A stretch of DNA of 64,000 nucleotides, taken from assembly GCA_964545575.1 (NCBI GenBank), contig CAZJFL010000008.1, positions 18,171 through 82,170 on the forward strand. Direction: 5' to 3'. The translations under genes were made by a program, and so were the position numbers. This document shows, in pieces, positions 1 through 64,000 of this stretch (its first letter is position 1; each line of letters opens with the position of its first letter). The stretch is from an uncultured Planctomycetales bacterium. Its GTDB lineage: Bacteria; Omnitrophota; Gorgyraeia; Gygaellales; Profunditerraquicolaceae. The notes under the pieces were generated by a model that worked only from the letters and a program-made list of their open reading frames with translations, searched no databases and was not told where the DNA came from.

Positions 1-2
1 AG

Positions 3-419
3 ATGAAGATTAAATATTTTTTGTTAGCGAGTATTCTGATTCTGTCTGGCTGTGCTTCAGCTGCTCGTCACAGCGACCTTACTCAGGATAATAGCACAGA
101 TAAGCTCACGGTAGGAAAGGTCCAGCGTGAAATTAAAGTCGGCATGGCTGCTTCACAGGTTATTGAGATATTAGGCTCGCCCAATATTGTCACCACTGAT
201 GAAGAAAGAAGAGAAGTGTGGGTTTATGATAAAATAGCTACTAATGTTTCATATTCTACCAGTGAAAGTGGGGCAGGAGTAGGATTAATAATATTTGGCG
301 TTGGTGGCTCCGGTAGTTCTGGAGCTAGATCTACTTCACAAAAAACATTGACTATAGTTATTAAGTTCGACACAGATAAAAAAGTTCGTGATTTTGCGTA
401 TCATTCCTCTAGTTTTTAA
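3..419 (+). CDS. Small lipoprotein, BamE/SmpA-OmlA-like
   Basis: Lipoprotein signal peptide with lipobox LSGC. Motif KVQREIKVGMAASQVIEILGSPN...VWVY resembles the BamE/SmpA_OmlA fold signature. Gly/Ser-rich tail. Confidence 0.4.
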   Translation: MKIKYFLLASILILSGCASAARHSDLTQDNSTDKLTVGKVQREIKVGMAASQVIEILGSPNIVTTDEERREVWVYDKIATNVSYSTSESGAGVGLIIFGVGGSGSSGARSTSQKTLTIVIKFDTDKKVRDFAYHSSSF

Positions 420-990
420 AGGCTTTACTATGAGAAAAAAGTTTCTGTTTTTAAAGTTATTTGTTGTTATATTTGTATGTTTAGGAGTAATTGGTTGTTC
501 CAGTATTCCAAAAGGTTTTCTAAAGCCTGATGAGAATTATTTAGAAGCTAGACAATTGCAGATGAGGCAATACGATACGACTAACGAAGTGCAAATTGTC
601 ACTGCTGTGGCTGGGCTTTTACAGGATTTAGGCTTTACCTTGGATAATAGTGAAACAGATGTGGGTTTTGTGGCTGCATCTAGAAAAGCAGATGCAACAA
701 ACGCAGGACAAGTCGCGGGCGCTATTTTAGTCGATACCTTAGGAATTTTATTCGGCGGATATCAGAATGCTTACGGAAAAGTTGATTCTGTTCAGTACGT
801 GAAGGCCTCAGTAATTGTTAAGCCTAATCTTGAAGGAAACAAAATAGTGGTTCGGGTTACTTTTCAGAGAATAATTTGGAATATAAGTGGTCAAATTAAC
901 AGGGTAGAATCTGTTAAAGACCCAAAGATTTATCAGAAATTTTTTGATGATTTATCTAAAGCAATATTTTTGGAGGCTCAGAAAATATGA
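388..990 (+). CDS. Hypothetical lipoprotein (paralog 1 of a tandem pair)
   Basis: Signal peptide and lipobox VIGCSS. Shares the ...R.YDTT....V..A...LQDLGF..D... core and the DPKIYQKFFDDLSKAIFLEAQ C-terminus with the next ORF. Confidence 0.5.
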   Translation: MILRIIPLVFKGFTMRKKFLFLKLFVVIFVCLGVIGCSSIPKGFLKPDENYLEARQLQMRQYDTTNEVQIVTAVAGLLQDLGFTLDNSETDVGFVAASRKADATNAGQVAGAILVDTLGILFGGYQNAYGKVDSVQYVKASVIVKPNLEGNKIVVRVTFQRIIWNISGQINRVESVKDPKIYQKFFDDLSKAIFLEAQKI

Positions 991-1421
991 GTATACTAAA
1001 GAGATTAAGCAGTGTTTTTATTGCTATTCTTTTAATCGTTTCAATTTCCGGGTGCGCAACTACAGCTAGCAAAGCTTTTGAATCCAGCGAAAGCCAGGTT
1101 AAATTAAGAAGTATCCAAACGAGAGCTTTTGATACAACCGATAAGAAGAAAATGATGCAAACCGTAATAAGCACGATGCAAGATTTAGATTTCGTGATCG
1201 ATAAAGCTGACCTAACGCTCGGTTCTGTCACGGGTACTAAGTTCATCGGATATGCAACTATTGTGATGACCGTGACTGTTAGGCCTAGGGGCGAGAAGCA
1301 ATTATTAGTAAGGGCAAATGCCCAGTATGGAATTCAGTCCGTAGAAGACCCCGCAACTTATCAAGATTTCTTTACTTCTTTGGAAAAATCTTTATTCTTG
1401 ACAGCGCAGCAGGTTGATTAA
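987..1421 (+). CDS. Hypothetical lipoprotein (paralog 2 of a tandem pair)
   Basis: Lipobox ISGCAT. Paralogous to 388..990 (RAFDTTDKKKMMQTVISTMQDLDF...DPATYQDFFTSLEKSLFLTAQ). Start overlaps the upstream stop (ATGA). Confidence 0.5.
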   Translation: MSILKRLSSVFIAILLIVSISGCATTASKAFESSESQVKLRSIQTRAFDTTDKKKMMQTVISTMQDLDFVIDKADLTLGSVTGTKFIGYATIVMTVTVRPRGEKQLLVRANAQYGIQSVEDPATYQDFFTSLEKSLFLTAQQVD

Positions 1422-1442
1422 AAACAAATTTTTATTATAGAT

Positions 1443-1478
1443 AATCCCAAGTTTCAAAAAGGCTTGGGATTTTTATTT
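1443..1478 (+). terminator. Rho-independent terminator
   Basis: Stem AATCCCAAG/CTTGGGATT with an 11-nt loop, followed by a T-run, directly after the lipoprotein pair. Confidence 0.5.
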
Positions 1479-1492
1479 AGTGAGGTTATAAT

Positions 1493-1855
1493 ATGGCTGT
1501 GAGAAGGGAGGTAGGGATGAGTTCAACTACGGAAAAGGTATTCGGTTATATCCTGGTTTGTATCGGGCTGGTCTGTATATTATTTGCTTTCTATTCCGCA
1601 TATAATGTCTTTACCAACGCAGCCAATCCGCCGGAAGTGTTTCAGATGCGCAGTTTAGATATTGCGGTATCGCCTCCGGGAGCAGATAGCCAGCCTACGC
1701 AAATGACGATCAGCTTAGATGCGGAATTAAGAAAGACGGTGAATGTATTTTTATATTATTTGTTTATGCTGTTTATTGTAGTGGTGGGAAGTAATATCGG
1801 CAGTCTGGGGGTAAAATTTATCAAAGAGATAACGGTCAAAACGCCAAACCAATAA
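1493..1855 (+). CDS. Hypothetical small membrane protein
   Basis: Two predicted TM helices (ILVCIGLVCILFAFY; FLYYLFMLFIVVVG). No recognisable domain. Confidence 0.35.
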   Translation: MAVRREVGMSSTTEKVFGYILVCIGLVCILFAFYSAYNVFTNAANPPEVFQMRSLDIAVSPPGADSQPTQMTISLDAELRKTVNVFLYYLFMLFIVVVGSNIGSLGVKFIKEITVKTPNQ

Positions 1856-1890
1856 TCGTTGCTCGGGGATTAACCTTCCCCATTTCCCAG

Positions 1891-1932
1891 GCGCTTTCCG
1901 ATCTAATCGAGAAAGCGCGCCGCTAAGCAGTT
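1891..1932 (+). promoter_or_regulatory. Conserved hairpin motif copy 1 (GCGCTTTCC-gaTCTAAtcga-GAAAGCGC)
   Basis: Inverted repeat CTTTCC/GAAAG with a conserved TCTAA centre, lying about 20 nt upstream of the flavoprotein start. Two further near-identical copies are at 2612 and 3879. Confidence 0.5.
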
Positions 1933-1951
1933 AGGTTAAAAAGGGAGCTTA

Positions 1952-2611
1952 ATGATGAAAGTTTTACTTATATCGGTAAGCCCGCATAGGGAAAAGAGCA
2001 GTACATTTTTGTTAGCCGATGAAGTTCTGCGCGGGGTAAAAGATGAGGGCGCAGTTTGTGAGGTTTTGCACCTGGATAATTATAAGGTATTTTTCTGTAA
2101 GCACTGTGAGGCCTGTCATAGGAATATTCTGAAATGTTCATTGAAAGATGATGTTAATATGATTCTTCAGAAGATGCTTAATGCCGATGGCATAGTTTTA
2201 GCTTCACCTAACTACATAAATCAGGTGACTGCGTTGATGAAGGCGCTATTTGATCGCTCGGCTCACTTCATCCATTGTAAGCGTCTTTTGGATAAATATG
2301 TAGCAGGAGTGGTGACTTCCGGTAGCGGCCAGAATAAAGAAGTCTTGGACTATATCGCTTTCTACGGTCAGGTTTGCGGAGCGCAATATTCGGGAGGCGT
2401 TTCTGCTCTCCGGGAGTTTGGCGAGGAGAAGAAAGCCGAGGCTTTCAAATTAGGTAAAAAACTTGTGTCCGACATCAAAGATAAAAAACAGTACCCGCAG
2501 CAGATACAAACCATAGAGCAGGGAAAACAGCACTTAGCCCGAATCATTAAGCTGAGGAAGGATGATTGGCAAGAGGAATACAAATACTGGGCTGCAAAAG
2601 GTTGGCTATAG
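1952..2611 (+). CDS. Iron-sulfur flavoprotein / NADPH-dependent FMN reductase family
   Basis: Flavodoxin-like N-terminus MKVLLISVSPHREKSST. Compact Cys cluster CKHCEACHRNILKC (C-x2-C-x2-C-x5-C) typical of Isf-type flavoproteins. Confidence 0.6.
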   Translation: MMKVLLISVSPHREKSSTFLLADEVLRGVKDEGAVCEVLHLDNYKVFFCKHCEACHRNILKCSLKDDVNMILQKMLNADGIVLASPNYINQVTALMKALFDRSAHFIHCKRLLDKYVAGVVTSGSGQNKEVLDYIAFYGQVCGAQYSGGVSALREFGEEKKAEAFKLGKKLVSDIKDKKQYPQQIQTIEQGKQHLARIIKLRKDDWQEEYKYWAAKGWL

Positions 2612-2652
2612 GCGCTTTCCAATCTAATCGGGAAAGTGTGCCACTAAACAGT
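2612..2652 (+). promoter_or_regulatory. Conserved hairpin motif copy 2
   Basis: GCGCTTTCC-aaTCTAAtcg-GGAAAGTGTGCC, about 85% identical to copy 1. Lies between the flavoprotein stop and the ATG at 2662. Confidence 0.5.
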
Positions 2653-2661
2653 TCAAAATCT

Positions 2662-3189
2662 ATGCTTCACCTTAATCCCAATTCCCTCAAAATCGGCTAT
2701 GTAATTTTAGTGGCGACGAGGAAACCGGCGATAAGGACGCTGCAGAGAAAGGCAGGATACGGGGAGAGTGCAAAGTGGACGCATGTGGCAGGGTGCCTGG
2801 GAGGAGTGACGGCGATAGAGGCGAATGTGCCGCGTTCGCACCTGATAGATCTAGAGAAAGAATATGTAAGCCGGGGTTTTGAGATCAAGGTGATGAAGCG
2901 TAAGGCTCAGAAAGCAGAGGAAAGATATAAGGTCGCGCTCTGGTGGGCGACGATGAATAATCTGCCTTATGACGTGCTGCAATTTTTCTGGTTTCCTTTG
3001 TCGATTTTAAGTGGTAAAATCGGTATAGTTTTGCATAATATATTCAGCAGCAGAAAAAGATTTCTCTGCTCTGAGCTGATTGCTACCGGATTCTATAAAG
3101 AAGGGGATTATTGTTTCGAGAAGCCGGCGGAAAATGTTTTGCCGGCGGATTTTAATAATCCGGGATTATTTGAAGAGGTAGATAAATAG
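2662..3189 (+). CDS. Permuted papain-like (YiiX/DUF830-like, NlpC/P60 superfamily) protein
   Basis: Matches the YiiX family in WTHVAGCLG (cf. YSHTGM) and FLCSELIATGFYKEG (cf. QYCSEVVWKVY). The ORF track starts at 2566, but the ATG at 2662 lies just after motif copy 2. Confidence 0.45.
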   Translation: MLHLNPNSLKIGYVILVATRKPAIRTLQRKAGYGESAKWTHVAGCLGGVTAIEANVPRSHLIDLEKEYVSRGFEIKVMKRKAQKAEERYKVALWWATMNNLPYDVLQFFWFPLSILSGKIGIVLHNIFSSRKRFLCSELIATGFYKEGDYCFEKPAENVLPADFNNPGLFEEVDK

Positions 3190-3198
3190 GAGGAAGAG

Positions 3199-3540
3199 AT
3201 GAAAAAGATAATTGTATTACTGGTGCTGCTTCTGGCAGTGGCAGTGACAAGCGCCTATGCGCATACGCCGTCAGATATGAAGATTAGCTTTGACCCGGGG
3301 ACCAAGGTGTTAAAGCTGGTGATCATGCATGACACCCCTGATCCGGTTCTGCACTACATCAAGAGAGTGAACGTGGAATTAAACGGTAAAGAGGTCATTA
3401 ACGAAGAGTTCTCCCGCCAGGAGAATAATAAGAGTCAGACAGTCAGCTATACGATCCCCAATGCCAAGCCAGGCGATATTATTACGGTATATGTGCGTTG
3501 CAGCATCTTCGGAAGGTTGAAAAGAACGATTAAGATATAG
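3199..3540 (+). CDS. Hypothetical secreted protein
   Basis: Signal peptide MKKIIVLLVLLLAVAVTSAYA. RBS AGGAGG upstream. No recognisable domain. Confidence 0.4.
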   Translation: MKKIIVLLVLLLAVAVTSAYAHTPSDMKISFDPGTKVLKLVIMHDTPDPVLHYIKRVNVELNGKEVINEEFSRQENNKSQTVSYTIPNAKPGDIITVYVRCSIFGRLKRTIKI

Positions 3541-3557
3541 AGAAAGGAGGCAGTAAA

Positions 3558-3836
3558 ATGGCTAAGTTTTTCATGTACGGAAAGTATTCAGCGGAGGCGA
3601 TCAAGGGGATCTCGGCTGAGAGGACGAAGAAGGCAGTTGATCTGATCGCCAAGGCCGGCGGCAAGGTGAATTCTATGTACGCGCTGCTGGGAAAGTATGA
3701 CATCGTCTTGATCGCGGACTTCCCCACAGTGGCAGAGGTGATGAAGGCCTCGATAGAATTAAATAAGCTGACGAATATTTCCTTTACCAGCTTTCCTGCG
3801 ATCAGCATAGAGGAATTCGACAAGGTCACGGCGTAA
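3558..3836 (+). CDS. GYD domain protein
   Basis: N-terminus MAKFFMYGKYSAEAIKGIS and a length of about 90 aa match the GYD family. RBS AAGGAGG upstream. Confidence 0.6.
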   Translation: MAKFFMYGKYSAEAIKGISAERTKKAVDLIAKAGGKVNSMYALLGKYDIVLIADFPTVAEVMKASIELNKLTNISFTSFPAISIEEFDKVTA

Positions 3837-3878
3837 GCTTCTCTCAAGAGGGGGCTTTAAAAAAACAAGTAATCCAGA

Positions 3879-3917
3879 AGCTTTCTGCTCTAAATAGGAA
3901 AGTGTCTGGTTTAGCTT
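3879..3917 (+). promoter_or_regulatory. Conserved hairpin motif copy 3
   Basis: AGCTTTCT-gcTCTAAata-GGAAAGTGTCTGG. Same CTTTCY/GGAAAG stem and TCTAA centre as copies 1 and 2, about 50 nt upstream of the cupin gene. Confidence 0.45.
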
Positions 3918-3963
3918 AAGGGAATCACTGCAGCTAAATATTGCCGGGAAAGGAGCTAGCGAC

Positions 3964-4233
3964 ATGGAAATAAAAGTGCAAAAAGTTGGGGAAGATGAGC
4001 TGAAGAAGATGGGGGTCTTGGCATGGCCTATCTGGACAAAAGAAGTCTCGCGCTTTGACTGGCATTATGACTCGGTGGAGGAATGCTATCTTCTGGAAGG
4101 CGAAGTTATGGTAGAATCTAAGGATGGCAAAAGGGTGAACTTTGGCAAGGGGGATTTTGTGACTTTCCCCAAGGGCCTTTCCTGCGTCTGGGATATTAAA
4201 AAGCCCGTGCGCAAGCACTACAATTTCCGCTAA
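3964..4233 (+). CDS. Cupin domain protein (cupin_3/EutQ-like small barrel)
   Basis: ECYLLEGEVMVESKDGKRVNFGKGDFVTFPKG is a typical cupin beta-barrel motif. 89 aa. Confidence 0.6.
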   Translation: MEIKVQKVGEDELKKMGVLAWPIWTKEVSRFDWHYDSVEECYLLEGEVMVESKDGKRVNFGKGDFVTFPKGLSCVWDIKKPVRKHYNFR

Positions 4234-4246
4234 GGGGCTTTAGAGC

Positions 4247-4663
4247 ATGAAATCGCATAGCCAATACTTATGGTTTAATACCAAAAACCGGCAGGAGTTT
4301 ATCAATATCACGCTGCAGGTGGAAGAGGCACTGAAGAAAAGCGGGATCAGGGAAGGGCTTTGCCTGGTGAATGCGATGCATATCACCAGTTCCGTTTTTA
4401 TTAACGATGATGAAGCGGGGTTGCATAGCGATTTTAGCGACTGGTTAGAAAAGCTTGCCCCCTACGGCAAAGATAAATACCAGCATAACTTAAGTGGTGA
4501 GGACAACGGGGATGCGCACTTAAAAAGGACGGTCATGGGCAGGGAAGTGGTGGTAGCGGTTAGCGCAGGCAAACTCGATTTTGGGCCATGGGAGCAGATA
4601 TTTTACGGAGAGTTTGACGGAAGGCGTAAAAAGCGGGTCTTAATCAAAATTATCGGAGAGTAA
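4247..4663 (+). CDS. YjbQ/UPF0047 family protein (secondary thiamine-phosphate synthase-like)
   Basis: [24 protein letters not shown] and [26 protein letters not shown] align with E. coli YjbQ motifs. Confidence 0.7.
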
Positions 4664-4715
4664 GGACAAGGAGTATCCCGGTGAATCAAAATATTAAAGG
4701 AGGCAGAAGATAGAG

Positions 4716-5618
4716 ATGACGCATGCTTTAGAACACGGAGAAAAAGCGCAGATGACCGCCGTCCATAGCGCTATCGTAGCTTCGATGGTTATATTTTTGA
4801 TTATTTTAATCTGCGGTATCATGGCCGATTCTATAACCCTCCTGCTGGATGCTTCGGCGGAGTTTATTATTTTGCTTACTGCCTTTATCATGCGGGTGGG
4901 CATAAAAAAGATAAATCTGCCTCCAGATAATCTTTTTAATTTCGGGTATGATAAATATGAGCCTTTTATTGTGGTAATCCAGGGAGCGATGATAATGTTA
5001 TCCTGTGTTATTGCCTTAACCTTTGCCATCCAGGATATTATTCACGCAGACGATATAGTCCGATACGATATCCCGGTATTAGCTTCTTTGCTTTCCGGGA
5101 TAATCGCTGTGCTGGTCGCATTTTATCTGAAGAGAGTCGCCGTTAAGACTCGCTCGAGGGTATTAGGGGTTTCCAGCCTCCATTGGTTTATTGATAGCGC
5201 GCTGTCTTTTGCGATGTTCCTAGGTTTTTCCTTTGGCTGGTATATGTATAAACTGGGCTATTTCCGTATCACGCCTTACGTTGACCCCGTGATGGCGGTG
5301 ATCTTGGCGCTGGTCTTTGTCTGGACGCCGCTTAAGGCAATGAAAAATAGTTTTCGGGAGTTGCTCGACGCTACCCCAGAAAAAGACGTCCGCGACAAGA
5401 TAGAAAAAGTAATCGAAAGTCATAAGAGTAAGGTTTTCGGTATTCGTAGTATTCGTATGAGGAAGGCCGGGGAAAAGGTGTTTCTTTATATTTCTTTTAT
5501 TATTTACGGCTACACCACGATGACGCAGGCGCAGGAATTAACAAAGAGTTTCGAAAAGGACATTGCCGCGCTATTCCCCAAATATGATACCATCGTATAT
5601 TTTTATCCGGCGCAATAA
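4716..5618 (+). CDS. Cation diffusion facilitator (CDF) family metal efflux transporter
   Basis: Six N-terminal TM helices carrying the conserved ADS/D residues of the family, plus a C-terminal cytoplasmic cation-efflux domain (KVFGIRSIRMRKAGEKVFLYI). Confidence 0.7.
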   Translation: MTHALEHGEKAQMTAVHSAIVASMVIFLIILICGIMADSITLLLDASAEFIILLTAFIMRVGIKKINLPPDNLFNFGYDKYEPFIVVIQGAMIMLSCVIALTFAIQDIIHADDIVRYDIPVLASLLSGIIAVLVAFYLKRVAVKTRSRVLGVSSLHWFIDSALSFAMFLGFSFGWYMYKLGYFRITPYVDPVMAVILALVFVWTPLKAMKNSFRELLDATPEKDVRDKIEKVIESHKSKVFGIRSIRMRKAGEKVFLYISFIIYGYTTMTQAQELTKSFEKDIAALFPKYDTIVYFYPAQ

Positions 5619-5703
5619 AGTCAGGAATCAACAGAATCCGGGAGAGTTTCTTTAGATGCCAGGTTAGGCATTTTGGCACTTTCAGAGAAAGGGAGAGAAG
5701 GAA

Positions 5704-6204
5704 ATGGAACCTTTAGAAATACTTAAGATAAGAAGAAGTATCAGGGAATACTCGGATGAGAGAATAGCAAAAGATTTTTTAGAGAAAATAGTAGAGGCAG
5801 CCAGGTTTGCCCCCACTGCCAGAAATGTCCAACCTTGGGAGTTTATTGTCATCACCGAGACACCCACCTTAAAAAAATTCGCTGAATTAGCCGAGAACGG
5901 AAGATTCCTGGCCCAGGCCAAGGCCTGTATTGCGGTATTTTGCGCGGAGACAAAATATTACTTGGAAGACGGATGCGCGGCTACTTGTAATATCCTGCTT
6001 GCCGCGGCTGCCTTGGGTGTTGGTTCCTGCTGGGTTGCCGGGGATAAGAAACCTTATTGCGCCGAAGTTGCTAAAATTTTAAATGTGCCTATCGCCTATA
6101 AATTGGTGAGCTTGGTTGCTTTAGGTTACCCTAAATCCAAAGATAGTTTTCATCCTGCAGAAAAAAGAGGCTTAAAAGAAGTGATCCACTGGGAGAAATT
6201 TTGA
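5704..6204 (+). CDS. Nitroreductase family protein
   Basis: RRSIREY...APTARNVQPWEFIVI is the nitroreductase FMN-binding signature. Confidence 0.7.
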   Translation: MEPLEILKIRRSIREYSDERIAKDFLEKIVEAARFAPTARNVQPWEFIVITETPTLKKFAELAENGRFLAQAKACIAVFCAETKYYLEDGCAATCNILLAAAALGVGSCWVAGDKKPYCAEVAKILNVPIAYKLVSLVALGYPKSKDSFHPAEKRGLKEVIHWEKF

Positions 6205-6458
6205 ACGGCAAGAAAGGGTTCGTTTCATTATTGGGGCTGGTGATAACTTTGGGGATAATTTTATTTATGGCTTATGTTTTATTGAATAGTTATCTTAAGA
6301 TACCGTCAGCCGGGCGGGGAATTGATAATAGCGATATTATGCCGCAAACCGCTACACCAGGCATTCCTTACCGCTCTATTGTGGACAGCACTAAAAGCAC
6401 CTTAGAGAGTATTGAGAAAGAGCATCAAAAGCAGCTGGATGCCGCGGTAGGGCATTAG
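6201..6458 (+). CDS. Hypothetical small membrane protein
   Basis: Single TM helix GFVSLLGLVITLGIILFMAYVLL. Start overlaps the upstream stop. Confidence 0.3.
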   Translation: MNGKKGFVSLLGLVITLGIILFMAYVLLNSYLKIPSAGRGIDNSDIMPQTATPGIPYRSIVDSTKSTLESIEKEHQKQLDAAVGH

Positions 6459-6478
6459 AGCAGGAAAAGGGGCAAAAA

Positions 6479-6916
6479 ATGAATATTAAACGGATAATAG
6501 CTAAGGAAGGGCTGATTATTTTAGGATTGTCTATTGTATTATATCTTTTTATCTTTCTTTTTCTAAGAAATATGCCTGTTGCATTGCCAAAATACAGGTT
6601 GGAATTTGCTAACGGAGAAATACGCACCATTATTATAAATCCGGAGATCCGCAATGATTCTAATTATAACAAACTTTTAGAAGAAGCATATAATCCGCCG
6701 CCAAAACTCATTGAGAAACGCATTAAAGAATTTATAAGGGCGGGTAATATTAAATCTGCCTTAAAAAGCTCAAGCTGTATAAATTCTTACCAGGTTTATA
6801 TATCTAAATTATATAGCTACCTTCTCGGCGTAACATTTATTTTAAAATTAGCCATTATCTATCTTATTTTGCTATTCGCCCGCTTCGCCGTCTGGGCCCT
6901 GAGAACATTGAAATGA
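6479..6916 (+). CDS. Hypothetical membrane protein
   Basis: N- and C-terminal TM helices. No recognisable domain. Confidence 0.3.
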   Translation: MNIKRIIAKEGLIILGLSIVLYLFIFLFLRNMPVALPKYRLEFANGEIRTIIINPEIRNDSNYNKLLEEAYNPPPKLIEKRIKEFIRAGNIKSALKSSSCINSYQVYISKLYSYLLGVTFILKLAIIYLILLFARFAVWALRTLK

Positions 6917-7010
6917 AAATTTGGCCGCTTACTAAGATAAAAAGAGTTACAAAGAATTTTTTAAAAGACTCCGTAAATTACGGAAAGTCGTCTATCGGGA
7001 TTTTGTCGGT
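6917..7010 (+). repeat. About 90-bp direct repeat, copy A (contains palindrome CCGTAA-A-TTACGG)
   Basis: AAATTTGGCCGCTTACTAAGATAAAAAGAGTTACAAAGAATTTTTTAAAAGACTCCGTAAATTACGGAAAGTCGTCTATC... is about 85% identical to 7893..7985. Confidence 0.6.
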
Positions 7011-7090
7011 GATTTGCGCTAAAATATGCCTAAATCCCTTGTCGTTTTGAAATAGGAGCGGTATAATTAAAAAACAGAAGGGAGACGGTT

Positions 7091-7453
7091 ATGGTTAAAA
7101 TTTTAGTTGTAGATGACGAAAAGGACATAGTTGAATTTTTCGGCCGTATTCTACGCAGAGAGGGATTTGAAGTTTTCACTGCTAGTAGCGGAGAAGATTG
7201 TTTGAGGATGGCTGAAACAGGGCGCCCGGATTTGATACTGCTTGATATAAATATGCCCGGAATGGACGGAGGGGTTATCAGGTGTAATTTAGAAAAGAAC
7301 GAAAAAACAAGGAATATCCCCATAATATTCTTAAGCGCTTTGGTTACCAAGGAAGAAGAGGGAAACATCCAGGGGCATTTATTTATTTCTAAATCAACCG
7401 GCAAAGAAGAAATTATTAAAAAAATAAAAGATGTTTTAAACCTAAAGAGCTAA
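7091..7453 (+). CDS. Stand-alone CheY-like response regulator receiver domain
   Basis: KILVVDDEKDIVEFF...DLILLDINMPGMDG...IIFLSA carries the receiver-domain Asp pocket and the phospho-acceptor D. No output domain. Confidence 0.75.
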   Translation: MVKILVVDDEKDIVEFFGRILRREGFEVFTASSGEDCLRMAETGRPDLILLDINMPGMDGGVIRCNLEKNEKTRNIPIIFLSALVTKEEEGNIQGHLFISKSTGKEEIIKKIKDVLNLKS

Positions 7454-7487
7454 TAGTTAAACCGCCCAACTTACCCTTATCGGTTTA

Positions 7488-7856
7488 TTGCTTGGGCAGT
7501 TTTTTAAAAGCCGAGTGAAGAAGCAAATCAGTAACCCCGTCTCCTCAAATAAAGGAGCAGTTTCAATAAAGAGAAATGGATTTTGTGGGCGCAAGATGGA
7601 AAAAATTATTATTGCCTTACTGTTGATCTCGGTAATTAGCACACCCTGTTATGCAGTGAATATTGTTGATGTGCTATTATGCAAAAGAGTCGTTCTCTGT
7701 GCTAACCATATGGCTGTCTTAGTAAATCGCATAACCAGTGAAGTCAAATATCTATTGTTAAATAATGGGCAATGGGTGTTTCTTAGGGGAGCACAGAAAG
7801 CCCAATGCCAAATGATGTATGAGGCTCAAATCGCTTTAAAGCTGGTGTGTCATTAG
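7488..7856 (+). CDS. Hypothetical protein (likely secreted; true start possibly the internal MEKIII)
   Basis: Internal signal-peptide-like MEKIIIALLLISVISTPCYA. No recognisable domain. Confidence 0.25.
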   Translation: MLGQFFKSRVKKQISNPVSSNKGAVSIKRNGFCGRKMEKIIIALLLISVISTPCYAVNIVDVLLCKRVVLCANHMAVLVNRITSEVKYLLLNNGQWVFLRGAQKAQCQMMYEAQIALKLVCH

Positions 7857-7892
7857 ATCGTAGTAAGTAATCCCTATCCCCAGTTAATAAAT

Positions 7893-7985
7893 AAAAATTT
7901 GGCCGCTGGCTAAGATAAGAAAAGCGATAAAGAATTTTTTAAAAGACCCCGTAAATTACGGAAGGTCATCTATCAAGATGCTGAT
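7893..7985 (+). repeat. About 90-bp direct repeat, copy B
   Basis: Near-identical to 6917..7010, including CCGTAAATTACGG. Lies immediately upstream of the ORF at 7978. Confidence 0.6.
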
Positions 7986-8301
7986 TTCGTTAATTCAGGA
8001 TAAGGCCCTTGGCATCAAAGCCTGCGCTTACTATTTCCCGCAAGACACCTTAACTTTCGTTGATGCCGCCAGGATCAACCTCAGGAAAGCAAAATCAAAT
8101 CATACGCCCGTTGAGATCGTCGATAGCGATGCCGCTGTGTTTGAGGCTAAAGAGGGGACGGTGTTTTTTATGTTTAATCCTTTCGGAAAAATGACCCTGG
8201 AGAAAGTGATCAAGAATATCCGGCAAAGCCTGCTCACAAACCCGCGAAAGACCCACATAGCATATTATTGCCCGGTATATAAAGATTTATTGGATGCGTA
8301 G
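7978..8301 (+). CDS. Hypothetical protein; possible remnant of an N-methyltransferase (FNPFG motif)
   Basis: VFFMFNPFGKM resembles the (D/N)PP(F/Y)G motif IV of RsmD/RlmL-type methyltransferases. No motif I (GxGxG) is present, and the N-terminus abuts repeat copy B. Confidence 0.25.
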   Translation: MLISLIQDKALGIKACAYYFPQDTLTFVDAARINLRKAKSNHTPVEIVDSDAAVFEAKEGTVFFMFNPFGKMTLEKVIKNIRQSLLTNPRKTHIAYYCPVYKDLLDA

Positions 8302-8417
8302 GATTGGTTAGTTTCCAAGGGGGAAATCGAGGAAAGCGGAATTTTCCTCTGGCAGAGCAAAGGAAAAATTTAATATAGCTTAGGTTGCTATAGAAGTGTC
8401 CGTAAAGAAGAGCTTTT

Positions 8418-9887
8418 TTAAGTATTTTTGATGAAGGTGCGCCGGAGGGATTCGCCGAGTTTACCGCGTTTTTTCTCCCTGACCAGCACGCTTTTAATCA
8501 GCGAGGGCGCCGCCAGAAACAGCGAGATGGCTTCTTTAAAGGTAAAGAACCTGGTAATAAAAATATTCTTCCAGAGAATCTTGGCGAATCTGGCAGGGGT
8601 ATAAAAAGAAAATTTTATCTTTTTACCTATTCTTTTCAAGGCATCGTAGCTATAGGTATCGGAATAAAGCTGCCCTTTATCGGTGATGTGATAACCGGGG
8701 GTCTTTTCGGCAAGTTCTCTTAAGGGCGAAAAACTCTCAATCCTTAACTTATTGCAGGCAATGGAATCGACTCCGATCTCCTTGGCAAACTGCGCAATAT
8801 AAAGCATTTCTGCTTCTGTCTCGCCGATATTCCCGTAGATAAAGTATCCGTTGTAGAAGATCGGGTATTTCTTAAGGACCGCAAAATATTTTCTTATCGT
8901 CTCCTGATTGAAACCTTTATTCAGCTGCGCCAGTATCCGGTCGTGGGGAGATTCTATCCCGATCAAGAGCGCCTTGAAGCCGACCTTGACCATTTTTTCA
9001 AGGAGCCTGGGGCTGCGGGCGATTTCAATACGCGCCTGAGCGATGAAACGCTTTTTTATTTTTCGTTTGATGAGCAAATCGCAGATTTTCTCCGCTCTTT
9101 CGGGCTCGACAAAGATGTTATCATCGCTGAAAATTATTACTCCGGCTTTCAGGCTTTGGATCTCGTCAACCACAGATTCAACACTACGCACGGAATATTC
9201 TCTTTTCTGGCCCAGGGGATTTATACTGAAAGTGCAAAATTTGCAGTTAAAAGGACAGCCCCGCGAGCTTAAAACCGAATCGAAGGTTATGTCTGCCACC
9301 TTTATGCCGTTTACCGCCAGCCTGTACTCGCTGTTTCTCAAGGTTCGGTCAGGTATTGCCAGGCCGTCTATGTCAGGAAATGGCCGGTTCGGGTTATGTA
9401 TTATCTTGCCGCCTTGCCGGTAAGAAATGCCCAGGATTTCTCCAAGGGCGACGCCCTTTAATATTTCCTGTATCGTTTCTTCGCCTTCGCCCCTGACGAT
9501 GATGTCTATTTTAGGGCAGAGCTTAAAAAGTTCCTCTACTTTTTCAGTGGCCTTATAGCCGCCTACGACTAAAGTTATCTCATCCGGCATACGGTTAAGC
9601 AATTGACAGATCTCCTCAAACTGCCGGTTCCAGCCGATGCTAACGCAGATAATATCGATCAAGCCGGATATAAAGCTTAGGAGTTTTTCCGGGTCCGAGA
9701 GGGGGGTTGTGCAGCGTAAATCCAAAAGGGTGATTTTGTCAACCAGGCCCTTGGCGCTTGTTGCCACATATTCAAGCCCGAGGGGTGGAAAGAGCATCAT
9801 CGTGTTTGTGGCCTGGCTCTCGATATAAGGATTCAGGAATAAAGCGTGTTTATATTTCATATTAGCCTTTTTTAATATCTTTCGCAA
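8418..9887 (-). CDS. B12-binding domain radical SAM protein
   Basis: N-terminal cobalamin-binding domain (LFPPLGLEYVATSAKG...), followed by a radical SAM CxxxCxxC motif (GCPFNCKFC). Confidence 0.75.
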   Translation of the reverse strand: MRKILKKANMKYKHALFLNPYIESQATNTMMLFPPLGLEYVATSAKGLVDKITLLDLRCTTPLSDPEKLLSFISGLIDIICVSIGWNRQFEEICQLLNRMPDEITLVVGGYKATEKVEELFKLCPKIDIIVRGEGEETIQEILKGVALGEILGISYRQGGKIIHNPNRPFPDIDGLAIPDRTLRNSEYRLAVNGIKVADITFDSVLSSRGCPFNCKFCTFSINPLGQKREYSVRSVESVVDEIQSLKAGVIIFSDDNIFVEPERAEKICDLLIKRKIKKRFIAQARIEIARSPRLLEKMVKVGFKALLIGIESPHDRILAQLNKGFNQETIRKYFAVLKKYPIFYNGYFIYGNIGETEAEMLYIAQFAKEIGVDSIACNKLRIESFSPLRELAEKTPGYHITDKGQLYSDTYSYDALKRIGKKIKFSFYTPARFAKILWKNIFITRFFTFKEAISLFLAAPSLIKSVLVREKKRGKLGESLRRTFIKNT

Positions 9888-10021
9888 AACAATTTACTAT
9901 AGCATTAAAAAACAGAGGGCACAACAGGTATTAATATTTTATTTCGGTGGATTAAGGCCGAATTCTATGGTATACTTAACGCCAAATAAAGATTAGGGCA
10001 TTTTAGCGAGAGGGTTGATTT

Positions 10022-11104
10022 ATGAGCATCGAGTTTAAGAATTTAGATTTAGGTAATTTGAGAATAAGGCTGCCGCTCATCCAGGGCGGGATGGGGGTGC
10101 GGGTGTCAGCGTCATCTCTGGCTTCCGCAGTCTCTAATGAAGGCGGGCTGGGAGTGATTGCCTCGGTCGGCCTCGGAGAAGAGGGTGGCGATGAGCAGCG
10201 CGATTATAAGACGCGTTCGCGGGAAGCCTTCATCGAAATCATCCGGGATACGCGCAGGAAGACTCCAAATCCGTTCGGCGTAAATATCATGTGTGCCCTG
10301 ACTAATTACGATGACCTGGTGGATGCCGCCCAGCAGGAATTGGTGGATGTGATTATTTCCGGGGCAGGCCTGCCGCTAAGGCTGCCGTCTTTGATCAAGA
10401 ATGACCGGACCAAACTTGTTCCGATTGTCTCTTCTGCGCGGGCAACGCAGATTATTTGCACCGCCTGGAAAAGAAGGTACAATCGCCTGCCTGATGCCAT
10501 TGTGGTCGAAGGGCCGCTTGCCGGAGGGCACCTGGGTTATAGCATGGCTGAACTCGATGATAAAGAGCATGTTTTTCTGGATAAGATCTTAGGGGAGGTA
10601 TTGGCGGTTACGCGCAATTTCCAGCATGATAAATTGCGTATCCCGGTGATCGCCGCCGGAGGTATATTTGACGGTAAAGATATTGCCCGGGTTATGCGTT
10701 TAGGGGCAAGCGGGGTGCAGATGGCTACGCGTTTTGTCTGCACGCACGAGTGCGACGTATCCTTAAAATATAAAGAAGCATGTATGTCCGCCAAGCCGGA
10801 GGATATTGTGATTATCCAGAGCCCGGTGGGGATGCCGGGAAGGGTTATTCGTAACGAATTTGTAAAGAGGATTACTAATGGGGAACGCATAGATTTTGTT
10901 TGCGAATATCAATGTCTCTCCACCTGTGACACCAAGAAAGTTAACTATTGTATTGCCAAGGCGCTGCTTAATGCTTACCGGGGCGAGCTGGACAAGGGGT
11001 TTGCCATGTGCGGCAGCAATGCCTACCGGATCAAGAAGATCGTCTCGGTGAAAGAGCTGATCGCCGAGCTGGTCAGAGAGGCAGAGGATTGTTTAAACGG
11101 ATAG
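10022..11104 (+). CDS. Nitronate monooxygenase / FabK-like NAD(P)H-dependent flavin oxidoreductase
   Basis: IQGGMGVRVSASSLASAVSNEGGLGVI, a TIM-barrel FMN site, and GGHLGYS...AAGGIFDG match the 2-nitropropane dioxygenase family. Confidence 0.75.
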   Translation: MSIEFKNLDLGNLRIRLPLIQGGMGVRVSASSLASAVSNEGGLGVIASVGLGEEGGDEQRDYKTRSREAFIEIIRDTRRKTPNPFGVNIMCALTNYDDLVDAAQQELVDVIISGAGLPLRLPSLIKNDRTKLVPIVSSARATQIICTAWKRRYNRLPDAIVVEGPLAGGHLGYSMAELDDKEHVFLDKILGEVLAVTRNFQHDKLRIPVIAAGGIFDGKDIARVMRLGASGVQMATRFVCTHECDVSLKYKEACMSAKPEDIVIIQSPVGMPGRVIRNEFVKRITNGERIDFVCEYQCLSTCDTKKVNYCIAKALLNAYRGELDKGFAMCGSNAYRIKKIVSVKELIAELVREAEDCLNG

Positions 11105-11163
11105 GGGGTAAATATCAAAAAAACAAAGACTTCGCATAAAGGCAGGCAATGTAAATTTCCGCA

Positions 11164-11191
11164 TTGCAAGCATATCTTAAGTATCTATAAT
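11164..11191 (+). promoter_or_regulatory. Sigma-70 type promoter (TTGCAA-16-TATAAT)
   Basis: Near-consensus -35 and -10 hexamers about 70 nt upstream of the helicase ORF. Confidence 0.45.
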
Positions 11192-11259
11192 CATGATATA
11201 TATTGCCATCTTCACCTTGGTCTGCTTGTCGGCGGGCATAAAGGGAAGGCTCATAAATC

Positions 11260-12516
11260 GTGACCCCGCACAGGACGGCGCATACAGGCAGCCTTTTGCA
11301 AAGTAACAGCCAACCCGAAAGAAGTTTCTACGGGTTGGGTATTGCCCCGAAGATCCTCGATATCCTGGCGCAGATAAAGTTTAAAGTGCCCACCCCGATT
11401 CAATTCAAAGCCATCCCTTTAGCGATTGAAGGTAAAGATGTCATTGGTATTGCCCAGACCGGAACCGGCAAGACGCACGCCTTTGCCATTCCGATGTGCC
11501 AGCGGCTGGCGCAGAAGAAGGGGGTTGGTCTGGTCCTGGCGCCTACGCGCGAATTAGCCATTCAGATTGACGAGGCCTTTCAGGAGATTGCCCGCTCATT
11601 CGGGATGAAGACCGCCTGCCTGATCGGCGGCGCCCCGATGCCGGGCCAGATTCAGGCGCTGCGTAAGGATCCCCGCATAGTAATCGCAACTCCCGGCAGG
11701 CTCATTGACCATATGGGCCAGTGGAATTTCCTGCCGGATAACGTAACCATGCTGGTGCTTGATGAAGCCGACCGCATGCTGGATATGGGGTTTGCCCCGC
11801 AGATCAGCAAAATCCTGCGCTTCCTGCCCAAAGATAGGCAGACCATGCTCTTTTCGGCAACTATCCCCAAAGAGATTATGGAGATTGCCGCCAAGTATAT
11901 GAAGTTGCCTGTTTCGGTTGAGATTGCGCCTTCAGGGACGACGGTAGAGCGCGTAACCCAGGAATTATTTATCGTAAAGCGCGAAGCCAAGTCGCGCCTC
12001 TTGAGTAAATTATTGGCGCAATATCACGGCTCAATACTTTTGTTTTCCCGCACCAAACATAACGCGCGTAAAATCACCATGTCAATCCGGGATATGGGTT
12101 ATAGCGCGGCGGAAATACACTCTAACCGTTCCCTCGGCCAGCGCCGCGAAGCCCTTGAAGGCTTTAAGTCAGGCAGGTACAAGGTGCTTGTTGCCACTGA
12201 TATCGCATCCCGGGGCATTGATGTGACCGGCATCGAGCTGGTCCTTAATTATGACCTTCCGGAAGATGCGGAAAATTATGTGCATCGCATCGGCCGCACA
12301 GCCAGGGCCGGCCAGCGGGGGCACGCGATTTCTTTTGCCACGCCAGACCAGAGCAGCGATGTCCGGGATATTGAAAAGCTTATCCGGTTAACGCTCCCCG
12401 TATCAAAACACCCCGAAATGCCTGCTGAAGAGTTTGCCAAGTTCGGGCAGGAGGCGCCGCGACGGGACTTTAAACGGCAGCCAAGCCAAAAGCGTTATAA
12501 ATTCCGCCGGCGTTAA
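11260..12516 (+). CDS. DEAD-box ATP-dependent RNA helicase
   Basis: Q-motif/PTPIQ, AQTGTGKT (motif I), VLDEADRMLDMGF (DEAD), SAT, and HRIGRTARAG (motif VI). Confidence 0.85.
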   Translation: MTPHRTAHTGSLLQSNSQPERSFYGLGIAPKILDILAQIKFKVPTPIQFKAIPLAIEGKDVIGIAQTGTGKTHAFAIPMCQRLAQKKGVGLVLAPTRELAIQIDEAFQEIARSFGMKTACLIGGAPMPGQIQALRKDPRIVIATPGRLIDHMGQWNFLPDNVTMLVLDEADRMLDMGFAPQISKILRFLPKDRQTMLFSATIPKEIMEIAAKYMKLPVSVEIAPSGTTVERVTQELFIVKREAKSRLLSKLLAQYHGSILLFSRTKHNARKITMSIRDMGYSAAEIHSNRSLGQRREALEGFKSGRYKVLVATDIASRGIDVTGIELVLNYDLPEDAENYVHRIGRTARAGQRGHAISFATPDQSSDVRDIEKLIRLTLPVSKHPEMPAEEFAKFGQEAPRRDFKRQPSQKRYKFRRR

Positions 12517-12533
12517 TCCTTATAATTATCTCT

Positions 12534-13520
12534 ATGCCTAAACTGCGCTATGAACTTGATCCCCATAACAGATTAGTCGCAGGATTATTCGGCATGCGCC
12601 GGGTTCAAGAGGGGCAGTTTAGGATCGGTCCGCGTAACACCCTTACCTACGATATCAAGACTCCTGTCCCGGCAGGCATCAAAGCGCCGCATCAGCTAAA
12701 ATTAAAAGGGGAATGGTCGCTCGATCACGACCATCAATTGCGTTTTACCCTGGATAAATTACAGAGAAAGACCTTCGGAGACGAACTCACTATTCAGGGC
12801 GAGATCCTCGATGTCAAAAAGAACGCGCTGCTTTTTGCGGTGACGACCCGTAATCAAAAGGGGAACTTTTCTCTTTATACGCTGGAACTTTCCGGCGCCT
12901 GGCAGGCAGATGCTAAAAACCGGCTGACTTTCAAAGTGGCTAAGGGCGGAGATAACTTTGATACGTTGGTCTTTAGCGGCGCCTGGCAGATCGACAAGAA
13001 TTATCAGATCATTTACCGCTATACTAAAGCCAACCTCATACGTAAACATAAGCGCCTGCATATGCTTGCGTTTAAGGGATACTGGGATATTGCCGATAAG
13101 GCCCGGCTTTCTTACGTTATTGATAAAAGCAGCGATTCAGTGTTTAATTTTAAGACGAGTGCTAGCATCTTCAAAGGCAATTACGTTAAATACGAATTAG
13201 GGATAGGAGTTTCCGGCAGGAAGCATCCGGTGAGGCGCTTGATTACGCTTTTCGGCAGCTGGAAGATTAAAAAAGGTGTAGGTCTGGTTTTTGAAATCGA
13301 AGCGGATAAAAAGATCCGGGCGATTGTTTTGGGTGCCGAGGCGCGGCTAGGCGAGAAGAACACGGTAACATTACGCTTAAGGAATAATCTGAATCAGGAT
13401 ATCGCGGGAAAGCTTGAATTAGCGCGGGATGTTTTTCAAGGGGAAGGCCAGGCCTTCCTGCGCTTACTTAGAGAGCGTGGCCAATTGACTATTCAGGCCG
13501 GGGCGGGATGGAAGTGGTGA
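12534..13520 (+). CDS. Hypothetical protein with internal beta-strand repeats
   Basis: Repeated units of the form L.F....G(A/S)W(Q/K)(I/A)D.K.. (LELSGAWQADAKNRLTFKV; LVFSGAWQIDKNYQIIYRY; LFGSWKIKKGVGLVFEIEAD). 17 nt downstream of the helicase. Confidence 0.4.
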   Translation: MPKLRYELDPHNRLVAGLFGMRRVQEGQFRIGPRNTLTYDIKTPVPAGIKAPHQLKLKGEWSLDHDHQLRFTLDKLQRKTFGDELTIQGEILDVKKNALLFAVTTRNQKGNFSLYTLELSGAWQADAKNRLTFKVAKGGDNFDTLVFSGAWQIDKNYQIIYRYTKANLIRKHKRLHMLAFKGYWDIADKARLSYVIDKSSDSVFNFKTSASIFKGNYVKYELGIGVSGRKHPVRRLITLFGSWKIKKGVGLVFEIEADKKIRAIVLGAEARLGEKNTVTLRLRNNLNQDIAGKLELARDVFQGEGQAFLRLLRERGQLTIQAGAGWKW

Positions 13521-13540
13521 GAGAGCGTTGAAGCGGGAAA

Positions 13541-14638
13541 ATGCAGATAAAATTATTCAGAAAAATCGCAGAGATACCGGAAAAAGACTGGCTAAGCGTA
13601 TTCCCTGAGGTTGCCGGGAGTTACCGTTTTTTTGCTGCCCTCGATAGGCTGGATTTCAGGCAATTCCGTTTTTATTATTTAATGGCCTATGAAAAGGATA
13701 CCCCCGTAGGCGCCGCTTCCTTATTCCTGATGGATTTTCAGCTGGATATGGGGGTGCGGGGGATACTGAAACGCTGCACCAGGTTCCTGAAAAAAATTTT
13801 CCCCCGGCTGCTAGGCGTCAAGACCCTTTTCTGCGGCTCGATTAGCGACAGGGGCAGGATAGGCATAAACGGCAATCCTGCGGAGGTCCTGGATGCGTTC
13901 GTCGCTGCTATGGAGGAATTGGCAAAAAAAGAAAAGGCCAAGGCAATAGTTTTTAAAGATTTTGACCCCTCTTACGATAGGCTGATGCAGCGGCTCCTGG
14001 AAAAGGGGTTCCTGCGTCAAAAAAGCCTGCCCTCGGCAGTAATGGATATTACCTTTAGTGATTTCGACGCCTACCTGAAGACGCTTAGCCCTGTTTCGCG
14101 CCAGGGCTTGCGGCGTAAGCTTAAAAAAATTTCCGGAAGCCCGCATTTTGACTTGGAGGTTACTAATTTGGTAAATAAAGAGGTTTCTAGAGAAATGCAC
14201 GGGCTTTATCTAGAGACGCTTAAGAAAGCCGAGATAGAGTTTGAAGAGTTGCCCCGGGATTATTTTGCGGTTATCTCAAGGGAAATGCCCGAGAGTAACA
14301 GATGTTTTCTCTGGAGGCTGGAAGGCCGGCTGATCGCCTTTGCGCAGTGCTTCGTTAGCGGGAGTTATTTCGTCGATTATTACCTTGGGTTTGATTATGC
14401 CTTCGCCCATCAATACAATCTTTATTATTTAAGGTTTAAGGCGCTTCTGGAATGGTGCATGAGTAACGGTATGCAGGCCTATGAAATGGGGCAGTCAAGC
14501 TACGAAATCAAGCGGCGCCTGGGATTTAAATTTTTACCGCTCTCTGTCTATGCCCGGCCCTGCAGCAAGCTTAGCCTGCCGTTGTTTAAGTTTTATCATC
14601 GCTTTCTTACCTTTGAGCGGTTTGAGCCGTTACCTTAA
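13541..14638 (+). CDS. FemAB-like/BioF2-like GNAT-fold acetyltransferase family protein (DUF482)
   Basis: Length and the N-terminal IPEKDWLSVFP...FF.ALD motif are typical of the PF04339 family. Confidence 0.4.
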   Translation: MQIKLFRKIAEIPEKDWLSVFPEVAGSYRFFAALDRLDFRQFRFYYLMAYEKDTPVGAASLFLMDFQLDMGVRGILKRCTRFLKKIFPRLLGVKTLFCGSISDRGRIGINGNPAEVLDAFVAAMEELAKKEKAKAIVFKDFDPSYDRLMQRLLEKGFLRQKSLPSAVMDITFSDFDAYLKTLSPVSRQGLRRKLKKISGSPHFDLEVTNLVNKEVSREMHGLYLETLKKAEIEFEELPRDYFAVISREMPESNRCFLWRLEGRLIAFAQCFVSGSYFVDYYLGFDYAFAHQYNLYYLRFKALLEWCMSNGMQAYEMGQSSYEIKRRLGFKFLPLSVYARPCSKLSLPLFKFYHRFLTFERFEPLP

Positions 14639-14768
14639 GCTGGCCTGGCGGGAATTCCAGGCACAAAATCGCTTGGGATTTTTGTTTTAGAGAGATATAA
14701 TATTTCCATACGGGGGTAAAATAAATCTGACCCCATTTATCCGGGCCTAGCGACGTAGAGGAGAATTC

Positions 14769-15311
14769 ATGAGGAAAATTACATTAGCGCTGCTGATAAG
14801 TTTTTTTATTAACTGTGCCTGTGCAGGAGAGCCGCCGATGAATAACCAGACCGTAGTTTTAGAAACAAATCAGGGAGTAATAGAGGTAAAACTTTTTGAT
14901 GATATCGCGCCGAAGGCCTGCGAGAATTTTACCGCCCTGGTAAAAAAAGGATATTATAACGGAACAATATTCCACCGGGTAATCAAGAACTTTATGCTTC
15001 AGGGGGGCGACCCCACCGGAACCGGCAGGGACGGGGAATCCATCTGGGGTAAGACTTTTGCCGATGAAGTAAATCCGCAGGTACAGTTTGACCGGCCCGG
15101 GCTGCTGGCAATGGCAAATGCCGGCCCGAACACAAACGGCAGCCAGTTTTTTATCACTACTGCTAAGACGCCCTGGCTGAATATGAAGCACACCATTTTT
15201 GGGGAAGTAGCTTCTGGTTATGACGTGGTAGAAAAAATAGAAAATACCGCCACCGGTTATGGCGACAAGCCCATATCCGACCAGAAGATCATCAAGGCAT
15301 ACCTAAAATAA
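14769..15311 (+). CDS. ppiB: Peptidyl-prolyl cis-trans isomerase, cyclophilin type
   Basis: [27 protein letters not shown] and SQFFITT signatures. Carries an N-terminal signal peptide. Confidence 0.85.
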
Positions 15312-15315
15312 TCCC

Positions 15316-17256
15316 GTGATCGCAATATCTAACCTTTCCAAGAACTACGGCAGGAAAGTCCTTTTTCAGGATATTTCTCTTGGCATTAATGCCGGAGAAA
15401 AAATAGGGTTGCTTGGGCCTAATGGTTCAGGCAAAAGCACGCTTTTTGCCATGATCCTGGGCGAGACCGAGCCGTCTGCGGGAGAAATCCGGGTGAATAA
15501 AAATACCCGTATCGGATACCTGCCTCAGGAGGCCAGTTTTCATTCCGAGCATACTGTTTTGGGAGAACTTTTAGAAGGGGACGCCGAGATCAACTCTTTA
15601 AATAAGGAAAAAGAGGAACTGGAGAGGACGAACCGGGCCGATGCCAGGCGTTACGGAGAAATCTTAGAGCGCCTCGAGGGTTTAGGGTATTTCCATCTGG
15701 AGTATAAGGCAAAGAAGATTCTTGCGGGCCTGGAATTCAAGGAAAATGATTTCAGCCGCCCCATAAAGGAACTTAGCGGCGGATGGCAGATGCGCGTGCT
15801 TTTGGCAAAATTACTTACCTGTCATTATGATATTTTACTGCTTGACGAGCCTACCAATTATCTGGATTTGAATGCCGCGATATGGCTGAAAGATTATTTG
15901 ACCGGCTTTAAGGGGACGTTTATTATGATTTCCCATGACAAGGCATTTTTAAATGAGGTGACTAATTACACCCTGATTTTAGAGAACGGCTCAATCTTTA
16001 AAGTCAAAGGCAACTACGAACATTACGAGCAAATAAAAGAAGAAAGGCGCAAGTTTTTAGTCAAGCAGTTTAAAGAGCAGGAGAAAAAGAGGGAGCAGCT
16101 GGAGAGGTTTGTCTCGCGTTTTCACGCCCAGCCGAATAAAGCGGCGGCAGTGCGCGCCAAAAGGACGGCCCTGGAAAGATTGGAAAAAGAGGCGGTCGAG
16201 CTTCCCCCTGACCCGCGGGAGAGCATCAAAGATTTTCATTTTCCCGGCACCAGAACCAGCGGGCATAAAGTAATTAGCTTAGAAGGCATCTCTAAATCCT
16301 ACGGTGAAATCAAGGTCTATCAGGATTTTGATTTCCAAGTTGATAAAGGAGATAAGGCGGTTTTAGCCGGAGAAAACGGAGCCGGTAAATCCACCCTGCT
16401 TAAAATCATGGCCGGGGTGATTGATATTGATCAAGGCATCCGCATTGTCGGGCACAATGTGGATATAGGTTATTTCTCGCAGACGCGGCTGGATGTTTTG
16501 AGCCCCGAGAATTCGGTTTTACAGGAAGCCTATTCTGCCGCGCCCGGATATATGTCGGAGACTGCGGTGCGCACCATATTAGGAGCTTTTTTATTTACCG
16601 GCGACGATTCCGATAAAAAAGTAAAAGTCCTCTCCGGCGGCGAAAAAAGCCGCCTGATTTTGGCAAAACTCCTGATTGACCCGCCGAATTTCCTGCTTCT
16701 CGATGAGCCGACCACGCATCTGGATGTGGATGCGGTAGATGCCCTGATCCGGACCCTGCATCAATATCAGGGCACGATCGTCTTTATCAGCCACGATATC
16801 CATTTTGTACGTTGCGTGGCCAATGTTGTTTTCGAGGTGAATGCCGGCAGGGTAAGAAAGATTTCCGGAAACTTTGATTATTATCTGGAGAAGAAGGCAG
16901 GAGGCGAGCTGGATGGCGCAATACAGACCCCAGCGCGTAAGAAAGCAACGGCAGCTTCCCGCAAAGAAGATTTAGAGAAGCTGCGCCTGAAAGATGAGGA
17001 AAAGAAGCGCAAAGAAGAAGAGAAAAAGCGTAAAGCTTATAATGTCGCTATCAGAGAAAAGATCACCAAGCTAGAGAAGAAAAAAGAAAGCCTCACGCTA
17101 GAGATGTATGCCAAGTCGCGCGCCCTTTCTGACCCGCGTATTTACCGCCGCGATGACGATACGGCCAAAGAATACGGCAGGCGGATCAAGGATATCGAGA
17201 AGCTGATCGCCGGGATTGATGAGGAGATAAAGAAGTTGGAATTAGATATGCTATAA
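15316..17256 (+). CDS. ABC-F family ATPase (Uup/EttA-like, two ABC domains plus C-terminal coiled coil)
   Basis: Two Walker A motifs (GPNGSGKST; GENGAGKST) and two LSGG signatures, followed by a K/E-rich C-terminal coiled coil. Confidence 0.8.
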   Translation: MIAISNLSKNYGRKVLFQDISLGINAGEKIGLLGPNGSGKSTLFAMILGETEPSAGEIRVNKNTRIGYLPQEASFHSEHTVLGELLEGDAEINSLNKEKEELERTNRADARRYGEILERLEGLGYFHLEYKAKKILAGLEFKENDFSRPIKELSGGWQMRVLLAKLLTCHYDILLLDEPTNYLDLNAAIWLKDYLTGFKGTFIMISHDKAFLNEVTNYTLILENGSIFKVKGNYEHYEQIKEERRKFLVKQFKEQEKKREQLERFVSRFHAQPNKAAAVRAKRTALERLEKEAVELPPDPRESIKDFHFPGTRTSGHKVISLEGISKSYGEIKVYQDFDFQVDKGDKAVLAGENGAGKSTLLKIMAGVIDIDQGIRIVGHNVDIGYFSQTRLDVLSPENSVLQEAYSAAPGYMSETAVRTILGAFLFTGDDSDKKVKVLSGGEKSRLILAKLLIDPPNFLLLDEPTTHLDVDAVDALIRTLHQYQGTIVFISHDIHFVRCVANVVFEVNAGRVRKISGNFDYYLEKKAGGELDGAIQTPARKKATAASRKEDLEKLRLKDEEKKRKEEEKKRKAYNVAIREKITKLEKKKESLTLEMYAKSRALSDPRIYRRDDDTAKEYGRRIKDIEKLIAGIDEEIKKLELDML

Positions 17257-17262
17257 TAATAG

Positions 17263-17290
17263 TTGACAAATCCGTAAAATAGTGTATACT
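17263..17290 (+). promoter_or_regulatory. Sigma-70 promoter for cspA (TTGACA-16-TATACT), followed by a roughly 140-nt 5' UTR
   Basis: Consensus -35 hexamer, with TG immediately upstream of the -10. A long leader is typical of cold-shock csp genes. Confidence 0.5.
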
Positions 17291-17432
17291 TATTAATGAA
17301 ATAGAGGTAAATAAGGGAGTGGAAATTCTGGAACCGTAAGGTGTAAGATTTAACTCGCCTTGCGGTTTTTTTACAGGTTCTGCCATTATTTACTATCTAG
17401 TAAAAATTTCAAAAGGAAGGAGGTAGTAAGTA

Positions 17433-17633
17433 ATGGCAAAAGGTAAAGTAAAGTGGTTCTCGAACCAAAAAGGTTATGGGTTCATTACCCCTGAAGACGG
17501 CAAAGATGTATTCGTGCATCATACCGCGATTCAGGGCGAAGGCTATAAGTCCTTAGAGGAAGGCCAGGAAGTTGAGTTTGAAATCGAACAAGGCCCTAAG
17601 GGCGAACAGGCTACGAAAGTAGTAAAACTCTAA
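17433..17633 (+). CDS. cspA: Cold-shock protein (CspA family)
   Basis: [30 protein letters not shown] carries the RNP1/RNP2 motifs of the cold-shock domain. Confidence 0.9.
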
Positions 17634-17655
17634 CTATCTTACAGAACGCGACAAG

Positions 17656-17688
17656 AGGCCCGGTTAATTTCAACCGGGCCTTTTTCTT
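17656..17688 (+). terminator. Rho-independent terminator
   Basis: Stem AGGCCCGGTT/AACCGGGCCT with loop AATTTCA, followed by TTTTTCTTTC. Confidence 0.6.
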
Positions 17689-17701
17689 TCTATGTTAATC
17701 C

Positions 17702-17730
17702 TTGCAATAAATCAACTTAAATAGTATACT
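17702..17730 (+). promoter_or_regulatory. Sigma-70 promoter (TTGCAA-17-TATACT) placing the TSS at or next to the ATG at 17739
   Basis: The -10 hexamer ends 8 nt before the first ATG of the EF-G fusion ORF. This predicts a leaderless mRNA. Confidence 0.4.
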
Positions 17731-17738
17731 TTTATTTA

Positions 17739-20700
17739 ATGATGTTAATGTTAATAGTTTCTATAGGTGTTGCTTCCTTGGGCCTTTTAGTCTACGGCCT
17801 CTGGCCAGCTGCTGCTTCGGGAAGAAAAAAAACAAGCAGGAGGCCGGCGGTCTGCCTTAAGCCTAATGTAGGGCTCCAGCAGCAGGATCCGCGCCTTAGG
17901 ATGCAGTCAGAGATAGAATCCTTAAAGAACAGCCTGGCGCAGGCAGAGGCGCAATTTAATCAGGCAAAAAAAGAAATGGAGCCATTACGGCAGAAGGAGT
18001 CAGAGTTAAAAGAAGCGCTCCAGAAGCGGGAAGAATGGTTTAAGAAAGAGGAACAGAGTATTGCCGCATTACAGGAGGAGAGGGTAAGACAGGATAAGGA
18101 GTTAAGAAATAAAGAAGACGAACTGGCCCAGGAGTTTACCAAGAATGTGGATTTAAAGCGGCAGGCAGAGCAGCTGAGGTTAAAATACGGCTCCCTGGAG
18201 GAGGAGGGTAAAGGTAAGACCGAGGAGATAGAAAAACTCAAGCATAAAGTAGCCGCCCGCGAGGAGGAGATCAAGAACCGTGAAGAAAAGATAAAGTCTT
18301 TAGATAAGATTATCGCAGGGATGAAGAAAAAAGAATCGGAAAGCGAATGGGTCTCCAAGCGCGATTTTAACAGCCTCAATGATGAATACACGAACTTAGA
18401 AAAAGAACTGGAGGAGAAGGAAGAAAAAATAAAGGAGAGAGAAGATAAGCTTAAGGAATTGGCAGAGCTAATACAGCAACTAAAAAGTCAGGCGCCTGAA
18501 AAAGCCGCAACCCCAGAAGTGCCCGTACCTCTGCCTCCGGCAGAAACCGCCATACTCCTGGAACAGCTTGTTCCGGAGGAACAACCCGTCCCGCAGGAAC
18601 AACCCGCAGTAGAAAAAAAAGAAGAAGCGCCCCCGGAAGAGGCTGTGGCAGAAACTGAAGAGGTAGCCAGAGAGCCGGAACCAAAGGCTCCCAGAGAACG
18701 CATTCAGCTTCCCGAGGTGCACTTGGAGAAGATGCGTAATATCGGAATTATGGCGCACATTGATGCCGGCAAGACCACCCTCACCGAAAGGATCCTCTAT
18801 TATACCGGGCGTACTTATAAACTGGGGGAGGTGCATGATGGTAAAGCCACCATGGACTGGATGAAACAGGAACAGGAGCGCGGTATTACCATTACCGCAG
18901 CCGCAACGACCTGTTTCTGGAAGGATTTCCGGATTAATATTATTGATACTCCCGGGCATGTGGATTTTACGGTAGAGGTGGAAAGAAGCCTGCGCGTCTT
19001 AGACGGGGCGGTGGCGGTATTTTGCGCCGTAGCCGGGGTGCAGCCGCAATCGGAGACCGTTTGGCGGCAGTCCAATAAATACGCAGTGCCCAAGATCGCC
19101 TTTGTAAATAAAATGGACCGCGTGGGAGCGAATTTCGCTAACGTCGTCAAGGGGATAGAAGAAAAACTACAGGCCCATCCGGTTCCGGTACAACTTCCCC
19201 TCCTCGTAGAGGAAAAGTTCAAAGGCATTATCGACCTGATCAATATGAAAGCTTACATGTTTGACGAAGAATCCCTGGGGAAGGAGTTTAGCGTCGAAGA
19301 AATTCCCGCCGATTATTCAGGGAAAGCTAAAGCCGCCCGGCACGAGATGATCGAGAGAGTCGCCCATTTTGACGATAACCTCATGAAAAAACACCTGGAG
19401 GCAGGCGATACTATCACGGCTGACGAAATAAATAATGCCATCAGAAATGCAACTTTGGCTAATCAGGCAGTGGCGGTTTTATGCGGCTCGGCTTTTAAGA
19501 ATAAGGGCGTGCAGCAGCTTCTGGATGCGGTAACCCTGTATCTACCTTCTCCTTTAGACGTGCCTGTGGAAAAAGGGACGAGCATAGACAATCCGGAAAA
19601 TTTTTTAAAAAGGCGCCCGGATATCAACGACCCCTTCTCTGCGCTGGCTTTTAAGATACAGGCAGACCCGCATATGGGAAAACTGGTGTATATCCGCATC
19701 TATTCCGGATACCTGGAAACCGGCTCTTACGTCTTAAACGCCACCAGAGATAAAAAAGAAAGAATCGGCAGGATAGTCAAGATGCACGCCGATCAGAAGG
19801 AGAACGTCGATTACGCCTATGCCGGAGAGATTGTGGGTTTAATCGGGCTCGGTCAGACAATTACCGGGGACACGCTTTGCGATGAGTCTAGCCCCATAAT
19901 CCTGGAAGCGATAAAATTTCCGGCGCCGGTAGTCTCTTTAAGCATTGTTCCCAAGACCCGCCAGGATCAGGATAAATTAGGCCGGGCTTTAGGCAGGCTG
20001 ACCGAAGAGGACCCTACTTTTATCGTGCAGACCGACGAAGAGACTAAAGAGACCCTGCTGACCGGGATGGGGGAGTTGCACCTGGAAATCATCGTAGACC
20101 GGCTTAAAGAGGAGTTTAAGGTGGACGCGATCGTCGGCCAGCCCAAGGTCGCCTATCGCGAAACGATTACTAAGATGGTAAGCGAAGAATACAAGCACAT
20201 AAAACAATCCGGAGGCCGCGGCCAGTATGCTCACGTGGTGATTGAGATGTTTCCTCAGGAAGCAGGCCATGGTTATGAGTTTGTGGATAACATCAAAGGC
20301 GGGGCGATCCCCAGAAACTTTATTCCCTCGGTAGAGAAGGGAATCCTGGCAGCGATGGAGAAGGGCCCTTATGCGGGATATCCGGTAGTGGATTTAAAAG
20401 TCAACCTGATCGACGGTTCTTATCATGAAGTAGATTCTTCGGATATCGCTTTTAAGATTGCGGCTATCGAATGTTTTAAAAGCGGTTTTCGTAAGGCCGA
20501 GCCGATTTTGCTTGAGCCGTATATGTCGCTAGAGGTGACGACACCCGAAGAATACGCTAATACCATTGTCGGTTATTTATGTTCTAGAAGAGGCAGGATC
20601 GTCAATATAGAGCCGCTAGGGCTTAACCAGAAAGTTATCATGTCTGAAGTGCCTTTATCCGAAATGTTCGGCTATACGACTAATTTAAGATCTTTAAGCA

Positions 20701-20810
20701 GCGGAAGGGCAAGCGGGATGATGGAGTTTAAGCGTTATCTTTCGGTGCCCAAAGAAATCACCGCGAAAATCCTTGAAGAGATAAGAAAAAAGAAGGAAGA
20801 AGAGAGGTGA
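17739..20810 (+). CDS. fusA: Elongation factor G with a roughly 325-aa N-terminal extension (TM helix, coiled coil, Pro/Glu-rich linker)
   Basis: From the internal [16 protein letters not shown] onward it is a full-length EF-G ([33 protein letters not shown]). The N-terminus has a TM helix ([17 protein letters not shown]), about 200 aa of heptad-rich E/K/R coiled coil, and a PEVPVPLPP.. linker. Confidence 0.8.
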
Positions 20811-20853
20811 GCCATTAGTTAGTAGGTAGTAGTTAGGGGTTAGGAGGCGTAAG

Positions 20854-21330
20854 ATGGCTATGGGCGACATTTATTTAACCCGCCAAGGTTATGAAAAGTT
20901 AGCAAAAGATCTGGAGTATTTAAAAACTATCAAACGCAGAGAACTCTCCAAGGCGATAGGCGCTGCGCGCGCGCACGGAGATATCAGCGAAAATGCCGAA
21001 TACGATGCCGCCAAAGAAGCTCAAGGGTTAAACGAAAAGAGAATCGCGGAGCTCGAAGATAAACTGGCGCGCGGCAGGATTATTGATGACGAAGATATTC
21101 CTAAAGATGAGGTTTTGGTAGGCGCTACGGTTACGCTTTGCGATTTAGATACCAACGAGGAAATTAATTACACTTTGGTTTCGGAAGAAGAGGCGGATTA
21201 CACGCAGGGAAAAATCTCCCTCACCTCTCCCGTAGGCCATGCCCTTTTAGGGCATAAGGCAGGCTCGTTGGTAGAGATTAAGGTCCCGGCGGGGATTTTA
21301 AAATATAAGGTCATAAAAATAACCAGATAA
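20854..21330 (+). CDS. greA: Transcription elongation factor GreA
   Basis: N-terminal coiled coil with the acidic tip (RAHGDISENAEYDAAKE) and a C-terminal FKBP-like domain. 158 aa. Confidence 0.85.
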   Translation: MAMGDIYLTRQGYEKLAKDLEYLKTIKRRELSKAIGAARAHGDISENAEYDAAKEAQGLNEKRIAELEDKLARGRIIDDEDIPKDEVLVGATVTLCDLDTNEEINYTLVSEEEADYTQGKISLTSPVGHALLGHKAGSLVEIKVPAGILKYKVIKITR

Positions 21331-21332
21331 GA

Positions 21333-22172
21333 TTATTTTATCCGTTTTATATATCCGACAATTTCCTTTATCGTGGCATCCGGAGTTGACGCCCCGGCAG
21401 TAATTCCTACCGTTTCGACGTTTTTAAACCAACCTGGCCTGATTTCTTTTTTCGCATTCACCCAGTAACTGCGTTTATTTAAGCCTGCGGCTATTTCATA
21501 GAGCCTTTTGGTATTGGCGCTATTTTTTGAGCCGATAATAATCATTACGTCGTTTACGGAAGGCATCTTTTTTATTTCTTCCTGCTTCATCCGCGTAGGC
21601 CTGCAGACGGTATTGAAAAATTTCAGTTCTTTTATCAGGAATTTCAGCCTTTTTGATATCAAGAGCGCATTCTCGGTATTTTGGGTAGACTGTACCACTA
21701 TCGCGGCCCGGGGTATTTTTTCGATTGTTTTAAAAGGGATATTGCCGGGGCTGTCGATGACGACCGCCTTATTTTTAAGCTGACCGATGATCCCGTGCAC
21801 CTCATCATGTAATTTGTCCCCGATAATAATGATCTGATAGCCCTGGGCCTCCATATTTTTGGCAATTCTATGGATATCTTTTACCATCGGGCAGGTGGCA
21901 TCGATAATATTGTATCCGAGGCCTTTGGCTTTTTCGATGATCTGCCTGCCGGTGCCGTGGGCGCGGATTAAGAGGTTCCTGTTTTTGCCTCTGGCGAGCC
22001 GGTTAATTTTTATGATACCGGTTTTTTTCATCTCGTCTATGACCCGCTCATTATGCACGATATCACCCAGCATATAGACCGCAGCGCCGGATTTCGCTAT
22101 TCCAAAAGCGATATCCACCGCCCTTCTGACCCCGAAACAGAATCCCGCGGATTTAGCTAAATTTATTTTCAT
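21333..22172 (-). CDS. ispH: 4-hydroxy-3-methylbut-2-enyl diphosphate reductase
   Basis: MKINLAKSAGFCFGVRRAVDIA N-terminus plus the conserved Cys ligands of IspH/LytB. Confidence 0.85.
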   Translation of the reverse strand: MKINLAKSAGFCFGVRRAVDIAFGIAKSGAAVYMLGDIVHNERVIDEMKKTGIIKINRLARGKNRNLLIRAHGTGRQIIEKAKGLGYNIIDATCPMVKDIHRIAKNMEAQGYQIIIIGDKLHDEVHGIIGQLKNKAVVIDSPGNIPFKTIEKIPRAAIVVQSTQNTENALLISKRLKFLIKELKFFNTVCRPTRMKQEEIKKMPSVNDVMIIIGSKNSANTKRLYEIAAGLNKRSYWVNAKKEIRPGWFKNVETVGITAGASTPDATIKEIVGYIKRIK

Positions 22173-23209
22173 AGCTTTAGGATTTCCTGCGCATATTTTT
22201 CCAGGATTTTCTTATAGGGGCCGGATAGCCCTGAAGTCTTTAAAATAGCGCAGGCCTTTTGCATAAACCTTTTTATCTCATCCGCCGCATAATCTAATGC
22301 TCCGGACTTCTTGATAATCCGGCGTATTTTTAAGAGGTCGGATTTACCCGCCTTTTGTTTGGCCAGGGTGTTTTTTATGATCCGTTTATCTTGACTGCCA
22401 GAGGCATGATACGCCTGCCAGATGAGAATCGTTTTTTTGGCTTCTTTTAAATCCGCCAGGTCCGATTTTCCGGTTTGCCTCTGGCTGCTAAATATCCCTA
22501 AAATATCGTCTTTGATCTGAAAGGCCCTCCCCAGATACAGCCCGTACCTGGACAGCTTGTCGGTTTCTCTTTTTGCGGCGCCGGCGAGGGTTGCGCCGAT
22601 GGCCAGCGGAGAGGCAAAGGTATAGTGGGCGGTTTTTAAGTCGTATATTTTATAAATTTCCTCTTTTTTTATTTTATCTATATCCTTGAGGCCATAGAGG
22701 AGCTCGATGAATTCCCCGCTTCCGGTATAAAGAGCCGCAGAGATGAATTTCTTTAAAGCCCTTTCTTTGTCTTGAGGGTCGGCCTGGATGTCCAGGAACG
22801 CCCTGAGGCTCATGGCGTAGAGCACATCGCCTAAGACTATACTTAAGTCTTCGCCGCTAAACTTCCTTCTGCCGTATTTTTTAAGGTAGCGGTTCAATAA
22901 GACATGCAGCGCTGGCTTGCCCCTTCTGGTAGCGGATTTATCAATGATATCATCGTGCACCAGCATAAAGTCATGCAGCAGCTCCAGGGATAGGGCGCTA
23001 CGATATAGCCCCTTTGCGGCTTTTTTAGCAAAGCCGAGGTAACCGGCGATAAAAAGGAGAGGGCGGGCCCTTTTGCCCTTTCTTAAAATAAACTCCCTGA
23101 TGCTTTGGTATAGGAGGGGGGAGATTTTATTTAAGGAGTATTGTCTGTTGAGGTCGCCGATCAAGCAGGGGAGCTCTTTCTTTAATCTGTTTTTTATTTT
23201 ATTTAGCAC
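22169..23209 (-). CDS. Polyprenyl diphosphate synthase (trans-isoprenyl diphosphate synthase family)
   Basis: First DDxxD motif (LVHDDIIDKS) and second (FQIKDDILG). Start overlaps the ispH end. Confidence 0.8.
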   Translation of the reverse strand: MLNKIKNRLKKELPCLIGDLNRQYSLNKISPLLYQSIREFILRKGKRARPLLFIAGYLGFAKKAAKGLYRSALSLELLHDFMLVHDDIIDKSATRRGKPALHVLLNRYLKKYGRRKFSGEDLSIVLGDVLYAMSLRAFLDIQADPQDKERALKKFISAALYTGSGEFIELLYGLKDIDKIKKEEIYKIYDLKTAHYTFASPLAIGATLAGAAKRETDKLSRYGLYLGRAFQIKDDILGIFSSQRQTGKSDLADLKEAKKTILIWQAYHASGSQDKRIIKNTLAKQKAGKSDLLKIRRIIKKSGALDYAADEIKRFMQKACAILKTSGLSGPYKKILEKYAQEILKL

Positions 23210-23258
23210 GATTTTATGTTAACATATAGAGAATGTTTAGGCAAATAAAATATACGCC

Positions 23259-23993
23259 ATGCGTTACTTAATCATTACCGCGATAATTCTTTTTTTAGTG
23301 CTGGTTTTTTTGGGCGGGGTTTTTACCGTATTTTTCGACCAGGCGGTCCTGGTCAGAAAAGGCACAGTCTATCGGATTCCCGCCTCCCAGAAGGTGGTGG
23401 CGCTTACCTTTGATGACGGCCCCTCGCCTGTATGGACCCCCCGTATCTTAGATGAACTTAAGAGAGCAGGGGTAAAAGCGACATTTTTTATGTTAGGTAA
23501 ACACGTCGCAGAGTTTCCTGAAGTTGCCCGGCGCGTGGCTAGAGAAGGGCATGAGATTGAAAACCACAGTTTTACCCATCATGTTTTGCTTTATTATAAA
23601 ATGGATGAATTGGAAAAAGAAGTAAAGGATGCCGAAAAAATAATCAAGGACGTTACCGGAAAGACTACAAAATATTTCCGGCCACCGAAAGCCTGGGTTA
23701 CGCCGGAAGAAAAAATTAAACTGCAGGAAATGGGGTATCAGGTAATCCTTTGGTCGTTAAATTCAAAAGACTGGGTGACCTTTCACGACAAACAGATTCG
23801 TCATTATATCCTCTACAATATCAGGCCGGGAGACATAATCCTGTTCCATGACAGCGGAGGCGTCTTTACCACCGAAGGCGGAAGCCGTAAGCAGACGGTA
23901 AAGACGCTTGTCCCCCTGGTGCAGAAGCTAGAAGAACGGGGATATAAAATAGTCACGGTCGAAGAACTCTTAAAAACATATTCGGAAAAATAA
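23259..23993 (+). CDS. Polysaccharide deacetylase (NodB homology domain)
   Basis: TFDDGPSP...ATFFMLG...HEIENHSFTHH matches the NodB catalytic motifs. N-terminal TM anchor. Confidence 0.75.
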   Translation: MRYLIITAIILFLVLVFLGGVFTVFFDQAVLVRKGTVYRIPASQKVVALTFDDGPSPVWTPRILDELKRAGVKATFFMLGKHVAEFPEVARRVAREGHEIENHSFTHHVLLYYKMDELEKEVKDAEKIIKDVTGKTTKYFRPPKAWVTPEEKIKLQEMGYQVILWSLNSKDWVTFHDKQIRHYILYNIRPGDIILFHDSGGVFTTEGGSRKQTVKTLVPLVQKLEERGYKIVTVEELLKTYSEK

Positions 23994-25642
23994 TGATGAA
24001 GAATGAAACCTTAAAGAATATAATATTTTTGTTGCTGTTGTCATATCTATTTCTTATGTTCGGCAACGGCATCTTAAGCCTGACTAACCCCGATGAGGTT
24101 TTCTATGCCCAGACCGCTAAAGAGATGGTCCAGAAGAACAGCTGGATGACGCCGTATTTATTCGGCCAGCCGCAGTTTGAAAAACCGATACTGCTTTATT
24201 GGCTGATGCGGTCAGGCTTTTTAGTTTTCGGCATAAACAGTTTTTCCGCGCGCTTTTTCCCGGCATTATTTGCGATCCTGGGGGTAATCGCGGTTTATCT
24301 TTTAGCACTCATCGGTTTTAAAAATGAAAAGAAAGCATTTTTATCCGGGCTGATTGCGATGTCTTACGGTTTATATGTAGGGCTGGCGCACTCGGTCTTT
24401 ACCGATATGCTATTTTCGGTGCTCGTGCTTTTTTCGCTGGTTTCATTCTTTTGGGCATACAGCGAAAAAAAATACCGGCGCTTAGGTATATACTTGTTTT
24501 TTATCTTCTCGGGGCTGGCGGTTTTAGCCAAAGGGCCTTTGGGATTTTTAATTCCTTTTGCGGTGGTATCCGTATTTTTACTCTGGCACCGGGATATAAA
24601 GTTTGTTTTTTCTAAAGACTTCTTCTTCGGGGGAGTCATCTGCCTGGCCTTAGCCCTGCCCTGGTATATATTGATGGTTAAAAAATACGGCTCGGTGTTT
24701 ACCTACGAGTTCTTTTATAACGACCACTGGCGCAGAATCATTGAGGCCGAGCACCTTGCCAATGACACCTGGTATTTTTACCCGGTGGCTATGATCGGCT
24801 GCATGTTTCCCTGGAGCGTTTATGTTTTGGGAGGCCTGGCATATCTTTTTTTGCGGTTAAAACGGGCTACCTCGATGCTGCATCTGTTTCTAGCCGCCTG
24901 GATCATCGCGGTGTTATTAATTTTTCAGTTCGCGCACTCAAAGCTAGTGAGCTACATTTTTCCTTTATTTCCAGCCTTAAGCTTAATCACCGCCGATTTT
25001 ATTTACGATTTTAGCACGGGCGAAAATAAGCGGCCCCTGCGGACAGCCTCGCTGATTACCGGCTTTATCCTTTTTTGTATCCCGGCCGGCTTATTGGTCA
25101 GTTCACGGATATTTTCCGCTTACATCCCCTCCAAGGCGCCGCTTTACTTTTTGGCGCTTTTGCTGCTGTTTCTCGCCGGTTCATTTTTGATTTTTTCTCT
25201 TAGGGGTAAGTTTATTAAAAGTGTTTATACGCTGATGCTGGTAATTCCGCTGATTTTGCTTTTCCTGCCTTTTGTAGCGCAGGATGCCGAGCCGTATATT
25301 TCTTCCAAAGCCGCCTGCGATTATCTGCTGAAAAATTACGATGTCAAGGGCACGATACTGTGTTCCAAGTTTTTTGCCCGGGGGGTAAGATATTATACCG
25401 GCAGGGAGGTTGCGGTGATTGATATTAACGGTAAAAATTTCTTTAGCCCCCACCCCATACCATTCTTTAGTACCATGGAGGAGGTAAAGGTTTTCCTGCG
25501 CGGCCAGGGCCCGGTTTACGGGGTCTTAAAAAAATCTGCGCTGGTCAGAATCAAGGAATTGCCGGAAGAAGAATTTAGCTACAGAGTTTTAAAACTTATA
25601 GGCGACGAATATCTCGTCAAGATGGAGGTTAAGAATAGGTGA
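23993..25642 (+). CDS. GT39/ArnT-like glycosyltransferase (PMT_2 family, polyprenol-phosphate sugar dependent)
   Basis: First-loop motif NPDEVFYAQTAKEM...PYLFGQPQFEKPILLYWL and about 12 TM helices, as in the ArnT/PMT family. Confidence 0.7.
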   Translation: MMKNETLKNIIFLLLLSYLFLMFGNGILSLTNPDEVFYAQTAKEMVQKNSWMTPYLFGQPQFEKPILLYWLMRSGFLVFGINSFSARFFPALFAILGVIAVYLLALIGFKNEKKAFLSGLIAMSYGLYVGLAHSVFTDMLFSVLVLFSLVSFFWAYSEKKYRRLGIYLFFIFSGLAVLAKGPLGFLIPFAVVSVFLLWHRDIKFVFSKDFFFGGVICLALALPWYILMVKKYGSVFTYEFFYNDHWRRIIEAEHLANDTWYFYPVAMIGCMFPWSVYVLGGLAYLFLRLKRATSMLHLFLAAWIIAVLLIFQFAHSKLVSYIFPLFPALSLITADFIYDFSTGENKRPLRTASLITGFILFCIPAGLLVSSRIFSAYIPSKAPLYFLALLLLFLAGSFLIFSLRGKFIKSVYTLMLVIPLILLFLPFVAQDAEPYISSKAACDYLLKNYDVKGTILCSKFFARGVRYYTGREVAVIDINGKNFFSPHPIPFFSTMEEVKVFLRGQGPVYGVLKKSALVRIKELPEEEFSYRVLKLIGDEYLVKMEVKNR

Positions 25643-26019
25643 AAAAGAAAATTTATTACCACGATACCGATTGCGGCAAGGTGGTTTATTACGCCAATTA
25701 CTTGAAATACATGGAAGAGGCGCGCACCGAGTATCTGGCAGAGCGTGGCGTATCGATTAAGGACCTGGTTGAAAAGGGAGCCTATTTTGTGGTGGCGCAT
25801 CAGGAAATAGACTACAAGGCCCCGGCTTTTTACGGGGATATCCTGGAGGTAAGCACAAAAATTGCCTGCGTTTTCACCGTAAAAATAGAATACGAGCACG
25901 AAGTAAAAAATCAGCAGGGCCAGGCTATCTGTGTCGGCAAGGCAATCCTGGTTTGCGTGGATAATCAGATTAAACCTAAATCTATTCCGGAAGATATCCG
26001 CCAGAAGTTATCCCGATGA
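25639..26019 (+). CDS. Acyl-CoA thioesterase, YbgC/4HBT family
   Basis: YYHDTDCGKVVYYANYLKYMEEARTEYL hotdog-fold motif. GTG start overlaps the upstream stop (GTGA). Confidence 0.7.
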   Translation: MKKKIYYHDTDCGKVVYYANYLKYMEEARTEYLAERGVSIKDLVEKGAYFVVAHQEIDYKAPAFYGDILEVSTKIACVFTVKIEYEHEVKNQQGQAICVGKAILVCVDNQIKPKSIPEDIRQKLSR

Positions 26020-26264
26020 GGTCATTTTTTATTTTTAGCCGGGCCGGATGTTTCCTGCCGCTCTTAATCATCTTAAATTTATTTTTTGGCTGGCTGGTCT
26101 TTAAGCCGTTGGAATGGCTGGCAATAGGGGTAGCGTTGGTCTTGCTTTTTCTGCTTAATTCCCTTATCGCCGCTAGAAAAATATTATCCGGCGCACAGAG
26201 AGGCAACCGTAGCATAATAGATGTAGAGGGAGAAGTTTTAGAAGTGGAAAATAAGGATGAATAA
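26016..26264 (+). CDS. Hypothetical small membrane protein
   Basis: Two TM helices. No recognisable domain. Confidence 0.3.
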   Translation: MRSFFIFSRAGCFLPLLIILNLFFGWLVFKPLEWLAIGVALVLLFLLNSLIAARKILSGAQRGNRSIIDVEGEVLEVENKDE

Positions 26265-26763
26265 GGCAAAAAAAAGGAAAATCGCAGAAAAATTCCACAG
26301 GATTTTAAAATTCGCCTATATCAAGCTTTTCCGGATCAATGATTCGCCTTTAAAGATTGCCTTAGGGTTCGGGCTGGGCGTTTTTGCGGGAGTAATGCCG
26401 GGAATCGGGCCGGTGATTGCCCTGCTGCTTGCTTTTCTCTTCCGGGTAAACCGCGCCAGCGCTTTATTAGGATGTTTTCTTTTTAATACCTGGTTAGGCA
26501 TGATCATACTTTTATCCGCTGTTAAAACCGGATCGGCAGTAATGGGCCTGAATTACCAGGATGTCTATGCCGGCTGGAACCTGTTTCTAAAAAATTTTAA
26601 TTGGAAAAGCCTGCTGGAGCTATCGGCCTATAAAGTCCTGATCCCGATCGGAGCGGGATATCTAATTATTTCTTTGTCTCTAGGCATATTGATGACTGTG
26701 GTCGTCTTTGCAGTCGCACGCAGTATTAAAAATAAAAAGGCAGTATCTAAAAATAACGAATAG
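26257..26763 (+). CDS. DUF2062 family membrane protein
   Basis: GFGLGVFAGVMPGIGPVIALLLAFLFRVNRASALLG matches the DUF2062 core. Confidence 0.5.
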   Translation: MNKAKKRKIAEKFHRILKFAYIKLFRINDSPLKIALGFGLGVFAGVMPGIGPVIALLLAFLFRVNRASALLGCFLFNTWLGMIILLSAVKTGSAVMGLNYQDVYAGWNLFLKNFNWKSLLELSAYKVLIPIGAGYLIISLSLGILMTVVVFAVARSIKNKKAVSKNNE

Positions 26764-26772
26764 GAGGATAAG

Positions 26773-28875
26773 ATGGTGGGATTTGATCTCTTGCTGCTGG
26801 CGCCGGTGGGCTCTATCCTGGCAATTTCTTTTGCGGCCTACTTAGCTCTCTCTATCTTAAGAAAAGACCAGGGCAATGAGCGCATGCAGGAGATTGCCCG
26901 GGCAGTAAGGGTGGGGGCAAGGGCATATTTAAAAAGGCAGTACCTGGGCGTAGCTATATTTTTTATCGTAGTTTTCTTTATTTTATTAGCCTTAGCGCTA
27001 AAAAAATACCTGGTTATCTTTGTCCCCTTTGCCTTCCTGACCGGCGGCTTTTTTTCCGGCTTGTCCGGATTTATCGGGATGAGCATTGCCACCCAGTCTT
27101 CTAACCGCACCGCGGCAGCGGCAATGAAGAGTTTAAACTCCGGATTACGCGTGGCTTTTTCCAGCGGCGCAGTGATGGGCCTGACCGTGGTGGGATTAGG
27201 GCTGCTGGATTTAAGCATCTGGTATTATTTCTTGAACTGGTATTATTCCGCGCACCCTATTCTTATCGGTACGGATAAAATCACTGCGATTACTTCTACT
27301 ATGCTTTGTTTCGGCATGGGCGCTAGCTCTCAGGCATTATTTGCCAGAGTCGGCGGAGGCATCTTTACCAAAGCCGCGGACGTAGGAGCGGATTTAGTGG
27401 GTAAGGTAGAAGCCGGGATTCCCGAAGATGACCCGCGCAACCCCGCGGTGATCGCGGATAATGTCGGGGATAATGTCGGTGATGTCGCAGGCATGGGCGC
27501 CGACCTTTATGAATCTTATGTCGGCTCGATTGTAGCGACTTCTGCCTTGGGTGTGGCTGCCGGTTTAGGGGTGGCCGGCGTTACTGTGCCGATGGTGATG
27601 GCAGCGGTAGGAGTAATTGCTTCAATTATCGGCACCTTTTTTGTCAGAAGTAAAGAAGAGGCTACCCAGTCAGTTTTATTAGCGGCCCTGAGAAAAGGCG
27701 TCTTTGCTAGTTCAATACTAGTGGCTATAATTTCTTATTTTTTAGTCAGGTCTACCTTAGGCGTTCAGCACATGGGCGTCTACTGGTCGGTGCTGGCAGG
27801 ATTAGTTGCCGGCGTAATCATCGGCCTGGTGACGGAGTTTTACACCTCAAGCGGTTTTAAGCCCACACGTTCCATTGCCGACGCTTCTTTAACCGGCCCG
27901 GCTACGGTGATTATCGCAGGGATTGCCGTAGGGATGATGTCTACCGCCATACCGGTGATTGTAGTAGGTATGGCTATATTGGCGAGCTTTTTCTTATCTG
28001 GCGGAGCAGCAAATGTCAATGCCGGGCTTTACGGTATCGCCATTTCTGCGGTAGGCATGCTTTCTACCTTAGGGATAACTCTGGCTACGGATGCTTACGG
28101 GCCGGTAGCGGATAATGCCGGAGGCAATGCCCAGATGGCGAATTTACCCCCCGAGGTCAGAAAAAGGACCGATGCCCTGGATGCTTTGGGCAATACCACT
28201 GCTGCTACAGGCAAGGGTTTTGCCATTGGTTCCGCGGCATTAACCGCCCTGGCATTAATCGCTGCTTATAAGGATCAGGTCTCCTTATACGGCAAAGAAA
28301 TGAACTTAAGCCTGATGAACCCCAATGTACTGGTGGGATTATTTATCGGAGGGATGCTTCCCTTTTTCTTCTGTTCTATGACCATGCGCGCAGTAGGCCG
28401 GGCAGCAGGAAAAATTGTGGTCGAGGTGCGCCGGCAATTTAAGGAAATAGCCGGGATTATGGAGGGTAGAGCCTTGCCTGATTATGCGCGTTGCGTGACT
28501 ATCGCTACCGCAGCGGCGCAAAAAGAGATGATCGCGCCCTCACTGACGGCAATCATTGCGCCTATCGCGATAGGGCTGCTGATCGGCATTGATGCGGTGG
28601 CCGGGCTTCTCACCGGAGCTACGGTATCCGGTTTTGTCCTGGCAGTGATGATGGCTAATTCCGGCGGCGCCTGGGATAATGCCAAGAAGTATATCGAGGA
28701 GGGCCATTACGGAGGTAAAGGATCTTTTGCGCATAAGGCAGGGGTAGTCGGCGATACCGTAGGAGATCCCTTTAAAGATACCTCCGGCCCGAGCTTAAAC
28801 ATCCTGATTAAGCTGATGTCTATGGTTTCCATTGTTTTTGCCTCTTTCATCATCTCCAACACCCTCTTCAAATAA
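26773..28875 (+). CDS. hppA: Membrane-bound proton/sodium-translocating pyrophosphatase
   Basis: [22 protein letters not shown] and the multiple TM helices typical of V-type PPases. Confidence 0.9.
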
Positions 28876-28932
28876 GGGACAGTTCTTATCCTAATCGAGG
28901 GACGTTTCTTCAGTTAATCGGAGAAGTGTCCC
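28876..28932. repeat. REP-like palindromic units (GGGACRYTTCTY family), left flank of RAYT
   Basis: GGGACAGTTCTTA and GGGACGTTTCTT in one orientation, and GAGAAGTGTCCC in the opposite orientation. Confidence 0.6.
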
Positions 28933-28945
28933 TTTATAATTATAG

Positions 28946-29467
28946 TTAGAGATTCGGGACGGGGTCCAACAGTTTTGATTTTATATTTAATGATCTATAT
29001 TTCCAACTGCTCCACATATAATCGAGGGGGGAGGAAATCAAGTTCGCCCTCAGAGGGTTATATTCAATATAATTTAGGCAATTAATAAGGTACCTATCCT
29101 TCTGGATGACCGTGCTTTTAAATCTCCCTTGCCAGAGATGCCCTACCTTGGCGTATTTCTTATTGAACCAAAGTGTATAAGTTAGCGCTACGCCTTGCAT
29201 AATCTTAGCCAGATCGTTTACTTCTTTGACTTCCACAATTAAATGGATATGGTTGGGCATTATACAATAAGCATATAACTTGAAGTTGTATTTCTTTTTA
29301 TAATGTAGTAAAATCTGTAAATATCTTTCAAAGTCAACATTTTCTCGAAAGACATTTTGTTTTTGATTTCCGCGTTGAATAATATGATAGCAAATATCTG
29401 ATATAAGTAATCTTGGTCCTCTAGGCATATTAATCACCTCCATAATAATAGACGAAAATAAAGTCAT
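28946..29467 (-). mobile_element. IS200-like HuH Y1 transposase, REP-associated tyrosine transposase (RAYT) type
   Basis: HuH motif (HIHLIV), catalytic Tyr region, and the HIIQRGN/YCIMPNH motifs of Transposase_17. Flanked on both sides by inverted GGGAC-type palindromes. Confidence 0.75.
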
Positions 29468-29494
29468 TTTCTAACATAAAAAATTTTCCCCTCA

Positions 29495-29551
29495 GGGACA
29501 CTTCTCGCTTTGGCTTAAGAAACGGCCCTTGTTTGGTTCAAGAAACGTCCC
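29495..29551. repeat. REP-like palindromic units, right flank of RAYT
   Basis: GGGACACTTCTC, AAGAAACGGCCC and AAGAAACGTCCC. These are reverse complements of the left-flank units. Confidence 0.6.
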
Positions 29552-29600
29552 TAAGTTTTTGATGTTTTCTTCCGGATTTTAGTGGTATAATTAACTCGTC

Positions 29601-30209
29601 ATGGATGATTTGGAATTTGTCCAAAGATGTGTCAGAGGGGACGCGCACGCCTGGGACGAATTCATCGAGAAGTATTCCTGCCTCATCTACAACTATATCT
29701 ACAGCGTCTTAAAGATAAAAGGCGCAAAAGACCCCAATCAGGACAACCTAAACGACATCTTTCAGGAAATATTCGTCTTACTTAGAAAAGATAATTTTAA
29801 AAAACTAAGTAGTTTTAAAGCCAGGAACGGATGCTCCCTGGCCAGCTGGCTAAGGCAGGTGGTCATTAACTATAGCATAGATTACCTGCGTAAGGCAAAG
29901 CCCGCACTCTCTCTTGAAGAAGAGATAGGGGAAGACTTAACCCTCAAAGATATAATTGCTGACGACGCCGAATCCGCCCGCCAGGGCCTGCTCAGCGCAG
30001 AAAAAATCGCCGATTTAGCAGATTGCGTAGAGAAGCTGGATACGGAGGACAAATATTTTATTGAGTTGCACTTTAATCAGGGTTTAGATTTGGAAGAATT
30101 AAGGCGGGCGCTAGCGCTTTCGCGCGGAGCGGTGGATATGCGTAAAACCCGACTGATCGAACGCTTAAGGCAATGTTTTAAGAATAAAGGTTTCTGGTTA
30201 GATTTTTAA
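29601..30209 (+). CDS. ECF-type RNA polymerase sigma factor
   Basis: Sigma-70 region 2 (IFQEIFVLLRK...SWLRQVVINYSIDYLRK) and region 4 HTH (ELHFNQGLDLEELRRALALSRGAVDMRKTRLIERLRQ). Confidence 0.8.
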   Translation: MDDLEFVQRCVRGDAHAWDEFIEKYSCLIYNYIYSVLKIKGAKDPNQDNLNDIFQEIFVLLRKDNFKKLSSFKARNGCSLASWLRQVVINYSIDYLRKAKPALSLEEEIGEDLTLKDIIADDAESARQGLLSAEKIADLADCVEKLDTEDKYFIELHFNQGLDLEELRRALALSRGAVDMRKTRLIERLRQCFKNKGFWLDF

Positions 30210-30247
30210 TATCTATGCGTCTATTATATTAGGAAAGGATTAGTCCC

Positions 30248-30955
30248 ATGCAGCATAAATTGGAGAAGTTAATCAAAATCGTCTATCATAAGTATAAGGC
30301 GGATAAAAGCGATAGCGGCCAAGCCCATCCGGATGAAGAAACCATGGCCTGTTTTTGGGAGGATAAACTTACGCCGCAAGAGAGAGAAAGGCTCCTGCTG
30401 CATATCACTAGCTGCGCCACCTGTGCTGAGGCTTCTGCCCTGCAGGCAAAAATATTAGCGGCGCAAGAAGAGCGGGCCGTGCCAGAAGGATTAATTGAGG
30501 CGGTAAAAAGTGCCTGCGCAGGGAAAGAGGGATTATTCTTTTTTGATATAGTTTTAAGGCTAAAGGAGAAAGTAGTGGAAATCCTTAATACTAGCGGCGA
30601 TATTCTGGTAGGGCAGGAGCTGGTGCCTGCGCCGGTATTACGCAGCCGCCAGATAAAGGATTTTAAAGACGAAGTGCATATCTTTAAGGATTTTAGCGAC
30701 ATCAGGGTTGAGGTAAAGGTAGAAAACAAACAGGGTAAGTCTTTTAATCTTACCGTAGTCGCCAGGGAAAAACAGACTGGGGGAGTGATTAAAGACTTAA
30801 GAATCAGTCTCTATAAAGACGAATTAGAACTTGAGTCATATGTTGCTTCTTCCGGAGCGGTCACTTTTGAGCACGTCTTACTGGGGCGATATAAGGTCGA
30901 GATATCTACCTTGGAAAAGAAACTGGCTGCGGTGTTGTTAGAGATCAAAGCATAA
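30248..30955 (+). CDS. Putative soluble anti-sigma factor (ZAS-like H-x3-C-x2-C zinc motif)
   Basis: LLLHITSCATCAE shows the zinc-binding anti-sigma motif about 50 aa from the N-terminus. Located directly downstream of the ECF sigma gene. No TM helix is predicted. Confidence 0.5.
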   Translation: MQHKLEKLIKIVYHKYKADKSDSGQAHPDEETMACFWEDKLTPQERERLLLHITSCATCAEASALQAKILAAQEERAVPEGLIEAVKSACAGKEGLFFFDIVLRLKEKVVEILNTSGDILVGQELVPAPVLRSRQIKDFKDEVHIFKDFSDIRVEVKVENKQGKSFNLTVVAREKQTGGVIKDLRISLYKDELELESYVASSGAVTFEHVLLGRYKVEISTLEKKLAAVLLEIKA

Positions 30956-30959
30956 TCCT

Positions 30960-33161
30960 ATGTCACAGGACTACGAGGCCTTAGTCTTAGAGGTATCCCG
31001 GCAGGCGGATCTGCTTAAGATGGGCATTTTCAAACAGGGGGAATCCGCCCAGACGATCCGGCATTATAGCCAGTGCCGGATAACCGCTGAGGAGGTCGAT
31101 AAGCTCTGCCAGGATTCAGCCTATATTTTACATAAGGTATCCCAGAGAAGCTCTCCAGGCCATGAGCCGCTTGCGGCCTTAAAGAAAATAGGGCAGTTGC
31201 TCTGGGACCAGATGCTGACCCGCCCGGTCAAAGAGAAGCTAAAAGACGCGCCGGCTAAAGGCTTAGTTTTATCTTTAGACGAAGAGCTGATGAACATCCC
31301 CTGGGAACTCCTCTATAGCGGAGAAGATTTCTTATGCCTTAAGTTTATCCTGGGCAGGGTCCTGATTACCAAAGATGAGACCCGCCCTGTCCAATACCGC
31401 AGTCTCGCCAATACTCCCTTGAAGATGCTAGTTTTGGCAAATCCCACCAATGACTTAAAAAGCGCCTATCAGGAAGGCGTGCAGCTGAAGAATCAGTTTG
31501 ACCGGATGAGAAAACAGGTACATATCGATTTTAAATCCACTCATATCGATACCATATACACCAAGAAGATATTGCGCGATTACGATATCGTGCATTTTGC
31601 CGGGCACTGCGAATATGATCAGGATAATCCTGAAAATACCGGTTGGCTGCTTAGCGACGGGAGGCTCAGCCCCCGGGATATCCTCTCGCTGGGTGAGACG
31701 CCGCCTCTACCGAGCCTGGTATTTTCCAATGCCTGCTATTCTGCTAAATGTACTTTGGGCTCGATAGGCCTGGATTACCAGAAAAAAACCTACAGTCTTG
31801 CTGCGGCATTTTTATTTTCCGGGGTGCGGCACTATATCGGGGCTATCCGTAATATAGAAGACCCGGCAAGCCTTGTCTTTGCCAGGGAGTTCTATCTGCA
31901 ATTGATTAAAGGCGAACCGGTGGGCGAATGCCTGCGCCTGGGGAGGCTAAAATTAATCAAGGAATACGGGCCGGGTTCTCTGCATTGGGCAAATTATCTT
32001 CTTTACGGAGACCCTAGCTTCATACTCCTCCCCGGCAAAACAAAGGCGCCCGCGGCGAGAATTAAAAGAAAGAAGCTGTCTAAGAAAGTAGTGCTAACTA
32101 TCGCCTTGGTAGTAGCGGTAGTCTCGCTTGCTGTTTATCTTTGGCTCTGGCTGCCCACCCTTAACCCCAGCGCATATTCGCTTTATCTAGAGAGCCGTAA
32201 ATTATCCTTAAAAGGCAGGAACATGGAGGTAATTACAATTGCCGAGCAGATTATTGGAAAAGACGCTTTATTCTTACCGGTTTATCCGTTGCTAGCCGAT
32301 ACCTATCAGAGACTAGGCAAGCGGGACCTGGCTTTAAAATATTATTTTGACTACATTCTCTACAGTGAAAAGAAGCGCGATCAGAAAAACCTCAGCGCCG
32401 CTTATACGGGTATCGGCTGGTTTTATCAGCAGCAGGGAGAATATGCCAAGTCATTTGATTTCTATCATAAGGCGCTTGCCTTAAGTAAGGAGAATAACGA
32501 TAAACTTAACGAAGCTACGGCGCTTCGGAAGCTGGCTTTATGGTATACGGATAAAGAAGATTACGCTAAAGCGCTTGAGCTCCTGACTAAAAGTTCCGAG
32601 ATCAATCGGGAGCGGCAGCATATTTATGAGCACCGCTATAACTTAGCCTGCGATTATTTTGATATCGGGCTGGTTTTTAGCGATAGGGATGAGTTTGATA
32701 GCGCTAAAGAGTTTTACCAGAAAAGCCGGGCCGTGTTTGATAAATTAGAATTAAAGCGTGAATTAAGCGACTATTATTTTAATCTCGGAGAAATATGCCA
32801 GTACGAAAAACAGTATCAGAAAGCCCGGGATTATTATTTTAAGGGTTTAAAAATTGACCAGGTGCAGGGCAACCTGCCAAGTATCGCCAGCGATTACGAG
32901 ATGATCGGAGCGCTTTACCTGGAGATGGGTAATGAGGGCGAGGCAGAACGGTTCTTCCTGCAATCGGCCGCTACCGCCAAAACCATAGACGCGCCGCTTG
33001 AACTGGCCGCGGCTTATTACGACTTAGGCGCGCTCTATAAGCAGAAAGGCCGTAAGAACAAAGCCCGGGAATATTTCCGGCAGGCGCAAGAGATTTATCT
33101 TAAGATCAATCACCCGGCTTACACAGAGATTAAAGAAGAATTACTGGAGATGAGTAATTAA
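30960..33161 (+). CDS. CHAT domain (caspase-like protease) - TM helix - TPR repeat protein
   Basis: His/Cys dyad (HFAGHCEYD ... LVFSNACYS). One TM helix (VVLTIALVVAVVSLAVYLWLWL). At least six C-terminal TPR-like repeats (AYTGIGWFYQQQGEYAKSFDFYHKALAL...). Confidence 0.75.
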   Translation: MSQDYEALVLEVSRQADLLKMGIFKQGESAQTIRHYSQCRITAEEVDKLCQDSAYILHKVSQRSSPGHEPLAALKKIGQLLWDQMLTRPVKEKLKDAPAKGLVLSLDEELMNIPWELLYSGEDFLCLKFILGRVLITKDETRPVQYRSLANTPLKMLVLANPTNDLKSAYQEGVQLKNQFDRMRKQVHIDFKSTHIDTIYTKKILRDYDIVHFAGHCEYDQDNPENTGWLLSDGRLSPRDILSLGETPPLPSLVFSNACYSAKCTLGSIGLDYQKKTYSLAAAFLFSGVRHYIGAIRNIEDPASLVFAREFYLQLIKGEPVGECLRLGRLKLIKEYGPGSLHWANYLLYGDPSFILLPGKTKAPAARIKRKKLSKKVVLTIALVVAVVSLAVYLWLWLPTLNPSAYSLYLESRKLSLKGRNMEVITIAEQIIGKDALFLPVYPLLADTYQRLGKRDLALKYYFDYILYSEKKRDQKNLSAAYTGIGWFYQQQGEYAKSFDFYHKALALSKENNDKLNEATALRKLALWYTDKEDYAKALELLTKSSEINRERQHIYEHRYNLACDYFDIGLVFSDRDEFDSAKEFYQKSRAVFDKLELKRELSDYYFNLGEICQYEKQYQKARDYYFKGLKIDQVQGNLPSIASDYEMIGALYLEMGNEGEAERFFLQSAATAKTIDAPLELAAAYYDLGALYKQKGRKNKAREYFRQAQEIYLKINHPAYTEIKEELLEMSN

Positions 33162-33174
33162 TAATATAGCAATA

Positions 33175-33212
33175 AAAAAGCCCTCGTTTGTTACCCGAGG
33201 GCTTTTTTATTT
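33175..33212. terminator. Bidirectional rho-independent terminator
   Basis: Stem AAAAAGCCCTCG/CGAGGGCTTTTTT between convergent genes, with T-runs on both strands. Confidence 0.65.
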
Positions 33213-33228
33213 TTAAAGAGAAGATCGG

Positions 33229-33642
33229 TTATTTTACTCTTGTTGATGCTGGATTCGGTTCCGACGGAGGATACGGCGGTGAGTCTCCTGTTGGTACACC
33301 TACCGTACCTGACGGGCCATACCTGTCAAACACGTAGTCCGGTTTAAAAAGCGGCTCATAATATCTCGGTATCGCTGCCGGGAAAGTTATTATGTCCCAT
33401 ATTCCGGAAAACATCCTTCCTGCCGTAAATGCTAATCCCTTGAAGAATCCGGCAAAGCAACCCACAGCCATATTCTTGCTGATTTTCCACTCTTCATCCA
33501 TTGTCTGGGGTATTTCTACCCAACAAGACAAGATGTTTGCTACGCCCCTGGTTAATTTATCGCCGGGACCCTTGGCGTATGCCGCTGCGGCAAAACTTAA
33601 CAACATCACACCTACCAATAAGACAACTACTATACTCCTCAT
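33229..33642 (-). CDS. Small exported protein, exosortase-system-associated TIGR04073-like
   Basis: Signal peptide, then KLTRGVANILSCWVEIPQTMDEEW, which resembles the conserved core of that family. RBS AGGAGGTG lies 6 nt upstream of the chosen ATG. Confidence 0.4.
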   Translation of the reverse strand: MRSIVVVLLVGVMLLSFAAAAYAKGPGDKLTRGVANILSCWVEIPQTMDEEWKISKNMAVGCFAGFFKGLAFTAGRMFSGIWDIITFPAAIPRYYEPLFKPDYVFDRYGPSGTVGVPTGDSPPYPPSEPNPASTRVK

Positions 33643-33854
33643 ATATCCACCTCCTTTGAAAGATAAACTAACATACAATCCGGCTATTGTCAATATTTTT
33701 TTTAAAAAAATTCCAGTTAGATTTCAACACTTCTTGCGTCTATTAAGTGAGGGCACAAGTTATGGAGCAGTCTACTGCAGAGAGGCGACATAACTTGTAT
33801 GCCCGAACTTATCCCGAGTGCAGACACGAAGGATTATGGGTAGGAGGTGGCAAG

Positions 33855-35417
33855 ATGAAAAAACATATCGTAGTAATGCTGGTAGTTTGCGGCCTAGCGC
33901 TGGTGTCTTCAGGCGTCAGTTCTTCTGCCGAGGAGCTTGCCTGGCAGGAGATAGCCAGGGGCAGGCCGGATTTAAGCACGGTGCTGGTTGATACGCAAGA
34001 TCCGCGGATTATTTATTGCGGTTCGGGGAACACTATTTTTAAAACAGAGGACAGTGCGCAAAGTTGGCAAAGCGTTTTATCCCTGTCCGGCCGGGATAAA
34101 ACCGTCAATCTATTATCTTTCGATCCTTATAATAAGAACGCTCTTTATGCCGCAGCTAAGGCAGGGCTTTTCTATAGCCTCAATCAGGGAAGAAATTGGC
34201 GCAGGATTTTCCGCGGCAAAAATTACCTGGAGAGCGACTGCACGGCATTGGCAATTTTACCTGAAGGCATTTATTTAGGTACCAAAGCAGGGTTGTTTTT
34301 AAGCAAGGATAGGGGCCGCAGCTGGTATAAAGAAAAATCATTTCTCTCCAGCAGCCATATCTTAGCGATTGCTTATGATGCCAGAGAGCCGGATTATCTT
34401 TATGTTGCCTCTAGCAACGGAGTATTTAAAACCGCAGACGGCGGCCGTAATTGGGAGAGGGTTTTTATCGGCAGTCCGTCCGAAAACGGCGCGGATACCC
34501 CTGAAGATGATCTTGGTAACAGAGACGAAGAGGTGAGATTTTCCGATATAAAGCATATTGCCATTGACCCGCAAAATCTTAATTGCCTGTATCTGGCAAC
34601 CTCCCGCGGTGTTTATCAGACTAAAGATAGAGGCAAGAACTGGGAATTGCTGACTACGTTTGGCTTACTCAGTAAAGACGTAAGATTTGTTTTGGCCTCT
34701 TCAGGAAAAAATCTTTATGCCGCCACCAAATCAGCGGTGTTTGTATTTAACCAGGAGCGTTGGGAGGAGCTGTCGTTAAGGCTGCCTACGGAAGAAGTCA
34801 GGTTTTTAGCATCCGACAGCCGGGGAAACTTATACGCCGCCTGCGATAAAGGATTATTTAAGGCGGTTATAGATTATTCGGATAGTTATCAAGATAAAAA
34901 AATTACAGCAGCATCTGCTGAAGGAGAGCCGGATATCCGCCAGGTGCAACAGGCGGCAATTCGCTATGCCGAAGTAGAGCCGGAGAAGATAAAAAAATGG
35001 CGCAGGCAGGCAGCGCATAAAGCATTGCTGCCTACGTTGAGCGTCGGTATAGACCGGGATACCGGAGATCTCTGGCACTGGGAGGGCGGTTCCAGCACCA
35101 AGCCGGAAGATGATGTCTTAAGAAGGGGCCGCGATAGTATAGGTTGGGATGTGTCTTTAAGCTGGAATCTGGGAGAATTGATCTGGAACGACGACCAGAC
35201 TTCCATAGATGTGCGTTCGCGCCTGATGGTCGAGCTGCGCGACGACATCCTGGATGAGGTGACTAAGCTATATTTTGAACGCCTGAGAATCAAAGCAGAA
35301 TTAGATAACTTGGCTATCGAAGACAGGAAGAAGCGCTTTGAAAAAGAGTTAAGGCTGCGGGAGCTGACTGCCAACCTTGATGCGCTGACCGGAGGATATT
35401 TTTCAGAGCATACTTGA
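33855..35417 (+). CDS. Secreted BNR/Asp-box repeat beta-propeller protein with C-terminal coiled coil
   Basis: Signal peptide, then at least five Asp-box-like repeats (SAQSWQSV, QGRNWRRI, DRGRSWYK, DGGRNWERV, DRGKNWELL). RBS AGGAGGTG is before the ATG at 33855. Confidence 0.55.
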   Translation: MKKHIVVMLVVCGLALVSSGVSSSAEELAWQEIARGRPDLSTVLVDTQDPRIIYCGSGNTIFKTEDSAQSWQSVLSLSGRDKTVNLLSFDPYNKNALYAAAKAGLFYSLNQGRNWRRIFRGKNYLESDCTALAILPEGIYLGTKAGLFLSKDRGRSWYKEKSFLSSSHILAIAYDAREPDYLYVASSNGVFKTADGGRNWERVFIGSPSENGADTPEDDLGNRDEEVRFSDIKHIAIDPQNLNCLYLATSRGVYQTKDRGKNWELLTTFGLLSKDVRFVLASSGKNLYAATKSAVFVFNQERWEELSLRLPTEEVRFLASDSRGNLYAACDKGLFKAVIDYSDSYQDKKITAASAEGEPDIRQVQQAAIRYAEVEPEKIKKWRRQAAHKALLPTLSVGIDRDTGDLWHWEGGSSTKPEDDVLRRGRDSIGWDVSLSWNLGELIWNDDQTSIDVRSRLMVELRDDILDEVTKLYFERLRIKAELDNLAIEDRKKRFEKELRLRELTANLDALTGGYFSEHT

Positions 35418-35442
35418 CAGGGGCAAAAAAAGAGGTTATACT
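35414..35442 (+). promoter_or_regulatory. Sigma-70 promoter (TTGACA-17-TATACT)
   Basis: Consensus hexamers overlapping the stop of the upstream gene, and immediately followed by a terminator hairpin. Confidence 0.4.
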
Positions 35443-35456
35443 ATCACTGGTAATAA

Positions 35457-35494
35457 AAGCCACGGAACGAATTCTCGCCGTGGCTTTTTATTTT
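35457..35494 (+). terminator. Rho-independent terminator hairpin (possible attenuator in the PilZ leader)
   Basis: Stem AAGCCACGG/CCGTGGCTT with a 12-nt loop, followed by TTTTTATTTT. Confidence 0.55.
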
Positions 35495-35520
35495 AACCGC
35501 TTCCAAGCAGGAAGAGAATT

Positions 35521-35844
35521 ATGGAAGAAGCCGATGTTTTAAACAGAAGGGCTTTCCGCAGGATTCCGGTAGAACTTTCTTTGAGATTCTTTTCCCCGCG
35601 CTCCAACGCATGGCGCCTGGTGAAAACTTCTGATATTAGCGCGCAGGGAATAGGCTTATTGACGGAAGATAAGTTAATGCCAAATACCCCTTTAGAGACC
35701 TGGCTGCCGGTCCCCGATACCGGAGAATCTTTGTATAGCCGGGGGGAAGTGGCCTGGTCAAAAAGATTAGCGCCCCGTAAGTACAGGGTGGGAGTCAATT
35801 TAGAAAAACCGGATTTGATCTCCCGCCTCCTCCAGACGCGTTAA
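35521..35844 (+). CDS. PilZ domain protein (c-di-GMP binding)
   Basis: RRAFRRIPV (RxxxR) and DISAQGIGLL (D/NxSxxG) PilZ signatures. Confidence 0.7.
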   Translation: MEEADVLNRRAFRRIPVELSLRFFSPRSNAWRLVKTSDISAQGIGLLTEDKLMPNTPLETWLPVPDTGESLYSRGEVAWSKRLAPRKYRVGVNLEKPDLISRLLQTR

Positions 35845-35849
35845 CACTT

Positions 35850-36330
35850 CTAAAATCTTTTACTCATAATCGTTTTGCTGCGGGTTTGTTCGCGTGCGGT
35901 CCGCCAAAATTTGTGGCGGACTTATTGCACGCTCATAAATCCCTCCGCAAAACTAAAACGATTGGCTAAAATCAACATTCCTGTCTGTCGCAGGCACTCG
36001 AAATAAAGTCTACACGATTACTAATTTGCGGGTGGCTTGGCTGGATTCCCTGCCTGCCGGCAGGCAGGGAGCGCGGCGTCCGAGGAACCCGAGCGGGCAC
36101 GGTTCACCCGCTATCAGATGCTCAGTGAGAGCGAGGGTCCGCAGGCCGAGCGCAGTTTTGCCACGCTGGGGCGAAACAAGCGTCCGCGCGAGAACCAGCC
36201 AAGACAGGGCCCGCGACATCGTAAAAGTGCACCTAAAGCGAGCAGCTCGAGACCCGCAAAATCTCTTGCATTTTTATACCGTTTGTGATATCTTATAGCC
36301 CTGTCCCGTCCTTTATTTAACCCATTAAGC
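35850..36330. other. GC-rich non-coding island with perfect palindromes (possible structured RNA or foreign remnant)
   Basis: About 60-65% GC, against about 45% in the flanking DNA. Hairpin GTCCGCCA-aaatttg-TGGCGGAC. Perfect 22-bp palindrome CCCTGCCTGCCGGCAGGCAGGG. Only Arg/Pro-rich overlapping ORFs on both strands. Confidence 0.35.
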
Positions 36331-36333
36331 AAG

Positions 36334-36654
36334 ATGGCCTTATTACATTTAACCGACAGCAATTTCAAGAAAGAAGTTTTAGAATCGCCTATTGCGGTGC
36401 TGGTCGATTTCTGGGCCACCTGGTGCGGCCCCTGCAAGATGATCGCGCCCCTGATTGAAGAATTAGCCAGGGAATATCAGGGAAAGATGAAAATCGCCAA
36501 GCTCAATGTGGAGGAAAGCCCGAGAACTGCTACGCAATACGCAATAATGTCCATCCCTACCCTGTCCTTCTTTAAAGACGGCAAAGTTATGGAGCAGGTG
36601 GTAGGCATCTTAAGTAAATCCGAACTGAAGAAGAAGATAGAGCAGAACTTGTAA
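36334..36654 (+). CDS. trxA: Thioredoxin
   Basis: WCGPCK active site. 106 aa. Confidence 0.9.
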   Translation: MALLHLTDSNFKKEVLESPIAVLVDFWATWCGPCKMIAPLIEELAREYQGKMKIAKLNVEESPRTATQYAIMSIPTLSFFKDGKVMEQVVGILSKSELKKKIEQNL

Positions 36655-37742
36655 TGAAAAAAATATTTATCGCTGCCACTAAGCAGAACGACGGCAAAAC
36701 CACGGTTTGCCTGGGGCTGATCCGCAACTTACAGGATAGATTCAAGAGGGTGGGTTTTATTAAACCCATCGGCCAGCGCTACCTCGAAGAAGAGGGTTTA
36801 AAGATAGACGAAGATTCCTGGTTTATCGAAGAGGTCTGTGGCATAAAGTGCGGGCTAAAAGATATGAGCCCTATTGCCGTGGAAAAAGGCTTTACCGAGA
36901 AATACATCGTCCGGCCGGATAAAAAATCGATTACCTCACAGATCAAAAAGGCTTTTGCGCATGTATCGAAGAGGCAGAAGCTGGTGGTCATCGAAGGGAC
37001 GGGCCATGCCGGGGTAGGCTCGGTGTTCGACCACTCCAACGCCGTGGTGGCTAAGCTCCTCGGTTCCAAAGTGATTATCATCTCCTCCGGAGGCATCGGC
37101 AGGCCGATAGACGAAATATTATTGAACAAGGGGCTTTTTGAACAAGAGGGGGTCAAGGTATTAGGCGCGATTGTGAATAAAGTCCTTCCGGAAAAATACG
37201 ACAAGATTAACCGCCTGGTAAGGCAGGGTCTGAAAAGAAAGGGAGTGGATGTTCTGGGGGTGATCCCCTACAACCCTATGCTTTCTTTTCCCACCGTCGA
37301 GCAGATACTGGAAGAGACCGATTTTGAACTTTTATGCGGCGGGGACTATTTAGAGAACTCTGTTTCCAAAATCCTGGTGGGGGCAATGGAGCCCCGCGAT
37401 GCGGTAAAATATATCGTTGATGATAGCCTGATGATTACCCCCGCAGACCGCGAGGATATGGTGATGACGGCCTTAGAGTGTTTCCGCGCGGATGAAAAGA
37501 CCAGGCTAAAAGTATCGGGGATGATCCTGACCGGCGATGCGGCACCTGACGGGCAGATCATTGATTTATTGGGCAGGGCAAAAATCCCCGTCTTATTAGC
37601 AAAGACCGATACCTATGCGGTAGTCTCCTGCGTGCACGACCTTACGGTAAAGCTCAGGCCCCGCGATAAAGCCAAGGTTAGCGCGGCGGTAGAATTGATT
37701 AAAAATAACGTAGATTTTGCTAAAATATTAAAGGGGATTTAG
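36654..37742 (+). CDS. pta: Phosphate acetyltransferase N-terminal regulatory domain (BioD-like P-loop plus DRTGG) as a separate ORF
   Basis: MKKIFIAATKQNDGKTTVCLGLIRNL...FIKPIGQ matches the N-terminal domain of class II Pta. Ends with TAG immediately followed in frame by the ATG of the catalytic domain. Confidence 0.7.
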   Translation: MKKIFIAATKQNDGKTTVCLGLIRNLQDRFKRVGFIKPIGQRYLEEEGLKIDEDSWFIEEVCGIKCGLKDMSPIAVEKGFTEKYIVRPDKKSITSQIKKAFAHVSKRQKLVVIEGTGHAGVGSVFDHSNAVVAKLLGSKVIIISSGGIGRPIDEILLNKGLFEQEGVKVLGAIVNKVLPEKYDKINRLVRQGLKRKGVDVLGVIPYNPMLSFPTVEQILEETDFELLCGGDYLENSVSKILVGAMEPRDAVKYIVDDSLMITPADREDMVMTALECFRADEKTRLKVSGMILTGDAAPDGQIIDLLGRAKIPVLLAKTDTYAVVSCVHDLTVKLRPRDKAKVSAAVELIKNNVDFAKILKGI

Positions 37743-38672
37743 ATGGATGCCATTAAAAAGATAAGAGAGAAGGCCAGGAGCAAGCTTAAAACAATCGTGC
37801 TTCCGGAATACGATGAGAAACGCACGCAAGAAGCGGCCAAGATTATAGAGGAGGAGGGAATTGCCAAAGTCGTGCTGCTTAGCCCGGATAAAATCAGCGC
37901 GCAGGATAGAACAAGGTATTTCGATGAGTTCTGCCAGATGCACAAGGCTAAAGATTTAGATATCGAGGTGGTAAAGAAACTTTTCCAGGATTCTCTTTAT
38001 CCGGCAGCGATGATGACCCGGGAAGGCAGGTTTGACGGTTTGGTGGCCGGCGCCAGCCACACCACCCCGGATATGGCCCGGGCTGCCATCCGCTGTTTGG
38101 GGATAGACCAACGTATTACTATTGTCTCCAGCGCCTTTATCATGAAAGTCCCGGATTGCCCTTATGGCGAAGAGGGTGCTTTTATCTTTGCCGATTGCGG
38201 CATCATCCCTGAGCCGACTTCGCGGCAGCTTGCCTGTATATCTTTAGCGGCGTCGGAATTAGCGGCTAAGGTTCTGGATATTACTCCGCGTATTGCGCTG
38301 CTCAGTTATTCTACCAAAGGTTCGGCTAAAGGCAGGGGAGTAGATAAGGTCAAAGAGGCGGTAAAGCAGCTGGCGGAATTAGCGCCCCATCTTTTGGCTG
38401 ACGGAGAAATACAGGTAGATGCGGCGATAGTCCCGGAAGTGACTAAAATAAAATACCCGGACAGCCCTATCGGCGGAAGGGCAAACGTGTTGATTTTTCC
38501 TAATCTGGAATCCGGTAATATCGCCTATAAACTGGTAGAGCGCCTCGGTAAATCGCGCGCCATAGGGCCGCTTTTGATGGGTTTAAACAAGCCCGCCAGC
38601 GATCTTTCCCGCGGGTGTTCTAGAGAGGATATCGTGGATTGCGTAGCGGTTACTGCGATCAGGGCACAATAA
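37743..38672 (+). CDS. pta: Phosphate acetyltransferase catalytic (PTA_PTB) domain
   Basis: KTIVLPEYDEKRTQEAAKII...LVAGASHTT...SGNIAYKL catalytic-domain motifs. Confidence 0.85.
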   Translation: MDAIKKIREKARSKLKTIVLPEYDEKRTQEAAKIIEEEGIAKVVLLSPDKISAQDRTRYFDEFCQMHKAKDLDIEVVKKLFQDSLYPAAMMTREGRFDGLVAGASHTTPDMARAAIRCLGIDQRITIVSSAFIMKVPDCPYGEEGAFIFADCGIIPEPTSRQLACISLAASELAAKVLDITPRIALLSYSTKGSAKGRGVDKVKEAVKQLAELAPHLLADGEIQVDAAIVPEVTKIKYPDSPIGGRANVLIFPNLESGNIAYKLVERLGKSRAIGPLLMGLNKPASDLSRGCSREDIVDCVAVTAIRAQ

Positions 38673-38674
38673 AT

Positions 38675-39739
38675 ATGAGGGTACTAGTAATCAACAGCGG
38701 TAGTTCTTCCATAAAATATAAACTCTTCGCTATGCCGCGCGCGCGCCTTATCTCTGGCGGCATGATCGAACACATCGGAGAAAAAGGTTCACGCATACAG
38801 GACCACTATGCCGGCTTAAAAATAATTTTAAATAAAGCCGATCATATTTCGCTCGTCGGCCACCGGGTGGTGCACGGGGCCGAGGCCTTCCAGATGCCGG
38901 TGGTAATTAATAATTCCGTAATCAAAAAAATCAGGCAATGCGCCGCACTAGCGCCCCTGCATAACCCGGCAAATTTAGCCGGAATCCTGGCCTGTAAAAA
39001 ATTATTGCCCGGAATAAAACAGGTGGCGGTATTTGATACGGCCTTTCACCAGACGCTTCCGGACTACGCCTATATCTACGGCCTGCCTTACGCCTATTAT
39101 AAAAAGTTCGGGATCAGAAAATACGGTTTCCACGGCACCAGCCACGAATATGTCGCGCATGAAGCAGCGCGCAGGCTAAAGAGGCCGCTAGATAAATTAA
39201 AAATCATCACCTGCCATTTGGGTAACGGCTGTAGTATTACCGCGGTAAATAAAGGAAAGTCCCGGGATACCAGCATGGGGTTTACTCCTTTAGAAGGTTT
39301 GATTATGGGTACACGCTCGGGAGACATTGACCCGGCGCTGGTTACTTATCTTATGCGTAAGACCAAAGCCGATGCCGACGGCATCGATAATATATTAAAT
39401 AAGACAAGCGGCCTGAAAGGAATATCCGGAATAAGCAATGATATGCGGATGCTGGAAAGCAAGGCAAAATCCGGGAATAAACGCGCCGGATTAACCATAG
39501 AGATGTTCTGTTACCGGATCAAAAAATACATCGGAGCCTATACGGCGGCCATGGCCGGATGCGACGCCTTAGTTTTTACCGCAGGTATCGGAGAGCACCA
39601 GCCGGATATCCGGCGCAGGATTTGTCAGGGCGCATTTTCACACTTAAAACGGAAGCCTAAAGTTTTGGTTATCCCTACGGATGAGGAGCTGATGATTGCG
39701 CGCCAGACATACGCATTGATTAAAAATAAAAAAACCTAA
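38675..39739 (+). CDS. ackA: Acetate kinase
   Basis: MRVLVINSGSSSIKYKLF N-terminus and the VHGG, DTAFHQT, GFHGTSH motifs. Starts 2 nt after the pta stop. Confidence 0.85.
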   Translation: MRVLVINSGSSSIKYKLFAMPRARLISGGMIEHIGEKGSRIQDHYAGLKIILNKADHISLVGHRVVHGAEAFQMPVVINNSVIKKIRQCAALAPLHNPANLAGILACKKLLPGIKQVAVFDTAFHQTLPDYAYIYGLPYAYYKKFGIRKYGFHGTSHEYVAHEAARRLKRPLDKLKIITCHLGNGCSITAVNKGKSRDTSMGFTPLEGLIMGTRSGDIDPALVTYLMRKTKADADGIDNILNKTSGLKGISGISNDMRMLESKAKSGNKRAGLTIEMFCYRIKKYIGAYTAAMAGCDALVFTAGIGEHQPDIRRRICQGAFSHLKRKPKVLVIPTDEELMIARQTYALIKNKKT

Positions 39740-39758
39740 AAATATTGAAGGAGAAGAA

Positions 39759-40109
39759 ATGTTACGGACAATCCTGAAATCCAAGATACACCGCGCCCGC
39801 ATCACCGAAGCCAATCTCTATTATGAGGGCAGCATCACTATCGATGCTCAGCTGATGGAAGCGGCGGATATAGCAGAACACGAAAAGGTGGAAGTGCTTA
39901 ATCTGAATAACGGCCAGCGCCTGGAGACCTATGCCATAAAGGGTAAGTTTGGCACAGGCATCATTTGTCTGAACGGCCCGGCTGCGCGCGGTGCCTGCGT
40001 CGGAGATGAGGTGGTAATTGTTTCTTATGCCTTAGCTGAAGACAAAGAAGCACTTGGTATAAAACCAAAGATCGTAAAGGTTAATGAAAGAAACCAGTTT
40101 AAGAATTAG
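39759..40109 (+). CDS. panD: Aspartate 1-decarboxylase
   Basis: MLRTILKSKIHRARITEANLYYEGSITID includes the Gly-Ser self-cleavage site. Confidence 0.85.
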   Translation: MLRTILKSKIHRARITEANLYYEGSITIDAQLMEAADIAEHEKVEVLNLNNGQRLETYAIKGKFGTGIICLNGPAARGACVGDEVVIVSYALAEDKEALGIKPKIVKVNERNQFKN

Positions 40110-40632
40110 ATTATTCGGTGATCCGGCTTTGCGTAAGAAGGCGTCTTTAGTGAAGCGGGTAACCAGAGGCCACCGCGATATTTTAAGCCGGATGAGCGAA
40201 CTGATGTATGCGGCTTCAGGGATAGGGCTGGCTGCGGTGCAGGTAGGAATCAACGAGGCGATGATCGTGGCAGATATCGGTTCCGGGCTTTATCAGCTGG
40301 TAAATCCGAAGATCTTGAAAAAAGAAGGCGCCCAGCTGAATCAGGAAGGGTGCCTGAGTATTCCCGGCGTCTGCGTCCGGGTTAAACGCGCCAATAATAT
40401 TTTGGTCGAAGCCGAAGGCCCCGAGGGGAGAAAAATCATCTTTGAGGCCGAAGGCTTGCTTGCCTGTGTCTTGCAGCATGAAATAGAACACTTAAAAGGC
40501 AAACTCATTGTCGATTATGCTTCGTTTCTGGAGAAACTGAAGTTAAGGAGTAAGTTAGAAGAGATAAAGCAAAGGCTTAAAGATGAAGAGTTGTCCGAAT
40601 CAAAAGACAAATCTTGCCAGCTGCAACTGTAG
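40084..40632 (+). CDS. def: Peptide deformylase
   Basis: [18 protein letters not shown] and QHEIEHLKG metal-site motifs. Has a short K/E-rich C-terminal tail. Confidence 0.85.
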
Positions 40633-40780
40633 CTATGAGCCCTGTTCCAGGAAAGGTATATGCTGCGCATGCATACTTTACCATCGTAAAAGCGGTGAGG
40701 TTCCTGCTTGCTTTTTTCCTGCCGAAATAGAGAAAACTTACGACCGCTCGATAGCCAATTTTATCCGTACGCAAAAATGA
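40583..40780 (+). CDS. Cys-rich small protein (10 Cys in 65 aa), translationally coupled to lipA
   Basis: [27 protein letters not shown]...PAC. Its stop overlaps the lipA ATG (ATGA). Its 5' end overlaps the def 3' end in another frame. Confidence 0.35.
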
Positions 40781-41646
40781 TAAACAGGTTGCCGGTATGG
40801 TTTAAACAGGAGATTATCGACGAGAGAGTAGTTAAAGGGACGGAGTTTCTTTTGGCATCCGGTATCAATACGGTTTGCAAACAGGCAAGATGCCCGAATA
40901 TGAACCGTTGCCTTAAAGATAAACAGGTTACTTTCATGATTTTAGGCGTTACCTGCACGCGTAACTGCCGGTTCTGCGCCGTAGATAAGGCGCAAGATAC
41001 ATACATGCCTTTAGACCGGCAAGAGCCGTACCGCGTTGCCGGGGCAGTAAAGAAGCTTGCGCTTAAATACGCGGTGATTACTTCGGTAACCCGCGATGAT
41101 TTAGCAGACGGCGGAGCGGAAATTTTTGCTAAAACCATGGAGTTAATCCGCCAGCTTAACAAAGATATCGGCATCGAGGTTTTGATACCGGATTTCTGCG
41201 GCAACTTAAACAGCTTAAGTCAAATATTAGCGGCCGGGCCAAACGTATTGGCCCATAATATGGAGACCATAGAGCGCTTATATCCGGTTTTAAGGCCGCA
41301 GGCAGATTATCGCCGGTCATTAGGCTTACTCTATAAAGCAAAAACAATGCGTCCGGATTTGCTGACTAAAACTTCCCTGATGCTGGGTTTAGGCGAGAAG
41401 GAAGAAGAGGTTATCGATACGCTCCGGCAGATAAGGTCTAGCTTGGTCGATATCGTGACCTTAGGCCAATACCTGGCTCCTTCTTCTCTGCATTATCCGC
41501 TAAAAGAGTTCGTTACTTTAGAGCAGTTTGAGAGGTATCGTAAGATCGGGCTTGATCTGGGATTTAAGGCAGTAGCCTCAGGCCCCCTGGTGAGAAGTTC
41601 TTATCAGGCAGAAAAAACCTATAAGGAATCGCTATGTATGACCTAA
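40777..41646 (+). CDS. lipA: Lipoyl synthase
   Basis: N-terminal auxiliary-cluster Cys motif ([12 protein letters not shown]) and radical [11 protein letters not shown]. The ORF track start at 40708 is in frame, but [11 protein letters not shown] aligns with LipA N-termini. Confidence 0.85.
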
Positions 41647-42545
41647 TCATTATCGGCGCCGGGCCAGCCGGCCTTACCGCCGGGCTTTATGCCGGAAGAT
41701 TCAGGTTAGAGACGCTGATTTTAGAAAAGATGAGCGTCGGCGGACAGATTATTACCTCTCCTGATATCGAAAACTTTCCCGGTTTTCCCGGGGGGATAGC
41801 TACCGCCGAGCTGATCGAGAAACTTAAGCAGCAGGTTGATGATTTAGGCGTTAAGATCGAGTTGGACGAAGCTAGAGACATAATCACGGATAAAAATAAT
41901 TATTTCGTAAAAACCGGCAATAATTCTTATGAGACTAGAACAATCATCGTTGCCAGCGGTGCGCAACCGAAAAGATTAGGGGTGTTAGGTGAAGAGAGGT
42001 TAACCGGGCGCGGCGTTTCTTATTGCGGCACCTGCGATGCCCCGTTATTTAAAGATAAAGAAGTTGTAGTCATCGGCGCAGGTGATAGGGCAATAGAAGA
42101 GGCACTGTTTCTTACGCGTTACGCCGGAAAGGTAACTATTATACATCGCCGCAATGCCCTGCGCGCCTCCAGGATTTTAGAGGAAAAAGCCAGGCAAAAC
42201 CCGAAGATTAATTTTATTTTAGAAAGCACGGTAGAGGAGATCGTCGGCGATAAAAAGGTAGAAAAGATCAAGATTAAAAATGTAAACAACGCAGCTTCCA
42301 GTATGTTAGCTTGTGAGGGGGTATTCGTCTTTGTCGGGATTAAGCCCAATACCGATTTTTTAAAGAATATCTTGCATCTTGATGCATCCGGTTTTATAAT
42401 TACTGACCAGGAATTAGCTACTTCCAGCAAAGGGATCTTTGCCTGCGGCGATTGCCTGAAAAAAAGTTTATATCAGGTGGTGAATGCCTGCGCAGAGGGA
42501 GCGCTGGCTGCGCACTCAGCCAATATTTACCTCTTAGAGCAATGA
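41634..42545 (+). CDS. trxB: Thioredoxin-disulfide reductase
   Basis: [18 protein letters not shown] site, redox-active CGTCD, and NADPH site VVIGAGDRAIEEA. Confidence 0.85.
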   Translation: MYDLIIIGAGPAGLTAGLYAGRFRLETLILEKMSVGGQIITSPDIENFPGFPGGIATAELIEKLKQQVDDLGVKIELDEARDIITDKNNYFVKTGNNSYETRTIIVASGAQPKRLGVLGEERLTGRGVSYCGTCDAPLFKDKEVVVIGAGDRAIEEALFLTRYAGKVTIIHRRNALRASRILEEKARQNPKINFILESTVEEIVGDKKVEKIKIKNVNNAASSMLACEGVFVFVGIKPNTDFLKNILHLDASGFIITDQELATSSKGIFACGDCLKKSLYQVVNACAEGALAAHSANIYLLEQ

Positions 42546-44335
42546 ATAAATTTCCTACACACAATAAAGAATTAAAAGACTGGGTTAATAAGATAAGCCG
42601 GCTCTGCCAGCCCGACAATATCGTATGGATCGACGGCTCTAAAGACCAGAAAGAGGCTTTGGAAAAAGAAGCCTTGGAGTCGGGAGAACTTGTTCCTTTA
42701 AAACAGGATAAACTTCCGGGTTGTTTTTTACACCGTACCGCTATCGATGACGTTGCCCGCACCGAACACCTTACCTTTATCTGCACTAAGAAAAAGCGTG
42801 ATGCCGGACCGACAAATAACTGGATGCCTCCGGCTGTAGCTTACCGTAAGGCTAAAGCCATCTTTAAGGGCGCGATGCGCGGCAGAACCATGTATGTCAT
42901 GCCTTTTTCCATGGGGCCGGTCGGCTCGCATTTTAGCAAGATCGGCGTGGAATTGACAGATTCCCGCTATGTAGTTTTGAATATGCTGATTATGACCCGG
43001 GTAGGCGAAGCAGTATTAAAGCAACTGGAAAAAGAAGAGACATTTACCAAGTGCCTGCATTCCAAGGCGGAATTAGATATAAATAAGAGATTGATTTTAC
43101 ATTTTCCGGAAGATAACACCATCTGGAGCGTGGGTTCTGGTTACGGCGGAAACGTTTTATTAGGGAAAAAATGCCTATCCTTGCGCATCGCCAGTTTTAT
43201 CGCCCGTAAAGAACACTGGCTGGCAGAGCACATGCTGATTATGGGTATCGAAGAGCCTAACGGCCACATTGAATATATTGCCGCGGCATTTCCCAGCGCC
43301 TGCGGCAAAACTAACCTGGCGATGTTAGTCCCTCCGGAGGGCTTAAAGGTAAAAGGTTACCGGATCTGGACGGTAGGCGATGATATCGCCTGGATGCGCG
43401 TGGATTCAGACGGTTCTCTTTGGGCGGTTAATCCGGAGACAGGATTTTTCGGCGTAGCCCCCGGGACAAATTCCAAGACCAACCCTAATATGGTAGAAAC
43501 CATAAGAAAGAATACCATTTTTACTAATGTTTTACTTAAAGAAGACGGGACAGTCTGGTGGGAGGGCGCTGACGGAGGGGTTCCTTCCGGAGGCATTGAC
43601 TGGCAGGGGAGGGCCTGGAAGCCGGGCATGGTGGATAGCGACGGCAAACCGATTTTAGGCGCACATCCGAATAGCCGTTTTACCACTCCCGTAGTTAATT
43701 GCCCTACGGCATCATTCCGCCTTGAGCAGCATCACGGGGTGCCGATTTCGGCAATTGTCTTTGGCGGCCGCCGGCAGCGCTTAGCGCCTCTGGTCTATGA
43801 ATCTTTTAGCTGGCAGCACGGCGTATTTGTAGGGGCGACGATAGCTTCTGAATTGACCGCAGCACAGGTAGGTAAAGTCGGGCAGGTGCGCCGCGACCCC
43901 ATGGCGATGATTCCTTTCTGCGGCTACAATATGGCGGATTATTTCCGCCACTGGCTCCAGATGGGCAGGCGCATGGTCAAACCGCCTAAAATTTTCCATG
44001 TCAATTGGTTTAAGACCGATGAAAGCGGTAAGTTTTTATGGCCGGGATTCAGGGAGAATTTAAGGATTCTGGAATGGATACTGGAACGGGCGAATAATAA
44101 GGTGGGAGCGGTGGAGACGGCACTCGGATATATCCCCCAGCTTCAAGATATAGATATGACCGGGCTGAATATTTCTCCTCTGGTAATGGAGAAGCTTTTC
44201 AGCATCAATAAGAAAGAATGGCTGGAGGAATTAAAAGGGGTTAAGATTTTTTTCAGGCGGTTTAAGAAAGGCCTGCCGGAAGAATTATGGCGGGAATATG
44301 AAGAGTTCCTGCTGCGCCTAAAATCCCATGACTAA
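42542..44335 (+). CDS. pckG: Phosphoenolpyruvate carboxykinase (GTP)
   Basis: Kinase-1a P-loop (FPSACGKTN) and GTP-PEPCK-specific motifs (WMRVD, NWF). ATG overlaps the trxB stop (ATGA). Confidence 0.9.
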
Positions 44336-45224
44336 AGAAGTTTTATTAGCCTCAGATTTTAAAGAGCTTAAACTCTATAAACGCGGAAAAGTCAGGGATG
44401 TTTATGATTTGGGGGACAAACTGCTGATTGTCTCTACCGACAGGATTTCTTGCTTTGACGTAGTGCTTCCCTCAGGCATTCCTTACAAGGGCGAGGTGCT
44501 TACCGCGCTTTCGCTTTTCTGGTTCGATTTGATCAAAGATATAATCCCTAATCACCTGATTAACGCCGATATTGATCAATACCCTCTGGAACTTAAAAAA
44601 TATAAATCCCAGCTCCTGGGCCGTTCGATGCTGGTAGTGAAGGCTAAATCCCTGCCAATAGAATGCGTGGTCAGGGGTTATCTTTCCGGTTCGGGCTGGA
44701 AGGAATATAAAGAAAAGCAATCGATCTCTGGGATAAAATTGCCGGCCGGCTTAAAAGAGTCGGATAAACTTCCCGAAGATATCTTTACCCCTTCTACCAA
44801 AGCTGATGTCGGCCACGATATGAATGTAGACCAGGGATATGTAGAAGGCCTGATCGGCCAGAATAGCGCGGATAAATTAAAGGAATTAAGCCTGGCGATT
44901 TATAAAAGGGCAAGCGATTACGCTCTTTCGCGCGGCATCATCATCGCCGATACTAAATTTGAGTTCGGCGCGCATAATGATCAGGTCATCCTTATAGACG
45001 AAGCGCTTACCCCGGATTCCTCGCGTTTCTGGCCGAAAGATCAATATCAGCCCGGCAGGCCCCAGCCCAGTTTTGATAAACAGTTTGTCCGGGACTACCT
45101 GGAGAGCCTGGATTGGGATAAAACTCCTCCGGCCCCGCAGTTACCCCCTGAAATTATCGAGAAGACCAGCCTTAAGTATCTGGCGGCTCACAAAAGCTTA
45201 ACCGGCCGAGGACTGAACAGATAA
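44328..45224 (+). CDS. purC: Phosphoribosylaminoimidazole-succinocarboxamide synthase
   Basis: [31 protein letters not shown] synthetase signature. Confidence 0.85.
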
Positions 45225-46180
45225 TGAATATTTTTAAAAAAATAATTTCTCTTCTTGTAAGGCTCGGCATCAGTATCGCGCTGCTGGTTTTTTTATTTAA
45301 ACAGGTAGACATAAAATCTTTGCTGGCGGTAATCCGCAATACCGATAAAACGCTTTTGGTAATTGCGTTTTGGGTGAGTTTCTTAAATTATGTTTTAGGA
45401 TTTTTCCGCTGGGGGATGCTGCTCGCCGCTTATAAAGTTGATGCCCCGTTTAAGCGGCTGATGGCTGCATATTCGGGGGGGATATTTTTCAACTCCTTCC
45501 TGCCTTCGACTATCGGGGGGGATTTTGTGCGCACTATTGACCTGGCCAGTTTTTCTAAGAAACCGAGAGAAGTGGCGGCTACGGTGCTTTTAGACAGGTT
45601 AAGCGGTTACATCGCAGTGGTGTTGGTGGCTTCGCTAGCTATTCTTTTTGGCTGGAAAATAATACATACCAGGAGCGTTTTGCTCTCTATGGCAGTTATA
45701 ACCGCCATATTGATTTTTATCCTTCTGGCATTATTTAATCAATTTGCCTATTCTAAAATAAACCGGCTGTTAGGCTCTTTATCTTTAGGCAGGGTTTCGC
45801 GAGGCTTGAAGAACCTGCATCAGGAAATACACGTTTTTAAGCGCGAGAAAAACACTATCTTAGGGAATCTAAGTTTATCTTTGCTGATTCAGGCGGTTAA
45901 CCCTATAGTCTTTTATATCCTGAGCCTGGCGTTAGGGATAAAGATAAATATATTGTACTTTTTTATCTTCCTTCCCATCATCGGGGCAGTTACTTTATTA
46001 CCCGTTTCCATAGGAGGGTTGGGTTTGCGCGAGGCTACGGTGATTTTCTTTTTTGCCCAGGCAGGAGTAAGCAAGGATATTTCTTTAGCCGCAGCGCTGT
46101 TATCTTCTTTTTTCCTCTTTATCTATGCCGGCCTCGGGGGGCTGATTTATGTCTTTACATTACGTTATCGACGGGTATAA
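45224..46180 (+). CDS. Flippase-like membrane protein, UPF0104/TIGR00374 (lysylphosphatidylglycerol synthase TM-region-like)
   Basis: Eight TM helices and the conserved GGDxxR motif (STIGGDFVRTIDL). Confidence 0.6.
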   Translation: MNIFKKIISLLVRLGISIALLVFLFKQVDIKSLLAVIRNTDKTLLVIAFWVSFLNYVLGFFRWGMLLAAYKVDAPFKRLMAAYSGGIFFNSFLPSTIGGDFVRTIDLASFSKKPREVAATVLLDRLSGYIAVVLVASLAILFGWKIIHTRSVLLSMAVITAILIFILLALFNQFAYSKINRLLGSLSLGRVSRGLKNLHQEIHVFKREKNTILGNLSLSLLIQAVNPIVFYILSLALGIKINILYFFIFLPIIGAVTLLPVSIGGLGLREATVIFFFAQAGVSKDISLAAALLSSFFLFIYAGLGGLIYVFTLRYRRV

Positions 46181-46640
46181 TCTGATCAACCACCCGGCGT
46201 TTCTTAGGTCGGTCAGGAAAAATAAAGACCAGAGAGCCGCCCTTGCCTCTCTTATCGTGACCGCCAGGCTCTGCGGCAGCCCTAAAAATAAAATTACCAT
46301 TGTTTTTGACGGTTATCCGCCTGCCTTAGAAACAAATAAAAAGTTTGCGGGCATAGATTCTATATTCTCCAGAGACGACAGCGCCGATGAACGGATCAAG
46401 AAAATAGTAGAGAGGTCGTCCGGCCCTAAAAATATTATCGTCGTCTCCGATGATAAGGAGATCAGGTTTATTGTCAAGTCAATAGGCGCTCATGTCCTGG
46501 GCATAGAGGAGTTTATGCTGCCGCTAGAAGATACGGCGGATAAGGCAGGAGATATCAGGGCATTAAATAAAGACCTTAATTATAGCCAGATCAATAGTAT
46601 AAATCAGGAATTGAAAAAGAAATGGCTGAAGGCACTTTGA
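46149..46640 (+). CDS. YacP-like NYN domain protein (predicted RNase)
   Basis: HYVIDGYNLIN...ITIVFDG...IIVVSDDKEI matches the NYN/PIN-like acidic residues of YacP. Confidence 0.65.
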   Translation: MSLHYVIDGYNLINHPAFLRSVRKNKDQRAALASLIVTARLCGSPKNKITIVFDGYPPALETNKKFAGIDSIFSRDDSADERIKKIVERSSGPKNIIVVSDDKEIRFIVKSIGAHVLGIEEFMLPLEDTADKAGDIRALNKDLNYSQINSINQELKKKWLKAL

Positions 46641-46650
46641 GAAATCAGTT

Positions 46651-46679
46651 GACCGCGCTATTTTTTACCTTTATAATGA
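46651..46679 (+). promoter_or_regulatory. Sigma-70 promoter (TTGACC-17-TATAAT)
   Basis: Consensus hexamers 50 nt upstream of the ORF at 46729. Confidence 0.45.
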
Positions 46680-46728
46680 ATTGAGTTTTAAAAAAGTAGG
46701 CTAAGAGCATAAAACTGGAGGCAGAACA

Positions 46729-46935
46729 ATGATTATCGAGATAGGCATAGTAGCAGGGGATATCTGGCATTTTCTGGATCAGCACGGAGAGGTTACTCTT
46801 TCAGGTTTAATCCGGGGCATAGACAAGAACCGGGACAATGTCCTGATGAGCTTAGGATGGCTGGCCAGGGAAGGGCATGTTATCCTGCAGCAGATAGAAG
46901 GCGATTACAAGGTAAGCTTAAGGAAGAATGTCTAA
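46729..46935 (+). CDS. Small winged-helix protein (DUF2582-like)
   Basis: 68 aa. IWHFLDQHGEVTLSGL...LMSLGWLAREGHV resembles DUF2582 wHTH proteins. Confidence 0.35.
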   Translation: MIIEIGIVAGDIWHFLDQHGEVTLSGLIRGIDKNRDNVLMSLGWLAREGHVILQQIEGDYKVSLRKNV

Positions 46936-47335
46936 CTTAAGGCCCGGTAAAAGAGGGGTAGCGTTATTTATAGTTTTAGGCACGATTTTAGTAGTGGTTA
47001 TCTTAGCTAATATTGTCTTAAATATCATCTTAAGCCAGTCCCGCCTGACCCACCATCAGATCAGCCGCATCCGTGCCTATTACGCCAGCCTCGCCGGCAT
47101 GAACTATGCCCTGGAACAGTTAAGAACCGGGACTTGGGTGTACCACGGAGATTATTGTATAGGTAATATTACTGCCGGCCATTGTTCAGGTTTTCCGCTT
47201 CCGCACGTTGTTAATGATCCGGATATGCCCTATGAGGTAAGGATTCATATTGATGCTCCGGATCCGACTAGGGTGGCTTTTCCCGACGTCGCCCCGCTGA
47301 ATATAACCGTAAATTACACCTCTCCTGCATTGTAA
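46928..47335 (+). CDS. PilX N-terminal domain-like pilus assembly/minor pilin protein
   Basis: RGVALFIVLGTILVVVILANIVLN hydrophobic segment of the PilX_N type. No classical G-FTLIE cleavage motif. Confidence 0.4.
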   Translation: MSNLRPGKRGVALFIVLGTILVVVILANIVLNIILSQSRLTHHQISRIRAYYASLAGMNYALEQLRTGTWVYHGDYCIGNITAGHCSGFPLPHVVNDPDMPYEVRIHIDAPDPTRVAFPDVAPLNITVNYTSPAL

Positions 47336-47528
47336 TTCCTCCTAAAAGATCATAATAATCTAAGTAAGTTCATGTAAGATTTGTATGTCTTAGTATAGGA
47401 CAATTTATGCTAGGAATTTTGCCACAAGTAAGTTTAAGTAAGTATACGTAAAAAAACACTTGACAAAATAAGAATTATATGTTTTAATTAACCCCGCAAT
47501 GATTCCGGTAAAAGAGAGGTAAAAGCAG

Positions 47529-47720
47529 ATGCAAAAACTGATCGACATTGATGAGCTGGCGGATTATCTAAAGCTTAAGAAACAGACCATCTACAACTGG
47601 CTTAACCAGAGGAAGATCACCGGCTTTAAGGTCGGCGGCGTCTGGAGGTTTGACCGTAAAGAGATTGATGCCTGGTTAAACAGCAGAAGGCGCTTAGCTA
47701 AACCCGGAGAAGGCAAATGA
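47529..47720 (+). CDS. Excisionase/MerR-family HTH DNA-binding protein
   Basis: LIDIDELADYLKLKKQTIYNWLNQRKITGFKVGGVWRFDRKEIDAWL matches the HTH_17/Xis-type domain. Confidence 0.6.
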   Translation: MQKLIDIDELADYLKLKKQTIYNWLNQRKITGFKVGGVWRFDRKEIDAWLNSRRRLAKPGEGK

Positions 47721-49270
47721 GTTCCTTAGGGATATATTTCGGTTCCAAGGTCATCAGCCTGGTGGAAAACAAGGGCAGGAAGGTCCTGAGTACCGCTCAG
47801 ATTAACCGCCTGCCGCATTCACTCGGTGAGCTGGGAGAGAAAGTCCCGGAGGAATTAAAAATCGTAGCTATTTTGAAAGAGGAATTCAGAAGAAATCAAA
47901 TCAAGGCAGAGGAGGCCAATATTGCCCTTTCCGGCAAGGACCTGATTATCCGCAACTTTGAGATGCCGGTTCTGCCGCGCGAAGAATTAGAAGGTGCGAT
48001 TAATTTTGAAGTCAAAAAATACATTCCCTTTAAAGTAGAGGACCTGGTTTCGGTTTCCCAGGTGAAGTTTGACCGCTCCAGCCGCCGGAATCTCGTGCTC
48101 TTTGCCGGAATAAAGAAGGAGACGCTGGATAAATATCTTTCCGTGTTCAAGCAGCTGGATATTAAGCCCAATATCATCGAATATGCCGCCTTCAGTATCT
48201 TAAGGTTTCTGCAATTAACCGGCCTGCGTTATAAAGGTATTGTTTGCGTTATCAATACAGACCTTCAGGAAGAGAAAGAAGTTAATTTTCTGGTCTTAGA
48301 GAACGGTTTCCCCTTGTTTTCCCGCGATATCACGCTCTTGGGCGGGCCGGAAGAGTTAATGGCCGCCCAGGAACCGGAGGCAGGGGCGATTCTAGAAAAG
48401 TTAAAGACTGAGCTACGCGTGTCCATGGATTATTATAACCGTAAGTTCCCCCTGAAGAAGATCGAAACGGCGGTTTTCTTATGCCCTTCTGATGCCCAAG
48501 CGGAACTGGAGACATTAGCCAGGGAATTAGGCATCGCTGTCCAATTTATAGAGGCAAGCAGCTATATCGAAAAACAGCCTTCTTTTAGCCCCAGTTTCAT
48601 TAAGGCCTATGGCTGTTCTTTGTCCGCAGTGGTCAGGAGCGAACCAAAACTGAATCTGCTGGCGGTAAAGGCTAAAATCAGGCCGGCAAGAGAAGGGGGC
48701 GTAGCCCGCGAGGCGCCGTCTTTGTTAAGCGGCCTTAAAATCTCTCCCTGGGCAGCAATGCTCGGGTTATCCCTTTGCCTTCTGGTTTTTTTGTTCGTTT
48801 TTATTTATAAGATACGCCCTTTGCAGCAAGAGGTAAAAAACATTATCGCGCTGCGCCCGGCTGTTTCCACGGTTAACCCGGAGGCAGGCTACGAAGAATT
48901 AGTCAAAGCTGAGTCTAGCTATAATAATAAGATAAAAAATGTAGACGGCCTGCTTAAGAAAGAGATATACGCTACAGAGATACTGGATGCGTTACCCCGG
49001 ATTATCCCGCAAGGGGCCTGGCTCACTACCCTGGCGCTACGGGGTAAAGAGAATAACCGGGAATTGTTATTGGAGGGAATGAGCTATTTAGCCGATAATA
49101 CCAAGGAGTTAGAATCAGTAAATAGTTTTTTGCTGGCCTTAAAGGCAAGCCCGGTATTTAACCGGTATTTTAAAGAGATCGCTCTTGTTTCTGCCGATAC
49201 CAAAACCGTAGACCAGAAGAAGATGACCGGTTTCGTCATCTCCTGCAGGGTCTCTAAAGGAAAAAGATAG
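47717..49270 (+). CDS. pilM: Type IV pilus assembly protein PilM fused to a PilN-like TM/periplasmic segment
   Basis: Actin-like ATPase fold N-terminus (GIYFGSKVISLVE...), then one TM helix (LGLSLCLLVFLFVFIY) and a periplasmic PilN-like tail. Confidence 0.65.
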   Translation: MSSLGIYFGSKVISLVENKGRKVLSTAQINRLPHSLGELGEKVPEELKIVAILKEEFRRNQIKAEEANIALSGKDLIIRNFEMPVLPREELEGAINFEVKKYIPFKVEDLVSVSQVKFDRSSRRNLVLFAGIKKETLDKYLSVFKQLDIKPNIIEYAAFSILRFLQLTGLRYKGIVCVINTDLQEEKEVNFLVLENGFPLFSRDITLLGGPEELMAAQEPEAGAILEKLKTELRVSMDYYNRKFPLKKIETAVFLCPSDAQAELETLARELGIAVQFIEASSYIEKQPSFSPSFIKAYGCSLSAVVRSEPKLNLLAVKAKIRPAREGGVAREAPSLLSGLKISPWAAMLGLSLCLLVFLFVFIYKIRPLQQEVKNIIALRPAVSTVNPEAGYEELVKAESSYNNKIKNVDGLLKKEIYATEILDALPRIIPQGAWLTTLALRGKENNRELLLEGMSYLADNTKELESVNSFLLALKASPVFNRYFKEIALVSADTKTVDQKKMTGFVISCRVSKGKR

Positions 49271-49273
49271 GCG

Positions 49274-49807
49274 ATGAACCTGAATATCAAAATAGAAAGC
49301 CTCAATAAATATAAGAATCGGATTTTAAATAGTGCAATCATTATAATTGCGCTGATTATAGCCGGCAATATCTATAAAAATCAGAGTCTTAAGGCAGGCC
49401 AGCTTCTAGAAAAGAAAGAAATGGAAACAAAAAAGAACGCGGTGCTGGGCAATATCAGCCGCCTGGAGAAGAAATTCAGCGCTTATAAAAAATTCGTGAA
49501 TAAAAAAGATATTTCTGCGGTGATAAATACCATTAACAATATCGCCCGGGAATCCGGGGTCAAGATCAATTCGATCAAACCCCAGCCGGAGCTCGAAGAG
49601 GCCGATTATATTAAATATCCTTTTCTTTTAGCGGTTAACGCCAAAGATTACCATAGTTTGGGCGGGTTTATCAGCAAGTTGGAAAGTTCGCCCGACATTT
49701 ATGCGGTGGAGAATATCAATATCAGGCTTATTACTGAGCAGCAGAAAATAAAAGATATCGATGAAATTGCGGTGGATTTGGCCGTAAGCACTTGTTTACT
49801 AAAATGA
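49274..49807 (+). CDS. pilO: PilO-like pilus assembly protein
   Basis: N-terminal TM helix, coiled coil, and C-terminal ferredoxin-like region. Position between pilMN and pilP. Confidence 0.5.
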   Translation: MNLNIKIESLNKYKNRILNSAIIIIALIIAGNIYKNQSLKAGQLLEKKEMETKKNAVLGNISRLEKKFSAYKKFVNKKDISAVINTINNIARESGVKINSIKPQPELEEADYIKYPFLLAVNAKDYHSLGGFISKLESSPDIYAVENINIRLITEQQKIKDIDEIAVDLAVSTCLLK

Positions 49808-50259
49808 AGAACCCGCTAAATATATCCGGAAAGCATAAAATCGCCGCGCTGCTCTTAATAGTAGCGGTATCATGCGGCGCTTTAATTGCTGCGGGTAATC
49901 CTCTGCAGCCGGCAGAAGAGGTGGTGAGTGTGCCGACAGTAGAATATAAGGCAGGGATGTTACGAGATCCTTTTCAGGGATACAAAGAAGAAAAAGAAAC
50001 CGCTCAGGCAGCGTCGGAAGCTATGGTTAAACCATTGCCTGCGTTGACTGTCCAAGGCATAGTCTGGGGCGGGAGTATACCTCAGGCGATCATCAATAAT
50101 AAGGTATTAAAAGAAGGGGATCTGATAGGCGAAGTCAAGATTACCAAGATTAATAAAGAGGGGATCGAGGTCTTTTATACCGGCAGGCCGTATCTGATTT
50201 CTTCGCCTGCAAATAACGCTATCAGCAGTTTATCGCTGTTAAAGAAAACCAGCCAATAA
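49792..50259 (+). CDS. pilP: PilP-like lipoprotein
   Basis: Lipobox AVSCGA and a C-terminal beta-domain (GIVWGGSIPQAIINNKVLKEGDLIGEVKITKI) typical of PilP. Confidence 0.5.
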   Translation: MFTKMKNPLNISGKHKIAALLLIVAVSCGALIAAGNPLQPAEEVVSVPTVEYKAGMLRDPFQGYKEEKETAQAASEAMVKPLPALTVQGIVWGGSIPQAIINNKVLKEGDLIGEVKITKINKEGIEVFYTGRPYLISSPANNAISSLSLLKKTSQ

Positions 50260-50317
50260 ATAACACCCGGCCATATCGGATTGGCCGGTGCGCCCTTTCT
50301 GGGCAGGGAGGTAAAAG

Positions 50318-51853
50318 ATGAAAAAGATTTTTAGGATAGCGATGATCAGCGTTTTCTTTCTCACCTGCGGCATAGGCAGTTCTCCTGCGGTGCAGGAACT
50401 ATTTGCCCCCGGTCCGGGAGTGGCTATCTCCATGGATTTTAAAGACGCCAGCCTCAAAGACATCTTGAAGATACTCTCCATACAGTCGGGGATGAACTTC
50501 ATTGCCTCGGAGGCAGTCCAGGACAGGCTGGTGACCCTGTATATGGATAAGGTGCCGTTAGAGGAGGCGATGAACCAGATCTTTAGCGCCAATAACCTGA
50601 CTTATGTCTTAAACAAAGAAGGCAGTATATTTCTGGTCAAAGACTGGGGCAAGCCGATGGTGGAGACCGTGACAAAAGTTTTTTACCTGAAGCACGCCAC
50701 GGTTTCTTCTTCTTCCTTAAAAGAGGAGATGAAGAATAATATTTCTTCCACTAGCACTACCACTACAACTACCTCTACTTCTAGCACAGGCGGAAAGTGG
50801 ACGACAGATGACGATGCCGGTATCACTAAGGCAGTGAGGAAGCTGCTTACTCCCCTGGGTAGCTTAATCGAAGATTTCCGCACCAATAGCCTTATCGTTA
50901 CTGATATTCCCAGTCGGATGCCGGTTATAGCGCAGGTTATCACCGCTTTGGATGTGTCTGTACCGCAGGTAATGCTGGAAGTAGAAATACTCGATGTCAG
51001 CAAAAATGCGGTAGACGAGATAGGGTTTAAGTTTGGTCAAACTCCTTTTAGCGTGGCCTTGACCGGCGGTACGGTAGGCGTAGGATTTCCTTTTAAGAGC
51101 TGGAGTAAGATGTTTTCCGCAAATCCCGCAGCAGGTACGCTGGGTACATTAGATATCAATAGCGGTAACAACACCAGTTTATACACCATGGCTTTAGATT
51201 TCTTAAGGACCCAAACCGATACCAAATATTTAGCCCGTCCGCGGATTTTGACTTTGAATAACGAGACAGCTGAGATAAAGATTACCACTAATGAAACTAT
51301 AGGTGTAATTACCACTACTACGGGTACGACACCGTCAGTGGTTACTTATTCCCCTGAGAGGGCTGAGACCGGTGTCAGCTTACGGGTTACGCCGCAGATT
51401 GATTCGGAAACCGGAGAAATCACCATGTTTGTGATGCCGACGGTGAAAGATTCAAATACCAGCACTATCCCTATTGCTTCCGGCAGCACCACCAAATTTA
51501 AAGATCCTGAGGAACGCTCTACCAAGTCTACGGTGCGCGTCAAAGACGGAGAGACGGTGATTATGGGCGGTTTACTCCGTAACCAGCGTACAGACGTAAT
51601 TACAAAACTTCCATTTTTAGGGGATATCCCACTCTTAGGCGTTTTGTTCAGGCACCGGGAGACTTCTCCTAATAAGGAGCGCGAGTTATTAGTTTTTATT
51701 ACTCCGCATATCGTCAAAGATACAAATAAGGCGGCGCTTGTCCAGGCCAAGACCACTCTTTTGGCGCAGCGGGAGCAGGATGTAGTTTCCGCAGGTGACC
51801 GGGAAGCAGTTATCGCCAGCAACCTGGATAAGTTTGAGAGAAAGAACAGGTAA
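50318..51853 (+). CDS. pilQ: Type IV pilus secretin PilQ
   Basis: Signal peptide, N domains (LIVTDIPSRMPVIAQVITALD), a Ser/Thr-rich linker, and the secretin C-domain (VIMGGLLRNQ...PFLGDIPLLGVLFRHRE...LLVFITPHIV). Confidence 0.8.
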   Translation: MKKIFRIAMISVFFLTCGIGSSPAVQELFAPGPGVAISMDFKDASLKDILKILSIQSGMNFIASEAVQDRLVTLYMDKVPLEEAMNQIFSANNLTYVLNKEGSIFLVKDWGKPMVETVTKVFYLKHATVSSSSLKEEMKNNISSTSTTTTTTSTSSTGGKWTTDDDAGITKAVRKLLTPLGSLIEDFRTNSLIVTDIPSRMPVIAQVITALDVSVPQVMLEVEILDVSKNAVDEIGFKFGQTPFSVALTGGTVGVGFPFKSWSKMFSANPAAGTLGTLDINSGNNTSLYTMALDFLRTQTDTKYLARPRILTLNNETAEIKITTNETIGVITTTTGTTPSVVTYSPERAETGVSLRVTPQIDSETGEITMFVMPTVKDSNTSTIPIASGSTTKFKDPEERSTKSTVRVKDGETVIMGGLLRNQRTDVITKLPFLGDIPLLGVLFRHRETSPNKERELLVFITPHIVKDTNKAALVQAKTTLLAQREQDVVSAGDREAVIASNLDKFERKNR

Positions 51854-53574
51854 TGCCTAAAGACAAATACTTAAGATTAGGTGAGATTCTGGTTAATGAA
51901 GGCCTGATTAACGCCACTCAGCTGGAGAAGGCAATCGATATCCAGAAACGCGAGGGTGGCCGGTTAGGCGAGATTCTGGTTAAGTTGGGGATGGTCAAAG
52001 AGGACCGGATGGTGGCGGCATTAGGCAAGCAGTTGAATATCCCCTATTTTTCTCTGGGCACCGGGATGCTTAAGCCGGCGGCGGATCAGGAGCTGCAGCG
52101 GCTGATCCCGCGCGATTTTGCCATCAAGAGTTTCGTGCTTCCTTTGTCGCGCACGCTCAATTCCCTGACCGTAGCTATGGCCGACCCCTTAGACCTTATT
52201 CTCATCGATAACTTAAAGAAAGTTACCGGCTGCGAAGTCAATCCGGTGATTGCTACCCGCTCTGATATTTTGCGCGCGGTAGAAGGATTTTACGGGAAGC
52301 AGGCGATGCTTAAAGACGCGGTAGAGGCTTCTTATGATACCGCTGCTGCACTCACTGCTTTTGAGGAAGCAGAATCCGTTGAGGGAGAATTAAGCTTAGA
52401 CAGGCTGATTGCCCGGGCAGAAGAGGCCCCGGTAGTAAAACTGGTGGATTTGATTATCCGTCAGGCGATTGAAGAGCGGGTCTCGGATATCCATATCGAA
52501 CCTTTTAAAGACAAAATATCCCTGCGTTACCGTCTCGACGGCAAGCTTTACGAAGTGCCTCCGCCGGCTAAACACCTGCACCTGCCGATTATTTCCCGCA
52601 TTAAAATCTTAAGCAGGCTGGATATTGCCGAAAAACGCCTGCCGCAAGACGGTGCGTTTCTGGTAAAAATGGAAGACCGGCCGGTGGATATCCGCGTCTC
52701 TACCATACCCACCATCTACGGAGAGAAAATCGTTTTAAGGATACTGGACCGCTCTAACATCGTATTGGACCTTAATCAGCTCGGCTTCGACCCTAAGCAG
52801 CTGGAACAGATGCGCCGCGCGATCAATACGCCTTACGGCATGGTATTCCTGACCGGGCCCACCGGAAGCGGAAAGACCACTACCCTTTATGCCATACTAA
52901 ACGAAATAAAAAACCCCACCAAGAATATCATCACCATCGAAGACCCGGTAGAATATAAATTAGAAGGGATTAATCAGGTGCAGGTAAAGCCGGAAATCGG
53001 CCTTAGCTTTGCCGCTGCCCTGCGCAGTTTCTTAAGGCAGGACCCGGATATCATGCTGGTGGGCGAGGTGCGCGATTTAGAGACGGCGCAGATCTGTATC
53101 CGTTCGGCGCTTACCGGCCATCTGGTATTAAGCACATTACATACTAACGATGCGCCCTCAGCGATAAACCGGCTGATGGATATCGGTATCGAACCGTATT
53201 TAGTGGCTCCGTCGCTGGTGATGGTGGTGGCGCAGCGGCTACTACGCAAACTCTGCCCGGATTGTAAAGAAGCATATGAACCGCGGCCGGAGCAGTTAGG
53301 AGGCCTGAAACTTAAGGCAGAGCTGGTTTATAAACCCAAAGGCTGCCCTAAATGCAGCCAGGTCGGCTATCGCGGCAGGCTCTGCATTGCCGAGTGCATG
53401 GCTGCCAACGAAAAGATACGCGAATTAATCAATGAGAAGGCTTCATTTCAGAAAATAAGAGAAGTGGCCAGGGCCACGGGGATGCAGACGCTTTATGAGT
53501 CCGCGATTAAAAAAGTCGAAGAAGGGATAACCTCTTTAGAAGAAGCGCTTTCCGTTACTCTGGGGGCAGATTAA
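51853..53574 (+). CDS. pilB: Type IV pilus assembly ATPase PilB (GspE family)
   Basis: N-terminal GSPII_E_N domains, Walker A (GPTGSGKTTT), Asp/His boxes, and a C-terminal tetracysteine motif (CPDC...CPKC). Confidence 0.85.
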   Translation: MPKDKYLRLGEILVNEGLINATQLEKAIDIQKREGGRLGEILVKLGMVKEDRMVAALGKQLNIPYFSLGTGMLKPAADQELQRLIPRDFAIKSFVLPLSRTLNSLTVAMADPLDLILIDNLKKVTGCEVNPVIATRSDILRAVEGFYGKQAMLKDAVEASYDTAAALTAFEEAESVEGELSLDRLIARAEEAPVVKLVDLIIRQAIEERVSDIHIEPFKDKISLRYRLDGKLYEVPPPAKHLHLPIISRIKILSRLDIAEKRLPQDGAFLVKMEDRPVDIRVSTIPTIYGEKIVLRILDRSNIVLDLNQLGFDPKQLEQMRRAINTPYGMVFLTGPTGSGKTTTLYAILNEIKNPTKNIITIEDPVEYKLEGINQVQVKPEIGLSFAAALRSFLRQDPDIMLVGEVRDLETAQICIRSALTGHLVLSTLHTNDAPSAINRLMDIGIEPYLVAPSLVMVVAQRLLRKLCPDCKEAYEPRPEQLGGLKLKAELVYKPKGCPKCSQVGYRGRLCIAECMAANEKIRELINEKASFQKIREVARATGMQTLYESAIKKVEEGITSLEEALSVTLGAD

Positions 53575-54821
53575 TGCCAAAATTTTTTTATTTAGCCAGG
53601 GACAACTCCGGCAAGAAAATCACCGGGCTTGAGGAAGCGATTAATCAAGAAGAGCTGGTGGTCCGGCTGCAGGCAAAAGACCTTTTTGTGGTGACCGTGG
53701 TTTCAGAATCTAAGGAAATCCCTCCTGCATTAAAGCAGGAAGTTTCTCTTGCCCGGCCCAAACATAGGCATTACCGCGTAAGCAGCGAAGACTTAACCCT
53801 TTTCTGCCGGCAGCTCTCCACCATGCTCGGGGCAGGGGTGACTATTTTGAAAAGCCTGGATATTATTTCCCAGCAGGTAGCCAGCCAGAAGTTATATAAA
53901 ATAATCCTGGATTTGCAAAAGCGCATGGAAGCCGGATTAAGCCTCCATGAAAGCATGAGCAAACACCCGGAGGTGTTTTCGGAATTATGGGTTAATTTGG
54001 TAGAGAGCGGCGAAGCCAGCGGGAACCTCGCGCTGATATTAAACCGCTTAGCCGGTTACCTGGAAAGGAACGCCGCTTTCCGCAGCAAGATTATCTCAGC
54101 GCTGATCTATCCGGTGATACTGATGGTTGCCGGGACAGGCGCGCTTTTATTCCTGACGATCAAGATCATTCCTACCTTTGCCGAGTTATTCGCCGGGTTT
54201 AATTTAAAATTGCCTGTGCTGACCCAGATACTGGTGGCAATCAGCGCTTTTATCCGCAAATATATCCTGATTATTATAGGCGTCGTCATCTGCGGCTTCT
54301 TTTTATTTAAAAATTACATCAGGACAAAGGCGGGCTTAAGGAAATACGAAAATTTTAAGTTCAGGCTGCCGGTATTCGGAGAGTTTTTCCGGGGAATCCT
54401 GGTAGAGAGATTTGCTTCCGGGATGTCCACGCTGGTAGAGAGCGGCGTGCCGATACTGTATTCATTAGAGATAAGCGAGCACAGCGTAGGCAGTATTGTG
54501 ATGGCCGATATTATCCGTAAAATCAAGGATGATATCCGCGACGGCAAATCCTTAAGCGAGCCTCTGGAGAAAAGCGGTTTTTTTGAGCCGATGGTGGTGC
54601 AGATGGTCGGTATCGGGGAAGAAATCGGGGAGCTTTCGCAGATGTTTAAGCGGATAGATACTTTTTACCAGGAATATGTGGAAACCTTTTTAGCCCGTTT
54701 TACTTCTTTGTTTGAGCCGATAATGCTCATTTTTATGGGGTTGGTGGTCGGGATGATGGTCATCGGGATGTTTTTGCCAATTTTTCAGATTGCGCAGGTG
54801 GGGACAGTGGGCGGCGGCTAA
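53574..54821 (+). CDS. pilC: Type IV pilus inner-membrane platform protein PilC (GspF family)
   Basis: Two T2SSF repeats, each with TM helices. ATG overlaps the pilB stop. Confidence 0.85.
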   Translation: MPKFFYLARDNSGKKITGLEEAINQEELVVRLQAKDLFVVTVVSESKEIPPALKQEVSLARPKHRHYRVSSEDLTLFCRQLSTMLGAGVTILKSLDIISQQVASQKLYKIILDLQKRMEAGLSLHESMSKHPEVFSELWVNLVESGEASGNLALILNRLAGYLERNAAFRSKIISALIYPVILMVAGTGALLFLTIKIIPTFAELFAGFNLKLPVLTQILVAISAFIRKYILIIIGVVICGFFLFKNYIRTKAGLRKYENFKFRLPVFGEFFRGILVERFASGMSTLVESGVPILYSLEISEHSVGSIVMADIIRKIKDDIRDGKSLSEPLEKSGFFEPMVVQMVGIGEEIGELSQMFKRIDTFYQEYVETFLARFTSLFEPIMLIFMGLVVGMMVIGMFLPIFQIAQVGTVGGG

Positions 54822-54830
54822 CAATAACCC

Positions 54831-54859
54831 TTGACAGCAAAATAAAGGCTTTCTATAAT
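54831..54859 (+). promoter_or_regulatory. Sigma-70 promoter (TTGACA-17-TATAAT) for the pilin genes
   Basis: Perfect consensus hexamers 90 nt upstream of the first pilin ORF. Confidence 0.5.
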
Positions 54860-54946
54860 AAAAGAACATCCGGAAGGGGGTGAGAAGGGGAAATAAAATT
54901 TCTTAAAAATAGCACGCAAGTTTTAGTTATATAAAAGGGAGGTAAC

Positions 54947-55435
54947 ATGAAAAAGAGTTTCAGGATCAGAAGTTTTACGTTGTTGGAATTAATTATCGTA
55001 ATCATCATCCTGGGGATCCTGGCGATCTTAGGCTTTACCCAGTATGGCAGGATGGTTGAGAGGTCGCGCGGCGCTGAAGCAAAGACAATCTTAGGGGATA
55101 TCCGTAAGTTAGCCTATGCTTATCGTATGGAAGAAGGCTCTTTAGGAGGTGGTCCAGGTGGACCTGGTGGAGGCATACAGAACAGTGATGTTAATCTTTG
55201 TACTGTTGCAGGCCAGACAGATTGTATTCCCTCTAAAGCAGCCGGATGCCTACCTTCACACTATTTCTCATATGATATTGGTAATCCGATTGATCCCACG
55301 GTTATCATAACCGCAACTCGTTGTGGCGCGGGAGGAAAAAATCCACCAGGTGGCGTAGCAGCAGGCAATACGCTTATTCTTACATCTAATTTAGTTACAG
55401 GACAGGATGGATGGACCGGAACCGGAGGGTATTAA
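54947..55435 (+). CDS. Type IV pilin (prepilin-type N-terminal cleavage/methylation domain), probable major pilin
   Basis: MKKSFRIRS|FTLLELIIVIIILGILA has F+1 and E+5 but Ser at -1. First gene after the strong promoter. Contains a GGGPGGPGGG stretch. Confidence 0.65.
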   Translation: MKKSFRIRSFTLLELIIVIIILGILAILGFTQYGRMVERSRGAEAKTILGDIRKLAYAYRMEEGSLGGGPGGPGGGIQNSDVNLCTVAGQTDCIPSKAAGCLPSHYFSYDIGNPIDPTVIITATRCGAGGKNPPGGVAAGNTLILTSNLVTGQDGWTGTGGY

Positions 55436-55838
55436 TATTTTTATTAAGCGAGGGTTCACCTTATTAGAGCTGCTCGTAGTATTGATCATCATCGGCGTGC
55501 TCTCTACCTTAGGCATTACGCATTACGGCGGGATAAGGGAACAGGCCTTGGATAAGGAAGCCATTGCTAACATCTTGTTGATTATGTCGGCGGAAAGAAT
55601 CTACCACATGGAGGATGATACTCATACTTGGTATTACTCTGATAACATTGGCGAGCTAAATAATAATTTGAGGCTCTCTCTACCTGCCGGTAATAACCGG
55701 AATTGGGACTATCATGCAAAGGTATCCCCTAATGGCGCTGATGTATGCATTGAAGCACAGCGTAACGGCGGAAACGGCAGATTCTGGAGTATGATCTTCG
55801 GCGACCCGCTCCCGCCTCCCGGCCCAGGAGGCTGCTAG
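55407..55838 (+). CDS. Type IV pilin-like protein
   Basis: KRG|FTLLELLVVLIIIGVLS canonical prepilin motif with Gly at -1. Confidence 0.65.
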   Translation: MDGPEPEGINIFIKRGFTLLELLVVLIIIGVLSTLGITHYGGIREQALDKEAIANILLIMSAERIYHMEDDTHTWYYSDNIGELNNNLRLSLPAGNNRNWDYHAKVSPNGADVCIEAQRNGGNGRFWSMIFGDPLPPPGPGGC

Positions 55839-55875
55839 GCCGGGAATTGCTGTAACACAAGTAAGTATTCAACTT

Positions 55876-55909
55876 GGGGACATTTCTTAAACCTTTTAAG
55901 AGTGTCCCC
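55876..55909. repeat. REP-like hairpin (GGGGACATTTCTTAA ... TTAAGAGTGTCCCC)
   Basis: Inverted GGGAC-type units of the same family as the RAYT flanks, between pilin genes. Confidence 0.55.
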
Positions 55910-55922
55910 AAATATTTCTCTT

Positions 55923-56285
55923 ATGCATAAAAAAGGGCTTACGCTGCTTGAAATCATCATTTCTATCATCATTCTCTCCGTAACCATGATCGGGCTGGCC
56001 AGTATCTTTATTTCTGGCAAAAGGTATATTCTGCATGCCCGCGCGCGCATGGGAGGCGGAGAGCTGGGAAAATATTTTCTTGACCCCCTGCAGGCAGATG
56101 TCAGAGAAGATACCTGGGATACTACCGGCAATAACCTTACCGTTCGGCCGTTGCCATACCCTCTCAGGCAGGAACGGGTCAATAATATTGATTATAATTA
56201 TACTTATACCGTTGCCCCCGCCCCGGGAGACGCTGGCCTGCGTAAAGTAGTAGCACAGATAGGTTGGGATGAAACTCACCCTTAA
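55923..56285 (+). CDS. Type IV pilin-like protein (minor pilin)
   Basis: MHKKG|LTLLEIIISIIIL has a short leader ending in Gly, with E+5. The ORF track start (GTG at 55902) would overlap the REP hairpin. Confidence 0.6.
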   Translation: MHKKGLTLLEIIISIIILSVTMIGLASIFISGKRYILHARARMGGGELGKYFLDPLQADVREDTWDTTGNNLTVRPLPYPLRQERVNNIDYNYTYTVAPAPGDAGLRKVVAQIGWDETHP

Positions 56286-56889
56286 AAAATCAGTTACCCT
56301 GCTGGAATTATTAATCGCCATTGTCCTGCTTTCTATCGTGACTATCGGCCTCTCCAGCATTGATTTATTCAGCCGCGGCCATGTCTTAAACTCACAGAGG
56401 CGCACTACCCTGCAGAACGAAGCTTCGCTTGCCTTGGAGCATATGACTAAACAGATTACCCGCGCCATCGGCAATACTCAGATAGATCCGGCAGTCATAC
56501 GCTATAATAATAATGACCGCGGAATCATGGTGAGGATAGACGATCATCCGTTACCCAGCGGTAACGGTCGTATAGACTCTGATGATTCCTGGGTTGCCTA
56601 CCGCCAGGAACCTCCTGCTATAACAGAAATCAGGTATTATACCAACGCAGGTAACGGACAAAACCCTAGGGGTAGTTTTGAGGTGATCGCTACCAATGTT
56701 GTAGTAAGAGATTCCTCCGGTTTTCCGGGTTTACGGTTCATCGGCAACTTTAATGCTAACCAGTTACAGGATAATTTTATTGAAGTATTGATCACCTGCC
56801 GCTGGCTGCCGGACCAGCCGGCATCGGTAGATAATCCCGAGGTTCAGTTGCATGCCCGCATCAAGATGCCCTCTGTTTCCACAAACTAG
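56269..56889 (+). CDS. Type IV pilin-like protein (minor pilin, PilW/PilV-like size)
   Basis: MKLTLKKS|VTLLELLIAIVLLSIV has E+5 but Ser at -1. Confidence 0.55.
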   Translation: MKLTLKKSVTLLELLIAIVLLSIVTIGLSSIDLFSRGHVLNSQRRTTLQNEASLALEHMTKQITRAIGNTQIDPAVIRYNNNDRGIMVRIDDHPLPSGNGRIDSDDSWVAYRQEPPAITEIRYYTNAGNGQNPRGSFEVIATNVVVRDSSGFPGLRFIGNFNANQLQDNFIEVLITCRWLPDQPASVDNPEVQLHARIKMPSVSTN

Positions 56890-56939
56890 GGACTGTCCCC
56901 GCCAAAGCTAATCCAAAGTCTAAATAAGGGGACTGTCCC
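56888..56939. repeat. Two REP-like palindromes GGGACTGTCCC
   Basis: AGGGACTGTCCCC and GGGGACTGTCCCT, 27 nt apart, between the last pilin gene and the tRNA. Confidence 0.55.
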
Positions 56940-57005
56940 TGAAAAATGAGGCTATATTTCTGATTTTTATTGTGTTATAATATTTATTTAATATTACGAA
57001 TCCAT

Positions 57006-57081
57006 GGGGCGGTAGTTCAGTTGGGAGAACGCTACATTCGCATTGTAGAGGTCGCGGGTTCAAATCCCGCTCGCTCCACCA
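57006..57081 (+). tRNA. tRNA-Ala (anticodon CGC), CCA encoded
   Basis: Cloverleaf: acceptor GGGGCGG/TCGCTCC with the G3:U70 Ala identity pair, D-arm GTTC...GAAC, anticodon stem CTACA/TGTAG with loop TTCGCAT, T-arm GCGGG-TTCAAAT-CCCGC, and a 3' ACCA. Confidence 0.85.
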
Positions 57082-57088
57082 TTATCTT

Positions 57089-59602
57089 ATGAAAAAATTC
57101 CTTACCATAATTATTCCCCTCACGCTGGTCCTGGCGGTAAATCTCTACTACCGCGCCTTCCCGGTTAATTTCCCGCAGTTAAAAGAGCAAGCCCAGAATA
57201 TCGCCGAAAGCAGGATCTATCAGGAGGCAGCCTTGGTGGTCGATAAAGGCTTTCCCGGTTATTATTCCTCTGCCCGCAACCAGCTGATCAGCGCTTTTGT
57301 TAAGCAGTATAAAAAAGATAAAAAAGCAGCGATAAAAAAGGAGATAGAAGAGACTTATGCTAAATTAAAGGATAATTATCAGGATCCCAGCGGCTCAACT
57401 TATCTGATGGAGCTGGATTGCTGGCACTTTGCAAGATATGTAGGTAATGTTTTACGGCACGGCTATCCCGGGGACAAGATTGTAAACGCCAAGCAATGGG
57501 ATACCTTTGTGTTTGCGCCTTCCGGGACAGCTCTTGCCTGGAATAGCTTCCTTTATTATCTTAGTGCCTTTCTTTATAAAATATTTTCTTTGTTTAAGAA
57601 TGTTACGTTATTCCATTTTTTATTTTATCTGCCGCTGTTTTTTATCCTTATTTTTATTACCCTCTTGTACCTATTTTGTTTTTACCGCTGGGGCAGCATC
57701 GCCGCCATAACCAGTTCTTTATTTATCGGCTTAGCCCCGATTTTTCTCTTTCGTAGTTGTGCCGGCTGGTTTGACAGCGATATCTTACAACTTGCCTTCC
57801 CTTTATTGATTGTCTGGGCGTACCTTAAGGCGCAGGAAGCAGAATCTTTAAAGTTAAGGTTATTGTGGCTTTGTTTTTGCGCCTTCTGGGTCGGCCTATT
57901 TTGTTTTACTTGGCTGAACTGGTGGTTTATCTTTTTAATTATCATATTATATGAAATATATTACCTGGTGAACGCCGCTTCTAATTACCTGCAATATAAA
58001 ATTAGCGATAGTCCGGCGCTGGAAAAACACTTCTTTAGTTTAACGGTTTTTATTTTCTTCTCTTTATTCTGGATTATCCTTTTTTGCGGTTTCCAGCCGC
58101 TATCCGCCCTGTATTCCCAGATCAGAGGAGCGTTGACTCTGAACGATTCTTTATTAACTAGTTCTATCTGGCCTAATGTTTATTCCACGGTAGGGGAATT
58201 AAGAAAAGCGCGGGTGGCAGATATTGCTGGTTCAATAGGAGGGATTGTTTTAATTATCGCCTCCCTGATTTCTATGCTGGCGCTCTTTCTTTATACCTTG
58301 CGCAAAAGAAAGGATGCGGCTGACCATGCTCTTATCCTGATTTTTGTCTTCTGGCTGTTGAGCATGTTTTTTGCATGCTTCAAGGGTGTGCGTTTCAGCA
58401 TGTTTTTACTGATACCCCTGGGCGTATCCTTAGGCTGGGCATTTGCCGAGGGCTACGGATATTTGCAAAAGAGACAGATGAAATTACGGCTTGCCATGGC
58501 GATACTGGTGATGATTAGTTTCGGGGTTAAGTTTCTAATGAATGCCGATTTATCCGCGCGCAGGATCTTTCCGCTGATCGATGATAGCTGGTATAGGGTA
58601 TTGACCACCATAAAGGAAACGACCCCAGAGGACGCGATCATTAATTCCTGGTGGGATTTCGGGGATTGGTTTAAGGTGATTGCCGGCCGCCGGGTTATTT
58701 TTGACGGCCAGAGCCAAAATAATCCTCAAGCTTACTGGATGGCGCGCGTTTTATTAGCGCATGATGAAAAAGAGGCAGTAAGGATTCTGCGCATGCTCAA
58801 TAACGGCGGTAATCGGGCCTTTGAGATCATCAACGCCCAACTTAAAGACCCCTACAGGTCTATTTTTTTGTTAGAGAAGCTGATTTTATCCGATGGGCAG
58901 ATTGCAAAAGAAAGTTTATTAAAATTAATGCCGCCAGCTCCGGCCGAAGAAGTATTAAAACTGCTTAATACTTTGCCCGCCAAGGCATATTTTATCGTTG
59001 ACTACACCATGCAGGATAAAATAACGCCGATTTCTTTTCTGGGGAACTGGGATTTTGCTAAAATCTACATCGCGGACAACCTGAACAGGAAAACAAAGGC
59101 CCAAATCGAGGATTATCTTGAGAGCCTGGGCATAGATGGCAAGTTGGTGCAGAAGCTTTATCAGGAAGCTTCGCTAATCTCTGCCGGCGATTCCGAAAAC
59201 TGGATTTCACGCCGCCTGAGTTTCTATAACCGGTTAGTCGGCGGCCGCCAGAAAGATAATACGGTATTTTTTGATAACGGCCTGGTTTATAATCTCAATG
59301 ACCAGAGGGCTTCTTTATATTCTTATAGAGACTATGGGTATAAGATACCATTTAGCCTATTTAGCGAAGAAGGCGGCAGGTTAAAAGAGATTCTTTATCC
59401 GGATAGTAACCTGGATTTTTCGGTTTTAGTCCTTCGGGATAAGGAGGGTTACCACTCTATTCTGTTAGACCGGGACTTAGCGCCAAGTTTGTTTGTGCGC
59501 TTGTATTTCTTAGGCGGGGAAGGCCTAAAACATTTTAAACTCTTTACAGAGGATAAAATCGGCAATAACTCTATCAGGGTTTTTGAAATCATATGGGAAT
59601 AG
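57089..59602 (+). CDS. Putative STT3/AglB/PglB-family oligosaccharyltransferase
   Basis: N-terminal multi-TM domain with ELDCWHFAR (cf. DPYFNYR, EL1), WFDSD (DxD), and TVGE (TIxE/SVSE-like, EL5). This is followed by INSWWDFGDW (the WWDYG motif) at the start of the soluble C-terminal domain, and by DYTMQDKI (DK-like motif). Confidence 0.55.
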   Translation: MKKFLTIIIPLTLVLAVNLYYRAFPVNFPQLKEQAQNIAESRIYQEAALVVDKGFPGYYSSARNQLISAFVKQYKKDKKAAIKKEIEETYAKLKDNYQDPSGSTYLMELDCWHFARYVGNVLRHGYPGDKIVNAKQWDTFVFAPSGTALAWNSFLYYLSAFLYKIFSLFKNVTLFHFLFYLPLFFILIFITLLYLFCFYRWGSIAAITSSLFIGLAPIFLFRSCAGWFDSDILQLAFPLLIVWAYLKAQEAESLKLRLLWLCFCAFWVGLFCFTWLNWWFIFLIIILYEIYYLVNAASNYLQYKISDSPALEKHFFSLTVFIFFSLFWIILFCGFQPLSALYSQIRGALTLNDSLLTSSIWPNVYSTVGELRKARVADIAGSIGGIVLIIASLISMLALFLYTLRKRKDAADHALILIFVFWLLSMFFACFKGVRFSMFLLIPLGVSLGWAFAEGYGYLQKRQMKLRLAMAILVMISFGVKFLMNADLSARRIFPLIDDSWYRVLTTIKETTPEDAIINSWWDFGDWFKVIAGRRVIFDGQSQNNPQAYWMARVLLAHDEKEAVRILRMLNNGGNRAFEIINAQLKDPYRSIFLLEKLILSDGQIAKESLLKLMPPAPAEEVLKLLNTLPAKAYFIVDYTMQDKITPISFLGNWDFAKIYIADNLNRKTKAQIEDYLESLGIDGKLVQKLYQEASLISAGDSENWISRRLSFYNRLVGGRQKDNTVFFDNGLVYNLNDQRASLYSYRDYGYKIPFSLFSEEGGRLKEILYPDSNLDFSVLVLRDKEGYHSILLDRDLAPSLFVRLYFLGGEGLKHFKLFTEDKIGNNSIRVFEIIWE

Positions 59603-60744
59603 AGAGAACGCAAGATATCGAAGTCTCGGTGGTGCTACCTTGTTTGAACGAAGAACAGGCAGTAGGCGCCTGCATTAAGAAGATTAAAGAAGTATTTGCC
59701 CGAGAGGGAATCAGGGGAGAAATTATTGTTGCCGATAACGGCTCAGTCGACCGCTCAAGGGAGATTGCCGAGAGAGAAGGGGCGAGGGTTGTATCCGAGC
59801 CGCAAAAGGGTTACGGCGCAGCGTATCTTGCGGGGTTAAAAGAAGCCAGAGGAAAATACATCGTCATTGCCGATAGCGATAACTCCTATGATTTTTATGA
59901 CATACCCAAGTTCCTGGTGCCATTAAAGGAAGATTATGATTTTGTGATCGGCTCAAGATTCAAGGGTAAAATCGAGAAAGGCGCGATGGCCTGGCCGCAC
60001 CGTTATATCGGCAATCCCGTTCTTTCCGGAATGACCAGGGTTTTTTTCCATACCCGCCTTTCGGATATTCATTGCGGAATGCGCGCCTTTACGGCTGAAG
60101 CATACCGTAAAATGGATTTGAAGAGCTTGGGCATGGAGTTTGCTACCGAAATGGTGGTGGCAGCTTTACAGAACGGTCTTAAGATACGCGAAGTTCCTAT
60201 TGATTATCATCTGCGCCGGGGTAAATCAAAACTGCTTCCGCTATCCGATGCCTGGCGGCATATCCGTTTTATGCTGCTTTATTCTCCGCTCTGGCTTTAT
60301 TTTATTCCGGGAATGTTGGGGTTCGGCTTAGGGATGTTCATTTTATTGTTGTCGGCCAAAGGCCCGTTCATGTTTTTGGGTCGTTCCTGGGACCTGCATG
60401 TCATGGTTTTTGCAAGTAGCCTCTGCATCCTTTCGTATCAAATCTTAAATCTCGGGGTGTATGCGCATTCATACGCTATTTCCCAGGGTTTTCTGAAAAG
60501 CGAGCCGTTGATGGCGTTTTTTCAGCGTCGCTTCAGCCTTGAGAAGGGCATTCTGCTGGGAGCGCTTTTTTTCTTGTCCGGACTGGTGATCAATATCGTT
60601 ATATTCATAGAATGGTTTTCCAATAGCTTCGGTCCGCTATACAGGATACGCGAGTCTATTTTGGCAATGACTTTTTTGGTTATCGGCCTGCAGACCATCT
60701 TTTCTTCTTTTTTTATCAGCCTTTTATTTTTAAGGAAGAGATAA
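59593..60744 (+). CDS. Polyprenol-phosphate glycosyltransferase (GT2, DPM1/GtrB/ArnC-like, C-terminal TM helices)
   Basis: VSVVLPCLNEE...IIVADNGSVDRS...DSD GT-A fold with a DxD motif, and four C-terminal TM helices as in GtrB. Confidence 0.75.
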   Translation: MGIERTQDIEVSVVLPCLNEEQAVGACIKKIKEVFAREGIRGEIIVADNGSVDRSREIAEREGARVVSEPQKGYGAAYLAGLKEARGKYIVIADSDNSYDFYDIPKFLVPLKEDYDFVIGSRFKGKIEKGAMAWPHRYIGNPVLSGMTRVFFHTRLSDIHCGMRAFTAEAYRKMDLKSLGMEFATEMVVAALQNGLKIREVPIDYHLRRGKSKLLPLSDAWRHIRFMLLYSPLWLYFIPGMLGFGLGMFILLLSAKGPFMFLGRSWDLHVMVFASSLCILSYQILNLGVYAHSYAISQGFLKSEPLMAFFQRRFSLEKGILLGALFFLSGLVINIVIFIEWFSNSFGPLYRIRESILAMTFLVIGLQTIFSSFFISLLFLRKR

Positions 60745-60762
60745 ATAAACCTTATTTCCGCA

Positions 60763-61902
60763 ATGATTTTACTCTTTTTGTTTTATTTATTTTTTATAGC
60801 GGGCCTTTTTTGGGCTTACGGCGGATACCTGTGTTCCATCATCGTCTTTTCTGCAATATTTAAAAAGAAAAATATCATCGATGAATCTTATACTCCCGCT
60901 GCGACGATAATCATACCTACCTACAACGAAGAAGTAGTTATCGCTAAGAAATTAGAGGATATTTTAAGCCAGGATTATCCTAAGGAAAAACTTCAGATCA
61001 TTGTAGTTGATAGCGGCTCGACAGATAAGACCAGGGAAATCGTAAGCAATTATTTCAGATACGGCATAGAATTGGTAGAACAGCCCGAAAGAGAAGGTAA
61101 GGGTGCGGCTATACAGCACGGATTAAATTTTGCCAAAAATGAAATAATAGTAGTTACGGATGCCAACTCGTATTTCCAGTCCGGTACCTTAAAATATTTG
61201 CTAAGAAATTTTTCTGACCCCCGGGTGGGAGGCGTAACAGGAAGGTATTTCGGCAAAAGCATTAAAGATAACGCGCAATCCAAGGGGGGCGGCATATTTA
61301 GGGAATACGAAAATATTTTACGCAAATTTGAGACACAGATCGATTCAGCGGTCAGCCTTTTCGGAGAAATTTTCTCTGCCAGAAGAGAGATTCTAGCCAT
61401 AGACCAAAGGAAATTAACCGAAGATTTCGACAGTTCGGTCTATATCAGGAAAAAGGGGTATAAATTAAGCTTTGAACCTGATGCTTCTGTCTATGAATAT
61501 CTGCCCTATACCGAAAAAGATATAGTCCTGCAAAGAAAAAAAGTAATTATCGGCACAATCCAGACTCTATTGAAATATAAGTCAATGCTGTTTAATCCCA
61601 AGTATGGATTCTATGGGCTGCTTATCCTGCCCGGGCATAAACTGGCCCAGATTTTAAGCCCTTTTTTCCTTACGGGTTTTTTAGCGCTTTCTTTGTTTTT
61701 CTGGAAAGCGTCCCTTTTAATAATTTTTTGCGCGTTAGTTTTTTTAAAAGCCGCTTTAATATTAATAAGGAAAAAAATCTCCATCTTAGGCCTGGTTAAA
61801 TATTTTACGCTGATAAATATTTGTTGTTTATCAGCCTGGAAGGATTATTTGCTGGGCCACTATACAGTAAAGTGTGAAAAGATGCAGGGTTCGCGCGCAT
61901 AA
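60763..61902 (+). CDS. Family 2 glycosyltransferase (membrane-embedded, synthase-like)
   Basis: TIIIPTYNEE...IIVVDSGSTDKT...VTDAN, with N- and C-terminal TM helices. Confidence 0.7.
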   Translation: MILLFLFYLFFIAGLFWAYGGYLCSIIVFSAIFKKKNIIDESYTPAATIIIPTYNEEVVIAKKLEDILSQDYPKEKLQIIVVDSGSTDKTREIVSNYFRYGIELVEQPEREGKGAAIQHGLNFAKNEIIVVTDANSYFQSGTLKYLLRNFSDPRVGGVTGRYFGKSIKDNAQSKGGGIFREYENILRKFETQIDSAVSLFGEIFSARREILAIDQRKLTEDFDSSVYIRKKGYKLSFEPDASVYEYLPYTEKDIVLQRKKVIIGTIQTLLKYKSMLFNPKYGFYGLLILPGHKLAQILSPFFLTGFLALSLFFWKASLLIIFCALVFLKAALILIRKKISILGLVKYFTLINICCLSAWKDYLLGHYTVKCEKMQGSRA

Positions 61903-61903
61903 T

Positions 61904-63061
61904 ATGAGAATCGGCATTGATGCCTTATCTGCGCTACCCGCCAGAAATGACGGGGTAGTGACTTATTTGCGCAATCTTCTTAAAGAGATTGCCCGGCTTG
62001 ATGAAAAGAATGAATATATTTTATTTGTCAGTAAAGAAAATAAGGGCATTTTTCTGCCGCAGGGGGGTAACTTTAAGGAAGTAATCTGTCCGATTAAGGC
62101 ATTGTCCAGGCCGTTGCGCATCTTCTGGGAACAGTTTATTCTGCCATTCCAGATTCATAATCAGCGGATAGATTTGCTTTTTTCTCCCGGCTATACCGCA
62201 CCCATTCTTTGCCAAAAACCATTAGTGCTTACCGTCTATGATACCTATCATTTCAGCTTTACGCGGAGCCTGCCTCAATTCGAATTATTTATCTGGAGGG
62301 TTTTAAATAGATTATCAATCAAAAGAGCAAAAAAGATAATCACGGTTTCCCGCAGTTCGGAAAAAGATATATTGAATATATTCGGGTTAGAAAAAAGCAA
62401 AGTATCAGTTATCTATGCGGCGGCAGATGAGTCATTCTGCTCTGGCCATGCTCAGGAAGATATTAGTGGAATAAAGAAAAAATACGGCATAAAAGATGAT
62501 TTTATCTTAAGCGTAGCCACGATGCGCCCTAATAAGAATATGCGCCGGCTTTTAGAAGCGTTCAATATCTTAAAGACGCGATACCATATTCCGCATCAGT
62601 TGGTATTAGCCGGCGCTATCAATCCGGGGGTTAAAATAAGCGGTAAGCAAGATGCCGTATTGACCGGACATGTCCCGGCGGCAGACCTTCCTTTGCTTTA
62701 CTCCGCGGCGTCGTTACTCGTGCTGCCCTCTATATTCGAAGGGTTCGGTCTGCCGGCTGTAGAGGCAATGTCATGCGGCACGCCCGTAGCTGCCTCCGGC
62801 GTCACCTCTTTACCAGAAATTATCCAAGACGCAGGATTGTTTTTTGATCCTTTTAATACCGAGGATATGGCGAAAACTATTTACAGGCTGTTAAGTGACG
62901 AAGCATTAAGAAAGCGGTTATCCGGGAAGGGCCTAGAAAGAGCAAAGCAATTTTCATGGGGGCAGGCCGCTCGTGAGACTTTAGGTATATTCAAGGAAGT
63001 TATTCAAATCTCCAGAAGGCAAGATAAACAACAGCCTATCATTAAATTCAGGATTAATTAA
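61904..63061 (+). CDS. Family 4 (GT-B) glycosyltransferase
   Basis: EGFGLPAVEAMSCGTPV is the E-x7-E region of GT4. The ORF track starts at a GTG at 61874, but MRIGIDAL is the typical N-terminus. Confidence 0.75.
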   Translation: MRIGIDALSALPARNDGVVTYLRNLLKEIARLDEKNEYILFVSKENKGIFLPQGGNFKEVICPIKALSRPLRIFWEQFILPFQIHNQRIDLLFSPGYTAPILCQKPLVLTVYDTYHFSFTRSLPQFELFIWRVLNRLSIKRAKKIITVSRSSEKDILNIFGLEKSKVSVIYAAADESFCSGHAQEDISGIKKKYGIKDDFILSVATMRPNKNMRRLLEAFNILKTRYHIPHQLVLAGAINPGVKISGKQDAVLTGHVPAADLPLLYSAASLLVLPSIFEGFGLPAVEAMSCGTPVAASGVTSLPEIIQDAGLFFDPFNTEDMAKTIYRLLSDEALRKRLSGKGLERAKQFSWGQAARETLGIFKEVIQISRRQDKQQPIIKFRIN

Positions 63062-64000
63062 ATGAAAGTTTTGCTCATAAATCCCAGCGGCGGCTATAAA
63101 CACGAATATCCTCCGCTCGGGCTGCTTTATATCGCCGCTGTATTAAAAAAATCCGGCCACGAAGTCCTCTTTTTCGATGAAGGAGTGGAATTTAAGAAAA
63201 AAAACAATTTATTGGATTATATCGGCCATTTTAAACCCGCTGCCTGCGGCATAGCTCTTTATACCACTAATCTGTATGAGGCTTTTAAGACAATAGGAAA
63301 TATCAAAAAGAAATATCCGGATTGCGTTATTTTTGTCGGAGGCCCCCACGCAACGGTGTTACCCGAGAAGACGCTGTCTGAATGCCCGGCTATAGATTTT
63401 TTGATCTGCGGCGAAGGCGAGAATACCACGGTAGAACTATTGGATAAAATAAGTAACGGAAACACCATTTCCGGGGTCAACGGTTTATATTACCGAGAAG
63501 GCGGCAATATAAAAAATACGCCTCCAAGGTTATTAATCGATAATCTGGATACCATCCCTTTTCCATCCTATGAATTAACGCGAGGGCTAAATTATAGATT
63601 TGATACTATCAGGGCCGGTAGAAAAGTCGCTACTATTATGACTTCCAGAGGCTGTCCTTATGAGTGCGTTTTTTGCGCCGCCAAGGCCGTATGGAAAAAA
63701 AGTTTTAGAAGGCGTAGCCCCGAGAACGTCGTCAAAGAAATCGCCTGGCTTACGCAAGAGTATGGTTATGATGAATTATATTTTATGGATGATCTGTTCG
63801 CCATAAACAGCAAATGGCTCGATGAGTTTTATTTATTAATGCGAGAATACAATATAAGGCTGCCATGGAAATGCTTAGGGCGCGTAGATTCATTGTCTTA
63901 TTCTGATTATGAGAGGATGGGTAAAAATGGGTGTTACGTTATACAGTTCGGCGTTGAATCCGGCGATAACAGGATACTCTGCGATATCAAGAAAAAAATA
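63062..64000 (+). CDS. B12-binding domain radical SAM protein (3'-truncated by window end)
   Basis: MKVLLINPSGGYKHEYPPLGLLYIAAVL cobalamin-binding domain, then SRGCPYECVFC radical SAM motif. Continues past position 64000. Confidence 0.7.
   Translation, partial: MKVLLINPSGGYKHEYPPLGLLYIAAVLKKSGHEVLFFDEGVEFKKKNNLLDYIGHFKPAACGIALYTTNLYEAFKTIGNIKKKYPDCVIFVGGPHATVLPEKTLSECPAIDFLICGEGENTTVELLDKISNGNTISGVNGLYYREGGNIKNTPPRLLIDNLDTIPFPSYELTRGLNYRFDTIRAGRKVATIMTSRGCPYECVFCAAKAVWKKSFRRRSPENVVKEIAWLTQEYGYDELYFMDDLFAINSKWLDEFYLLMREYNIRLPWKCLGRVDSLSYSDYERMGKNGCYVIQFGVESGDNRILCDIKKKI

Follow-up and report, generated by a model that had tools for sequence, protein, structure and literature searches.

Hairpins between small genes of a Candidatus Omnitrophota genome are probable REP singlets of a REP/RAYT system

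Three hairpins located between small genes in a 64,000-nt stretch of Candidatus Omnitrophota DNA (hereafter, the window) are very probably REP singlets of a REP/RAYT system of this phylum, which were spread by, or co-evolved with, a RAYT-type transposase. The hairpins are therefore most likely a known kind of genome 'punctuation' in an uncultivated phylum, and as parts of such a system the copies would be products of it rather than a control element common to the neighboring genes. The REP/RAYT reading, which we tested as described below, replaces the regulatory reading of the hairpins that had been offered by the first-pass annotation.

The first-pass annotation placed three conserved hairpins upstream of small unrelated genes, and we located them on the + strand at 1890-1921, 2611-2642 and 3874-3909. 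They are co-oriented, imperfect and ~32-36 nt long with a covarying helix (see below), as expected for REPs, which are short imperfect palindromes (about 20-40 nt) forming a stem-loop. The exact matches to the pattern CTTTCYNNTCTAAWYNRGAAAG are the three copies, compared to 0.41 expected, and none of 100 shuffles reached the observed count. With a covariance model built from eight copies, the three hairpins scored 53-55 bits (E~1e-13). Copy 1 (GGCGCTTTCC GATCTAATCGA GAAAGCGCGCC; 53.9 bits) lies between an ORF at 1493-1855 and the FMN-reductase gene at 1952-2611; copy 2 (55.2 bits) has as its first base the final G of the TAG stop that closes the FMN-reductase gene and ends 20 nt upstream of the ATG at 2662; and copy 3 (52.9 bits) lies between a GYD gene (3558-3836) and a cupin gene (3964-4233). 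The spacers that hold copies 1, 2 and 3 are 96, 50 and 127 nt long, respectively, and are flanked by ORFs of the + strand. The description of the copies as near-identical is right for copies 1 and 2, which have 47 nt in common and share a tail terminating in CAG|TT, but not for copy 3, the outer stem of which is altered by compensating changes (CCAGA/TCTGG). In copy 1 alone, an outer pairing, TTAACCT/AGGTTAA, surrounds the hairpin. A TA target-site duplication, as a mariner-type miniature transposon would leave, was seen around copy 2 only, and this candidate was rejected. Among the neighboring genes named earlier, FMN_red, GYD, Cupin_3 and UPF0047/YjbQ were found, but the 'permuted papain-like' ORF had no Pfam hit; a nitroreductase gene is also among the neighbors of the hairpins. 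The hairpins fold to -12 to -17 kcal/mol as RNA and to -6 to -12 kcal/mol as DNA (z-scores of -2.5 to -3.8).

The motif turned out not to be restricted to these three places. Diverged members are present at 28895-28943 (+), 29484-29532 (-) and 55873-55919 (+), so that six family members, all in spacers, occur in the ~71 kb readable of the source genome, three of them clustered within 2 kb. The member at 55873-55919 (more narrowly 55875-55912; GGGGACATTTCTT AAACCTTTT AAGAGTGTCCCC; 29.2 bits, E=2e-5) occupies the spacer between two pilin-like genes. A further hairpin at 61687-61708 (13.8-15.3 bits), which lies inside a glycosyltransferase ORF (60763-61902), was not counted as a member. Canonical copies were found in unrelated contexts on contigs L004, L005, L007, L008 and L035 (likewise intergenic in L004, L005, L008 and L035), and other metagenome contigs carry near-identical copies with the same core behind a tmRNA gene, behind a lipoprotein gene and elsewhere; the exact core is present on three contigs of one other sample. 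One family member is placed between convergent genes. The family thus has the location of REPs, being extragenic, mainly 3' of genes, and in the spacers of co-directional or convergent gene pairs. Copies 1-3 are singlets in direct orientation, nine of ten singlets are oriented like the upstream gene, and inverted doublets are found in L004 (about 75 nt apart), in L035 (12764-12845) and in L039. A pattern scan of a genome collection that does not include the source genome gave two matches only, which is chance level, and a scan of viral contigs gave twelve loose matches, none with the extended core. Rfam gave no match at the hairpins with gathering or permissive thresholds, and our literature search, which included the sequence string, found no description of these repeats or of Omnitrophota palindromic repeats.

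The hairpin unit consists of two ~12-nt half-sites in inverted arrangement, GRCGCTTTCC / GGAAAGTGTC or the variant GGGACRYTTCT / AGAARYGTCCC, around a conserved loop, AATCTAATCGG (CCGATTAGATT on the opposite strand). The half-site is enriched in the window, with 12 matches compared to 3.4 expected and none of 100 shuffles reaching 12. In an alignment of 18 family members, the 14-bp helix is 82% paired, and the covariation that had been proposed as a check is present: seven pairs are altered on both sides (24 cells), which none of 500 shuffles equaled. The loop and one G·U pair, the latter found in 14 of the 18 members, are kept even where the stem sequence differs; for instance, the loop is retained in L039 and L046 despite the stem GGGACACCC. 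Owing to the conserved G·T wobble only one strand folds well, and this better-folding strand is the sense strand. The GTAG tetranucleotide of REPs is absent from the 5' foot of the hairpin, which reads ARRC/GACG; this excludes the GTAG super-family but not the REP/RAYT kind as a whole.

The window also contains, 25 kb from the three hairpins, a gene for a RAYT-like Y1/HUH transposase of 173 aa (28946-29467, - strand; the form on record has 160 aa and starts with MPRGPRLL). The protein matches Pfam Y1_Tnp (PF01797, E=9e-20), and its best NCBIfam model is 'REP-associated tyrosine transposase' (NF047646) with 79.1 bits, 0.9 below the curated cut-off of 80. The IS200 model NF033573 gave 28.5 bits compared to a cut-off of 55; this score, together with the inverted flanks and the syntenic, apparently single-copy state of the gene, led us to reject an IS200/IS605 identity. 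The sole PDB match is 4ER8, E. coli TnpA-REP, in the alignment with which HIH corresponds to HMH and YIEYNP to YIYINP (the HUH and YxxxNP motifs). The protein accordingly has the traits of a RAYT: a Y1/HUH fold, the HUH motif with the catalytic Tyr, and RAYT models scoring above IS200 models. Binding and cleavage of REP single-stranded DNA are its predicted functions.

Inverted arms of 64 nt, which are 73% complementary and derive from the same hairpin family, enclose the RAYT gene, and each flank comprises a hairpin plus one extra half-site, hence three half-sites. The arm on the 3' side of the gene (28870-28938, +) shares bases with the H+-PPase stop codon and contains the half-site AAGGGACAGTTCT (28874-28886) and the hairpin GGGACGTTTCTTC AGTTAATC GGAGAAGTGTCCC; it scores 56.7 bits with the family model, and even a model of the canonical copies only detects its hairpin (23 bits, E=3e-4). 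The arm on the 5' side (29491-29557, -; 43.3 bits with the family model) contains the hairpin AGGGCCGTTTCTT AAGCCAAAGC GAGAAGTGTCCCT and the outer half-site AGGGACGTTTCTT. Related contigs show the same arrangement. The RAYTs of L035 and L037 (83% and 73% identical) occupy the same slot between the genes for H+-PPase and an ECF sigma factor, in the gene order H+-PPase, RAYT, sigma, CHAT-TPR common to the window and both contigs, and they too have flanks of three half-sites, so that in all three cases the same repeat is inverted around the RAYT gene. In L039, doublets stand on both sides of the RAYT gene. In L008, the exact canonical motif lies on the opposite strand, 5 nt beyond the stop of a RAYT homologue, with the same geometry as in the window. 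This flank, the one readable flank on a truncated contig, is the only place where the exact canonical type was seen beside a RAYT; the flanking hairpins in the window are of a variant type (GGGACGTTTCTT...) and not of the exact type of copies 1-3, so the cognate enzyme of the latter could be a second RAYT elsewhere in the genome. The homologues number 418, and nearly every cluster of RAYT homologues is on a single contig. Judged from the shared slot and these clusters, the RAYT gene appears to be single-copy, at a stable locus, and vertically inherited, as RAYTs are (PMC5581495).

If it acts like E. coli TnpA-REP and the IS200/IS605 transposases, the RAYT would recognize the folded hairpin on one DNA strand and would cut and rejoin beside it, seeding copies in intergenic DNA; mobilization of the hairpins by the RAYT is inferred from this analogy. 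Copies 1-3 lie within a long run of co-directional genes (about 1493-6916), whose orientation they share, and no promoter or terminator is predicted between 1493 and 6916. The copies are therefore probably transcribed, and the mRNA would carry them as stable hairpins, which may shield upstream segments from 3' exonucleases; copy 2 may interfere with termination at the abutting stop codon. Such an RNA-level effect on the local operon is possible and would be incidental.

It had been proposed that the joint conservation of stem and loop points to recognition by a specific protein, and with this we agree; the suggested protein, a redox or stress regulator, and the suggested purpose are what the data contradict. 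An operator of a dimeric transcription factor controlling a redox/stress regulon would account for the inverted repeat with its fixed 10-nt spacing and conserved sequence, and the neighbors do include FMN reductase, cupin, YjbQ and nitroreductase genes. However, such an operator would stand at promoters, upstream of orthologous targets and independently of orientation, and none of this was found. The orthologues of the FMN reductase (84-89% identity; L009-L013, L026, L027) and of the ORF after copy 2 (L033, L034), on related Candidatus Omnitrophota contigs, are in other neighborhoods and lack the motif, contrary to the expectation that it would be conserved beside orthologous genes in relatives. 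No promoter-like site adjoins the copies, a stop codon adjoins copy 2, one member lies between convergent genes, and others follow the tmRNA and lipoprotein genes; furthermore, the outer stem covaries rather than being conserved, and the orientation is strand-specific. The regulon or operator reading is thus already largely refuted, and we regard it as very improbable. The motif-free orthologues, the unrelated contexts, the convergent-gene member and the inverted flanks of the transposase gene indicate instead that the protein partner is most likely the RAYT-type transposase. The hairpins are also not generic terminators, as had been noted: an intrinsic terminator has a GC-rich stem followed by a U-tract, no T-run follows any copy, and the terminator scan omits all three. 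Alternatively, the hairpins could be a dedicated RNA element of intercistronic spacers, such as the target of an RNA-binding protein or RNase, or a stabilizer of mRNA, selected for that role and with a RAYT link that is only historical. The three copies and nine of ten singlets are oriented like the upstream gene, the G·U pair, conserved in 14 of 18 members, can form only on the mRNA-sense strand, the RNA folds are stable (-12 to -17 kcal/mol), the copies are probably transcribed, and transcription and a role as RNA have been described for many REPs (PMC3733652). Nevertheless, a G·T wobble would equally mark the strand for an enzyme acting on single-stranded DNA, the orthologous spacers of relatives lack the motif, Rfam has no match, and the same units stand inverted on either side of the transposase gene, an arrangement in which they are unlikely to share an RNA role. 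An RNA role is moreover compatible with the REP reading as a secondary effect and does not exclude it; as the primary explanation we consider it unlikely.

Small, unrelated, co-oriented genes separated by direct-repeat imperfect hairpins with bulged bases also call to mind integron-like attC sites, or other tyrosine-recombinase sites, bounding cassettes, with the FMN reductase as one cassette and a three-gene module as another. The CAG|TT tail of copies 1 and 2 resembles the G|TT crossover point, and the FMN-reductase gene is found in differing neighborhoods across genomes. An attC array has IntI nearby, R''/R' boxes, a variable center and a length of 55-140 nt, but from 7.4 kb upstream to the window end (-7.4 kb to +60 kb) there is no integrase of any kind, inspection by eye showed no RYYYAAC/GTTRRRY boxes at the hairpin ends, the center and loop are conserved here, the reverse of attC sites, and the hairpins are 32-36 nt long. 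Five contigs of the same strain are without cassette polymorphism, and the sense strand folds better, whereas attC recombines on the bottom strand. This explanation is extremely improbable. A Xer/dif-like 11-6-11 site was likewise rejected, as the arm and spacer lengths misfit and no recombinase is present. We give hardly any credence to a chance cluster or a local-duplication remnant without wider significance, the latter of which the first-pass annotation had itself raised: three copies do lie within 2 kb, and copies 1 and 2 share 47 nt, but the sequences around them are unrelated, their count was not matched by any shuffle, and the reading is refuted by dispersed members at 28.9, 29.5 and 55.9 kb and in other metagenomes and genomes. 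The hairpins were also considered as a coding remnant, with one frame reading (A/T)LS(N/D)LIGKV, followed by a stop codon after some 12 codons at most. A 30-aa ORF begins with the motif in L008, and the end of an ORF overlaps it in L005; since no consistent relation to the frames of the neighbors exists, this reading was rejected and treated as a by-product of the conserved sequence. Finally, there is a slim chance that the RAYT of this lineage relies on the loop CCGATTAGATT and the fixed G·T wobble rather than on a GTAG foot, and that direct singlets bracketing small accessory genes are signs of gene modules captured or shuffled by the RAYT/REP system, which would be a counterpart of integron cassettes acting on single-stranded DNA. 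The idea was prompted by the position of the FMN-reductase gene between copies 1 and 2 and by the orthologue in L011-L013, which is again preceded by an inverted half-site pair, GGGGCGTTTCTA...TAGATCGTCCC.

The REP/RAYT reading adds a system of Candidatus Omnitrophota, whose members are known almost exclusively through metagenomes. In this system the RAYT gene keeps a conserved chromosomal slot, and conservation is higher in the hairpin loop than in the stem. The family provides a natural series, with differing stems, a shared loop and a fixed wobble pair, for asking what a RAYT recognizes. For annotation, conserved intergenic hairpins in these genomes should be checked against the flanks of local RAYT genes before they are called riboregulators or operators.

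The family resembles the REP/REPIN systems with RAYTs (the E. coli REP-BIME with TnpA-REP/YafM; the P. fluorescens REPINs) in its short imperfect extragenic palindromes, mostly downstream of genes, in the occurrence of singlets and inverted doublets, and in repeats inverted around a single-copy, vertically inherited Y1/HUH gene that is nearest to RAYT models. It differs from them in lacking the GTAG tag at the hairpin foot, in being built from 12-nt half-sites with three per RAYT flank, in that conservation is strongest in the loop whereas the stem drifts through compensating changes, and in its host; in addition, the mobile unit proposed for REP systems in other bacteria is the inverted doublet, whereas copies 1-3 are direct singlets. 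The IS200/IS605 elements with their hairpin-bearing miniature derivatives share the PF01797 superfamily and the recognition of a sub-terminal DNA hairpin on one strand, but have two differently structured same-strand ends instead of inverted repeats. The CGTC-tagged REPs (Di Nocera et al. 2013) are similar in the CGTC/GACG at the hairpin foot (GACGCTTTCC); however, they have an unpaired CGTC tag, stems of 8-9 bp, loops of 4-5 nt, a CCA tail and no associated transposase (PMC3733652), whereas here the GACG forms part of a paired stem of 13-15 bp, the loop measures 8-10 nt, and there is an associated RAYT. The same study described RAYT-like genes flanked by inverted repeats sharing GGGGWSAS, the 'TIRYT' genes, the repeats of which form moderately abundant families with dimers or clusters (PMC3733652). 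GGGGWSAS fits the half-site GGGGACAC(TTCT) in L035, in L037 and at 55877 in the window; the flanks of the window RAYT read AGGGACAC, with one mismatch, and the canonical copies (GRCGCTTTCC) have drifted further. By their description, the TIRYT genes are RAYT-like transposase genes with long inverted repeats instead of GTAG REPs, as is the gene described here.

The three imperfect hairpins, all on the plus strand (copy 1, 1890-1921; copy 2, 2611-2642; copy 3, 3874-3909), share the core GCTTTCY-NN-TCTAAWYN-RGAAAGYG and are most likely REP singlets of a REP/RAYT system (RAYT, REP-associated tyrosine transposase). The degenerate pattern matched the plus strand of the window exactly three times against 0.41 expected, a count reached in none of 100 shuffles, which bears out the three hairpins of the first-pass annotation. 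The copies occupy spacers of 96, 50 and 127 nt within a run of small plus-strand ORFs, and the last base of the FMN-reductase TAG stop codon is the first base of copy 2. As the annotation had also remarked, no U-tract follows them: there is no T-run 3' of copies 1-3, and they are missing from the terminator scan list. Pfam assigned FMN_red, GYD, Cupin_3 and UPF0047/YjbQ to the neighbours, in agreement with the earlier gene calls for the flavoprotein and the cupin-YjbQ pair, but gave no match for the ORF then called papain-like. An Rfam search at the hairpin sites returned nothing.

Across an 18-member alignment of the family, a 14-bp helix is 82% paired and seven pairs are altered on both sides (24 cells). 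Covariation supports the helix: in percentage paired, in the count of doubly changed cells and in covariation score, the alignment outscored every one of 500 shuffles and every slid control. A G·U occupies one pair position in 14 of the 18 members, so that in copies 2 and 3 and the RAYT flank the written strand is the better folder of the two, whether taken as RNA or as DNA; this asymmetry suits a strand-discriminating single-strand-DNA enzyme and a sense-transcript RNA hairpin alike.

When R1, a covariance model trained on eight canonical copies, was applied unfiltered to the entire window, it recovered a fourth member, diverged in sequence, at 28895-28943 (23 bits, E=3e-4), between the convergent H+-PPase gene and an ORF at 28946-29467 (minus strand, 173 aa). 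A broader model (R2) found six members in the window, at 1884, 2605, 3871, 28895, 29484 (minus strand) and 55873, and half-sites, the ~12-nt arms of which two inverted around a loop make one hairpin, are in excess there (12 matches against 3.4 expected; 0/100 shuffles reached 12). The ORF encodes a Y1/HUH transposase (Pfam PF01797, E=9e-20). Among NCBIfam models, NF047646 'REP-associated tyrosine transposase' fits it best (79.1 bits, cut-off 80), and its sole PDB match is E. coli TnpA-REP (4ER8), with the HUH and YxxxNP tyrosine motifs aligned. An IS200 insertion sequence was rejected, the IS200 model scoring just 28.5 bits against a cut-off of 55. The RAYT gene is bracketed by 64-nt inverted arms (28870-28933 and 29494-29557, 73% complementary), each containing one hairpin of the same family and one extra half-site. 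On another contig, L008, a RAYT homologue is followed, 5 nt past its stop codon, by the exact canonical motif, which is on the opposite strand; the window has this geometry too.

The window transposase has 418 homologues, Omnitrophota where named, and the homologue clusters are nearly all on one contig each. Two contigs with RAYT genes of 83% (L035) and 73% (L037) identity keep the gene order H+-PPase / RAYT / ECF sigma / 234-aa ORF / CHAT-TPR / BNR and the flank plan of the window, with three half-sites GGGACRYTTCT arranged [>][>][<] upstream and [>][<][<] downstream. L035 also carries an inverted doublet (12764-12845) and a canonical-type copy co-oriented with its neighbours (17369-17417, 39 bits with R1). 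In the more distant L039/L046 (58% identity), doublets lie on both sides of the RAYT gene; the stem is changed to GGGACACCC, yet the loop persists as CCGATTAGATTA, which is the reverse complement of that in copies 1-3. This makes the loop the best-conserved part of the family, in keeping with the conserved loop centre first described.

Beyond these window members, the near-identical core acGCTTTCYNATCTAATCGGGAAAGTG was found by a metagenome contig scan on four unrelated contigs from two samples: ~190 nt downstream of a tmRNA gene on L004, where a small basic ORF ends on L005, in two tandem copies at one end of contig L007, and after a BamE-like lipoprotein gene on L008. Genome-collection and viral scans for the motif gave chance-level matches only. 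On the minus strand of L004 (1-250), downstream of the tmRNA (418-850), direct half-sites GGAAAGCGTCTGTTTAT, GGAAAGCACCTGTTTAT and GGAAAACGTTTGTTTGT follow a REP doublet at 25-30-nt intervals to the contig end; the run resembles iterons or arm-type sites and adjoins a classical island-integration hotspot.

The annotation had proposed a specific protein operator or a shared redox or stress regulon. A protein probably does recognise this hairpin, which is specific, but an operator was rejected, since orthologues of the flanking genes lack the motif. FMN-reductase orthologues of 84-89% identity lie in other surroundings, following either nrdR or a second FMN_red gene, with no motif on either side, and none was found beside orthologues of the ORF after copy 2, whose neighbourhoods differ too. 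The same orthologues, and the near-identical core in unrelated contigs, exclude a cis-regulator of the neighbouring genes. Short palindromes also border FMN-reductase orthologues elsewhere: an inverted pair of family half-sites (GGGGCGTTTCTA...TAGATCGTCCC) lies upstream at L011 9720-9798 (also in L012 and L013), and a different hairpin (TAGAACGRGGTGYYCTAA) lies on both sides at L027 100-150 and 830-870. An integron array was likewise rejected. No integrase or transposase was called in the 7.4 kb upstream extension, taken from L006 and one of five contigs of other samples that are 100% identical to the window, and Pfam scans of essentially all window ORFs of at least 135 aa found no integrase and just one transposase-like gene. 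These scans describe an ordinary chromosomal region, with genes including EF-G, GreA, IspH, H+-PPase, PEPCK, an acetate kinase/PTA pair, type IV pilus genes and glycosyltransferases. Where homologues of two flanking proteins are named, they belong to Candidatus Omnitrophota.

A promoter-like site (1464-1492) heads the region 1493-6916, and no terminator or further strong promoter was predicted between it and 7039, so copies 1-3 are probably transcribed. A canonical terminator hairpin (AATCCCAAG...CTTGGGATTTTTATTT; 1443-1471, plus strand) overlaps this site. An identical run of 17 nt occurs in a hairpin present at L005 355-395 and 843-883, where the two copies bracket the small basic ORF and the canonical REP copy; these hairpins may represent a second repeat family. 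A ~86-nt direct repeat (87% identical; 6911-7000 and 7889-7974, plus strand) lies in two spacers, preceding a response-regulator gene (7091-7453) and an ORF (7978-8301), and includes a small hairpin, CCGTAAATTACGG, with a T-rich run after it on the minus strand; no further copies were found in the other loci compared. An Rfam cspA-thermoregulator match (17313-17685, plus strand; 80 bits, threshold 78) is directly upstream of the gene for a 1023-aa EF-G-like protein (17739-20810, plus strand), whose EF-G domains begin at residue ~331 after a long N-terminal extension. On the same-strain contig L029, at 5089-6500 (3.0-1.6 kb upstream of the first window position), a gene for an N6/N4 DNA methyltransferase sits beside a 176-aa ORF. 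The two probably form a restriction-modification pair and belong to a run of small accessory genes reaching into the window. Genes for a PMT-family mannosyltransferase-like protein, an STT3/PglB-type oligosaccharyltransferase and three adjoining glycosyltransferases (23993-25642, 57089-59602 and 59593-63061, plus strand) suggest a protein-glycosylation locus.

TnpA-REP and IS200/IS605 enzymes bind a hairpin folded in a single DNA strand, and cleavage and rejoining take place next to it. By analogy, the RAYT would act on the present hairpin in this way, thereby seeding hairpin copies into intergenic DNA. RAYT genes are single-copy and vertically inherited (PMC5581495), and the gene here would remain so while the hairpins spread. 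Once transcribed, the hairpins could act secondarily as 3' exonuclease barriers, and copy 2 could interfere with termination at the stop codon that it adjoins. The chief reservation is that copies 1-3 are of a sequence type that differs from the variant flanking the window's RAYT; a second RAYT elsewhere may be their true partner.

Our literature search turned up no account of repeats of this sort in Omnitrophota. The system fits the REP/RAYT kind in each feature tested except the GTAG foot tag, which these hairpins lack. They also fall outside the CGTC families of Di Nocera et al., where stems span 8-9 bp and loops 4-5 nt, the tag is unpaired and no transposase is associated (PMC3733652). Closest are the RAYT-like 'TIRYT' genes of the same authors, whose flanks are inverted repeats sharing GGGGWSAS, a consensus that GGGGACAC of the present family fits (PMC3733652).

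Follow-up and report, generated by a model that had tools for sequence, protein, structure and literature searches.

TIRtrons and their TIRYT proteins were described by Di Nocera et al. in 2013 (PMC3733652), and Quentin et al. in 2018 equated these proteins with their own subclass 2.1 (PMC6006769) and with Group 1 of the RAYTs of Bertels et al. 2017 (PMC5581495). The proteins of subclass 2.1 have a median length of 238 aa, end in a C-terminal HTH-like extension of about 75 aa, and carry the motifs NHVH or NH[YF]H, W[EQ], and YIELNP (PMC6006769, Table 1); no REP-like structures were found in this subclass by Quentin et al. In the same work, the tyrosine motif Y---NP is the signature of class 2 (RAYT-like) (Table 1) and Y---Q that of IS200 (subclass 1.1), and a 5' GT[AG]G tetranucleotide foot is typical of subclasses 2.2, 2.4, 2.5, 2.7, and 2.8. 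In the E. coli REPtron, a single-copy Y1 HUH gene encoding TnpA_REP (RayT/YafM; structure 4ER8) is bracketed by inverted cognate imperfect palindromes, which are also dispersed in the hundreds between genes, often as inverted pairs. The REPIN-RAYT systems of Pseudomonas (Bertels and Rainey 2011, PMC3116915) combine a vertically inherited RAYT with doublets of two inverted hairpins.

We analyzed a 64-kb stretch of DNA (the window) from a member of the Omnitrophota in which one gene of this type, the window RAYT, is flanked by inverted repeats. The Omnitrophota system is of the known REPtron/TIRtron kind, in an example that was previously undescribed. New are its host phylum, the short protein, the lack of a GTAG foot, and the presence of hairpin-forming, dispersed repeats in a branch reported to be without REP-like structures; a literature search retrieved no paper linking Omnitrophota to REPs or RAYTs. 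We consider it probable that the locus is a REPtron/TIRtron, that is, a domesticated single-locus Y1 HUH gene for a TIRYT-like RAYT bracketed by inverted cognate hairpin arrays. RAYT/REP-type systems are thereby extended to an uncultivated phylum, and no new mechanism is opened. With the E. coli REPtron the locus shares the single-copy gene bracketed by inverted palindromes, the dispersal of these palindromes between genes, often as inverted pairs (here in relatives), and the closest predicted fold; it differs in having a protein of only about 15% identity, no GTAG at the foot of the repeats, a stem of 11 to 12 bp with a 10-nt loop that has a conserved core, and copy numbers that are so far in the tens and not in the hundreds. 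Like the Pseudomonas systems, it has a vertically inherited RAYT, doublets of two inverted hairpins, flank repeats equal to the dispersed family, and copies that persist at orthologous sites; unlike these systems, it belongs to a different RAYT group, its doublet spacers are not conserved in sequence, and its repeats are much less abundant.

The window RAYT and its place among Y1 proteins

The sequence-only reading had described a HuH transposase of 173 aa. The HUH/Y1 gene was indeed present (Table 1), with a product of 160 aa when the starts of its homologs were followed. The mechanical maximal ORF (28946..29467, 173 aa) is over-extended at the N terminus in comparison with the homologs, all of which start with MPRGP, corresponding to an ATG at 29428-29426. 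Because the homologs begin in this way and GGAGGTG precedes the ATG, the 160-aa start was preferred. An exact look-up of the 173-aa ORF gave no match, the recorded form being that of 160 aa, and all close homologs of the window RAYT were 157 to 165 aa long. The promoter-like sequence upstream of the gene overlaps a conserved GTTAGAAA ... CGTCTATT element. Both this sequence and the Shine-Dalgarno sequence are situated inside the RAYT element, which measures about 680 bp and has structured ends. The gene itself is AT-richer (lower in GC) than its neighbors.

The Pfam Y1_Tnp domain was found in the window RAYT at 71 bits. The NCBIfam model REP_Tyr_transpos (NF047646) scored 79.5 bits, 0.5 below its curated cutoff of 80, whereas the IS200 model (NF033573) scored 28.5 bits and failed its cutoff of 55. 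All 19 aligned homologs matched REP_Tyr_transpos (best E = 2.9e-25) and behaved like the window RAYT on the two models. The active-site motifs were N59-H60-I-H62 (HUH), W99-Q100, and YIEYNP (positions 120 to 125), with Y120 as the predicted catalytic Tyr, and H60, H62, W99, Q100, Y120, N124, and P125 were invariant in the 19 homologs. The Tyr motif is the class-2 signature Y---NP and not Y---Q. In a sequence search against solved structures, the sole relative was E. coli TnpA_REP 4ER8 (phmmer E = 0.006), with whose HUH and Tyr motifs those of the window RAYT aligned. The same structure was the top PDB fold match of an AF2 model of the window RAYT (pLDDT 86), with a TM of 0.71 over 153 aligned columns, compared with 0.50 to 0.57 for the IS200, IS608, and ISDra2 structures. 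A grouping of the window protein with the RAYTs, and not with conventional IS200 transposases, is supported. The profile scores, the Y---NP motif, the 4ER8-like fold, and the inverted flanks bear out the proposal, made from the sequence alone, of a RAYT with cognate repeats.

In a tblastn search against plasmids, homologs of the window RAYT were rare (34 of 72,556 records, all <45% identity). One of them, the 234-aa protein WP_130108377 from an Iodobacter plasmid, was 41% identical to the window RAYT over 158 aa and has the motifs NHVH, WE, and YIELNP; its gene is flanked by GGGGTCAGAGCAAA / TTTGCTCTGACCCC inverted repeats and is a textbook TIRtron. Compared with the subclass 2.1 set (NH[VYF]H, W[EQ], YIELNP), the window RAYT has NHIH, WQ, and YIEYNP, so that NH[IV]H, W[EQ], and YIE-x-NP are held in common with TIRYTs, and NHVH and YIELNP occur among the family members. 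The protein differs from TIRYTs in its length: the C-terminal HTH-like extension is absent, and about 40 aa follow the Tyr motif of the window RAYT. Judged by its motifs and this one pairwise comparison, the window RAYT is predicted to be a shortened member of the TIRYT / subclass 2.1 branch, and not of the RAYT groups of E. coli or Pseudomonas.

Table 1. Features of the RAYT locus and of related repeats in the window (R1, covariance model of the hairpin family)
Feature	Position	Strand	Score or remark
Weak hairpin candidate GGCGCTTTCCAATCTAATCGGGAAAGTGTGCC	2611..2642	+	R1 15.4 bits, E 0.2
Outer (third) unit GGGACAGTTCTT, flank downstream of RAYT	28876..28887	+	Directly after hppA stop codon
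D hairpin GGGACGTTTCTT-CAGTTAATCG-GAGAAGTGTCCC, 34 nt	28899..28932	+	R1 53.5 bits
RAYT/TIRYT-like Y1 HUH transposase gene	28946..29428	-	160 aa plus stop; homologs, profiles, model
Shine-Dalgarno GGAGGTG	29435..29441	-	6 nt before ATG at 29428; kept in homologs
Promoter-like TAGAAA-17-TATTAT	29445..29473	-	Between repeats and RAYT gene
U hairpin GGGCCGTTTCTT-AAGCCAAAGC-GAGAAGTGTCCC, 34 nt	29495..29528	-	R1 48.4 bits
Outer (third) unit GGGACGTTTCTT, flank upstream of RAYT	29540..29551	-	Unit counts, ortholog alignment
Dispersed hairpin relative GGGACATTTCTTAAACCTTTTAAGA-GTGTCCC	55877..55908	+	R1 22.5 bits, E 0.006
Two exact 11-nt palindromes GGGACTGTCCC, 40 nt apart	56889..56939		Starts 56889, 56929; E about 2

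Flanking repeats and their hairpins

The flanks of the RAYT gene are 64-nt inverted repeats (28870-28933 and 29494-29557) that are 73% complementary. Each holds three units of the GGGACRYTTCT type (about 12 nt) with a period of 23 nt, and two of the three make up a 34-nt hairpin; the bracketing of the gene by inverted units, as first read from the letters, was thus confirmed in position, with six units in all. With at most one mismatch allowed, the window contains 10 matches to GGGACRYTTCTY, where 1.6 would be expected and none of 100 shuffles gave as many, and 6 of these 10 matches are located in the flanks, at 28876, 28899, and 29495 and, on the minus strand, at 28921, 29517, and 29540. Followed in the direction of the RAYT gene, the flank upstream of it runs from the outer unit to the U hairpin, and the downstream flank mirrors it, running from the D hairpin to the outer unit. 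The U hairpin reads in that orientation as a GGGACGTTTCTT-type arm, the loop core CCAAAGC, and the arm GAGAAGTGTCCC, and has one mismatch at its foot (GGGCC), and the loop core of the D hairpin is AATCGG on the plus strand, or CCGATT on the strand of the RAYT gene. A unit was also found at the position equivalent to 28876 in the orthologs L005, L123, L124, L066, and L128. The architecture of three plus three units was kept in all orthologs and in L125, a 59% identical homolog at a different locus; more distant homologs (40 to 55% identity) carry other units of 11 to 12 nt, again two to three a side.

The flank arm GTGTCCC(C) is invariant, reads GGGGACAC on the opposite strand in the family consensus, and matches the TIRYT consensus GGGGWSAS, most of which is fitted by this core; the window departs from it in that the fourth G is replaced (aGGGACAC, cAGGGACAC). 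A low copy number with moderately abundant repeats, as reported for some TIRs (PMC3733652), is a further likeness to TIRtrons, from which the locus differs in that its flanks are three-unit arrays forming covarying hairpins. The canonical REP foot GT[AG]G was absent from the units, which begin with (A)GGGAC and end with GTCCC(C/T). As the units contain ACGTCCC, the CGTC-tagged REP superfamily was also considered, and it was rejected because its architecture differs: these REPs have stems of 8 to 9 bp, loops of 4 to 5 nt, and an unpaired CGTC tag and are without an associated transposase (PMC3733652).

To assess covariation, sequences beside RAYT homologs found by protein similarity were collected with the invariant GTGTCCC arm (7 nt) as their sole anchor and the 5' arm left unselected. 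In the resulting hairpin alignment, 89.8% of the cells were paired, compared with at most 64% when the partner was slid. At stem positions 8 to 10, 40 cells changed on both sides, with a switch between U-A and C-G (10 to 14 sequences each), and positions 6 and 7 held G-U/U-G or A-U/C-G and never A-C. The absence of A-C at positions 6 and 7, taken together with the changes on both paired sides, indicates that the hairpin is selected on one strand. The G:T wobbles of the D hairpin were found on the plus strand only, and the favored hairpin strand switches from one side of the RAYT gene to the other, unlike in IS200/IS608. The loop cores (CCAAAGC upstream and AATCGG downstream) were conserved across lineages in which the stems vary (TTCT/AGAA, CCCT/AGGG, CTTT/AAAG).

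DNA folding of the flank hairpins and flanks of the window was not notable (z = -2.9, -1.4, +0.5, and 0.0), so that the case for structure rests on covariation and not on energy. Rfam had no family at any of the repeat sites, and the flank hairpins were not called as terminators in a simple terminator scan.

Locus history and dispersal of the repeats

In four Omnitrophota lineages (65 to 83% identity), the RAYT gene was located between the genes for H+-pyrophosphatase (hppA) and an ECF sigma factor, and the gene order CHAT-TPR protein, hypothetical protein, ECF sigma factor, RAYT, and H+-pyrophosphatase was kept. The syntenic orthologs were P0007/L005 (83% identity, on a 314-kb contig), L066 (83%), P0022/L123 in JBDRAV01 (72 to 73%), and P0046/L124 (65 to 68%). 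The divergence of RAYT tracked that of its neighbors: identities to the orthologs were 82.5, 71.9, and 65.0% for RAYT, alongside 88, 84, and 76% for hppA, 59, 62, and 56% for the sigma factor, and 62, 59, and 44% for the CHAT protein. In RAYT, pN was 0.08 and pS was 0.81, the synonymous sites being saturated. Low pN, saturated pS, and divergence in step with the neighbors argue for vertical inheritance and purifying selection and not for an active insertion sequence; the RAYT gene is vertically inherited and under purifying selection. An identical protein was present on four contigs, in one and the same context in all; the window holds one copy of RAYT, and the named homologs were from Omnitrophota.

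An autonomous IS200-like insertion sequence, with a mobile tnpA and its own ends that came to be at this site by chance, is a most unlikely explanation and one that is already largely refuted. The locus does share with IS200/IS608 the HUH/Y1 core, the hairpin-forming ends, and presumably a single-strand-DNA chemistry, and the Y1_Tnp domain, the element size of about 680 bp with structured ends, a gene GC below that of its surroundings, and homologs found at another locus (L125) and, rarely, on plasmids would all suit such an element. It is contradicted, however, by the failed IS200 cutoff, by a Y---NP in place of a Y---Q motif, and by ends that are inverted repeats and not same-strand subterminal hairpins. 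Moreover, a tnpB is missing, orthologs of the gene occupy one fixed locus in four lineages, at identities as low as 65% and with a divergence that follows that of the neighboring genes, and the contigs with the identical protein all have one context. Annotation of the window RAYT as an active IS200 transposase is to be avoided.

Outside the flanks, one convincing hairpin was found in the 64-kb window, at 55877-55908 between two pilin-like genes, with a DNA fold of -12 to -13 kcal/mol (z = -5 to -6). At 55877 the 12-mer is matched exactly (expectation about 0.06), and the partner arm GTGTCCC is present as well. The two GGGACTGTCCC palindromes are located between a pilin-like gene and tRNA-Ala, 67 nt before the latter; the spacer between them carries CCAAAG, and of the flank units they are similar to the outer third one only (AGAACTGTCCC, or GGACCTGTCCC in orthologs). 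They are probably relics or solo outer units of the flank repeat family. The candidate at 2611..2642, which immediately follows the stop codon of an FMN-reductase-like gene, is possibly a decayed copy of the hairpin. GGGACAGT occurred 5 times in the window against 0.67 expected, with three occurrences at the 55877, 56889, and 56929 sites; the matches at 43547 and 54801 were dismissed, as they are in coding sequence and without a partner arm. Two additional copies had been put forward from the sequence alone, at 55876-55909 and 56888-56939; the former is a real, weaker relative, whereas the latter is not a full copy, so that these copies come down to one relative and one pair of relics.

We give hardly any credence to the reading that, in the genome of the window, the repeats are TIRtron terminal inverted repeats and nothing more, with no dispersed family, and that the other window sites are unrelated palindromes. 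Many TIRYT genes are without a repeat family according to Di Nocera et al. (PMC3733652), just one further covariance match below an E of 0.01 was found in 64 kb, and the motifs at 56889 and 56929 had an E of about 2. Yet the exact 12-mer with its partner arm and the excess of GGGACAGT at the three sites are at odds with unrelated palindromes, and the closest available relatives (L005, DeMMO4_14, and JBDRAV01) all have copies away from the gene. Dispersal of the hairpin, at what may be a low copy number, is suggested for the genome of the window and demonstrated for its relatives.

Species-representative genomes were scanned with the pattern GGGACRYTTCT-N8-16-AGAARYGTCCC, which yielded at least 116 blocks, many of them in Omnitrophota; among the matches listed, a RAYT homolog was present in 3 of 116 pattern-matched blocks. 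With R1, which was built from the hairpin family alignment and gives per-genome copy counts that are lower bounds, the hairpins numbered at least 14 in JAQUOV01, 10 or more in JBDRAV01 (which carries the syntenic 72 to 73% ortholog), and no fewer than 6 in JBAZOE01. Within the 20 kb of L005, there were a doublet (12768-12841) and one single hairpin (912-954). Dispersed hairpins were located outside ORFs of at least 150 aa in 28 of 35 cases, such ORFs making up 85% of the bases (P about 2e-17). The sequence-only reading had proposed a genome-wide dispersed family and had named two outcomes that would weigh against it, a conventional IS200 grouping of the protein and a lack of extragenic enrichment of the motif. 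With the IS200 model failing and the ends inverted, the former was not found; enrichment outside genes was seen in related Omnitrophota genomes, including that of a syntenic ortholog, whereas the 64-kb window itself holds one good extra copy.

The variant in the flanks of each RAYT was that of the dispersed copies in the same genome, with AC-type arms in JBDRAV01, the loop GGATYC in nzgw296, and the unusual loop GTTCGG in DeMMO4_14. Found at one locus in four lineages and showing joint change of flank and dispersed repeats, the system provides a clean natural series, and TIRYT-like proteins can evidently have hairpin-forming, dispersed cognate repeats. The relatives of the window also contain dispersed RAYT-less doublets and belong to the Omnitrophota, which sets the system further apart from TIRtrons. 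These doublets, which account for many of the dispersed copies, have the architecture of the flanks (unit, U hairpin, spacer, D hairpin, unit), with 5 to 7 or about 24 nt where the RAYT gene would stand. The clearest of them is L021. A deletion of RAYT at its native locus was considered for this doublet and rejected; L021 lies away from the hppA/sigma locus and hence represents a dispersed copy that lacks a RAYT. Within one genome, the doublets had common arms and loop cores and spacers of constant length and unrelated sequence, and no identical full copies were seen. Unshared spacers and the lack of identical full copies mean that there is no sign of recent transposition, and they are equally well explained by selection on the hairpins for a host function. 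Doublets were present at orthologous sites in different genomes (L081/L100 and L038/L117), and many dispersed hairpin copies abut stop codons. In other Omnitrophota, L011, L046, and L113 have the same foot on long AT-rich hairpins that are followed by T runs.

Proposed mechanism and roles of the hairpins

By analogy with E. coli TnpA_REP and IS608 TnpA (PMC3479197, PMC6006769), the RAYT protein would bind the hairpins as single-stranded DNA. The bound strand would be the one that allows G:T wobbles at positions 6 and 7, and thus opposite strands on the two sides of the RAYT gene. Cleavage may then take place beside the hairpin foot through a 5'-phosphotyrosine intermediate at Y120, and hairpin units would be copied, excised, or maintained in trans, with the RAYT gene itself staying put.

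A different account, which we regard as improbable without dismissing it as lightly as the two above, is that the hairpins are selected host elements (terminators, mRNA 3'-end stabilizers, or protein-binding sites) no longer moved by the Y1 protein, which would be a fossil kept for another single-strand-DNA task or be merely linked to the hairpins. It would explain why doublets keep their arms and loop cores around unrelated spacers of constant length, persist at orthologous sites, and in many copies abut stop codons; the AT-rich hairpins with T runs in L011, L046, and L113 fit it as well, and the G:U-compatible changes at positions 6 and 7 would suit an RNA hairpin too. Nevertheless, the agreement between the flank variant and the dispersed variant in each genome calls for a continuing link between RAYT and hairpins, and the three-plus-three architecture travels with the gene even to another locus (L125). 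In addition, the favored strand of the U hairpin is not transcribed from the neighboring window genes, because the sigma factor gene is divergent, and the catalytic residues show no variation and are subject to purifying selection. A role of the hairpins in the host is compatible with the REPtron/TIRtron explanation. Unshared spacers, doublets at orthologous sites, and the weak folding of the flanks make a 3'-end or terminator role a serious complementary reading, and in the REPtron/TIRtron that we favor, the host probably also makes use of the dispersed hairpins as 3'-end or terminator-like structures, as analogy would suggest.

More tentatively, and less likely than not in our view, a short (160-aa) offshoot of TIRYT / subclass 2.1 may run a bona fide REP/REPIN-like system across Omnitrophota, in which the gene has long been fixed, the cognate hairpins combine an invariant GTGTCCC arm with conserved loop cores and a tolerance of G:T on one strand, the arms of dispersed copies are maintained, and spacers of constant length drift. 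If so, TIRtrons and REPtrons would be linked mechanistically by this short-RAYT system, and the maintained unit would be the individual hairpin at fixed spacing and not a transposing doublet, with hairpin maintenance brought about by RAYT-dependent conversion or by host selection. On a practical note, contigs of Omnitrophota MAGs are likely to break at the 34-nt hairpins and their doublets, which are also likely to be 3'-end structures there.

The RAYT gene and its upstream element

The RAYT gene (REP-associated tyrosine transposase) has a GC content of 0.32 to 0.35 in all four syntenic orthologs (the window copy and the loci L005, L123, and L124 in other genomes), against 0.40 to 0.46 for the locus, and its GC3 is 0.39 versus 0.52 to 0.55 in neighboring genes. 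The compositional oddity of RAYT has persisted despite long vertical residence. Adjoining RAYT, and kept in all syntenic relatives, is a cluster that encodes an ECF-type sigma factor, a possible anti-sigma factor of 235 aa with CxxC in its N-terminus, and a CHAT-TPR protein of 733 aa.

Upstream of the RAYT start, the arrangement GTTAGAAA-N14/15-CGTCTATT-N8-GGAGGTGA-N5-ATG was conserved in the window and at homolog loci L005, L123 to L125, and L128 to L160, in homologs of 45 to 100% identity at differing genomic sites. This element looks like a promoter. The conservation of its CGTC exceeds the need of a −10 box, and the element could serve as an operator or in autoregulation.

Features and hairpin families by location
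Feature	Location	Strand
RAYT gene	window 28946-29428	−
RAYT upstream element	window 29445-29490	−
Sigma factor/235-aa/CHAT-TPR cluster	window 29601-33161	+
RAYT-less flank architecture, Omnitrophica UBA1562	L021 2560-2700	
cspA thermoregulator match	window 17313-17685	+
Pseudoflavonifractor phocaeensis hairpin family	L019, L041, L051, L062, L065, L079, L095, L111	
Magasanikiibacteriota B4_bin.18 hairpin family	L033, L036, L053, L057, L060, L070, L093, L120	
Tepidisphaerales hairpin family	L037, L039, L086	

Hairpin repeats without RAYT

The clearest MITE-like derivative without RAYT comes from Omnitrophica UBA1562, where a full 3+3-unit copy of the RAYT flank architecture has a 24-nt spacer in place of the gene and lies away from the hppA/sigma locus. 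Among the dispersed doublets (two inverted hairpins without RAYT) of the JBDRAV01 genome (L012, L030, L044, L115, and L118), arms, loop cores, and the 24-nt spacer length were constant, yet the spacer sequences were unrelated, an unusual pattern if these are copies of a unit that transposes. Doublets also occurred at intergenic positions that are orthologous between Omnitrophota MAGs (L081 versus L100, L038 versus L117, and L071 versus L102). At one of these positions, L116, from a more distant genome, had another hairpin, rich in AT, whose foot (the base of the stem) was again GGGAC...GTCCC.

Among the matches listed, three unrelated taxa had their own multicopy hairpin families with the same GGGACRYTTCT...AGAARYGTCCC arms, and no RAYT homolog was present inside the retrieved blocks of these families.

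Long hairpins on the same foot

Other Omnitrophota MAGs (L011, L022, L046, L087, L104, L113, L116, and L121) carried long perfect hairpins of the form GGGGACGYTTCT-(AT-rich palindrome)-AGAAACGTCCCC, often with T runs on the 3' side. These are terminator-like structures that have their foot in common with the RAYT-linked repeats.

Apart from RAYT and its hairpins, an Rfam match to the cspA thermoregulator elsewhere in the window was borderline (80 bits versus a gathering score of 78).

Follow-up and report, generated by a model that had tools for sequence, protein, structure and literature searches.

How might a signal from outside the cell reach an ECF sigma factor whose anti-sigma factor carries no membrane segment? 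The window, a stretch of DNA of 64,000 nucleotides, raises this question with three genes on one strand, separated by only 38 nt (sigma/anti-sigma) and 4 nt (anti-sigma/CHAT). The first-pass annotation took these co-directional genes to encode an ECF sigma factor, a soluble anti-sigma factor, and a membrane protein with a caspase-like CHAT domain and a TPR array, and the open reading frames bear out this tight layout (Table 1). Around the triad lie genes for an H+-PPase, a RAYT, a TIGR04073 protein, a BNR propeller, and a PilZ protein. We propose, with about even confidence, that the triad is a self-contained ECF signaling unit in which CHAT cleaves the anti-sigma factor and frees sigma for promoters that share one motif.

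Table 1. Features of the sigma/anti-sigma/CHAT locus, in nucleotides from the first letter of the window
Feature	Position	Strand	Basis or remark
RAYT (REP-associated tyrosine transposase)	28946..29467	-	Y1_Tnp; upstream of sigma
Inverted 12-mers AGAAACGTCCCT flanking RAYT	28898-28909 (-); 29518-29529 (+); 29541-29552 (+)		
Motif copy 3	29448..29475	-	Overlaps first ATG of RAYT ORF
Extended -10 element TGGTATAAT, housekeeping-sigma type	29583..29591	+	Ends 9 nt before sigma ATG
ECF (group IV) sigma factor, 202 aa	29601..30209	+	TIGR02937; Pfam Sigma70_r2, r4
Motif copy 1	30197..30224	+	Sigma/anti-sigma junction; -10 in spacer, 24 nt 5' of anti-sigma ATG
Soluble anti-sigma factor, 235 aa (ZAS anti-sigma domain, linker, beta-sandwich)	30248..30955	+	
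Anti-sigma domain, aa ~25-91; zinc ligands H27-x24-H52-x3-C56-x2-C59	30320..30520	+	
Predicted-disordered, highly conserved linker, aa 111-138, with Arg132 (nt 30641-30643)	30578..30661	+	pLDDT, alignment
C-terminal beta-sandwich, aa 142-233, prealbumin- or Ig-like	30671..30946	+	Model pLDDT 85-91
CHAT-TM-TPR protein, 733 aa, HetF-like architecture	30960..33161	+	
CHAT caspase-like domain, aa 76-351, predicted cytoplasmic	31185..32012	+	PF12770
Single TM helix, aa 377-398, predicted N-terminus inside	32088..32153	+	Kyte-Doolittle, K/R counts, model
TPR solenoid, aa ~403-732, predicted extracytoplasmic	32166..33155	+	TPR_12, other TPR families
Motif copy 2	33716..33743	+	Upstream of BNR propeller gene
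Secreted BNR/Sortilin-type beta-propeller protein	33855..35417	+	Sortilin-Vps10, BNR matches

Assignment of the first gene to the ECF group holds. Its product scores 78.4 bits against the sigma70-ECF model TIGR02937 (cutoff, 42.9) and 26.7 bits against Pfam Sigma70_r2 (cutoff, 24), Sigma70_r4 is matched slightly below its cutoff (21 versus 24.1 bits), and r2 and r4 are its only Pfam domains. The protein falls outside the CASP-sigma family, with 40.1 bits on NF041236 against a cutoff of 100. Because the -10 element ends only 9 nt before the ATG, the transcript would be leaderless or near leaderless; by eye, most of the 69 related loci carry TGnTATAAT or a close variant with equal spacing to the ATG. 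Judged by this element, transcription of the sigma gene is probably constitutive.

The product of the second gene carries the ZAS pattern H/C-x23-26-H-x3-C-x2-C in an N-terminal helical domain (modeled helices at residues 30-37, 43-55, 57-72, and 80-91), with HITSCATC, the H-x3-C-x2-C motif reported at first pass, at residues 52 to 59. Close homologues keep H27, H52, C56, and C59 without exception. Across 120 family sequences, the last three are each kept in 119; at the first ligand, 74 sequences have H and 45 have C, so that one or the other is present in 119. The protein has no TM segment, as had also been claimed (top Kyte-Doolittle 19-residue window, 1.16). It lies below the Pfam zf-HC2 gathering cutoff (16.7 versus 22.2 bits); 32 of 40 close and 15 of 26 distant homologues match zf-HC2 at an E value of ≤0.01, and the cutoff is passed by some, such as L081 with 31.6 bits. 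Its closest PDB sequence matches, all weak, are the DdvA anti-sigma domain (8rlz_A, the top match; E = 0.0042), RsiW, ChrR, and RsrA. These features suggest a ZAS anti-sigma factor that would bind the adjacent sigma factor.

Between this domain and the C-terminal beta-sandwich, the model has a pLDDT of <50 across residues 111 to 138. Among the 120 sequences, only ten anti-sigma positions are conserved at ≥95%; three are zinc ligands, and one is Arg132, found in all 120. The next residue is S, G, A, or N in 111 sequences, the preceding one is L, F, V, or M in 114, and Pro127 is kept in 105, which gives the candidate site pattern P-x-x-V-L-R, then S or G. Some clan CD enzymes, such as separase, metacaspases, and orthocaspases, cleave on the C-terminal side of Arg. 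Since Arg132 is conserved, has small residues after it, and lies in a segment for which the model shows disorder, it fits an Arg-specific clan CD protease, and we infer that the linker holds a candidate P1 site for CHAT cleavage. An invariant Arg could also have another role, such as binding. The beta-sandwich is possibly a docking domain. Its only PDB matches are to generic sandwiches (best E, 4.5e-3), with Csx30 not among the matches to the anti-sigma model, and homologues show weak CarboxypepD_reg and SpaA matches.

The third gene would supply the protease. Profile matches and hydropathy agree with the architecture first described for its 733-aa product, namely, an N-terminal CHAT domain with a His/Cys dyad, one TM helix, and a TPR array. 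PF12770 is matched over model positions 2 to 289 of 289 (E = 2.6e-30; 106.3 bits; cutoff, 24). The dyad, His216 (nt 31605-31607) and Cys259 (nt 31734-31736), is invariant in 120 of 120 close homologues and in three divergent partner architectures, so its expected conservation in orthologues is borne out. A point against cleavage by CHAT is that the residue at Cys-2 is Asn, without an acidic side chain; metacaspases carry Asp at this position. In the AlphaFold model, the CHAT core (residues 135 to 300) has a pLDDT of <50, and the CHAT profile reaches PDB sequences of CHAT proteins with marginal matches (8tl0_A, 0.015; DdvA 8rot_B, 0.046). The TPR region is modeled as ~16 helices with a pLDDT of ~90, matches TPR_12 (E = 2.8e-32), and has further TPR matches from about residue 445 to 730.

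Predicted topology is likewise in line with the earlier proposal of CHAT in the cytoplasm and TPRs outside. The TM helix (Kyte-Doolittle 19-residue maximum, 2.67; helix 375-397 in the model) has 9 K/R in the preceding 20 residues and 3 following. A TM-like segment occurs in 116 of 119 homologues (mean K/R, 7.5 before and 2.7 after), and in all 116 the positive-inside rule favors CHAT in and TPR out. This orientation is also supported by the missing signal peptide and by a fusion variant that places a cytoplasmic class III adenylate cyclase ahead of CHAT and a CsgG-like domain past the TPRs. The anti-sigma factor and the CHAT domain are predicted to share the cytoplasm, and the TPR array is presumed to be the sensor.

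Is the triad kept as a unit? Related loci were drawn from 80 different species-level Omnitrophota genomes. The anti-sigma gene lies directly 5' of CHAT in 74/74 testable loci, and the sigma gene lies 5' of that pair in 69/69, with order and strand kept throughout. Given this constancy across 80 species-level genomes, the arrangement is far beyond chance. Distant anti-sigma homologues (20 to 30% identity) again sit in a sigma, anti-sigma, and CHAT triad, often with overlapping genes, in all six contexts examined, one of them from a non-Omnitrophota MAG. Their CHAT partners have three architectures: CHAT-TM-TPR, CHAT-TM-other helical region, and cyclase-CHAT-TM-TPR-CsgG-like. Because the sensor parts are swapped, the constant pairing is that of the anti-sigma factor with CHAT, with no particular sensor.

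Three copies of a candidate ECF-type promoter motif, GTTAGA-N15-CGTCTAT, lie in the window, where 0.03 copies are expected. They stand before anti-sigma-CHAT, before the secreted BNR gene, and before RAYT, and related loci are alike. The -35 of copy 1 overlaps the final sigma codons (W-L-D-F-stop); its position is kept in 62 of 73 loci, plus 3 with an insertion, and divergent triads have an equivalent motif at the same junction. The motif lies 5' of the BNR gene in 52 of 53 testable loci. When slightly relaxed, it gives 125 matches in 1.02 Mb of related loci (119 with the 15-nt spacer), almost exclusively before anti-sigma, BNR, and RAYT genes. In the type B lineage, both motif sites are altered jointly to CGTCTAAT. 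The link is one of association only and suggests that this sigma factor reads the motif; copy 1 would be a sigma-dependent promoter of anti-sigma and CHAT that provides negative feedback.

The main sigma output would be the BNR propeller, whose gene lies downstream of the module on the same strand in 40 of 44 loci. Its start codon was picked by the signal peptide (MKKHIVVMLVVCGLALVSSGVSSSA) and a AGGAGGTGG ribosome-binding site. The protein matches Sortilin-Vps10 (5.3e-14) and BNR families and matches the F510_1955 glycosylhydrolase family under its cutoff (2.2e-25); its C-terminal region has no family match. The module probably switches on this secreted protein once the protease cuts the inhibitor. 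The RAYT assignment rests on a Y1 domain (Y1_Tnp, 71.4 bits; cutoff, 23) with flanking inverted REP-like repeats, and the NCBIfam REP_Tyr_transpos score of 79.1 bits is marginally under the cutoff of 80. At first pass, the module was placed directly next to RAYT. RAYT does adjoin sigma in the window, but the link is overstated as a module property, because only 3 related loci have an adjacent RAYT and it is otherwise usually absent; RAYT is an occasional insertion beside the module. Copy 3 would be its promoter, and the motif is directly 5' of RAYT in L001, L026, and L033; in L052 it has the same place before a RAYT-like gene.

In the mechanism that we propose, the sigma gene would be transcribed from a housekeeping-type, near-leaderless promoter, and the 235-aa protein would keep sigma inactive in the cytoplasm via its zinc-binding anti-sigma domain. 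The 733-aa single-pass protein would hold its CHAT protease inside and its TPR array outside, where a putative signal would act on the outer part and activate CHAT. CHAT would then cut the anti-sigma factor in its flexible, conserved linker, with Arg132 as the likeliest P1 residue. The cut would part the beta-sandwich from the half that binds sigma and lead to sigma release. Free sigma would read the motif promoters, inducing the BNR propeller and, where present, RAYT, and would re-induce anti-sigma and CHAT, which would shut the response off.

The closest precedents, which went unmentioned at first pass, are Craspase/Csx30/CASP-sigma, CalpL/T/S, DdvA, and HetF. The type III-E CRISPR system Craspase comprises Cas7-11/gRAMP, Csx29, Csx30, and an RpoE-like CASP-sigma; Csx29, a TPR-CHAT protein, cleaves Csx30, which binds and inhibits CASP-sigma, and a cut in or near the inhibitor linker is proposed to lift inhibition (PMC10028731). 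Both loci encode together a CHAT protease on the cytoplasmic side, an ECF-like sigma, and its soluble inhibitor, these roles being predicted for the window. However, Csx29 is soluble, whereas the window protease is a membrane-anchored CHAT-TM-TPR protein; no similarity to Csx30 was detected in the putative window inhibitor, a 235-aa ZAS protein; and the Craspase signal is target RNA, whereas that of the window module would be extracytoplasmic. Called genes and PADLOC gave no Cas7-11/gRAMP or CRISPR-locus association for the window module. As a point against a cut after Arg132, the Craspase cut site in Csx30 follows Leu or Met, so CHAT enzymes are not uniformly Arg-specific. This Csx30 site is reported to be non-conserved (PMC11106740).

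CalpL-CalpT-CalpS also joins a signal-activated cytoplasmic protease, a soluble anti-sigma factor, and an ECF-like sigma, but CalpL is a Lon-type enzyme of type III CRISPR that senses cyclic tetra-adenylate via a SAVED domain, whereas the window has a membrane-anchored CHAT with external TPRs. Regulated intramembrane proteolysis (DegS/RseP-RseA; PrsW/RasP-RsiW) shares the path from outside signal through anti-sigma proteolysis to ECF sigma release, with a partly autoregulated operon. It differs in that the window anti-sigma has no membrane segment. Since one membrane-spanning protease would carry the signal across, site-1 and site-2 steps would not be required.

Lying downstream of a putative sigma-dependent promoter that would serve it jointly with the anti-sigma gene, CHAT could be a mere regulon member. 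It would then be a sigma output whose role, like that of HetF, lies at the division site or envelope, and the anti-sigma factor would be controlled by, for example, oxidation or zinc loss, as in ZAS proteins of the RsrA type. HetF from Anabaena, the founding CHAT protein, is membrane localized, has the same order of CHAT, one TM, and TPR (PMC8406250, Fig. 4A), and works with FtsI in cell division, without a sigma factor (PMC8406250), and in heterocyst development. It differs from the window protein in having no reported sigma/anti-sigma partner, and the window protein is no HetF orthologue by NCBIfam NF045509 (15.1 bits versus a cutoff of 1200). Cys as the first zinc ligand in 45/120 sequences may be compared with the reported CHCC zinc center of DdvA. 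Nevertheless, we find an output role unlikely. It leaves unexplained why an anti-sigma factor with this linker and beta-sandwich always stands beside CHAT while sensors are swapped, and why an invariant Arg sits within the disordered linker; moreover, pure-output genes rarely stay overlapping with anti-sigma genes across lineages.

A more doubtful alternative is that CHAT is a membrane scaffold or co-anti-sigma that, by binding the beta-sandwich or linker, tethers sigma/anti-sigma to the membrane and on the signal releases it by conformational change, its protease acting on itself or another target. The conserved beta-sandwich and linker do resemble interaction modules. DdvA from Myxococcus xanthus, which controls the ECF sigma DdvS, likewise ties a zinc-binding anti-sigma domain to TPRs and a His-Cys CHAT, and it is proposed to self-cleave in trans, not to cut a separate protein, with subsequent RseP processing (PMC11506125). 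Yet the dyad is invariant in all homologues examined, which argues for needed catalysis, and, apart from the sandwich and the zinc ligands, strict conservation is limited to an Arg within a flexible segment. DdvA also differs in being a single polypeptide, in which a TM separates the cytoplasmic anti-sigma domain from a periplasmic TPR-CHAT part. A DdvA-type TM anti-sigma was considered for the window and rejected, as there are two separate genes, the anti-sigma is TM-less, and CHAT precedes the TM and is predicted to be cytoplasmic; with a soluble, separate anti-sigma and CHAT in the same compartment, no intramembrane protease would be needed.

Finally, a Craspase-like anti-phage or abortive-infection system, in which CHAT cuts the anti-sigma factor or a toxin precursor upon infection, is very improbable even though known CHAT-to-sigma systems are linked to defense, given that PADLOC assigns no defense model to the products of the sigma, anti-sigma, BNR, and RAYT genes, that no cas genes are found among the called neighbors of related loci or the window neighbors, that neighbors are housekeeping genes (H+-pyrophosphatase upstream in 29/51 loci; ribosomal protein and arginine biosynthesis in L087), and that the module's stable position and 50 to 77% protein identity between the window protein and its counterparts in 80 loci look vertical, unlike a mobile defense island.

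The logic of CHAT cleavage of an anti-sigma factor is known from Craspase and its protease counterpart from CalpL-CalpT-CalpS; what would be new here is a HetF-like membrane-sensor protease with no CRISPR link among the called genes. Tentatively, and a shade less firmly than the signaling unit itself, we propose a new class of ECF control in which a HetF-like CHAT cuts a soluble ZAS anti-sigma factor after an invariant Arg, with a compact regulon, in many Omnitrophota and, with swapped sensors that include an adenylate cyclase fusion, elsewhere. If this is true, a single-pass CHAT protease would replace the site-1/site-2 protease cascade, and the regulon would consist of anti-sigma-CHAT, a secreted propeller or glycoside-hydrolase-like protein, and sometimes RAYT. 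CHAT-anti-sigma-sigma triads would then be a general bacterial signaling design, and recruitment from it may have given rise to the CRISPR-linked Craspase branch.

The sigma, anti-sigma, and CHAT genes are kept together as a triad across related genomes. In the window, the ECF sigma factor, the soluble zinc-binding (ZAS) anti-sigma factor, and the CHAT-TM-TPR protein are encoded by three co-directional, tightly spaced open reading frames (ORFs), with gaps of 38 nt (sigma/anti-sigma) and 4 nt (anti-sigma/CHAT), and their coordinates agree exactly with those of the first-pass annotation. An identical CHAT protein is encoded on a 92-kb metagenomic contig. Full-length relatives of the CHAT protein number in the hundreds and are labeled almost exclusively Candidatus Omnitrophota; the 120 listed have 57 to 77% identity. 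When species-representative genomes were scanned, 119 relatives came up, from which 80 related loci (L001 to L080) were kept, all from Omnitrophota metagenome-assembled or single-cell genomes, a few records being labeled otherwise. By tblastn, all 74 loci with enough sequence have the anti-sigma gene directly 5' of, and co-directional with, the CHAT gene, and the sigma gene lies 5' of the anti-sigma gene in 69 of 69. An H+-pyrophosphatase (PPase) gene is found upstream in 29 of 51 loci, and a co-directional gene for a secreted beta-propeller (BNR) protein follows downstream in 40 of 44.

Features of the window discussed in the text, in order of position
Feature	Position (nt)	Strand	Remarks
cspA thermoregulator (Rfam)	17313-17685	+	80 bits; gathering score 78
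Inverted AGAAACGTCCCT copies flanking RAYT	28898 (-), 29518 (+), 29541 (+)		region 28898-29552
RAYT	28946-29467	-	5' of sigma gene
Promoter motif, copy 3	29475-29448	-	at RAYT ORF start
Extended -10, TGGTATAAT	29583-29591		housekeeping-type; ends 9 nt before sigma ATG
ECF sigma	29601-30209	+	202 aa
Promoter motif, copy 1	30197-30224		-35 in last sigma codons; -10 24 nt before anti-sigma ATG
Anti-sigma	30248-30955	+	235 aa; HITSCATC at aa 52-59
CHAT-TM-TPR protein	30960-33161	+	733 aa
TIGR04073 family gene	33229-33693	-	exosortase-system-associated; between CHAT and BNR genes
Promoter motif, copy 2	33716-33743		5' of BNR gene
BNR gene leader	33744-33854		about 110 nt; long inverted repeat (GCACAAGTTATG at 33753, CATAACTTGTATGC at 33789)
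BNR gene	33855-35417	+	secreted beta-propeller
PilZ-domain gene	35521-35844	+	3' of BNR gene
tRNA (Rfam)	57006-57078	+	above gathering score

Only a few of the related loci have a counterpart of the window's TIGR04073 or PilZ-domain gene close to the module. An Rfam search returned no match in the module region; elsewhere in the window it returned one tRNA and a cspA thermoregulator, the latter barely above its gathering score.

The first-pass annotation described the largest protein as a CHAT domain, one transmembrane (TM) helix, and a TPR array, and each of these parts was recovered. The CHAT domain is full length (aa 76 to 351; E 2.6e-30), with a catalytic dyad of His216 and Cys259; a single, strongly hydrophobic helix follows at aa 377 to 398, and then TPR repeats as far as the C terminus. 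Both dyad residues are invariant in 120 homologues, inside the motifs HFAGH(C) and FSNAC. The structure model is confident only for the TM helix (375 to 397) and the TPR solenoid, with a pLDDT of <50 for the CHAT core, and sequence searches of the PDB gave no match for the CHAT domain as a single sequence and only marginal matches for a CHAT profile.

Three lines of evidence bear on the proposal that the TPR array is a sensor outside the cell and the CHAT domain a protease inside it. First, lysine and arginine number 9 in the 20 residues before the helix and 3 in the 20 after; a TM-like segment is present in 116 of 119 full-length homologues, and in 116 of 116 these residues are richer on the N-terminal side (means of 7.5 versus 2.7). 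Second, no N-terminal signal peptide was found in the CHAT protein. Third, in one divergent partner protein (type C, described below), a class III adenylate cyclase precedes the CHAT domain; because a cyclase domain consumes cytoplasmic ATP and is expected in the cytoplasm, the adjoining CHAT domain should lie there too. The placement of the CHAT domain inside and the TPR array outside is, therefore, well supported.

Distant relatives of the anti-sigma factor extend the comparison. The most divergent of these (20 to 30% identity, with Cys as the first zinc ligand) were aligned, the resulting profile was used for a search, and six contexts were examined; all six are triads of sigma, anti-sigma, and CHAT genes, frequently overlapping. 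Across triads, the CHAT partner takes three architectures, all of which keep the dyad motifs. Type A, like the window protein, is CHAT-TM-TPR (about 720 to 735 aa), while type B (653 to 656 aa) has CHAT and TM followed by a helical region without a Pfam TPR match. Type C (1,074 aa; L081 6710-9934, also L082) carries two extra domains, the cyclase ahead of CHAT and a CsgG-like domain beyond the TPRs. The type C gene adjoins sigma and anti-sigma genes, the latter of the same family as the window anti-sigma; the GC content of its contig is 60%, and one member of the protein's 90%-identity cluster is labeled "Deltaproteobacteria bacterium RBG_13_61_14." This arrangement suggests that cyclic-nucleotide signaling is coupled to the same protease module. 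Type B triads occur in Omnitrophota (L083 4518-12550, L085, and L090), where a secreted protein of 253 to 258 aa, of no known family, is encoded just 5' of the sigma gene and a secreted GH5/cellulase-like gene (1,273 aa) lies downstream. Since all contexts pair this anti-sigma family with a CHAT domain while the sensors differ, the constant association is that of the anti-sigma factor with the cytoplasmic CHAT domain. In our judgment, such constant pairing with variable sensors is the strongest comparative argument for what would be a direct functional link between the two.

The anti-sigma factor itself carries the expected H-x3-C-x2-C motif and lacks a hydrophobic segment, consistent with the soluble protein first described. 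In close homologues, H27 (in HPDEE), H52, C56, and C59 are invariant; the resulting pattern, H-x24-H-x3-C-x2-C, has the spacing that is canonical for zinc-binding anti-sigma domains. The window protein scores under the gathering cutoff of Pfam zf-HC2, which matches 32 of 40 close and 15 of 26 distant homologues. When a family profile was compared with PDB sequences, the best match was the DdvA anti-sigma domain (E 0.0042), followed by RsiW, ChrR, and RsrA; these sequence matches are weak but consistent. The AlphaFold model has three parts, namely, an N-terminal helical domain of moderate confidence, a stretch at aa 111 to 138 with a pLDDT of <50, and a confident beta-sandwich at aa 142 to 233. 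The sandwich has generic Ig-like or prealbumin-like matches only, and a fold search of the model returned neither Csx30 nor another informative match.

The low-confidence stretch is the most conserved part of the anti-sigma factor. Searching 1.84 billion representative proteins with a profile yielded 445 clusters at E of ≤1e-10, with lengths nearly all between 230 and 245 aa, and conservation was scored over the window protein together with 119 full-length representatives. Just ten positions reach 95% conservation in these 120 sequences: H52, C56, C59, Arg132, and six sandwich residues. All 120 carry Arg132; the residue before it is L/F/V/M in 114 and the one after it S/G/A/N in 111, and 105 have Pro127. 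Caspase-fold proteases related to CHAT enzymes include Arg-specific ones, and an arginine followed by a small residue in a flexible linker fits the P1 and P1' positions of a protease substrate. We infer that the linker around Arg132 is a candidate cleavage site.

A putative promoter motif is shared by the triad and a small set of genes. When the regions upstream of BNR genes were aligned, a bipartite motif, GTTAGA(ttt)-N15-CGTCTAT(ta), stood out as sharply conserved. The 64-kb window has three copies of its strict form, GTTAGA-N15-CGTCTAT, where the expected number is 0.03. A slightly relaxed pattern has 125 matches in the 1.02 Mb of related loci, 119 of them with a 15-nt spacer; 62 precede the anti-sigma gene, another 3 lie at the sigma 3' end with an intervening insertion, and 52 precede the BNR gene, covering all but one of the 53 loci that could be tested. 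The remainder mostly precede RAYT genes, including those of all three other loci with a sigma-adjacent RAYT. In type B triads, TTTAGA-N15-CGTCTAAT lies at the sigma stop codon, and the GH5/cellulase-like gene is preceded by GTTAGA-N15-CGTCTAAT; the type C triad has CGTCTATTTA at the sigma/anti-sigma junction. Several features argue that the triad's sigma factor reads this motif as its promoter: a -10 of the CGTC type, a spacer of fixed length, the location of the motif at the triad's own operon, and, in type B, a parallel change of both sites. At 30197-30209 of the window, the -35 GTTAGA falls within the closing sigma codons, TGG TTA GAT TTT TAA (W-L-D-F-stop), an arrangement kept in most related loci; therefore, the same bases encode the sigma C terminus and a promoter element.

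Upstream of the sigma ATG, no ECF-type motif was found; there is instead an extended -10, and the ATG lacks a ribosome-binding site. An equivalent element, TGnTATAAT or a near variant, is visible by eye at an equal distance from the sigma ATG in the majority of the 69 related loci. These features suggest that the sigma gene is transcribed constitutively from a housekeeping-type promoter, giving an mRNA with little or no leader.

The BNR leader of the window folds with a minimum free energy of -35.1 kcal/mol (z -2.74) and has no Rfam match. Most related loci lack this insert, their promoter lying about 25 to 30 nt from the ATG, and a few have an insert at this place as well (e.g., L008, L028, L035, L048, and L074); a small inserted element and a regulatory hairpin are both possible explanations of the window's leader repeat. 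Also, the PPase-sigma spacer bears recurrent palindromes, GGGACAC(C)...GCTTTGGC...(G)GTGTCCC, at the same intergenic position in many species (window, ~29480-29560; L002, L007, L009, L025, L026, L031, L033, L054, L060, L061, L065, L068, and L078), which may be PPase terminator hairpins or REP-like elements.

The first-pass annotation placed the module directly next to a RAYT transposase, which holds for the window. As an integral part of the module, RAYT is ruled out, given that it adjoins the sigma gene in only three related loci besides the window. Other RAYT copies were located in L001 (~3089-3613), L026 (~6032-6543), L033 (~5970-6487), and L052 (10291-10826). The RAYT copies of the window and related loci are preceded by the GTTAGA-N15-CGTCTAT motif, which hints that the transposase may be under the control of this stress-type sigma factor. 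Because the motif in the window runs over the initial ATG of the RAYT ORF, translation probably begins at Met9 (nt 29443) or Met14 (nt 29428) instead.

A reading of the module as a defense system is unlikely, as no PADLOC model matches the sigma, anti-sigma, BNR, or RAYT proteins. The ECF54 group, with reported CHAT, carboxypeptidase, and subtilase neighbors, was set aside on its description as actinobacterial and without an anti-sigma factor. A literature search returned two systems leading from CHAT to sigma. In Craspase, the TPR-CHAT protease Csx29 cuts Csx30, which binds and inhibits CASP-sigma (PMC10028731). Whereas Craspase is tied to CRISPR, the window module has no CRISPR or defense context by PADLOC and among the called neighbors of related loci; its sigma factor falls under the CASP-sigma model cutoff, and its anti-sigma factor is unlike Csx30. 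In DdvA-DdvS, a single polypeptide, DdvA, spans the membrane, with its zinc anti-sigma domain in the cytoplasm and its TPR-CHAT region in the periplasm; self-cleavage before the action of RseP is proposed for it (PMC11506125). In contrast, the window module has the anti-sigma factor and the protease as separate proteins, with CHAT on the cytoplasmic side. CalpL-CalpT-CalpS is a third protease/anti-sigma/ECF-like sigma system, with a Lon-type protease. The founding CHAT protein, HetF, which works in cell division, shares the CHAT-TM-TPR order (PMC8406250), but the window protein is not its orthologue. The principle is thus already established from Craspase and CalpL, and the architecture from HetF; for this triad, the literature search, of incomplete journal coverage, found no published description.

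Every computational test that the first-pass annotation proposed was passed, and its interpretation is strengthened by two additions, the candidate cleavage site and a defined promoter motif with its predicted regulon. We propose that the sigma gene would be transcribed constitutively and that sigma, once released by putative CHAT cleavage of the anti-sigma factor, would drive re-synthesis of anti-sigma and CHAT protease from its own promoter, a negative feedback; the main output would be a secreted protein, either a propeller or one resembling glycoside hydrolases. We give this full mechanism an even chance of being correct; our confidence that the three genes are one functional unit is much higher.

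The predictions are precise and cheap, comprising a catalytic dyad, a candidate cleavage arginine, a promoter consensus, and a small regulon, and a module reconstituted in E. coli could serve to check them, with no need to culture the source organism. The module would also provide a natural substrate for studies of CHAT protease specificity, and the triad might be of use to synthetic biology as a compact, orthogonal switch made up of sigma, anti-sigma, and protease. [quoted passage not shown] If the mechanism is true, a Craspase/DdvA-like logic would serve ordinary trans-envelope signaling in all testable related genomes of an uncultivated phylum.
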